This document shows positions 1 through 32,306 of a DNA stretch of 32,306 bases, one piece after another. Source of the DNA: Jimgerdemannia flammicorona. Taxonomy: Eukaryota. A program made the translations under genes and the position numbers. The stretch covers positions 1 through 32,306 of the forward strand of contig RBNJ01000355.1 in the NCBI GenBank assembly GCA_003990765.1, in the 5' to 3' direction. Every line of letters starts with the position of its first letter. Position 1 is the stretch's first letter. Below the pieces are notes generated by a model. That model had not been told where the DNA came from. It saw only the letters and a program-made list of their open reading frames with translations, and ran no database searches.

Positions 1-10
1 AAAAAAAAAA

Positions 11-300
11 GGTATCAGGTAGTGCTAATTTGTAGAATATTGAAGAGACTTGTATGTTGACTTCAAATGGTCCAATGAACTTGTTGTTAAGATTTATAGA
101 GGGTGTAGGCTTGAGGTTATCAACTTAGTATCCTTAGATATCTAATAGAACTTTTTCTTTGATATTAAAAGTTTCTTCTTAGCAATACTGGTTGACATAT
201 TGTAATTGTTGCTCTTGTCCTCAAGATAAATTCTCAATTGCAGTCTGGCTTAAGTTGTATATTCAGAGTAGGAATTCTTCAATAGCTTCAATAGTAGTCT
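11..300 (-). pseudogene. Ty3/Gypsy integrase C-terminal (GPF/Y) fragment, degenerate
   Basis: Minus strand translates as QYVNQYC*EETFNIKEKVLLDI*...NLNNKFIGPFEVNIQVSSIFYKLALP. This matches the F..G..V.L / KL..KF.GPF.V......YKL.LP signature of the Ty3/Gypsy integrase C-terminus. It is in the opposite orientation to the adjacent element. The right boundary is approximate. Confidence 0.8.
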
Positions 301-1572
301 CTTATTAGTATAAATTCCCTCTCTCTCTGACCTCAGAAACTCAGACTCAAACAATCTTAATTTCCTGAACACTTCCCAACACCAATATCTCTTTACAAAT
401 TACTCCCTAGTATTAGCCAATAGTAATATCATAAATAGAAATAAACTTATTTAATAACCAACAAACTACTCTTAAGTAAACCTATACTATATTAGATCTC
501 ACTCCTAGCTAGATCTCAAAATTTCCTAATTTGTGATTGTCTGCAGTAATATGCCAATTCAACTAAGCTGGTCTTAGATTCTTATTTCTGAATTAAGGAA
601 AATCCTGAACTTTCAGAATAGGTCTGAAAAAGGACCTTAGTTAAGACATTAACCCAATCTTAAAATTAATAATTACAGAGGATATATACAATATAAAATT
701 GATCTTGACCTTAAGAAAATGATCTTCTAGAATATCAAAAATACTTCCAGAACTATATAATGATACATTAATAAAGTACTCTCTTATATTCCTAAGGTAC
801 TAAAGAAGTATCAAGCATATTATGTATCATTATCTCAAGATAAGAAACATATCAGAAAAAAGTCTTTTAGCTTACAAGATACCAGTGTCAAAAGGTCTTC
901 TGCTCTTTCTGAGACAACTGCTATCAGTACTATTTAATGAACTAGCAAGAAAGATAGAGAAACTGTAGACTAGGATCTCTAATCATAATTATACAGACAA
1001 TTAACTTTTAAAAAATCACTACAATCTTAAAAAGATGAGCCAATAGATAAAGTCACTTCATCTAAACAGAAGTATAGCTTTTAGCCATACTTTTTTCAAC
1101 TTATAATAAGGATGGATTTGATTTATAAGACAGTAAGAAGTCAATAACTAAAAATTGCAATTTCAAATAATGGGATATTATAATTAGAGAGAACACTCAG
1201 ACTCCCAAGATACTCTATATCAGAAAATTCATCTCAGTCAATATATTATCATCTATACACTTAAGTAAGGAGATGATATTGCTTAAATCTGAAGAAATTA
1301 GGCCAAGAAATCAAAGAAGAATACTTTTAAGATCTATAATCTAAGAAATGATATTCTAACTCTCATCAGATATAAAACCCATCAAGATTAAATAGTGGAT
1401 ACAATCAACTGTAAGCTCTAGATTCTATAGAAAAAAGAGGAATAAATTATCTCTAAGACCCCTCTACTGAGCTAGATGGCTATATTTCAACCTTAGAGTA
1501 TAGAGGCTTACATCCACTAGAGCTTTAGTCCAAGGATAACTCAAACTCATTACAGATGTTGCCCAGTACATA

Positions 1573-1968
1573 TTGCTATATCTCAGGGCCAAACCTCTAA
1601 CAAAAACTTACTAGGAAGATATAAGATATAATCTTTACAGTCTTAGAGTTAAATCTATTTAGCCAGAAAGAACAATAGTGCTTAGTACAAAACTAGCTAT
1701 CCAGTCACCCAAAGAAACTTCTATTCAACTAACTTCAAGGTTTAGACTCACTAAATAAGAAATAACTGTAGAAGGAGAAATAATATACTTTAGATATATA
1801 GGCAAAATCAGAGTTATACTGAACAATAGTAGTACTAAATAGAAATAAATCTACAAAGGGCAAAAGATTGTATAAGCAATCTTCATAAAGGTCAAGATTT
1901 CCAAACTATAAGAAGTCTCCAAACTAACTCAAGGTATAAGAAAAATTGAAGGATTTAAAAACTCAAAT
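1573..1968 (+). pseudogene. dut: dUTPase domain of Gypsy-1 (decayed)
   Basis: AKPLTKTY*EDIRYNLYS...LAIQSPKETSIQLTSRFRLTK*EITVEGEIIYFRYIGKIRVILNN...KGQKIV*AIF...RKIEGFKNS. All five trimeric dUTPase motifs (AGYDL, SRSGLA, GVID.GY.GEI, G.RIAQ, R...GFGSS) are largely recoverable by reversing G>A/C>T changes. Confidence 0.85.
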
Positions 1969-2499
1969 AAGAAAGAAGTATATCTTCTTCAGATCAACCA
2001 TATTAAGAAAGATACTGTATACTACTATCTAGTCAAGCTATATAAGAATCTCATCCTAGAATCAGAAGAGCAGACTATCTTTAAAATCATTATACCATCT
2101 AATTCCAGATGCCTCTTCTTTGAACTCAATGAGGACCTTAAGGACTTGGATATAAGAAGATATATATTTCCTAATAAAATGAATCCTGTATACTCTCAAG
2201 CAACTAATGAAGGCTGAGAGAGCCTCATCTGCCAAAAGAAATTATCATAAATCATCTAATACTCTATCTCAATTTGATATATAGAGATGTTTATAAACTA
2301 AACCTTGGGAAATTGCAAAATATTCTAGAAGAAAGCAAAGTCCTTTCTGTAATCTAGAAGAAAGTAAAGGCTTTGATTAATATTAGAGAAGAATTGAGAC
2401 TTCAGCAATAATAGCAACTAGTAGAACTCTTTAATATAATATAAAGATATCTTTATCAAGGACAATAGCAATCTACAATATAATTTATTATATCACTAT

Positions 2500-3170
2500 A
2501 GTATAAATACAGAAAATACAACACCTATTTGGCAGAAGTCTTATAGAATACCCTATTATCTAAAGATATTTAAGAAGGAATACATTCAGGAACTCTTAGA
2601 CAATAAAGTTATCTGATCCTCTACTAGCTTCTGGACCAGCTCTATACTTATTGTATCTAAGAAAAGAGAATGGAGACTCTGTAAAAATTACAGAAAGCTC
2701 AACTTAGTTAGTGAAAAGATACCTATCCCTTACTTAGAACTGATGATCTCCTAGACTAATTATAAGATATTAGATACTTCAGCAGTATGGATCTCTTTAC
2801 TGGATTCTATAAAATCTATATAAACTTCATGAATATTCAAAAAACCACTTTTCTTACCCAAGAAAAATTATTTGAATATCTCTGAATGCTCTTTAAATTC
2901 TGCAATATACCTCTCATCTTCCAGAGAATAATGAACTCAATCTACAGCCCACTGATTTACTACTGTCTGATTGTATATATAGATGTTTCTAATATCTATC
3001 TGGTAAATTTCAAAGAATATCTGTCCTATCTATATTAATTCTTTCAACTCATATATAAGAACTACTTGAGACTCTATTCTAAGAGATATTATCTTGAAAA
3101 ACAGAAACTCAAATTCCTTAGATTTATAGTTTCTAAAGAAGAAATTCATACAGACTTAAAGAAAACCAAG
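2500..3170 (+). pseudogene. pol: Ty3/Gypsy reverse transcriptase (decayed)
   Basis: IQELLDNKVI*SSTSFWTSSILIVSKKREWRLCKNYRKLN, TYPLLRTDDLLD, FSSMDLFTGFY, FEYL*MLFKFCNIPLIFQR, LIVYIDV (YIDD motif), KFLRFIVS. Confidence 0.92.
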
Positions 3171-3189
3171 AAGACCAACAACCAGCCTA

Positions 3190-4190
3190 CAGCTAAGACT
3201 TAAAAGAAAGTACTGTCATTCCTGGTACTAGTATTCTACTATAAAAGATTTATTAAGAAGTTTGACCAAATTGCTGCCCCAATTAGAATCCTTCTCAAGA
3301 AAAGAGTGCTCTATAAATAGATAGAACCACTAGAATTAGTCTTTGGAAAACTTAAGTTCTGCATAACTATAGTACTAATCCTTATATGACCCAACTTACA
3401 AAAGCCATTCATCTTGTATATAGATATCTCTAAAGATGACCTTTGAGTAGTTTTAGTCCAAGAAGAATCTGACCAATAGTACTCTATGATAGCTAATATA
3501 AGCAGAGCTACTAATTAGCAATAAACCAATTATAGTAGTATTAAACTAGAATACCTTATAGTTATATAGCTAGTTACTCTGTTCAAACACTATCTTATTA
3601 GAAAAAGGTTCACTCAGATAACTAACTATATAGCTCTCAAATAGCTATTTAACTACTGGAATTCTTGCCAACTAGATCCTTATCCTATAGAATTACAAAA
3701 TCACTATTATCTACAAATAGTGCTCCCAAACAAATTGAATCAATTCAAATCGAATCGAATTGAGGGTCATTTGAATCGAATCAAATTGGGGATTTTTCAA
3801 TTCAAATTGAGTTTGAATCAAATTGAATTCAAATCAAATTGAGGGTCCAATTTGAAACCTATTTTTAGAAATGTACATAATAACTCGACAAATATATGTC
3901 TAAATTCAATGATCTTTAGCTTTTTAGATTCCCCTATATAATAGGAATCTAACATATTAAAGATCATTGAATTTGGATGTGTATTCGTCAAGATATTTAA
4001 TTTCTAAAAATAGAGTTTGAATCAGACCTCAAATCAAATTGGACCTCAATTCAAATTGATTCAAATCGAATTGGGCCTCAATTTGATTTGAAGTTTTCAA
4101 ATCGAATCGAATTTGAGTCAATTCCATTCATTGGAAGTACTATCTACAAAGCTGGAAAAGCTCACCACAATATTGATATACTTTTATACC
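3190..4190 (+). pseudogene. pol: Ty3/Gypsy connection/RNase H (decayed), split by a MITE
   Basis: SFLVLVFYYKRFIKKF, KPFILYIDIS, NYSSIKLEYL, KHYLIRKRF..ITNYIALK*L. The reading ...NYKITIIYK resumes after the MITE as YKAGKAHHNIDIL (equivalent to Y.PGK.N..ADALSR). Confidence 0.85.
3718..4142. mobile_element. 425-bp non-autonomous foldback MITE, hAT-like
   Basis: Perfect 8-bp TSD tctacaaa (3710-3717 and 4143-4150). Termini tagtgctcccaa...ttggaagtacta form imperfect TIRs starting TAGT. Subterminal arrays of aatcg/aattg/aatca pentamers on both arms and a central palindrome near 3900-3975. Removing it restores the RNase H frame. Confidence 0.9.
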
Positions 4191-4299
4191 AACTCCAATA
4201 AACCAGAAAAAGAGTGTGCTGAGGAATCACACTTTAAAGGAAATTTCCATAGATATCAAAGTACAAAAAGTTCTTATCTGAAAAGAACACCAGAAAGCT

Positions 4300-5735
4300 T
4301 ATCAAGAATAGATAAAAATAGAAGAAAGCTATAAATAATATATCAATACTGGTCCTATCTCAAAATACAAGTTAAAGACATACTCAAAAAATGTGATATC
4401 TATCAGAAGTATCAAGAAAAGAAGTACTATTAAGTACTACTATGTATAATCAATCATGCTATCAGACAACATCTTCCAGAGATAGAGAGTAGATGTTAAT
4501 AAACCTCTATCAGTTATACTAAGAAGGAATAAATATATTCTAGTATTTATAAAACATCTAACTAAATTGTCTGAAGCTTTTTTAATAAAGATTTCTAATG
4601 CTCTCACCTTTGTTAGGCTACTTTATAGTCTTATACTCAGATATAAATCTCTAGAAAAATTTATTTCTAACTAGAGTATAGAATTCATTAATTACAGATT
4701 CATAAGATAAGTTATGATCAAATTTACAATATCTACCTGAAATACACCACAACATATGACTCTCAAACCAATAGTATGATAGAACAAATATATAAACTAA
4801 AGAGGTAGTATAGATCCTAGAACATTGGTAAGGGAGTATGAGGTCTTGGGGGACTTTTGGAAGATGATTGAGGGCTGGCTTGGGATATATCTTTCTAGAT
4901 AACAGAGGGGTGGTGGGCTGTCCTTTAGGTATAGTTCATGAGAGGAGTGGATAATGAGTAATTGATAGTCAGGTTGGCTCTGGCTGTTTGGATTGAGCTT
5001 ACTAGATATTAGAAGTATATATTTGAGAGTAGTCAGAAGTTAATACTTAGGGTACAGATAGTGAGGTAGAAGTGGTTGATGTTAGAGCTTCTGAATGGGT
5101 AGTAGCAGAAGTGAAGACCTGGAGGGGGTCTTTGTTGTAGGCTTGTAGAGACAATTTATATGTAGATAGAGGGAGGGTCAGAGTGTCCAGAGGGGTGATT
5201 TCCTTCCAGAGAGGTGGAGGGGGAGGGAAGAACCCTCTGTGAGATTGGGTGATAGGGCTATTTTGTATTATTTATAATATAGAAGGGTTGGTAATAAATG
5301 CAGAAGTCAAAGAGACTATCAAAACAAAAAGTAAAAAAAAAAAGAACAAATGAACTAAACTATTAAGATGAGACTTATTTGAGTCAACTCTATTAACTGA
5401 GACATCCTATGGGAAATTCAGTATACTTCTACCACCTCTATTAAATAAAAACTATTTAAGATAATGTTTGCCAAAAAGACCAGAACTACTGATCATGAGA
5501 ACTTCAGAGATCTTCTAAAGAAGCCCAAACTCAGATAATTATGGTTCAAAAAAAGACAAAAGAAGTATTATAACTAGAAGCAGAAGGATCAGAAGATCAA
5601 GATTAGAGATCAGGTATTAGTTTAGAGAAGTATAATAGAAATAAACTTTGCTTCAAAATTAGAATCTAAATGAGAAGAATCTTATCTTATATATAATATT
5701 ATAGGAACTAGCATCTATTTAAGAAGTATAGATAG
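4300..5735 (+). pseudogene. pol: Ty3/Gypsy integrase (decayed), split by LINE fragment D
   Basis: YWSYLKIQVKDILKKCDIYQ (zinc-binding end), VDVNKPL...RNKYILVFIKHLTK, TTTYDSQTNSMIE, continuing after the insertion as EQMN*TIK, and KLESK*EESYLI (KL..KW.GPY). Confidence 0.85.
4800..5342 (+). mobile_element. 5'-truncated L1-clade LINE fragment (copy D) with decayed poly(A)
   Basis: G-rich insert homologous to the 3' ends of LINEs A-C (gtagtatagatcctagaacattggt matches the PEHW zinc-knuckle region). It ends aataaa...gaagtcaaagagactat followed by an interrupted A tail. Degenerate TSD agaacaaat..taaacta at 4781-4799 and 5343-5362. Confidence 0.85.
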
Positions 5736-5808
5736 ATGCACCCTAAGGACTCTGGTATATATCACTTATCTCAAGATATATCTACTATCTAAATAATGAT
5801 CCAGAAGA

Positions 5809-6312
5809 TTGATCAGTGTCTCTAGATCCTTGTCCTCAGTTCCTTCTAAGCTCTACCAGTTCTCTTATCTTAGTTCAAAGAAACTAATGGGACCCACCTT
5901 CAATAGATCTAGATATATATATCAAAAAAACCTTATTTTGGCAGAACACCTACTACAGATTCACCAACTTCAGATCTACAATATAATTTGCCAACTACTT
6001 CAAACCCTTTTGGTCTCAGAACAGACCTATATCTATAATATCACTGGTCTGTTCTGAAGAAACACTATCACTGTAGACAGACTCTATATAATTTATAAAT
6101 AAAATATTACCTTACTGACCCAGGTCTAGTTCTCTCAAAATGACTTCTAAAGAATGACTTTGTTCATCTACTAGAATATTATCAATCATATTGAAGTTCT
6201 GTTTCTTAAAGAAGAAGAAAAGTCTCTAGAATAGAGTAATTCAGATATTAAAGAAGAAGATGATATAAGTATAGATATAGTAGATAGTTATAGATATTAC
6301 AATAATGACTAA
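5809..6312 (+). pseudogene. Possible decayed accessory ORF 3' of the Gypsy-1 integrase, with acidic C-terminus
   Basis: Frame 1 stays protein-like from the 82-aa ORF through ...IEVLFLKEEEKSLE*SNSDIKEEDD...NND*, interrupted by stops that single transitions could explain. No family recognised. Confidence 0.35.
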
Positions 6313-6331
6313 AGAATAGTCTAGAGACTAG

Positions 6332-6555
6332 TGTGGTCTGATATAATAAGTAAATAACATAGTATAGCCAGGTGATATAAATACTCAATATATTATATTA
6401 TATCTAGTTCACCATATAGACTACTACTCATAATTAGCTAAAGATACTAAATCAGATTTATTGATCTGTATCCTAAGAATATACCTGTTTCCATTAGACA
6501 TATCTATACATATATATGTACTAGATATAGTTGTACCTACCAGACATACCTGTAT
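6332..6555 (+). repeat. Candidate start of the Gypsy-1 3' LTR (continues at 24064 after the LINE block)
   Basis: TGTGG start follows a purine-rich tract (decayed PPT-like aaagaatagtctagagactag) just after the last coding remnant. The LINE A TSD shows that 6555 and 24064 were contiguous. No second LTR is available for confirmation. Confidence 0.35.
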
Positions 6556-6619
6556 TGTTTTTATTTTTATTTAATTTTTTTATAGTCACAAGGACTTCTA
6601 CTTTATTACCAAACTATCT

Positions 6620-9600
6620 ATTTTATACTAATGTAAATGAATTCCTCACTCAATCTCACAGAGAAGCTCCTCTCTCCATTTATCATTTCTCTAAAATATT
6701 GCTATCTCCTCTACTACTCCAATCCTCCCCCCACTCTTCCTACAAATTGTCTCCACTAATCACCTCCAATATTCCCTACTAGCACTCCACCCCCTCTACC
6801 ACCCATTCAACAAGTTCATCATCAGCCACTCCCATCTAGCAACTCTCACCCCCAGCATCAGCTGTTGACCCTCCTCAAATATATACAACTAATGTCTGGC
6901 AAGCCCAACCCAAATAGCCGGCACTCATCTCAAAGTCAGTCACTCATCCCACAACCTCTCCACCAGACTCCTCCAGAGGTCACCCCACCTCTCTCCCACC
7001 ATCGGCCCTGGTGGACACACTTTCAGCTACTTCTCAATCACTCCCCAAAAGTCATCCATTACCTCACACTCTCCTAACCAATGTTCAGGAGTCTGTACTA
7101 CTCCCCCCTCCTACCTGATGTTCAGACACTCATTACACTCCCAGGTACCTCCTTCTACCAAGTTATCTGACCAGTAGTTTAACATTACATTATACTGTAG
7201 AGGTCTCTACCATACTACCCAGAACTTGGGGTAAATCCAACTCATCACCTGCTTGCTCTACAACCAAATGCCATTTCAATCCCACTCTTCTCAAATCTCT
7301 ACCCCCTACCATACCTTAGACCACAGATCTCTTCTATGCTCAAAAAGACACTCCATGCCATCCTATAAGCTAAAGTCATCTACTGGTGCCCCCCCAACAG
7401 AAGGCAGTCCCACCTCTATATCTGGGGTCCCCAGTCCTCCTCCCCCTCATCACCCTGCCTTTGGAGACCAATATAATGAGCCCCATCAACCACCTCTCAT
7501 CTGAATCCTCTAAAGAATATCCTCTGACTCTCCTCCAAAGTCACCAGAGATAGAAGGCCCCCAGTCACACCATGGAGGGAGAACTGGACCTCCCATACCA
7601 TCTGCATAAGAGGAACCCACTCTCTGCCCCTCAACTCATGAGCTCACTTCAGCCACCATATCTATAAACAATGAGGATACTTGGAAAAATCCACCAGACC
7701 CAGTTCTCCTCAGTTCACTGGTATGATCAATACCTTCCAGCCAATCTGACTCCATTGCCCTACCCAAATCTAGATCTTTGCCATCTTCAAAAATCTCTTG
7801 ACCATCTATATCAGAAAGTTCAAGTGGTACCCCAGGTACCATAGCTTGGGCAACTAGTATATATTCAGCACTATCACTCTCTCTGCCAGAGATACGACCA
7901 CCCCACCCCAAGAAAGTACTTCCCCACTCTGCTAACCACTGCACCCACTATCTAAGAGGTAATAAGGAGCTATATACTGAAAGTAGATTCTCAGATAGTG
8001 AACAGTCTCTCTTGTAGAGATAATTGTTCCAATCATATCCCCACTTACTATCCCTCCTTCCAATACCAAAGTCTCACATTTATGCCAGTTGAGCTTAGCA
8101 CTCAAGTACTCTTCATACTACTTTACCACACCTTAGAGTACCACTATATCCCTGCTGATCTAACCTGATTACTATATCATCAGTGAAGCCACCCACCTTC
8201 CAATTAACCCCCAGAATGTCCAACCCCCCCAACTTTAACTAAATCCTATCCAAAAGAGGCTCTTGGGACAGTACATACAGGATCAGCAATAGTAGATCCC
8301 CCTGCAGCACTCTTCTGCCCAGAGAGAACAAAACCACCCTGTGCTTATTCACTAGAATTGCTGCCCAACTTTCTTCCAGCAGACTGACCAAGGCTGGACC
8401 CCTATATACTTTAGTACCCCTTCTAACCATACTCACCAGACCCTGTCCTAAGCCTTCTCCTGGTCCAGAAAAACCAGTCATCTATCTACCCCAGTAGTGT
8501 GAGCTCCTTCAATGACACCATGTACCTAGGCTGTCACATCTCTGATCAGATGTCTCCCTACAAATCTTCTCTGCTGAGCCCCCAGTACTTACTGAGTTAC
8601 TCCTTATAGCCTAGTCACAAGTATCTTTATAACCAGTCTGTGATCTATATCCAGAAGCATGATCAGTCTTCAGTTTTTCCACTTCTCTCTCCTTCTCTTA
8701 TTCATAAACAGCAGAGCCACAAGACCCAAGCCCTGTCCTCCAATCTATATCTCTGAGCTAATGACTTCATTGCACATCTCCATCATCTCCTCCAGAATCA
8801 GCTTGACTTTTGCTATCTTCTTCCAAAATCCCATAGTAAGCCATCTTCCCCTGATGCTATTTCTGAGCTTATATCTGCTGAATTACCTTCTCTTGGACAG
8901 GAGTGCTAAGTTCACCTAAGTTCTCTGCTAGATCAAAGTATCAGTCCTCCAGGTGTCTGTCAATGTCTAGTGCCTCTACCCCCCCTTCCTCCTTACTCCA
9001 TAATTGCCCCCACCATATACTCAACTGGTCCAAAATCTCTAGTATCCCAACAACCAACTCCCCTGCTTCATCTAATACTCCCTTCTATGTCTGCAATACT
9101 CTCCTCACCTACAGAAGTTATGATAAATACTTTATAGGTCTCTTCCTCTCCTCTAATCCCTACCATATCAGCTGGACCACCATGTTCTTTATCTGTAGGT
9201 CTTCCTCCTATCTCAGTAATTCCTTCAACACCTCTACTCTCAGCCTGATCTGCTGAGTTCTCCAATATCTCTCCTCACCATCATTTAGTAGATCTATCCA
9301 TAATGTTAACAATCTCACCAATCTCTAGAAGGTCTACCTCTCTTACTTTCTCTTCTGAGTACTATATGACCTTCCTGTCTTCCAATAGTACTGTTGCATA
9401 TCTGATTTCAATCTCCTCTAGTGATCCCTAATCACCAACCCCTTTACTCTCCAGTTAAGTATTTAGGAGCTAATGTCAATTACTCATATATTCTATAAGG
9501 AGACCTCCTTTAGCAATAAGATATTCAGGCACCAATGTCCAGGCCCCACCCTGCTTCCCCAAATTGCCCCTCTTCTAGAAGACCCCAGTGATCTGACCAC

Positions 9601-10266
9601 AGGTACTAAACAGTTTTCAAAGTTCTCTAAATATTGACTCTTCAGCATTCAGCAGTCAACATCCAGTCAATCCTCAAGTCCAACCCTGTCACCCAATAAG
9701 TACAGACAATACAATCTCCCCATCTAAGTCTCCCAGTATTCACTAATGAACTCAGATGTTCAACTTCCTTCCAGACTTCCACACTATCACTCCTACCAGC
9801 TATCATCTTCTCTTATCAGATCTGTCTATCTTCTCATCATATATCATATTAAAGTCCTCACCTAGACAGTCAATTCCTATCTCTACCAATGCTCCAGACT
9901 CTTGTAGCCCTTGAATCTATTCCACTCTCTCTCCTCTTTCCACTAGACAATAATATGATCCAATAGTCAAGAGTCTTCAGCCTGGTCTCTTTTAAACTCC
10001 TTACACACTCTGCTATCCCAATGTCCAATATTCCTAATATCCTCCTTGCTCTTTCTAACCAGAATGCCCACACACCTATACCATATAGCCACACTACCCC
10101 ATATCTTTGCCCAGTCTAGAGTATCTAAGTCTCCATTATAGCCAACTTCCTGTAGTAGGAACAAATCAGCATCCAGTCCCTTCAGCCAGCAGAAGATATT
10201 TCTATATCTCACTGCTCCTCATAGCCCATTGAAATTCAAAGAGAAGATTCTAGTTATATTATTTAT
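6620..10266 (-). pseudogene. LINE A ORF2 (AP endonuclease-RT-zinc knuckle), decayed
   Basis: Start ATG>ATA. RIFSLNFNGL*G...IFCWLKGLDADLFLLQE (APE), FLDQEKA, RVLQGDLL (QGDPLSP motif), FTDD (FADD), C-terminal PEHW..EC. Confidence 0.88.
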
Positions 10267-10289
10267 ATTGAATAATATTTATTAAAGAA

Positions 10290-11853
10290 TAGTTGTCCAC
10301 TCTATAATCCATACTCACTACATATATGTATCATCTGTAATATTCAGGTTCCTTTCTGCCTTACTCATCTGTCTCTCTCTGCTGAGCCTCGAATGCCTCT
10401 AAGATCTCCTGATAATCAGCACTATCCACTTCTTCTATATCTGTCCAGTACTTCTCATTCATTACCTACCACTTTGCCAGTCCCTTTCTTGGTCCCACAG
10501 ATATGAAGTTCAGTCATTCATAATTATCAGAAGTACTGCCTCTCTTTCATCATCTACTTGATATACCTCAGCTTCTAGCAAAGCTACCATTATCTTATCT
10601 CAGAGTTTCTGTGAGATCTCCTCATCTTGCAGGATTTCTCTCCAGTATCTCTTGCTGTATACCTGAAGTTCTCTCCCCCCAGCTCCTTAGCCACTATATT
10701 TGCCAGTGTTTTCCACAGCTATTTCTCCTCATCAACAGCTTCCTTCACTCTCTGGGCCACCCCCTTTCCCCCTTCCACCTGCTCTCTCTCTGCATTCATC
10801 CTTACTAACTCATCTTATTCCTCCTCTAGCAGATCCTGCAGTTTGTTATCTCCTCCAGCCCCTGCCAGCACTCTATACTGAGGGCACTCCTCCTCAACTA
10901 TCTCTTCATCTTCCACTACTGTACTCTGTTTGAAGCCCCCACTCTTCCCCAGGATCTCCTTTGGTACTGCTCCCTTCTCCCCTGTCCAGACCCAGATACT
11001 TACTCTCAACCCAACATCTTCAGCAGCAATTCCCCCCTCTACCCCCCCTCTCAACTTTGCCAACAGATCCTTCTGAATTCGCCTCTCCTGTACTCTTTCC
11101 CAGGCTGTCTGATCCAGTCACACCTTCTTGCTATATATGTATGATCTCTACTACCATCTTGGTCTCAAACTCTTTCCAGGTCAATCTCTTCTACTCAGCA
11201 GCCCCAGCCAGATCCTCTAATATCTCCAGCAAGTTCTCTTCTTCCTCTGGCATCTCTTTTACTCTCAAGGCCTTATACTCTACAGATCCCCATTTGAGGA
11301 CCACTGGCTAGTTTCTCACTTTCTCCATATTCTCATTGCCTGCCAGCTATACTCTGACATCTATGTCTCTTGTCCTGAACTCTATACCTTTCCATATCCA
11401 AAATCTAATATTCATGATATTTCCATACTTCTGGATGGCCTCTACAATCAACTCTCTGACCATCTCCTTCAATACTATAGGTATATCCACTACTATCAAC
11501 TGTACCACTTGGGGGTTCCTGTATAAGCACTGAGCCATAGGGATTGCCACCCTCCACTCACTACCACTTCCTTCTCCATTACTCCCAGCAGCACATCCTC
11601 TTTCTCAAAGCCCACCTCTACCCCTTTCAAATTCTTCAAAAATTTCACCAAGGCTGCTCCTTTCACCTCCTGGAAAAGAAGCCCTAGAATCATCCTCACA
11701 GTTATGACTAAGCCTCAGAAATACAATGTAATAGTAAATTCTGACCTTAATTTCTTGAGTAACAGAACTGCTATCAGGCCCATTATACTATCTACTAGAT
11801 CTCTGAGTCTCATGCCCACTCCATATCTAGATCCATTATCAACTATCACATCT

Positions 11854-11856
<3 letters not shown>
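10290..11856 (-). pseudogene. LINE A ORF1, central and C-terminal part
   Basis: RMILGLLFQEVKGAALVKFLKNLKGVEVGFE and NPQVVQLIVVDIP...YGNIMNIRFWIWKG are homologous to ORF1 of B and C. Confidence 0.8.
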
Positions 11857-11889
<33 letters not shown>

Positions 11890-11934
11890 GTTACTTGGAC
11901 TCCAACATTTATTATCAGTCTATTAATAAGTTTA

Positions 11935-14900
11935 CATTATACCTTCCCACTACCCAATCCCCATAGGGGGGTCACTCTCCCCACCTTTACAAACAAAGAC
12001 CACTTTCTCACCCACGATTCCAACCCTTCCCCCACTCTGCCTACATATTTTCTCCACCAAATGACACCTTCAACTACCCTGCAGCTCCCAACCCAGCCAC
12101 CAGCCTGTCAAGGTGTCTTCCATAAGGCTATCCCACTGCAGCAGCTTGACCTCTAAGCCTAGTCTCCTCCCATCCTTAAAAACAAATAACCAGTAACTGG
12201 CCAGCCCCTCCCAAATGGCCAACACCCAGCCTAATGTAAGCCATTCCTTCCCCACCCCCCCTACCAATCTATCTCTCAAATCCTCTCACTGCCCCTGCAT
12301 GCCAACTCTACTACACACTACCCCCAAATGAACCCTGATGGTCTGCCAAAAGGTACTAAGTACCTCACACTCTCCTAGCCAATGTTCAGGCATCTGTACA
12401 AATCCCCCTTCCTGCCCTACATTATAACACTCTTCACAGTTGAAGCAGCCTCCCTCGACAAGGTGATCTGAGTGGAAGTTGAGCATGACATTCTGCCTCA
12501 GCATGCACCACCAGGCCACCCAGTACTTCGGCAGCATCTACCTCCTCACCTCAGCACTCTAGGCCCAAATGCAATACCAGTTCCACTCCTCACCGATTCC
12601 TACTCCTTGCCAACTACTGGGCCACAGATCCTGGCCAGGTCTCCATTGGCATTTGACCCCATCACTAATGTCAAACTCAATTAAGAGAATGCCACCTAGT
12701 AACACTCGGTCCCATCTCCACATTGCCAGGTCCCAAGCTGCCTCTCCTTTATTTCCCTGCTACCAAATTCCAATGTGGTGCACCCCTTCTGCCACTCTCC
12801 ACTAGAAGCCTTTGTATCACAATTGTTTGGTATTTCAAAGGCCAAAAAATGCTAGGAGATCACCAGTCAAACCCTTAGGTAAGGACCTCATCTCCCAGAC
12901 TTTCTGCAATAGGGAGACCAACCTCCCCCTCTCAACTCCACCACTCTCTTCATCCACCACGCTCTCAAGCAGTGCAGCCTCTTAGGAAAGTCAACCAGCT
13001 CAAGTCCCCCACTTGCCACTGGTAAGGACAAGACCTCCTAGCTGATCTGACTCCATCTTCCAGCCCAGATCCACCCCTTGGCCAGCTTCATCAATCACTT
13101 CACTGCCCAAGCTAGGAAGTCCAGATAATAAGCCAGATACTATAACTTCGGCAGCCAATACACATTCAGAATCAAAACACGCCCAGCCAGAGACAATTGG
13201 CGACCCCCCCAACTCTGCAGAGCCTCCTCCCAGATTCCAACCCACTGCTCCCACCAAAGTCTGGGCAAAACTGACCCTTATACTGACAGATAAATACCCA
13301 AGTACCATACTGCCTCACCAGTAGGGACAATGGTTCCAATAATTTCCCCTCCCACCAGACCATTGCCTAACACCATTGCTTTGTACTTATGCCAATTAAG
13401 CTTAGTCCAAGAGTTCTTCTCATACCACTCCACTATTTCCTTGAGCCTCTCAATATCTGCAATTGATCCCAGGCTGACCACCATGTCATCTGCAAAGGCC
13501 CCTACTTTCCACTCAATGCCAAAGATAGAGAGCCCCACTATCTTCTGCCTGATTCTGTCCATGAAGGGCTCCAGGGAAAGGACATACAAAATGGGGGACA
13601 GTGGGTCCCTCTGGAGCACCCCCCTACCCAGGGGAAATACTACCCCTCTGTGTCTATTACACATGAGTGCAGCCCTACTTTCTTCCAGTAGGCTGACCAT
13701 GGCTGATCTGAACTGGTACAGGACCCCAATCTTATCTAATACTTTCGCCAGCCAGACCCACTGCACCCAGTCATAAGCCTTCTCCTGGTCCAGAAAGGCC
13801 AGTCACCCATCCAGTCCACTGGCTCATGCCCCTTCAATAACTCTATGAACTCAGGCTGTGCTGTCCCTAATGAGCCAGCCTCCCAAAAAGCCCCTCTGCT
13901 CATCACCCAAGACTTGCTGGGCCACCTTTTGCTGCCTTGCGACCACTACCTTGGTAACCAACTTTCTGTCCATATCCAGCAACATAATCAGCCTCCAGTT
14001 CTTCCAGTCCTCTTGCCTTCCTTTGTTCTTATAAAGCAATGTCACAAGCCCCAGATCCTGTTCCCCCACCCATCTCCCCATCTATAGAATCCAATCACAC
14101 AGTGCCATTATCTCACACAGTACTCCTGGAACTTCCACCATCTTCTTCCAGAAGTCCCAGAGCAGACCATCCTCCCCAGATGCTGTACCCAATGTTGTCA
14201 TGGCAAGAACCTGGTAGATCTCCTCTTCTTGAACTGGCAGCACTAATTCACCCAGCCCTTCTACTTGTGTAGGGTGCCAATCCTCCAATGCTTGGTCAAT
14301 GGCTTCAGTATCTGCCCCACCCTCCTCCTCACTCCACAATCCACTCCAATGCTCCTTTAATGATCCAAGAATGTCTTGTACACCATGCACCAATATACCA
14401 TCTGCATTAAGCACTCCCTCCCACCTTAATTGCACCCTCCTCGCCTGAAGGGCTCTTGTTAGAAACTTTGAGGGTCTCTCTCCTTCCTCCAACCCCTGCC
14501 AATGAAGCCATACCACCAGACCCTGTACCCTTGCCTCTTCCTCTTTCTGCAACACCTATTGTAGTTCAACCACCTCCATTTTTGCCCTTATCAATCTCCA
14601 ATCCTCCTCTCTCTCCAATGTCATTAGTCTCACCCAGTCCTCCAAGAGTCTAGATAGTCTACTAGAAGCCCATCACACCCATCGCCTCCTCTGCTTCCCA
14701 GCCTCCTTGGCAGCCTCACTCCAGTAGGTCCTGGCTATCTCCTTCATCCTCATCCACCGAATACCAATTGGGGCACCTTCCTGCCTCCAGTACTCCACTT
14801 TTAGTTGAATATCTTCAGCCCACTCATCCCACTAGACCTTATCATCTAATAAGGAGGAGTTGAGATGCCAATATCCAGGCCCATCCCCACTCTCCCCAAA

Positions 14901-15605
14901 ATGTCTCTGCTCTAAAAGCTCCCAATGATCCAACCAAGGACACCATTCTACCTCCAGTGATTTCAAGACATCTAAGCCCCAGCAGCTGGCTGTCAGAGTC
15001 CAATCAATCCACATCCCCAGGCCCCCAGCCCAGTGCATATACACCCTCCTATCCCCCCAATACTCTCTACCCACATCTACCAGAGCACTCAGTCTTTCCA
15101 CCTCCTTCCATGCTGCCAGTCCTCTACTCTGATCCTCAGCTCCCCATCCTCTATCAGTTCTATCTCTCAATACATCCCAGACCATATTGAAGTCCCCTCC
15201 GAGTACATCCACCCCAACCTCTGTAAGAATTCCACTCTCCTGTAGGCCCTTCACCGAATCCACACACTCACCCCATATTGTAGAGTAGTAACAGGAGCCC
15301 ACTGTGACCAGCTCCCAACCTGTGTGTATCCACTCTCCCCAGACCAATCTATCCCCCTAACTCTGCATATCCCTTATCTCCCCTCTGCCTTTCTGCATCA
15401 GAATCCCAACCTTGCCCTTCCAGACTGCCTCACCTCCCCATTCCTTCTTCCATCCCAGTCTATCCAAATCATTCTCACACCTGACATCCTGCAAGAGGAA
15501 GAGATCGGCCTCCAATCCCTTCAGACAAGTAAAAATGTTCTTATGTCAATAAGTATCCCATAACCCATTCATGTTCAAAGAAAAAATGTTGGTTGTACTA
15601 TTCAT
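11935..15605 (-). pseudogene. LINE B ORF2 (APE-RT-CCHC), premature stops
   Basis: MNSTTNIFSLNMNGLW..., DLFLLQD, VLGGDFN, IDWTL, WLDHW, GPGYWHLNSSLL, GERPSKF, NWRLIMLLDMDRK, FLDQEKAYD, GVLQRDPLSPILY, AFADD, YLGI, CEEC...PEHWLGEC. Confidence 0.93.
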
Positions 15606-15624
15606 AGTGAAGAATAGTGTGGTA

Positions 15625-17663
15625 TCAAGTTCTTTCCTACTGCTCCATATTCATCTCCTCCTGCACCAAGTCCAGATTATGTTCTGCTGTCACTGCCTCC
15701 TCTTCAGGCCTCTGAGCCTCCAATCCAGCCAACAGCTCATTCATCTCCCCATCTGCCCTCTCTTCAAATTCCTCACAGTACTCCAGGCAGGCCTCCGGCC
15801 AGAGCTACAATCCATGATACTTGGTCCAGCAGTATTCAGCCCTCTCTCCAACAACTTCCGCCATCTCTACCTCTCACTCCTTATCTACCTCATAGCCTTT
15901 CTCCTCCAGATATACTACAAGAATTTCCGCCTTCAATGCCTTCACCACCCCCTCCCCCTGCAGGATCCCCACCCAATACTCATTGCTCATTACTCTCAAA
16001 TCCACCTCTCCCAGCTCCTTAGCCACTAGGTTGTTCATCATCCTGCACATCCAAAGTAGGTTCTCTACCTCCTTTCCTCCAGGGGTCTCTGGTCTCCCAC
16101 CATCCAGCATTGTGGTGTCAGCCCCAGCACTTGCAGTCTCATTCCACTTCACTGGGATGTCCACCAATTCCTCCTCACCAGCTGCCACCACTCGTCCCCC
16201 TTTTGCCACCTCCAGAACTCCAAATTGCACTCGCTGGGCCCCCCACATTGGCACATCCTCCACCACCCTGCTCTGGGAAGCTGGGCCTCACCTGATAAGG
16301 GAAGTAGGGGTAGGGGAGTCCTCCCATGCCTTATCCCAAACCTCCAGCATACCATCAGTATATGGATTATTGCCAGTCACCTCTCTGTTCTCACTGGTCT
16401 CCTTCCCAGCACTCCCACTACTCTTGCCTGCCCAGACACTCCCTTTGGCCCCCCCCCATGTCCACCATTCCACTCATATCCTTCAGAGACCTACTCACCA
16501 TCTTCACCAGCAGTTTCTCCTATCTCTTATGCCCCTGATCTTGTACCCACTGCTCCTTGCTCACTTGAATCCACCTCACATCTACCACCTCCAAGTGCAT
16601 CACCTCCTCAAAGGCCTTCCAAGCCTTTGCCTGCTGCTCCACTACACCACTCAACTCTTCCAGTGCTTCCAATAAATCCTCTTCCTCCTCCTCACTCCTC
16701 TTCACCCTTGTCACCTTATACAAGATTGCCCCCCAGACCATTCTGGAAGGCCAGTCCCTTGCCTTCCCAGTGGCTTCTTTCCCTACCAGCCAAATCCTCA
16801 CATCCACATCCCCAGTCCGGAGCAAGGTCCCCTCCCAGACTCTGAATCCAATATCCACCATCTCTCCATACTCTGCCATGACCTCCTCGACTCTCCTTCT
16901 TGTCTCCACTGCCATCACTGTGGGCACCCCTTTCACCAGCAATTGGACCACCCTGGGATTCCATTTCAGGTAGCATGCCATCAGAATACACACCTCCCCA
17001 ACTATCAATCCAACCTTCAGTGCTTCCTCCAAAGGCTCAGCCTCCTCAAAGCCCACCTCCACTCCCTCCAGTCTCTTCAAAAACTTTATGGACACTGCTC
17101 TGGCCACCTGCTTAGCAATCAGCCCCAGCACCATTTTCACCATCACTGCTAGGCCCTGGAAGCACAGTGTCACTGCGAACACTGAGATCGATTTCTTGAG
17201 TAATAGTGCCACTGCCAGGCCTGTCACACTATCTGCCAAATCTCCCTATCTTCCAAGCCCCAGTTGCTCAGCCATGCCATCCAAAGTCATATCTGGATTT
17301 TTTTTCCAGATTAGCAGTCCCATCTCCATCAGCCATAATGCCCCCCCCAGCCACTACACCTCCAGCCCCACCACCCCCCCTGCCAAGAGCTACTCCCCTC
17401 TGTACTGCTACCTTCTCTGTTTCCTTCCCTTTCCTCAGCCAACCCTCCAGCCCTGATGTCTGCATTCTCCCCTTCACTATCTTGGCAAAGCTTGCTCTCC
17501 CAGATCCCTGTCCTCCACTACCTCCTCCTCCCCTTCCATGTCCACCTGCCAGCAGCTCCCTCATACCTCCCCCCAGACCAGGGCCTCTCCCCACCTACTG
17601 CCAGTCGAACACACTCAGGCCACCCTCTCCAGTATGTACCTCAGATTACCTGTTGGTTGCCAT
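15625..17663 (-). pseudogene. LINE B ORF1 (Gly-rich N-terminus, RRM-like core, coiled-coil)
   Basis: ATG at 17663. Pieced from ORFs 17268-17594, 16520-17239 and 15874-16266. An extra T in the T8 run (17298-17305) shifts the frame. It lies directly upstream of ORF2. Confidence 0.85.
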
Positions 17664-17778
17664 GTTGCTAGTCTCTTTTCTCCAAAAATAATATTGTAGT
17701 TGCTTTCCAAAGATTGTGTAACCCGAGTGGTACCAGAGAGAGTTGATCACATCTGGATTTTTTTCCAGATTGGCAGTC

Positions 17779-17854
<76 letters not shown>

Positions 17855-17899
17855 GTCACTTGGACTTCCCTTTATTACTGCCATCCATAATAATAATAA

Positions 17900-20800
17900 T
17901 AATACAATATCACCCCATCCCCTCAACTGATGCCCCTCAGATCTACTCCTCCACTCTCCACACCTCTCTGCTGGAGGATGATCCAGTCACCCACCACCTG
18001 AATCCTCTCACCACTTTTCTGTACAATACACTATACCAAACCTCTGTGACTCCCCCCACTGGGCCCTTACCCTTGCCACCAGCCATTCAAAATATCCAGT
18101 AGTAACTATTCCCAACATGCCACCCTATCTCCAACTCCAACCCACTGACCCTCCTCAAATCTATATTTCCAATGCCCAGCCATCCCAACCCATATGGCCA
18201 GAGCCCAACCAAAGGTCAGCCATTCATCTCCTACCCCTCCAACCAACCTATGGTGGAGCTCTCCCCACCTCCTCTCTTCTCCTCCCTCCAGGGCTCACAA
18301 CTCTAAACAGTCTATGATATGATACCAGAATACCCCCAAAATGTCACACTCACTAAGCAAGTGTTCAGGCATCTGTATTACTCCCCCTTCCTGTCCAACA
18401 TCAAATCATTCCTCACACTCAAATGTGCTACCAGCCACTAAGTGCCCAGACCAATAGTTCAATATCACATTCTACCATAGGACTCACCACTATACCACCA
18501 AAAACTTGGGGGGTAGCTACTACATCACCCACTTGCTCCAAATCCAGAGCCCATTCCAGTCCCACTCCTTGCAAATCCCAACCCTCTGCCAGGCTTCAGG
18601 CCAAAGGTCCCCACCTAAGCCCCGCAAATACTCCATTCTATTTCCAAGCTGAAAGTCCTCCCCCAAAACACTGCCCAGCAGTAGCCTGTTCCATCTCCAC
18701 ATCTGTGGTCCCAATCCTCCTCACCCTCCGCACCCTGCTCCCAAAGTCCAATTTTCTTATCACCATCCACCATCTCCCACCAAAAGCCCTTATACTGCAT
18801 CCTCCTGCTCTCCTCCAAGGCCACCATTGCATGCAGGTCTCCAGAATCTCGACAGGGGGAATACCAGGCCTCCTATACCCTCTGCATGAGCAGTACCCAC
18901 TCCTGATCCCTCAGCTCACTCACTCTCCTCAGTCACCAGGCTCTCAAGCAGTAAAGACATTTAGTAAAGTCCACTAAACCCAGTCCACCTCTTTCCACTG
19001 AGAGGGTAAGAACCTTCCATCCTATCCGACTTTGTTGCCCCACCCAGATCTATGATCTCACCATCTTCAATATTCTCCTGACCACCCAAGCAGAGAAGTC
19101 CAGATAATACTCCACATATTACAACTTCAGCATCCAATATACATTCAGCACCATCACCCTTTCTGCTAAGGATATGTGCTGACCTCCCAAGTACAAAAGC
19201 ACTGTACCCCACTCCAGGAGTCATTAATCCCACCAAGCACAGAGAAGAAGGGACCCAAACACCAAAAAGTAGATCCCCAGGTAATGAACTAGTTCTCCTG
19301 CTGGCACTACCATCCCAATCATATCACTGCCAATGATCCCACCACCTAGCACCAGAGTCTTGAATTTGTACCAATTGAGCTTAGCACCAGAGCCCTTCTC
19401 ATACCACTCTACTGACCTCCTCAATTCCCCCACATCTGCCAATGAGCCCAGTCCAACCACCATGTCATCTGCAAAAGCCCCCACCTTCCAATTTATCCCT
19501 AGAATGTTCAACCCCCCAATTTGATGCCAGATCCTGTCCAGTAGGGACTCTAGGGAGAGGGCATACAAGAAGGGTGACAAAGGGTCTCCCTGTGGCACCC
19601 CACGACCAAGAGGGAAAGTTACACCTCTGTGGCCATTGATGACCAATATAGCCTCTAACTATTTTGCAAAAGACTGATCAATGACTTTCAGAACCCCAGG
19701 GAAACACCAACTCATTTGAGCACCCCCTCCAACCAGACCCTCCTCACTCTATCATATGCCTTCTCCTGATCAAGAAAAACCAATCTGCCATCCACCTCTT
19801 CAGCCCGGGCCCCTTCAATCACACCATGTACCCAAGCCATCCTATCTTGGATCAACTGGCCCTGACAAATCCTTATTGCTCCACCCTCAGAACTTGCTGA
19901 GTGATTCCCTACAGTCTCAGCACCAATATCTTAGTCACCAGTTTACAGTCTATGATAAGTAGTATGATCAGCCACCAGTTCTTCCAATCCTCCTATCTCC
20001 TCTTATCTTTGTAGAGCAAGGAGACCAGCCCTAGATGCTGGCCCCCAATCCAAGTTCCAGACCAAAGAACCTCACTACACATTTCCACCATTTCCTCCAA
20101 TACCTTGGCCACTCCAGCCATCTTCTTTCAAAAATCCCAGAGAAGTCTATTTTCCCCTGGAGCCTTGTCATAGCCAAGACCCTGCAAACTTCTTCTTCTC
20201 TCACTGGATCCCCCAGAGTCACCAGGCCCATTGCAGGGTCCAGATACCAATCCTCCAGCTGCCTCTCAATGGTCAAAGCATCCTCTCCCCCTTCCTCTTT
20301 ACTCTACAAATCCTCTCACTGGGTCCTCAGCAATCCCAGGATTGCTAGAGTCCCCACCACCATCTCTCCATCTACATCCAGGACCTCATCCCACTGCTGC
20401 TTAGTTCTCCATACTTGTAATATTCATGATAAAAGCCTAGTGGGTCTCTCCCCCTCCTCAAACCCCTGCCACCTCAGCTATACCACCATCCCCTTCAGCC
20501 TAACCTCTTCCTCCCTTCATAACACATCCTTAAGCTTCTTCACTTCCTCTTGGATCCTCACAATATGCCAGTTGGCCACCTCCCTGTCTTCTAGCACCCC
20601 TGCCCATCTCCCCATGAGTGCTCCCAATTGCTGTGAGGTCCATAGCACCCTCCACCACCACTGAGCACACCTGCCTCTCCTGGCTTCCCTCCAGTACCCC
20701 TGAGTACTCGCTTTCAGCCTCCTCCAGCAGTCTCCAATCACCAGACCCTGGTCCCACCATCTCCCAATTTTTCAAATAACCTCTTTCTCCCAGTCCACCC

Positions 20801-21576
20801 ATACAGCCCCATCCTCCAACAAAGAAGAATTTAGCCACCAATGTCCAGGCCCATCCCCACTTCCTCCAAATCTCCCCCCACCTAACAAACCCCAGTGATC
20901 TGACCATAGGCACCAAACCACCTCCAGTGTAGTCCAGACATCCACTCTCCAGCATTCTGCCATCAATATCCAGTCTATCCTGAAATCCAATCCTGTCACC
21001 CAGTGAGTATAAATTTGATGATTGTCCCAAAACTGTCTCCCAGAATCAACCAGAGAACTCAACCTCTCAATCTCCAACCACTCATCCAACCCACCACTTC
21101 TGCTCCTCATTCCTCTCCTACCATTAGTTCTGTCCATCCCCTTGTCCCACACCATGTTGAAGTCACCCCCCAGGCAGTCAAACCCAACCTCACCCAAGAC
21201 ACTGGCCTCTTTCAAACTTCAAATCCAATCCACCCATTCCCCTCTCTCTGCTGGGCAATAACATGACCCAACTGTCAAAGAGCTCTATCCAGGCCTCTTC
21301 CATACTCCCCACACCAACTGAGACCCCCAATGTCGAATGTCCCTGATGTCCCCCATCCCATTCTGAACTAGGATATTCACCTGCCCCATCCACACCACAG
21401 CCCCCCCCCCATTCCTTAGTCCAATTCTGTAAGTTCACATCTACCTTATAACAGATATCCTGCAACAAAAAGAGATCTGCCTCTAGTTCCTTTAGCCATC
21501 CAAATATATACTTTCTCCTAGCTGCCCCCCATAACTCATTCACATTCAAAGTAAATATTCTAGTTATACTGTTCAT
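17900..21576 (-). pseudogene. LINE C ORF2 (APE-RT-CCHC), premature stops
   Basis: MNSITRIFTLNVNELWG...EADLFLLQD, CLGGDFN, RIDWIL, WSDHW, GPGHWWLNSSLL, FLDQEKAYDRV, GVPQGDPLSPFLY, AFADD, YLGI. Confidence 0.93.
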
Positions 21577-21608
21577 AATGAATAATGTTTTGGATTTGAG
21601 ACCCCAGC

Positions 21609-23523
21609 CTAGTATTTCATACTCATCTCATCCCCAGCCAGATCTAAGCACCCCTCTGCTTCCAAGTCCCCCTCCACGACAGCCTGAGCATCCAATAACT
21701 CTAAGATTTCTTGACATTCCACCCCATCCACCACCTCCATCTCTAACCAATAGTCCATGCAGACCACTCTCCACTTCTCCAATCTCTTCCTCAAGCCCCA
21801 CAAGTAAGCTGCCCAATCATTCATGATCTCTCTAAGTTCCTCCTCTCTCTGATCATCGATCTGGTATTCAACTAATTTCAAGAGGACTGCCAGGATCTCA
21901 TTCCTCACCTTTCATGGCACCTCCTCACTATGAAGGATTTCCTCCCAATGCCTCTTTTCTATAACCCAGAAGTCCTCTTCCCCCAGCTCCTCAGCTGCCA
22001 CCCCTTCCAGAGTCTTCCACAGCCACTCCTCCTAATCCACTGCCTCCACCATACCCTGAGCAACCTGATCACCCCCCACCTTTGGGTCCACCAAAGTGCT
22101 CCTCCTTACTGACTCATCCTATTCCTCATCTGGTATATCCAGCAACTTCTCCTCACCCCCTGCCCCACTCAGGACACTATACTGAGGGTGAACCCCTTTG
22201 CTCATTTTTGTATCTACCTCTACACCACCCTCCCTCTCCTCCCTTGGTCCATCCTGGGTCCCACCTTGGGCAGTCCCATGTTCTCCTGCCCAGACACTTG
22301 CACACAATCCTGCTCTCCCATCTCCTTTACTGCCACTAGCCCCACCACTACTCAACTTCTTCAGTAGCTCTTTCTGGATTCTCCTCTCCTGCATCTTCTC
22401 CCAGGTCCCCTGATCTATCTGGATCCTCTTCCTGTTGACTACTTCCATCACTGTCTTGGCTTCATACTCCTTCCAAGCCAATCTCCTCCTCTCGACTGCA
22501 CCTGTCAGATCCTCCAGAGCCTCAAGCAAATCCTCCTCCTCTTCCTGAGTCTCCTTCACTCACAAGATCTTGCACTCCACTTGTCCCTACTTCAGGGTTG
22601 CCAGCCAATCCCTCATCTTCCCCATGTTCTCCTTTCCAGCCAGCCTCACCCAAATGTCAACATCACCAGTCCAGAGCTCTGTACCCTCTCAGACCTTGAA
22701 TCTGATATCCACAATCTCACTATATTCCTTGACTGCCCCCACAATCAACTTTCTGGCCCTCTCTCTTGACACTGTAGGAAGATCCAGCACTGTCAACTGC
22801 ACCACTCAGGGGTCCCAGCACATGCACCTGGCCATAGAGACTACAACCCTGCCCACTGTTACTCCCTTCTCCATGGCAGCCAGCAATACTTTCTCTTCCT
22901 CAAACCCCACCTTGACCCCTTCTTTCTCCTTCAAAAACTTCACTGACACTGCCCCTTTTGCCTTCTGTGCCACCAGCCCCAAGATCATCCTTGCAGTCAC
23001 TGCCAAGCCCCTGAAGCACATTGTGATGGCAAATTCTGACCTTGATTTCTTGAGTAATGGTGCTGATACCATGCCCATCACCCCATCTGCCAGGTCCCCA
23101 GACCTTGTGCCCACCCTCTGTCCTGAACCATCAACCACTGTTACATCTGAATTTTTTTCCAGATCCCCAGCCACAGCCCCATCAGCAGTCACATCTCCAG
23201 CCCCTACTCCCCCCCCTCTCCTACCACCAGACACTCCCCTGGGCACTACTCCTATCCCCCAGCAGTAGCTGTTGATGCCTTCCCCAGGCCCAGCCAACCA
23301 TCAAGACCAGAGGCAATTCTCCCATCTTAACCTTGTTAGCAAAGGTCAACCTCTCTCCTCCTCGCTGCCTCAGACTGCCCCTCCCTCCACCACCAGTGCC
23401 TTGGCCAGCCATTGAGGCCCCCAGTATCCCCAAACCATCTCCTCTCCTCCCCACCTGTTGCCAGCCAAAGACCCCACTGCTCCCCTGGACAGCACGCTCA
23501 CCAGTACAATCATTGCCATCTAT
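21609..23523 (-). pseudogene. LINE C ORF1
   Basis: Probable start ATG>ATA at 23523. Pieced from ORFs 23221-23454, 22806-23297, 22119-22559 and 21609-21908. Homologous to ORF1 of A and B, and ends 32 nt before the ORF2 ATG. Confidence 0.85.
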
Positions 23524-23634
23524 GTTGATAGTTGTTGATCACCAAAAATGTTGTAAAAAGTGTTGTCTGAGTCTTGTGTCACCCGAATGGTACTGGTGAA
23601 AGATGTGTCCATTCTTTTTGGCAGTCCCCTTGCT

Positions 23635-24049
23635 ATCAGTAGTCCTGCTCTCTCTAGCTACTACTCTCCCAGCCCCATTACTCTCACTGTTATAGGCCAC
23701 TCTACCAGGCCCTATATCTCTCACCATCTCCTTGTCCTTCTTCAGCCAATCCTCCAATCTAGTCAACAGAGATCTCACCTTAATCTTGTCAGCAAAGCTC
23801 ATCCTTCTGGATCACTACCTTTCAGCTCTAGCTCTATTTTTTCCACCTCCTCTTCCACCCATAAGAGAATCCAGCAGACTCCACCCCAAGCCATGACTCT
23901 GCTCTACATACCGTCAGTTGAATGCACTAGGGCCACCCTGTCCACCATGTACCTCAGAATGCTCATTAGTCAATATGTTGCTAATACCCATTCTCTGTTA
24001 TGAGAGCTGTCTGAAGTTTGTGTAACCCAAATATTACTGGAGAAAGGTG
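23635..24049 (-). mobile_element. Displaced 5' end (5' UTR and ORF1 N-terminus) of LINE A
   Basis: SFADKIKVRSLLTRLEDWLKKDKE...DSKGTA aligns with LINE B SFAKIVKGRMQTSGLEGWLRKGKE...DGDGTA. It ends in the shared 5' motif (tgtgtaacccaaatattactggagaaagg) next to the TSD. Confidence 0.88.
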
Positions 24050-24072
24050 AGACACACCTGTATCCCCAGTTC

Positions 24073-24134
24073 AAGACATTCGGCACCAAGTCAATCAGCA
24101 CTAAAGACATTCTGCACCAAAACAATCGGTACCA
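24073..24134 (+). repeat. Two 31-bp imperfect tandem repeats (each made of two ~15-bp subunits)
   Basis: aagacattcggcaccaagtcaatcagcacta / aagacattctgcaccaaaacaatcggtacca. It lies in the sequence into which LINE A inserted, possibly the LTR U3 of Gypsy-1. Confidence 0.7.
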
Positions 24135-24408
24135 AAGATGTACTCCTAGCTAGTACCCACTAAGATAGACATTCTCAGATACATGTATCGGACACTCATT
24201 TTTGGAATTGTTCAATCATTCTACTGTTCTACCATTTATTCACTCTACCACTTATTCACTCCACCACTCATTCCATTGCCCCCCCAACTCTTATCCTCTT
24301 CTGTTTCTTCTACCCTCTGTCTCCTTATTTCTATTGGGTTGGGCCAGACTTTATAGCCATTTCCTTTTCAGGCCCTCTTCCTTTTTCAGACTTCCCAAAT
24401 AAGTCATA

Positions 24409-24439
24409 AATATATATACATACACATATATATATATAT
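24409..24439. repeat. (TA)n/(CA) microsatellite
   Basis: Direct reading: atatatatacatacacatatatatatatat. Confidence 0.8.
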
Positions 24440-25004
24440 TTGAGTATCAGTTGTATAGGAACATTGACAGAACTTGCTGATATCTGACAAATACAAATAC
24501 CAATTCCAAGAGGTCATAAGCAATAATACAACATGGAAACAAGATAACTGTTGAGATTTTTGCCAATATATTGTTAAACTGTGCTAATTGCCTGAAGAAT
24601 AGCTGCAATTTCTGAGGTAGGATTTTGATTGCAATGACTGCTTTAGAAAACACAGAACACTTGCAGGCTTGATATTGATGGAGAGCCACCATGATGTTGA
24701 GTAGGCTTGATGAATTCCAAGAATTTCTTCATTTTGTTAGTATAAGTACAATGTAGTTCCACACATCAACAACAAAATTATCACTTTATTGTCAAAGTCC
24801 AAGACCTATATATTGATATGCTAATTTCATGGCAATAGATCGGAAATACCAATGTTAGGCAGATGATGGAAAAATGTCTTCATTGACAGCCAGCTCTGAT
24901 CAGCCAAAGTATCTACTCACACAACCTGAATATCTTCAACCTGGCTGTCCTACAGATGCTCTGCTCTCGAACTTCATATACTGATATATGTCAGATTCTG
25001 CCTA

Positions 25005-25130
25005 CAGGTACTGGCAATCCATGAGGAGATCCTAGGGTGAGAACACCCAAGCATGGAATACTCTCAATAGTTCTACAAAAGTCATGGTATGTATGATAAG
25101 GCAGAGCCACTTGACGAATGGTTACTGGCT
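25005..25130 (+). pseudogene. Kinesin-light-chain-type TPR repeat remnant (host gene relic)
   Basis: QVLAIHEEILG*EHPSM...FYKSHGMYDKAEPLDEWLLA matches the TPR consensus ALAI.E..LG.EHP......LA.LY..QG.YDKAEPLY.RAL. Confidence 0.7.
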
Positions 25131-25398
25131 AACATCTCATCAATGACAAAGTGCTCTAAGAGAGAGGTGGCATAAATGTGTAACAAATAAAGAGTGTAAG
25201 AATTTGAGCATATATTCCTTTTTTAAATTCCTTACTTCCCTCACTCATGATATATATTGTGACGTCTACAATTGACCCTGTCCTAATTCGGAGTACCCTG
25301 TAACCACAAGATCAGATGACATTATAGCGCGATAACTAGTGACCAGCCCAATCTGCCAAGTGATTTCACTAAAAGAAGACAAGATAATCCAAGCCAAA

Positions 25399-26457
25399 AT
25401 GAAGACCACGTTATTTAAGGAATCATACTCCACCTCAGAGATCGGCACCAAAGAACCAAGTACCTACCCCATAATGCCTCCCATTCACCAATCCAACCAG
25501 ACCTCCCGCTGCTCTACCCCTTTGCCTGGCCCAAAGACCCTGATCTTTGAAGCTATCAAGAAGGCCATCTGGTGCCTAGATACTTCCGAACACTTGAACT
25601 TCTACACCAAGGACCTTGGACACTTCATCAACTACTAGTATATAATGACCCAACAGCTCAAAGATACTACCGAATGAATGACCCTCTGGCATGACTATGA
25701 AATTGGACACTGCCTTCGCAATGAGACTCAAGAAGACGACCAGGAAGACCTCATTACCGAATTGTTAACCACCAGCCGGCTAATCAAGAGAGCCCTCCAT
25801 GTCCACCAAATCTTCTGCCATATTCCCTGTGCTATAGCACACTTACAAGGAGTGACTGCTGGCAGTCTTGCCCACCTCTCAACTGAAGATGCAGACTGGA
25901 TAGAATCAGAAGTAGCCAACTCTATTGGCAGCAACTGCATCGCCGTAGGAAGCCAACAAACCAAACCTACTCAGCCAGGTTTCCACACCACCCCACTCCG
26001 AGACAACCATCAAGGTCACCTAATGAGTCTTATAGAGATATTTGAAGGACCACCCATTACCATAGAAGCACTCATTGGAGCTACCCCAACTACCCACCAC
26101 CCTGTCAGCCACAATTCACATCTCATCATTTGGGAACTGAATCAAGAAGAAGCCCAAGAGGTCCCCATCTTTGAAGAGGAAGCCCAAGAACTCCAAAACC
26201 CTGCCCCTGAAGAAACCCCCTCTGATACTGAAACTGACAAGTCTTCAGAAGAAGAAGAGGAGCAACAGAGAGTCTACTAGTCCTCTGTCTGCATTCAAGC
26301 TATTCAAGGGTTGGAGAATGTTGTTGAAGATGACTGGCCACTTTTCTACCCCCTCACCTCTTGGCTGGTGCTCCCACTCTTTGAAGAACAGGATGAAGAA
26401 GTCACAATCCAGCAAGATGATTGGTCCACTAACAAAGGGTACTTTACCATTCAGTGA
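25399..26457 (+). pseudogene. Unknown ORF inside the putative LTR (about 350 codons, acidic C-terminal part)
   Basis: ORFs 25339-25638 and 25678-26280 and the downstream sequence are in one frame, separated only by single TAG/TGA stops. Composition is protein-like; no family recognised. Confidence 0.6.
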
Positions 26458-26585
26458 TTCAATGTCTGGTCAGCCAACATTTGTCAGCAAGTTAGCAACA
26501 CCCGTTTTCAGCAATACCACTCACAACATCCATATCCAGCACTAGCACTCATCTTATCCCAATTCAGCACAAACAATTATCACTT

Positions 26586-26750
26586 CTGTTTCCAGCATTG
26601 CTATCCAGTGCTACTGTTTTTAGCGTTTTGTCAGCAAGTCTGAATCCAGCATTGCTACCCAGCTCAACCAAATCCAGTGTTGCTATCCAGCACAACTGTT
26701 TCCAGCATTGCTATCCAGTGCCACCGTTTTCAGTGTTTTGTCAGCAAGTC
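26586..26750 (+). repeat. U3-like tandem repeats: two 55-bp copies flanking two shorter units; core tccagcattgctatccag x4
   Basis: 26586-26640 and 26696-26750 differ at four positions, all C/T. Confidence 0.85.
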
Positions 26751-26837
26751 AGCCCTTTACATCGTGCAAGCCAATAGCATAGCGAATGTTTACCACAACA
26801 TAGTATACCTTAGCTGTGCCCATAGCTAGCAAACTTG

Positions 26838-26869
26838 TATAAATAACCCATATTCTTAGAGTGAATAAA
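26838..26869 (+). promoter_or_regulatory. LTR TATA box and polyadenylation signal
   Basis: TATAAATA at 26838-26845 and AATAAA at 26864-26869, followed by a GT-rich tract. This is a typical compact U3/R/U5 junction downstream of enhancer-like repeats. Confidence 0.6.
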
Positions 26870-27049
26870 TCTCAGCCAGTTTGTGTTTAAAAGTAAAAAG
26901 GATTACCGAGAAACCTCACTGCCTCCAAGAGACCGGATAAATTCTGAGAACAAGATACCTAGAGCAATGATCGCTCGAGGTTTGAGTTAAAGAATTTTCT
27001 CTTGCCACGGAAAAAAAACGTTACCCAACCGCCACCATTCGACCACCAT

Positions 27050-27420
27050 TTGAGACCTGGAAACCCAAGGATTCAAGACCATGACTGCCACGCATTCAGA
27101 CCATTATTCGGACCATGCATTCGAGATTCAAGACCCGGAAACCCAAGGAACCCAAGTTACCCAGCCAAAGGATACAAGGCCGCTGCCAAAGACCCGAATG
27201 ACTGCCAGGAACCTTTCAAGTTAACCAAGATGGACGAGCGAGCCGTCAACCTCCGTTTTCCTGACCTACTGCACCACAAACCGCTTAAAGCCAAGCCCAT
27301 TGCCACATAAATTCAAGTTTGCTGCCAAGTTAATCGCCACCAGGAATGCCCTTTTCCACTAAACAATTGAGCCACCATCATTGAACAACCAAATGACCCC
27401 ATCATCAAACAATTGAGCCA
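27050..27420 (+). repeat. U5-region short repeats
   Basis: Recurring ttcaagacc and ggaaacccaagga units (27050-27155), and aaacaattgagcca twice (about 27361 and 27407). Confidence 0.65.
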
Positions 27421-27609
27421 TCGACATCCTGAGCCAATGAACAATCGAACTCCTACTATTATCAATTACCACACGAATTGAATGACCTGTCACATGACTA
27501 TCGACCTGCAAACATCACCAATGCCTTCAGTTATACATCGCACGCTTCACCAAGTGGCACATTGAGCTGTGCCAGAAGCAACTAGAGATATAAACCCAAT
27601 GCCACATTT

Positions 27610-27626
27610 TGGGGGCTCAACTGGGA
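27610..27626 (+). promoter_or_regulatory. Primer binding site, tRNA-Pro type
   Basis: TGGGGGCTCAACTGGGA, 3 nt after the terminal CA. It resembles the canonical tRNA-Pro PBS TGGGGGCTCGTCCGGGAT. Confidence 0.75.
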
Positions 27627-27676
27627 AAAGTTTTCAAAAGACTTAACCATTTGGCTCAAGAACCCAGCTATCTACA

Positions 27677-29500
27677 GTGGAGAACTTAGCAGGACCAAGT
27701 CAGCAACCAAACCAGGGGCAGCAACAGCCCTCCTCAGCAGAAAAGAAAGCCCACACCATTGTCAGAACAGTAGCCAGGACCTTATTCAACACCAATAGCC
27801 AGAAAACCGAATTAGAAGAAAGAAGTTATCCAGATTACGGTTTGACTTCAAGAGAAAGGAGACAACTCAGAGGACAACCAGAACTGCCCCTTCAGATCCA
27901 AGACTTAGGCCAAGAAGAAGAAGAGGATATCCCTGAGGAGTATCAGACCCTTATCCATAGGAAGAACTCAGACAGAAGTGATGACATAACTACTGTTGTT
28001 ACTCAAGTCACTCCACTAGACTGGGTATACTTTGAAACATCAGAGGGAGAAGAGGACTATCATCCATATCAACTGGAGCAAGATGACGATTGGGGATCAG
28101 ACTACCAAAGGGACAAATTCAACCTATACTATTATTCAGACAGTGACACAAACCCACAACAAGATGAACAAGACCTCACTACTTCACAACAGCAAGGGGC
28201 AGATGAACTCACTATCAGTTATATCAGTCCACTCCCACCATCAGTTGCTCAAACTTCAGTACCCTGGTCACTCACACCTTGCCACTATCACCAGTCAATC
28301 AGAAGATCTCCACCACTACCCAGGACTTCAACCCCAGCATTAATTAGAAGAGCCAGATTACCCTCACCCTCACCAAGACACTGCCCTCTGCCAGCACCAC
28401 TAGATCATCAAGTACTAGCACCACCACCTTCCCCACCACCCCGAGAATCTGCCAGATCCCCCACCCCTGAACAATACTCAGATAGTGAAGACGAGCCAGA
28501 CATGAGCTACCTTCAGAAGTTCCATGGTGTAGACAATGAAGATATCGAGGAATTCTTTGGAGAAATTGAAGTCCAAGCAGCCACCAAACAATGGGATGCT
28601 GCAAGAAAACTCAGAATTGTGGAGTCACTCCTGAGAGGACCAGCCCTACAGAGGTATAATCAAGCCAAGCAAGCCAGAGGAGGAATCCATGCAGAGGAAC
28701 TGAATGACAGCCTCCAAACTGATAGAAACCATGTAGCAAGGTACATGATTCACAAAGCCTGGCTCCGTACCTAGTTCAATGGATTCGAGCACCAACAAGA
28801 AGCACAGGAGGCTTTGACCTATATGAGCCAAGCTGTCAATGAAACTCCCAAAAGTTTCTACCATCGGATTCAAGCTCAAATGATCAAGGTGAACCTTCAA
28901 CCGGCAGTCCAACTGGCTTTAGCCTCAACTACCTTCCTCAATGGCTTATACCCAGAACTCCGAAGGCAAGTTATCAGGATAGGATATCGAAACATTGAGC
29001 AGCAAGTTGCTGGAGCACAAGGATGTTGGGAAGCAGATTATAGATCAGTACAACAAGTACAAGGGTATCCTGAGCCAATCCGAGCTGTAACCCCAAGGAC
29101 CAGAGGAACAACCATGGAGCAAGAGAATGTCTTCCTCAGAGCCCAGATAGCCAACTATGAGAACAGACCAGCACCCACAAATCCGACTCCATTCAGGCAA
29201 CCACAGCAGCAACCGCCATCAAGAGTTCAAGAAGACCCCATGACAATGCTCACCAAGCAAATCAGGGACCTGGCCATCGTGGTTGCCCAGCTGAACAACC
29301 AAGGTAGAAGACAACAAGACTACCGTCATGATAACAGACCAGACTACCAGCAACAAGACAACAGAGGTCCTGCCCCTGCACTACCAGCTGCAACTACAGT
29401 CTCATCAGTGACTGGTTCCTATGGTCCCACCTACTTCAACTGTGGAAATCAAGGCCACATCCAGAGGAATTGTCCAACGAACCAATCCACCCAGTCCAAT
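27677..29500 (+). pseudogene. gag: Gag: long acidic/Pro-rich N-terminal extension, capsid, CCHC nucleocapsid
   Basis: Capsid starts MSYLQKFHGVDNEDIEEFF..., with LLRGPALQRY, QAVNETPKSFYHRI and FLNGLYPEL. The knuckle is TYFNCGNQGHIQRNCP (first Cys tgc>tac). One in-frame TAG at 28772. Confidence 0.9.
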
Positions 29501-30154
29501 GACAGAAATGTCAACCTCTTTCAGATAGATGAAGAGACTCAGGAAATGGAAGAAGAAGCAGCCTGGCTCCAGAGTCAAGAAGATGACATCTACCCATACT
29601 TTGAGGCTTTTCCATCCAAGGTGACATGGGAAGCTGCCCCTGCAGAGACCAGAGGATGAGGAAGACCACGAAGGAACCCCCCACCTCAACTACCAGCAAC
29701 AATATCCACAGGCAAGCATCCGCGACATGGCCATTCTTCCTCAGACACTCCACAAGAACAGAAGAAGTGAGTTAGAAGAGATACTCCTGAACCAGAGGCT
29801 GGACCATCTAGGACAACCCTCAGCTCTACCCTGCCAGACCTTGAAGAAGATGAGCATATGAGCATAGAATCTTCAGCTGACGAAATGCCCATCAGGAATG
29901 AGAGACTACACCTCAAGAGACCAAGACACTGAAGGAGCAGCAAGCCCCATGCAGCAGCCTCACTTTGGGAACATATCCGCCTACAGAATGCTGGTCTTAC
30001 AGTTGAGCAAGTCCTCAAGAATGCACCAGAGGTCAGGCGAAAATTCCTGAAAGAAGCCAAGGAAGATACCAAGAGACTTCCAGTCCAAGGACCACACACT
30101 CAAGAACCTAGCACTATCCACACAGTCCATGAGAGCCAGCGACATGAACATTAA

Positions 30155-30525
30155 TCTACAAGACTCGTCAATGGAAAAGTGCATGGTGAAAATGCCAGAA
30201 TTCTCATTGATACTGGAGCAGCAGTATGCATCATCACCCAAAGGATGTTGGAGCGAATTGGATGAGGAATAGATGAAGGAACCAAAGCAAGAGTTATCAT
30301 GGCCGACAGATCAGCTTCCACACCCCTTGGACTTGTCAGAGACATCCCCATTCAAGTCGGAAAGACCTGCCTCAATGTACCCAAAGCTGTCGTGACCCCT
30401 GCAACCTCCTATGACCTGATCCTGGGAACTGACTGGTTAAGCCAAGTTGGAGCCAATATAGATATCAAGAAACAACTCCTGGTCTTCTCCATTCATGGAC
30501 AGAAGCACAAGGTGCCCATTGACTC
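30155..30525 (+). pseudogene. pol: Retroviral-like aspartic protease
   Basis: ARILIDTGAAVCII (DTG at 30209-30217), ADRSASTPLG and YDLILGTDWL, in the same frame as Gag. Confidence 0.93.
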
Positions 30526-30669
30526 GAAAGAATTATCCAAAAAGACGAATCAAGCCTCAGAAACAGAATGGCAAGGACATGGTGACACCCCCACTACTAC
30601 TGAGGATGAAAGCGAGGCCAATTTTCTACAAGAACTAGGAAGTGATTTCGATGCCCCAAGGGACTAAGA

Positions 30670-31625
30670 AAGCGAACAAGAAGACTCTTTCATTGGAGTT
30701 ATTGGTGTTGAAGGCCTGGAAGAAAGCATTGATAGAGCCATTAATGTAAGGGTAGCACTTGAGTTTGTAGGACCTTCTGCTCAACCACCACCACCACTGG
30801 TAGAAAATTGGATCATGCGAGCCTTTCATCGAGGCATATGTGAACATTTCATCAGCTTCCACTCACCAAGAGATGATTGCAGCAATTGCTGAATCCTGGA
30901 TCTCAAGAAGGTTCCAATACCAGAAATTGATGACAAGGACAAATTGAAGCAAGCACCATCCCACAGCCGAATACAACCTCCAACCCCGAAGACCTTCAAG
31001 AAGACCTATAAGGAAGGACAGAAGATCTTTGCCCGCCAAACATTTGAGTCCCTTACCATCGAAGGAGAAAGCAACAGCTCTTACACTATCACCCGGGCCC
31101 TCCAGATCACACAGCCCACCAATGACAAGTATTGGAAGAGATTCCCCACCAGTAGGGAGGTCAAACAGCGAAATGAAGACTTTGTCAAGAAGGGACATTG
31201 TGATTGCAGAAAAACCTTTACCTGCTACTGGTGTGAACATCGAGATGTTCACCTCAGCAAAGATGTCTACAAGAGCCAAGTCAAGAGAAAGGATCCCACC
31301 CTGCAAGAACCTTGAATTCGCTGGGCCTATTGGAAGTGCAAAGAAATCAACCATGAAGGAGATTGCAAATTCAAGAGCAAGATCTCTATCTGGGACCTAC
31401 CATTGGAAGTTCTTGCCATCATTCACTGGTACTGTCACCCTCATCAAGGAAAGGAAGATATCAACCTTGCCTTCATCCTTATGGAAGCTCTGGACCCTCT
31501 AGGAAAGACTGGATTCAATTACACAAGAAACTCAAAGACAGGAGCTCACTGGCCTTTCTTCAAACTAGAGCGCATGGACTTCTCACCTACAATGGCAATA
31601 GCTGAAACACCATTTCTCAAAGCTC
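30670..31625 (+). pseudogene. Unassigned in-frame polyprotein insert with three Cys/His clusters and an F-box-like motif
   Basis: CEH-x10-CSNC (30839-30889), HCDC-x5-CYWCEH (31196-31240), [Y]WKC-x4-H-x3-C (31328-31366) and SIWDLPLEVLAIIHWY (31385-31432). Confidence 0.55.
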
Positions 31626-31627
31626 AA

Positions 31628-32038
31628 CCAATTATCCAGGTCAAGTTGCTTTCACCCTGGGCACAGCCACCTCTTGTACAAACAGAAGGATCAGTTGGTT
31701 ATGACCTCTGCCTCCCCTACCAAGCAAGAATCTGACCCAGAAGTATGAGGACTTTTGACCTACAGATTGCACTTGCTATACCACCTGGGCATTATGGACA
31801 ATTGGCCTCAAGATCCTCATTGGCAACCAAAGGAGTCACAGTAGAAGGAGGAGTCATCGATCAGGACTACTGAGGTCCCCTGAAGGCCATCATCCACAAT
31901 TCTAGTAGAACCAGCTGATTCTTCAGCCCTATGGAAGCCATCTGCCAAATCCTATTTATCAAGACATCACAGCCAATAATCCAAGAGGTAGACCAACTAG
32001 AAGATACCAACAGAGGACAAGGAGGCTTTGGAAGCACC
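31628..32038 (+). pseudogene. dut: dUTPase domain of Gypsy-2
   Basis: GSVGYDL, GHYGQLASRSSLA, GGVIDQDY*G (DYRG, cga>tga), EAICQILF and RGQGGFGST: all five motifs are present, in frame with Gag-PR. Confidence 0.95.
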
Positions 32039-32306
32039 AATAGAAATCTACGGACACCACCTATCGAGGTTCATTTAGCAACAGTTACTCAATTCCGGCA
32101 AATGAGACCCCACATCTGCCGCCCAATCCGAGTAAGAGAAGACATCCTCCTGCAGCCCTACCAGCAAAAAGGCCTAGATGTGCACCTACCAGTAGAAGCA
32201 AACAACTTGATATTTGCACCATCACTGGAGCTTCAAAAGGAATACCACATCCTCCTGGCTGAAGAATGAATTCATGACCAGATGTCACCAATCCACATCT
32301 CTATCA

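Follow-up and report, generated by a model that had tools for sequence, protein, structure and literature searches.

An accessory gene inside the long terminal repeat of a fungal Ty3/Gypsy retrotransposon, with homologues in two further Gypsy families

Here we report a gene inside the long terminal repeat (LTR) of a retrotransposon of Jimgerdemannia flammicorona, found in a stretch of DNA (the window) of 32,306 nucleotides that makes up the entire contig C355 of a 231-Mb assembly with 35,354 contigs; features lie on the plus strand unless stated otherwise. The fungal nature of the host is borne out by 88 matches in the genome to PF00172, the fungal Zn2Cys6 family. The element starts at position 25258 and extends past the contig end at 32306, so that its own 3' LTR is not visible. 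It is a high-copy fungal Ty3/Gypsy element, preceded by a presumed left target-site duplication (TSD), ATAT (25254-25257), assigned from the 4-bp TSDs of complete copies. Its 5' LTR, which defines family A, is 2349 bp long (25258-27606, TGTGA...CCACA) and is followed by a primer-binding site complementary to the host tRNA-Pro(CGG) with one mismatch (27610-27627), by a broken gag region with a CCHC knuckle (27647-29659) and a broken aspartic protease region with an LIDTG motif (30170-30510), both read by eye, and by a broken dUTPase (31631-32041). In the complete copy on contig C2735 the dUTPase matches PF00692 (E 1.7e-26), and the Pfam domains RVT_1, RT_RNaseH, Integrase_H2C2 and rve follow one another in the Gypsy order. 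All six host loci scanned for the primer site are tRNA-Pro, including two exact matches with anticodon CGG, and the polypurine tract (PPT) GCAAGGGGCAGA lies directly ahead of the 3' LTRs (11 of 28 bounded loci). The element thus combines TG...CA LTRs and TSDs with the PR-RT-RH-IN order, a primer site and a PPT, the features by which Ty3/Gypsy retrotransposons are recognized. No env was seen by eye between integrase and PPT, and the approximately 330 nt from integrase to LTR hold no long frame.

Several other parts of the window are worth recording. The gag region opens with a Pro/Asp/Glu-rich frame of about 290 codons (27647-28530), located ahead of the capsid-like part and in the same frame. 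Between protease and dUTPase, about 300 codons rich in Cys and His (30700-31620) gave no Pfam match in the portion scanned from the C2735 copy; the stretch after the dUTPase and before the reverse transcriptase (RT) (32060-32306, and 8100-8450 of locus L035) appears by eye to be degenerate dUTPase-like or beta-rich and likewise had no Pfam match. On the minus strand, positions 6500-24300 contain three tandem decayed LINE-like elements with endonuclease and RT motifs, recognized by eye, and poly(A) tails. A small MITE-like inverted-repeat element with AATCGAAT repeats occupies 3742-4120, its arms being 3821-3872/4000-4051 and 3879-3932/3944-3997.

The preliminary description of this DNA had proposed a 2.3-kb LTR beginning at 25258, and the same boundaries recur at other loci. 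A DNA search of the genome with positions 25258-26500 returned 1043 candidates, which are not copy numbers, and the 40 that were scored showed 89-100% identity; the matches run from the TGTGA equivalent of 25258 to the CCACA equivalent of 27606. Twenty-eight of 30 loci were bounded, comprising 11 5' LTRs, 11 3' LTRs, 5 solo LTRs and one locus assigned to neither class. Three complete family A copies (contigs C309, C86 and C2735) are 12.5-12.8 kb long and carry two LTRs each of 2.26-2.46 kb; the LTR pairs are 92.7, 92.0 and 88.6% identical, and transitions make up 162 of 180, 186 of 189 and 187 of 244 of their differences. Their TSDs lie in ATAT-rich targets (ATAA/ATAA, ATAT/ATAT and ATAC/ATAT); the expected tatat-like duplication of 4-6 bp therefore held for the sequence type and for 4 bp, never for 5 or 6. 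The gene region is found in both LTRs of all three complete copies. The 3' LTRs are full length with the region inside, and solo LTRs carry it too, which rules out the alternative that the 3' LTR is shorter and lacks it.

Within this LTR, a single long frame interrupted by transition-type stops had been noted between the TG start and the TATA and AATAAA signals. The frame is real, and both signals are at the positions described. It runs in the window from ATG 25399 to TGA 26457, or 352 codons, in agreement with the original estimate of about 350; the gene itself is most likely shorter, starting at ATG 25474 and comprising 327 codons plus stop (25474-26457). This start is indicated by frameshifts that copies share upstream of it, together with full-length homologues that open with MP[PA]. 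The shared frameshifts fall at LTR positions 80 (20 copies), 149 (3) and 198 (2), all upstream of the MPP at position 217, and every homologue with a full N-terminus begins MP[PA]. Within the gene, the three indels common to at least four of 57 copies are all in frame and the seven frameshifts are all singletons, whereas shared frameshifts are common outside it. The window copy is broken by stops at 25636, 25675 and 26278. Among 43 copies recovered with a DNA query, transitions account for 82 of the 88 stops, and three copies are stop-free in the reference frame; locus L051 represents an unbroken natural copy. The gene would lie inside U3, the U3/R border being deduced from the TATA and AATAAA signals. 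At two loci, L045 and L049, the gene is interrupted by LINE-like sequence similar to that of the window.

Matches to the encoded protein in protein databases are few (2 in one search, 7 among 1.84 billion representatives in another, and 7 in a further one), and all are unnamed or 'hypothetical' and metagenomic. Used as queries against the genome, the metagenome proteins exposed two further Gypsy families, B and C. The frame had been called an orphan, a term that no longer applies, as it has homologues in two distant Gypsy families of the same genome, in one of them outside the LTR. Family B is chromovirus-like, with an integrase that by eye ends in a chromodomain-like segment, and its homologue is internal. 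At 23 of 30 loci its stop codon lies directly against the PPT that precedes an LTR of 787-813 bp, and none of the 30 is a 5' or solo LTR, showing a single-copy gene at the 3' side. The metagenome locus L132 shares this layout. Family C is a dUTPase-bearing Gypsy family with a TGGTGCCCA primer site, in which the homologue lies inside an LTR of about 1.54 kb; copies of the LTR in 5', 3' and solo position carry it, as do the two LTRs of one complete element. The family A protein is 31-32% identical to those of B and C, and B and C are 45% identical to each other, while RT identities among the families are 42-45% (45% for A versus B). Three metagenome proteins (P0008, P0016 and P0018) form a fourth, more distant branch at about 25% identity, with no close copy among the genome matches scored. 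As to insertion sites, families A and C target ATATAT-type sequences with 4-bp duplications, and the four family B 3' flanks seen are not AT-rich; at locus L165 (G000:C7580:5277-9023), a solo LTR of family C sits within a second LTR of the same family.

Comparison of the copies indicates purifying selection on the gene. T>C/A>G changes that copies have in common reflect active lineages; they affect 67 of 154 synonymous versus 27 of 312 non-synonymous sites in a set of 90 copies (omega 0.20, p 1e-17), about half of which came from a protein query and are hence biased; the 43 copies from the DNA search gave 51 of 163 versus 22 of 339. By region, omega in the 90 copies is 0.13 for the conserved core of the protein and 0.37 for its tail. 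Singleton C>T/G>A changes in the 43 DNA-search copies have an omega of 1.08, the neutrality to be expected once a copy has inserted. For shared T>C/A>G changes, the other two plus frames give omega 1.9-5.8, opposite to the gene frame. In families B and C, omega is 0.22 (30 copies) and 0.13 (20 copies), again frame-specific, in copies that all come from the protein query. Conservation of the frame across copies, proposed earlier as a check, is thus evident. A non-functional relic or a by-product of LTR composition could be read from the at least one stop carried by 40 of the 43 DNA-search copies, the window's included, from the absence of a known family or structure backing a function, and from the low omega of the mirror minus frame. 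The mirror frame, however, owes its low omega to the third positions it has in common with the gene frame, and it gains more shared stops (18 of 44 sites versus 7 of 35). Stops in the gene frame are mostly singleton or CpG transitions, and conservation of the protein extends across lineages to as little as 25% identity. We regard a relic or by-product as highly improbable; for active lineages, frame-specific selection in three families largely refutes it.

The gene likely has its own promoter within the LTR. A candidate TATA box, TATTTAA (25412-25418), is located 62 nt before ATG 25474, and TTATTTAA occupies this place in 90 of 90 family A copies. The window copy has no ATG between the box and ATG 25474, the gene's ATG has a conserved context with A at -3, and the previously favoured ATG 25399 sits upstream of the box. 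Over the 90 nt around TATTTAA, none of 13 would-be synonymous sites is changed, compared with 67 of 154 in the gene, a pattern that fits cis-regulatory constraint. Canonical TATA boxes precede the ATG by 72-73 nt at 26 of the 27 family B loci that have upstream sequence and by 86-87 nt at 18 of 18 family C loci, and the distances in metagenome loci L132 and L133 are 80 and 65 nt, respectively. The DNA around the gene's TATA no longer aligns among the three families. Downstream of the gene, the window has a cluster of short CCAGCA-containing repeats (repeat family D7, 26536-26737), which may be enhancer or binding sites, a main TATA box, TATAAAT (26838-26844), the putative promoter of the genomic RNA, and an AATAAA poly(A) signal (26864-26869) 26 nt after it. 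All three families have this second TATA downstream of the gene with AATAAA 26-27 nt later, and families A and C have short repeat clusters ahead of it.

Since the promoter would lie inside the LTR, 5', 3' and solo LTRs could all express the gene. The preliminary description had instead envisaged an accessory gene transcribed from the 3' LTR copy; a selected accessory gene is what we find, but with a promoter of its own favoured over 3'-only expression. On the earlier proposal, spliced or read-through RNA from the main promoter of the 5' LTR would supply the message and the TATA-like box would be incidental. This is the common way in which U3-overlapping retroviral genes are made, several promoters of sag, a gene of mouse mammary tumour virus (MMTV), lie outside U3 according to passages of PMC4667437, and the family B gene is single-copy and 3'. 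It leaves unaccounted for, however, that a TATA box keeps a comparable spacing to the ATG in all three families although the DNA around it no longer aligns, and we consider it distinctly unlikely. The homologues in other families, each with a TATA box 65-87 nt before its ATG, suggest that gene and promoter probably travel together as a portable cassette, which ends at the LTR poly(A) signal and is present in every LTR, solo LTRs included.

By prediction, the gene encodes a soluble, helical protein that ends in an acidic tail. The N-terminus is basic and arginine-rich. AlphaFold2 models of natural unbroken relatives show a conserved helical core at about residues 20-151 (25531-25926), including a short helix-turn-helix (HTH)-like pair at about residues 91-114. 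The tail (26119-26454) contains 29% D+E, with a net charge of -30 in an unbroken copy, and across families A, B and C it has 23-33% D+E and 17-18% F/W/Y/L. No membrane segment was found (maximum 19-residue hydropathy 0.75), and neither Pfam nor PDB yielded a sequence likeness. ParB/SopB/VirB DNA-binding domains recur among the best fold matches, weak and below significance, that cover model residues 68-154, and the search matches also include DUF3102 or HTH clusters; the ParB/SopB/VirB-type HTH proteins and DUF3102 share with the LTR protein a similar predicted helix order over about 80 residues. An hhalign comparison with a shallow ParB alignment and one DUF3102 protein, of low power, gave a probability of 0.2%, and PF11300 had no matches in the genome.

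Near the N-terminus, the motif QTSRCST (25498-25518) resembles residues Q5-T11 of histone H3 (QTARKST), a likeness noticed post hoc; the commonest form of the motif is QTSRRST (26 of 90 copies). In comparison with 3000 shuffles, the post-hoc likenesses of QTSRRST (family A) and RQTARRS (family B) to the host H3 segments QTARKST and KQTARKS have p values of 0.0003 and 0.003, respectively. Such a match could point to a host-directed decoy that binds no DNA, in which the N-terminus or the tail motifs titrate chromatin readers, kinases or adaptors, by analogy with Nef-like or histone-mimic viral proteins. Six of eight N-termini tested reach p < 0.02, and the motifs DLIxF and Px[VI]LNF are found again in B, C and P0006. 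However, the N-termini are homologous, so their H3 likenesses are not independent; values for family C (p 0.09) and L132 (p 0.06) are higher, and no histone came up when the PDB was searched with the N-terminus. At the place of K9 the motif has an arginine, which cannot carry the mark; RRxS is also an ordinary kinase or import motif, and family A lacks DLIxF. A decoy function accordingly seems doubtful, and we hold it to be improbable.

The reading that we favour, with a probability of roughly 0.45, is that the gene is transcribed from its own TATA box to the LTR poly(A) site and that its acidic helical product activates or de-silences the main LTR promoter, as a Tas-like transactivator or an anti-silencer. 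The upstream promoter would produce a short gene mRNA ending at the LTR AATAAA, whereas the downstream promoter, the only one in the short family B LTR, would produce the genomic RNA. If the latter starts about at or just past AATAAA, the 5' poly(A) signal would go unused. The core may bind DNA, with the short repeats between gene and main TATA as candidate sites, and each LTR, solos included, could be a complete expression unit acting in trans on full-length copies. A nuclear regulator of this kind would agree with the arrangement of promoters, the acidity of the tail, the weak HTH hint, the repeats and the heavy transition load of the copies. The cassette may first have been located between pol and the PPT, as in family B, if the change ran in that direction; if plus-strand priming then moved from its place just behind the gene to a site upstream of the gene's promoter, the family B layout would turn into that of A and C. 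In its boldest form, which we judge quite unlikely, a portable cassette swapped among fungal Gypsy elements would encode a DNA-binding anti-silencer with an H3 tail mimic, and solo LTRs would serve as stand-alone regulator genes that wake full-length elements in trans, in the manner of Tas or VANC, in a non-infectious retrotransposon.

The main rival to transcriptional activation is a role at the RNA level, raised by a structured segment of about 245 nt that families A and B have in common. This non-coding segment follows the integrase and reaches 80% identity between A and B, against 45% for their RTs; in family A it was located outside the window, about 85 nt before the 3' LTR (L139:981-1236 and L032:1325-1582). 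It folds with a closing stem at its ends, with compensatory changes at 7 of 56 predicted pairs, in a structure drawn from 10 related sequences of two families, and has no Rfam match. In its own right the segment is a candidate export, packaging or translation element that moved between lineages. A protein of the Rev/Rem/CERV type would bind such a structured element of the genomic RNA and aid its export, packaging or translation; the arginine-rich N-terminus would suit this role, and the top named Atlas matches are RNA-binding. The family C element nevertheless keeps the gene with no DNA match to the segment, the structural evidence is drawn from few and related sequences, and the long acidic tail suits a transcriptional activator better, so that we consider an RNA-level role rather unlikely.

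The likeness to a complex retrovirus, suggested at the outset, holds as an analogy of layout alone; no env or membrane segment was seen. A close parallel in position is MMTV sag, likewise a selected coding gene mostly in U3 and kept in solo LTRs, for which a U3 promoter has been reported (passages of PMC4667437). Here the carrier is a fungal Gypsy retrotransposon without env. Sag is a membrane glycoprotein, whereas the LTR protein lacks a membrane segment and gave no Sag-type Pfam match. In foamy viruses, a second promoter near the 3' end drives the DNA-binding LTR transactivator Tas (Bel-1), as described in part of PMC7390438. Family B has a similar order of internal TATA, gene, PPT and LTR; the foamy virus internal promoter is located in env, whereas families A and C have both promoter and gene within the LTR. 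By analogy, families A and C may be said to resemble MMTV, and family B foamy virus. No homology to Tas was found, and transactivation is a prediction here.

Extra genes are also known in other retrotransposons. Plant LTR retrotransposons carry conserved additional ORFs (aORFs) 3' of pol (passages of PMC7264820), and in bdelloids the same ORF3 is shared by unrelated dUTPase-bearing lineages (passages of PMC5408684). In these sources the aORFs and ORF3s belong to the internal part of the element and are either env-like, enzymatic or antisense. The LTR gene described here runs in sense orientation, encodes a non-membrane protein that belongs to no known family and, in two of the three Gypsy families, lies wholly within the LTR. 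The VANC proteins of Arabidopsis VANDAL elements are anti-silencing factors acting on short tandem repeats that differ between related elements (excerpts of PMC5735166). The short repeat clusters before the main TATA in families A and C may be comparable targets. VANDALs are DNA transposons, and no homology of the LTR protein to VANC was found.

In the open-access literature without supplements, we found neither this gene family described nor any gene that lies entirely within a fungal Gypsy LTR; the terms 'dUTPase' and 'ORF3' are absent from the passages of a survey of fungal LTR elements (PMC3248453), and PMC2864245, in the part consulted, mentions dUTPase. As a rule LTRs do not code for protein, and the classic exception is MMTV sag (passages of PMC4667437). 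The LTR gene represents a new protein family, and complex retroviruses are the main elements in which a selected gene is otherwise known from this position. Its occurrence both inside and just outside the LTR offers natural intermediates for the absorption of a gene by an LTR. If the gene does have its own promoter, solo LTRs, usually seen as dead remnants, would be potential expressed genes. A transactivator or anti-silencer, if that is what the gene encodes, would help to explain the spread of these families in a genome whose copies show heavy C-to-T decay, and the independent evolution of retrovirus-like regulatory genes in retrotransposons would become testable.

Follow-up and report, generated by a model that had tools for sequence, protein, structure and literature searches.

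Extra domains in Pol show how retroelements adapt to their hosts, and the locus considered here raises a question of this kind: what is the long coding stretch that separates the protease (PR) from the dUTPase in a retroelement polyprotein of Jimgerdemannia flammicorona? The stretch lies near the end of the window, i.e., the whole 32,306 nucleotides of DNA that were analysed. An initial annotation placed it at positions 30670–31625 and described three Cys/His clusters followed by an F-box-like motif, proposing an accessory protein that is released by the protease and recruits a ubiquitin ligase against host defences. The in-frame stretch between protease and dUTPase is indeed there, and 30670–31625 forms the core of an insert of ~370 codons.

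Organization of the element

A single plus-strand frame (27647–32305) encodes the gag-pol of the retroelement free of frameshifts, in the order gag, CCHC knuckle, aspartic protease, the ~370 additional codons, and dUTPase. The gag-like part (27647–30199) contains one CCHC knuckle, YFNCGNQGHIQRNC (29432–29473), which was read from the sequence; the corresponding zf-CCHC match (E 0.0022) is sub-threshold, with 18.5 bits against a Pfam cut-off of 20.8. The retropepsin-type aspartic protease (30200–30520) was likewise recognized from motifs read directly, namely ILIDTGAA (30200–30223), LILGTDWL (30416–30439), and HGQKHKVPI. Its Pfam matches, RVP_2 (E 0.0021) and gag-asp_proteas (E 0.00023), both fall under the gathering scores (18.3 versus 20.3 bits for the protease). 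In P0003, a metagenomic relative described below, zf-CCHC and RVP_2 are both above the Pfam cut-offs. The trimeric-type dUTPase (31625–32047) begins with the strand QPIIQVKLL, carries the motif GSVGYDL at 31688–31708, and matches PF00692 with 97.2 bits (E 8.2e-28; P0001 residues 469–591, ~nt 31670–32038).

A CCHC-bearing gag and a D-T/S-G protease in one frame, with a dUTPase downstream of PR, are features of LTR gag-pol. Assignment of the element to Ty3/Gypsy is plausible, with the reverse transcriptase (RT) falling outside the window: the window ends (32306) ahead of any RT motif, and the segments for RT, RNase H, and integrase, like the 3′ LTR, are situated past its end. P0003 likewise stops before RT. 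A search for paired LTRs inside the window gave none. Downstream of the dUTPase is a further stretch (32069–32305), truncated by the window end, that aligns to residues 1025–1101 of P0003 (BLASTP E 7e-06). Since this stretch is conserved and has neither a Pfam family nor an RT motif, it seems to represent a second unknown module, located between dUTPase and RT.

Relatives of the insert

The 392-residue stretch from PR to dUTPase was compared with 1.84 billion representative proteins, and three matches were obtained, only two of which are genuine relatives. P0002 is a protein of 153 aa with 68% identity that spans the end of PR through the first Cys/His cluster. P0003 is a metagenomic protein of 1179 aa, labelled “dUTP pyrophosphatase” by its source, in which gag, CCHC, PR, insert, and dUTPase follow one another in the same order as in the window. 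The window insert is colinear with residues 641–864 of P0003 (BLASTP E 2e-15), at 25–27% identity. P0004 was dropped as a relative, being a repetitive bacterial-type protein that matched on a low-complexity stretch only.

Other searches added little to this pair. Word-indexed protein searches that started from either insert or from a profile of the two yielded nothing besides P0003, and the ESM Atlas gave no usable match. Scans of metagenome contigs (147 and 124 pattern matches) and of viral contigs (86) produced candidates of which tblastn confirmed none. Judging from these comparisons, the insert family is real but very sparsely sampled. Because the informative sequences number only two, statements on its conservation rest on one distant comparison.

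Anatomy of the insert

By Pfam and alignment, the insert extends from ~30521 to ~31624. It begins with an acidic, low-complexity linker (30521–30820) that is poorly conserved and includes an in-frame stop at 30665–30667. Cluster 1 follows (30821–30889) with the pattern AF+xGxCxH-x10-CxxC, its Cys and His residues being C192, H194, C205, and C208 of P0001, and a TGA directly after it (30890–30892). The cluster is kept in both P0002 (68%) and P0003 (27%), with 12 of 31 block positions identical to the latter. P0002 terminates exactly at the position of this TGA, after a cluster 1 ending in C-x-N-C, which could reflect a shared stop, a parallel stop, or merely the end of its 682-base contig. A variable basic linker (30893–31153), of pI 9.4 in the window and agreeing with P0003 at 11 of 68 aligned positions, leads to the block of cluster 2 (31154–31264). 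This block, EVKxRxxxFxxxGxCxC-x6(12)-CxxCxxRxVHxSxD, is identical at 18 of 44 positions, has candidate ligands in C312, C314, C321, C324, and H329, and is basic in the window and in P0003 alike (pI 9.1).

A second variable stretch (3 of 21 positions identical) includes a TGA at 31313–31315 and, after it, a third cluster, WKCKEINHEGDCKF (31331–31372). All three of the clusters originally described are thus found in the window, but only clusters 1 and 2 recur in P0003; the third falls in a 19-residue segment absent from that protein, a segment that contigs of other copies of the element cross without gaps. Beyond it is an LPxE[VI]xxxI helix, SIWDLPLEVLAIIHWY (31385–31432), present just as the initial annotation described it, with LPLEVLAII at 31397–31423 and 6 of 23 positions identical to P0003. 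With pI values of 4.3 and 5.7, this LPxE block ranges from acidic to neutral; a second predicted helix follows it. Next is a DPxGxxGxNYTR-x6-WP block (31493–31555; 11 of 27 positions identical; pI 8.5 and 10.9), and ~25 variable residues then separate it from the first strand of the dUTPase, which starts at 31625. The module adjoins this first beta-strand in both the window and P0003.

Conservation is therefore focused in four blocks (12/31, 18/44, 6/23, and 11/27) as opposed to the linkers (11/68 and 3/21), and the nine Cys/His residues of clusters 1 and 2 are all invariant relative to P0003. The spacings of these residues are C-x-H-x10-C-x2-C in cluster 1 and C-x-C-x6/12-C-x2-C-x5-H in cluster 2. 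The nucleocapsid (NC)-type spacing, C-x2-C-x4-H-x4-C (PF00098), occurs in neither knuckle, and the insert has no zf-CCHC match. Comparison with zinc-finger profiles in general, as advised by the initial annotation, revealed no such family in the insert in Pfam at E ≤ 10.

Structure prediction with AlphaFold2 from alignments of two rows gave a mean pLDDT of 31.5 for the P0003 insert and of 49.3 for the window segment running from LPxE to the dUTPase. Within the latter, the dUTPase reached 60–83 and the LPxE part, predicted to be helical, 30–44.

Two alternative reading frames over the insert (30863–31502), one of 184 aa on the plus strand and one of 177 aa on the minus strand, were rejected as genes. 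Such long ORFs arise here because the T-poor plus strand (19% T) eliminates stop codons from every one of the six frames.

The LPxE motif and the F-box consensus

The pattern LP.E[ILV][ILVFYM]..[ILV] occurs once in the 64,608 residues of the six-frame translation of the window. When each insert was shuffled 200,000 times, the pattern arose in 195 shuffles for the window and in 85 for P0003, figures that flatter the motif in that the pattern was written after both sequences had been seen. LPLEVLAII of the window and LPVEIYQQI of P0003 occupy aligned positions, which argues that the motif is a conserved feature, beyond chance. The initial annotation had made its proposal depend on conservation of LP.E and of the Cys/His residues across related elements; since LPxE and the nine ligand candidates are kept in P0003 at 25–27% identity, the proposal does not fall on this point.

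Helix 1 of the F-box has the consensus L-P-x-E-[IL]-L-x-x-I, and this motif is present in both the window and P0003. It is also what the insert shares with the F-box domain as defined in PF00646, PF12937, and PF13013 (LPxE[IV]LxxI). An F-box would continue with a hydrophobic/Trp pattern ~27 residues after LP, whereas the conserved Trp of the insert lies ~50 residues after LP, and the second predicted helix gives way to the Gly-rich DPxGxxGxNYTR block in place of a third helix. The initial annotation had conceded a poor match to the second half of the consensus, and the insert lacks this half of the domain. An above-threshold profile match, a third helix, and a substrate-recruiting domain are all lacking as well.

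Profile comparisons agree with this picture. The sole Pfam family that touches the insert is PF13013 (F-box-like_2), in the window copy only, with 13.2–14.4 bits (E 0.04–0.09) against a gathering score of 21.6; the match covers profile positions 19–44, or 26 of 107, which correspond to helix 1 only. For PF00646 and PF12937, the two profiles named for this check, Pfam returned no match in the insert. No F-box family was among the matches returned for P0003 at E ≤ 10, bearing in mind that HMMER filters discard most matches above ~0.1. When 177,635 PDB sequences were searched with the profile of the two inserts and with the segment of the window copy, no F-box protein matched at E ≤ 10; the matches consisted of uL15 (E 0.22) and fimbrin (E 0.96). 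Moreover, H387 and H391 of the window (IIHWYCHPH) are Arg in other copies, as are W182 and W290. Because the two His residues lie inside the stretch matched by PF13013, decay has contributed to the sequence on which the match rests. As compared at the sequence level, F-box identity of the insert is not supported, while the zinc-cluster half of the initial proposal finds support for clusters 1 and 2 but not for the third.

Possible roles of the insert

The insert is probably a real, conserved zinc-binding module of Pol, and the comparisons with P0003 support its being a genuine part of the Pol frame, located after PR and before dUTPase, as opposed to a spacer. The reading tentatively preferred here is that of a lineage-specific, putatively zinc-binding arm placed ahead of the dUTPase, which may tether the enzyme to nucleic acid or to the reverse-transcription complex. 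The tethering role itself is a good deal less probable than the existence of the module. In outline, the module would be a part of Pol specific to a small clade of LTR retroelements that carry a dUTPase. An acidic, disordered linker after the protease would be followed by two short, putative zinc knuckles split by a variable basic linker, and then by a two-helix LPxE segment and the DPxGxxGxNYTR-WP block, which lead into the first strand of the dUTPase. Such a module could act as an arm at the N terminus of the dUTPase, or of an intermediate in PR-dUTPase processing, and by binding nucleic acid or some other component of the reverse-transcription complex it would hold the dUTPase at the site of cDNA synthesis. 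The sequences show that the module exists, in which frame it lies, how rare it is, and that its ligand candidates and motifs are conserved; we infer zinc binding, tethering, and continued attachment of the arm to the dUTPase.

This arm reading is favoured because the conserved four-ligand clusters lie in basic surroundings, are connected by flexible linkers, and lead directly into the dUTPase, and because zinc knuckles beside a retroelement dUTPase have precedents, in Mason-Pfizer monkey virus and in bdelloid Juno elements (see below). Against it is the fact that no profile or structure ties either knuckle to a nucleic-acid-binding zinc finger. Its spacings are also not NC-like, the pLDDT of the insert (31.5 overall in P0003, 30–44 in the window) is too low for a usable model or for any sign of packing against the dUTPase, and the 40 of 170 copy differences listed carry no signal of selection. 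In addition, an acidic or neutral LPxE helix would be more in keeping with contact to another protein than to nucleic acid.

Another explanation is possible but less probable than the arm: the knuckles and LPxE could form some other protein-protein adaptor or processing regulator, binding a part of Pol or Gag or a host factor other than Skp1. Control of PR activation or incorporation of the dUTPase into particles would be examples, and the position of the module directly after the protease, its conserved short motifs within disordered linkers, and the acidic to neutral pI of its LPxE block are all consistent with such a function. However, direct evidence and a known family are both wanting for it, and the same findings fit the arm. 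The module could also be a passenger, i.e., either the remnant of a host gene that lay behind the capture of the dUTPase or a tolerated, functionless spacer. Fungal LTR elements gained their dUTPases independently and from different sources, according to PMC2864245; the linkers are poorly conserved, and the searches gave no relatives besides two retroelement sequences. A passenger is nonetheless unlikely, as nine ligand candidates and three further motifs have been kept at 25–27% identity, and no cellular dUTPase protein with the module was recovered from the 1.84 billion representatives.

The F-box itself remains to be weighed. A degenerate F-box that is released by the protease and recruits Skp1/SCF for degradation of a host restraint factor is favoured by the conservation of L-P-x-E-[VI]-[LY]-x-x-I in the window and P0003, by a second helix predicted, at low confidence, right after helix 1, and by PF13013 being the sole Pfam family to touch the insert. 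We nevertheless consider it very improbable: its best score stays below 21.6 bits and covers 26 of 107 profile positions, PF00646 and PF12937 give no match, P0003 and solved F-box proteins (E ≤ 10) offer no match, and two residues of the matched stretch are Arg in other copies. The block after helix 2 is Gly-rich and non-helical, the sole conserved Trp is misplaced, and what follows LPxE in Pfam is the dUTPase alone, with no substrate-binding domain. Release of the module by the protease and a role in counter-defence are pure conjecture. A related version, in which the two-helix LPxE segment is a truncated, fast-evolving motif for binding Skp1 or a cullin adaptor and the zinc knuckles are the substrate-binding part, is about equally improbable. 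Viral F-box-like proteins include polerovirus P0, and to our knowledge ubiquitin-ligase hijackers occur in plant and animal viruses and never in the polyprotein of an LTR retrotransposon. Were a ligase adaptor to prove true, it would be the first for LTR retrotransposons and would mean that one family of retroelements from soil eukaryotes carries its own ubiquitin-ligase hijacker inside Pol, for counter-defence.

Comparison with known systems

The betaretroviral NC-dUTPase fusion is thought to keep the dUTPase where cDNA is made. An arm anchoring the dUTPase to the replication complex, if that is what the insert is, would represent an independent reinvention of that arrangement. Mason-Pfizer monkey virus has such an NC-dUTPase fusion protein (PMC1802613), and the likeness, which is one of architecture only, consists of a putative zinc-knuckle polypeptide placed N-terminal to a trimeric-type dUTPase via flexible segments. 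The knuckles of Mason-Pfizer monkey virus are the CCHC knuckles of Gag NC, fused to the dUTPase by frameshifting upstream of PR. The window element, in contrast, has a separate gag CCHC, different spacings, and a module located after PR, and it is not a member of the NC-dUTPase family.

A dUTPase between PR and RT is reported for LTR elements of basidiomycetes, including PosPlaTy3-5 of Postia placenta and elements of Phanerochaete chrysosporium (PMC2864245), and for Juno, Vesta, and TelKA of the bdelloid rotifer Adineta vaga (PMC5408684). Juno is further described there as having an extra Zn knuckle adjoining its PR-RT dUTPase (PMC5408684). The window element resembles these elements in having its dUTPase inside Pol after PR, and Juno in having a knuckle beside the dUTPase, although the knuckle of Juno is 3′ of the dUTPase and the window clusters are 5′ of it. 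It differs from the known dUTPase-bearing elements, as far as their available descriptions go, in the ~370 residues with two non-CCHC clusters and LPxE that precede the dUTPase. A zinc-cluster/LPxE module before the dUTPase is not described for the basidiomycete or bdelloid elements in the passages covered of either report (PMC2864245 and PMC5408684). Similarly, among the papers listed by literature searches and judged by title and opening of the abstract, none was relevant to an F-box in LTR retrotransposon polyproteins or to a zinc finger between protease and dUTPase.

LTR elements with a dUTPase are already known from basidiomycetes and bdelloid rotifers, and a conserved, putatively zinc-binding arm before the dUTPase is an addition for which the searches gave no earlier description. 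On present evidence, this is a modest, descriptive finding from a dead copy.

Decay of the window copy

The copy in the window is dead, its in-frame stops resulting from CpG-type decay. It has 13 such stops, comprising ten TGA, two TAA, and one TAG. Those listed with the gag-like part are at 28772, 29657, 29768, 29930, 30152, and 30263 on the plus strand; the three at the insert were given above, and the dUTPase has in-frame TGA codons at 31733, 31871, and 31916. Two of the stops, at 30665 and 31733, are not shared by other copies, in which 31733 is a sense codon. Use of TGA as a sense codon was considered and rejected. One TGA corresponds to the Arg of the YRG motif in the P0003 dUTPase and another to a Trp of P0003, which argues that TGA is not a sense codon here, and 31733 is sense elsewhere.

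Other copies, ~90–97% alike, are present in soil-metagenome runs. Thirteen sequencing runs share words with the element, 12 of them soil metagenomes and one from an organism, each with a word share of at most 0.30; no RNA run is among the 13. In the four runs compared, transitions predominate among the differences, the window reading T or A at sites that are C or G in other copies. For instance, run X1 differs from the window by 32 T>C and 22 A>G changes, against 13 C>T and 11 G>A changes. Since H387 and H391 are Arg elsewhere, the richness of the window in His is partly a result of decay. Among the 40 of 170 differences listed, those in the decay direction comprise ten synonymous and 17 non-synonymous changes (expected synonymous share, 0.32), and those in the opposite direction comprise three synonymous changes and one non-synonymous change, too few to weigh. 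No signal of selection is apparent among these listed differences.

The element has a CpG observed/expected ratio (o/e) of 0.20, TpG/CpA at ~1.3, and TpA at 0.59. Low CpG together with raised TpG/CpA is a signature of CpG deamination and not of Neurospora-type RIP. The latter was rejected as the main cause of decay, as TpA is depleted. The flank at window positions 1–6500 is AT-rich (30% GC), with a CpG o/e of 0.05, and heavy CpG deamination by the host appears to have taken place.

Neighbouring DNA

Upstream of the gag frame by ~0.9 kb is a tandem repeat (26586–26747) with units of 28/56 bp in three to five copies and 64–75% matches. It is preceded by an acidic ORF of 200 aa (25678–26280) that has no Pfam match.

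Farther upstream, the minus strand of 6500–24000 contains three diverged copies of a non-LTR (LINE-like) retrotransposon, arranged head to tail with a spacing of 5.3–6.0 kb and 61–80% alike in the stretches they share. An ORF in this region (13278–13802, minus strand) matches RVT_1 with an E of 5.9e-14. Each copy ends in poly(A), seen on the plus strand as T30 at 11857–11886 and T66 at 17786–17851, for example, and the poly(A) runs directly follow the same 15-base 3′ end, ATAGTCACTTGGACT on the plus strand, with variants. The plus strand of the 6500–24000 region also shows an extreme GC skew of ~−0.5.
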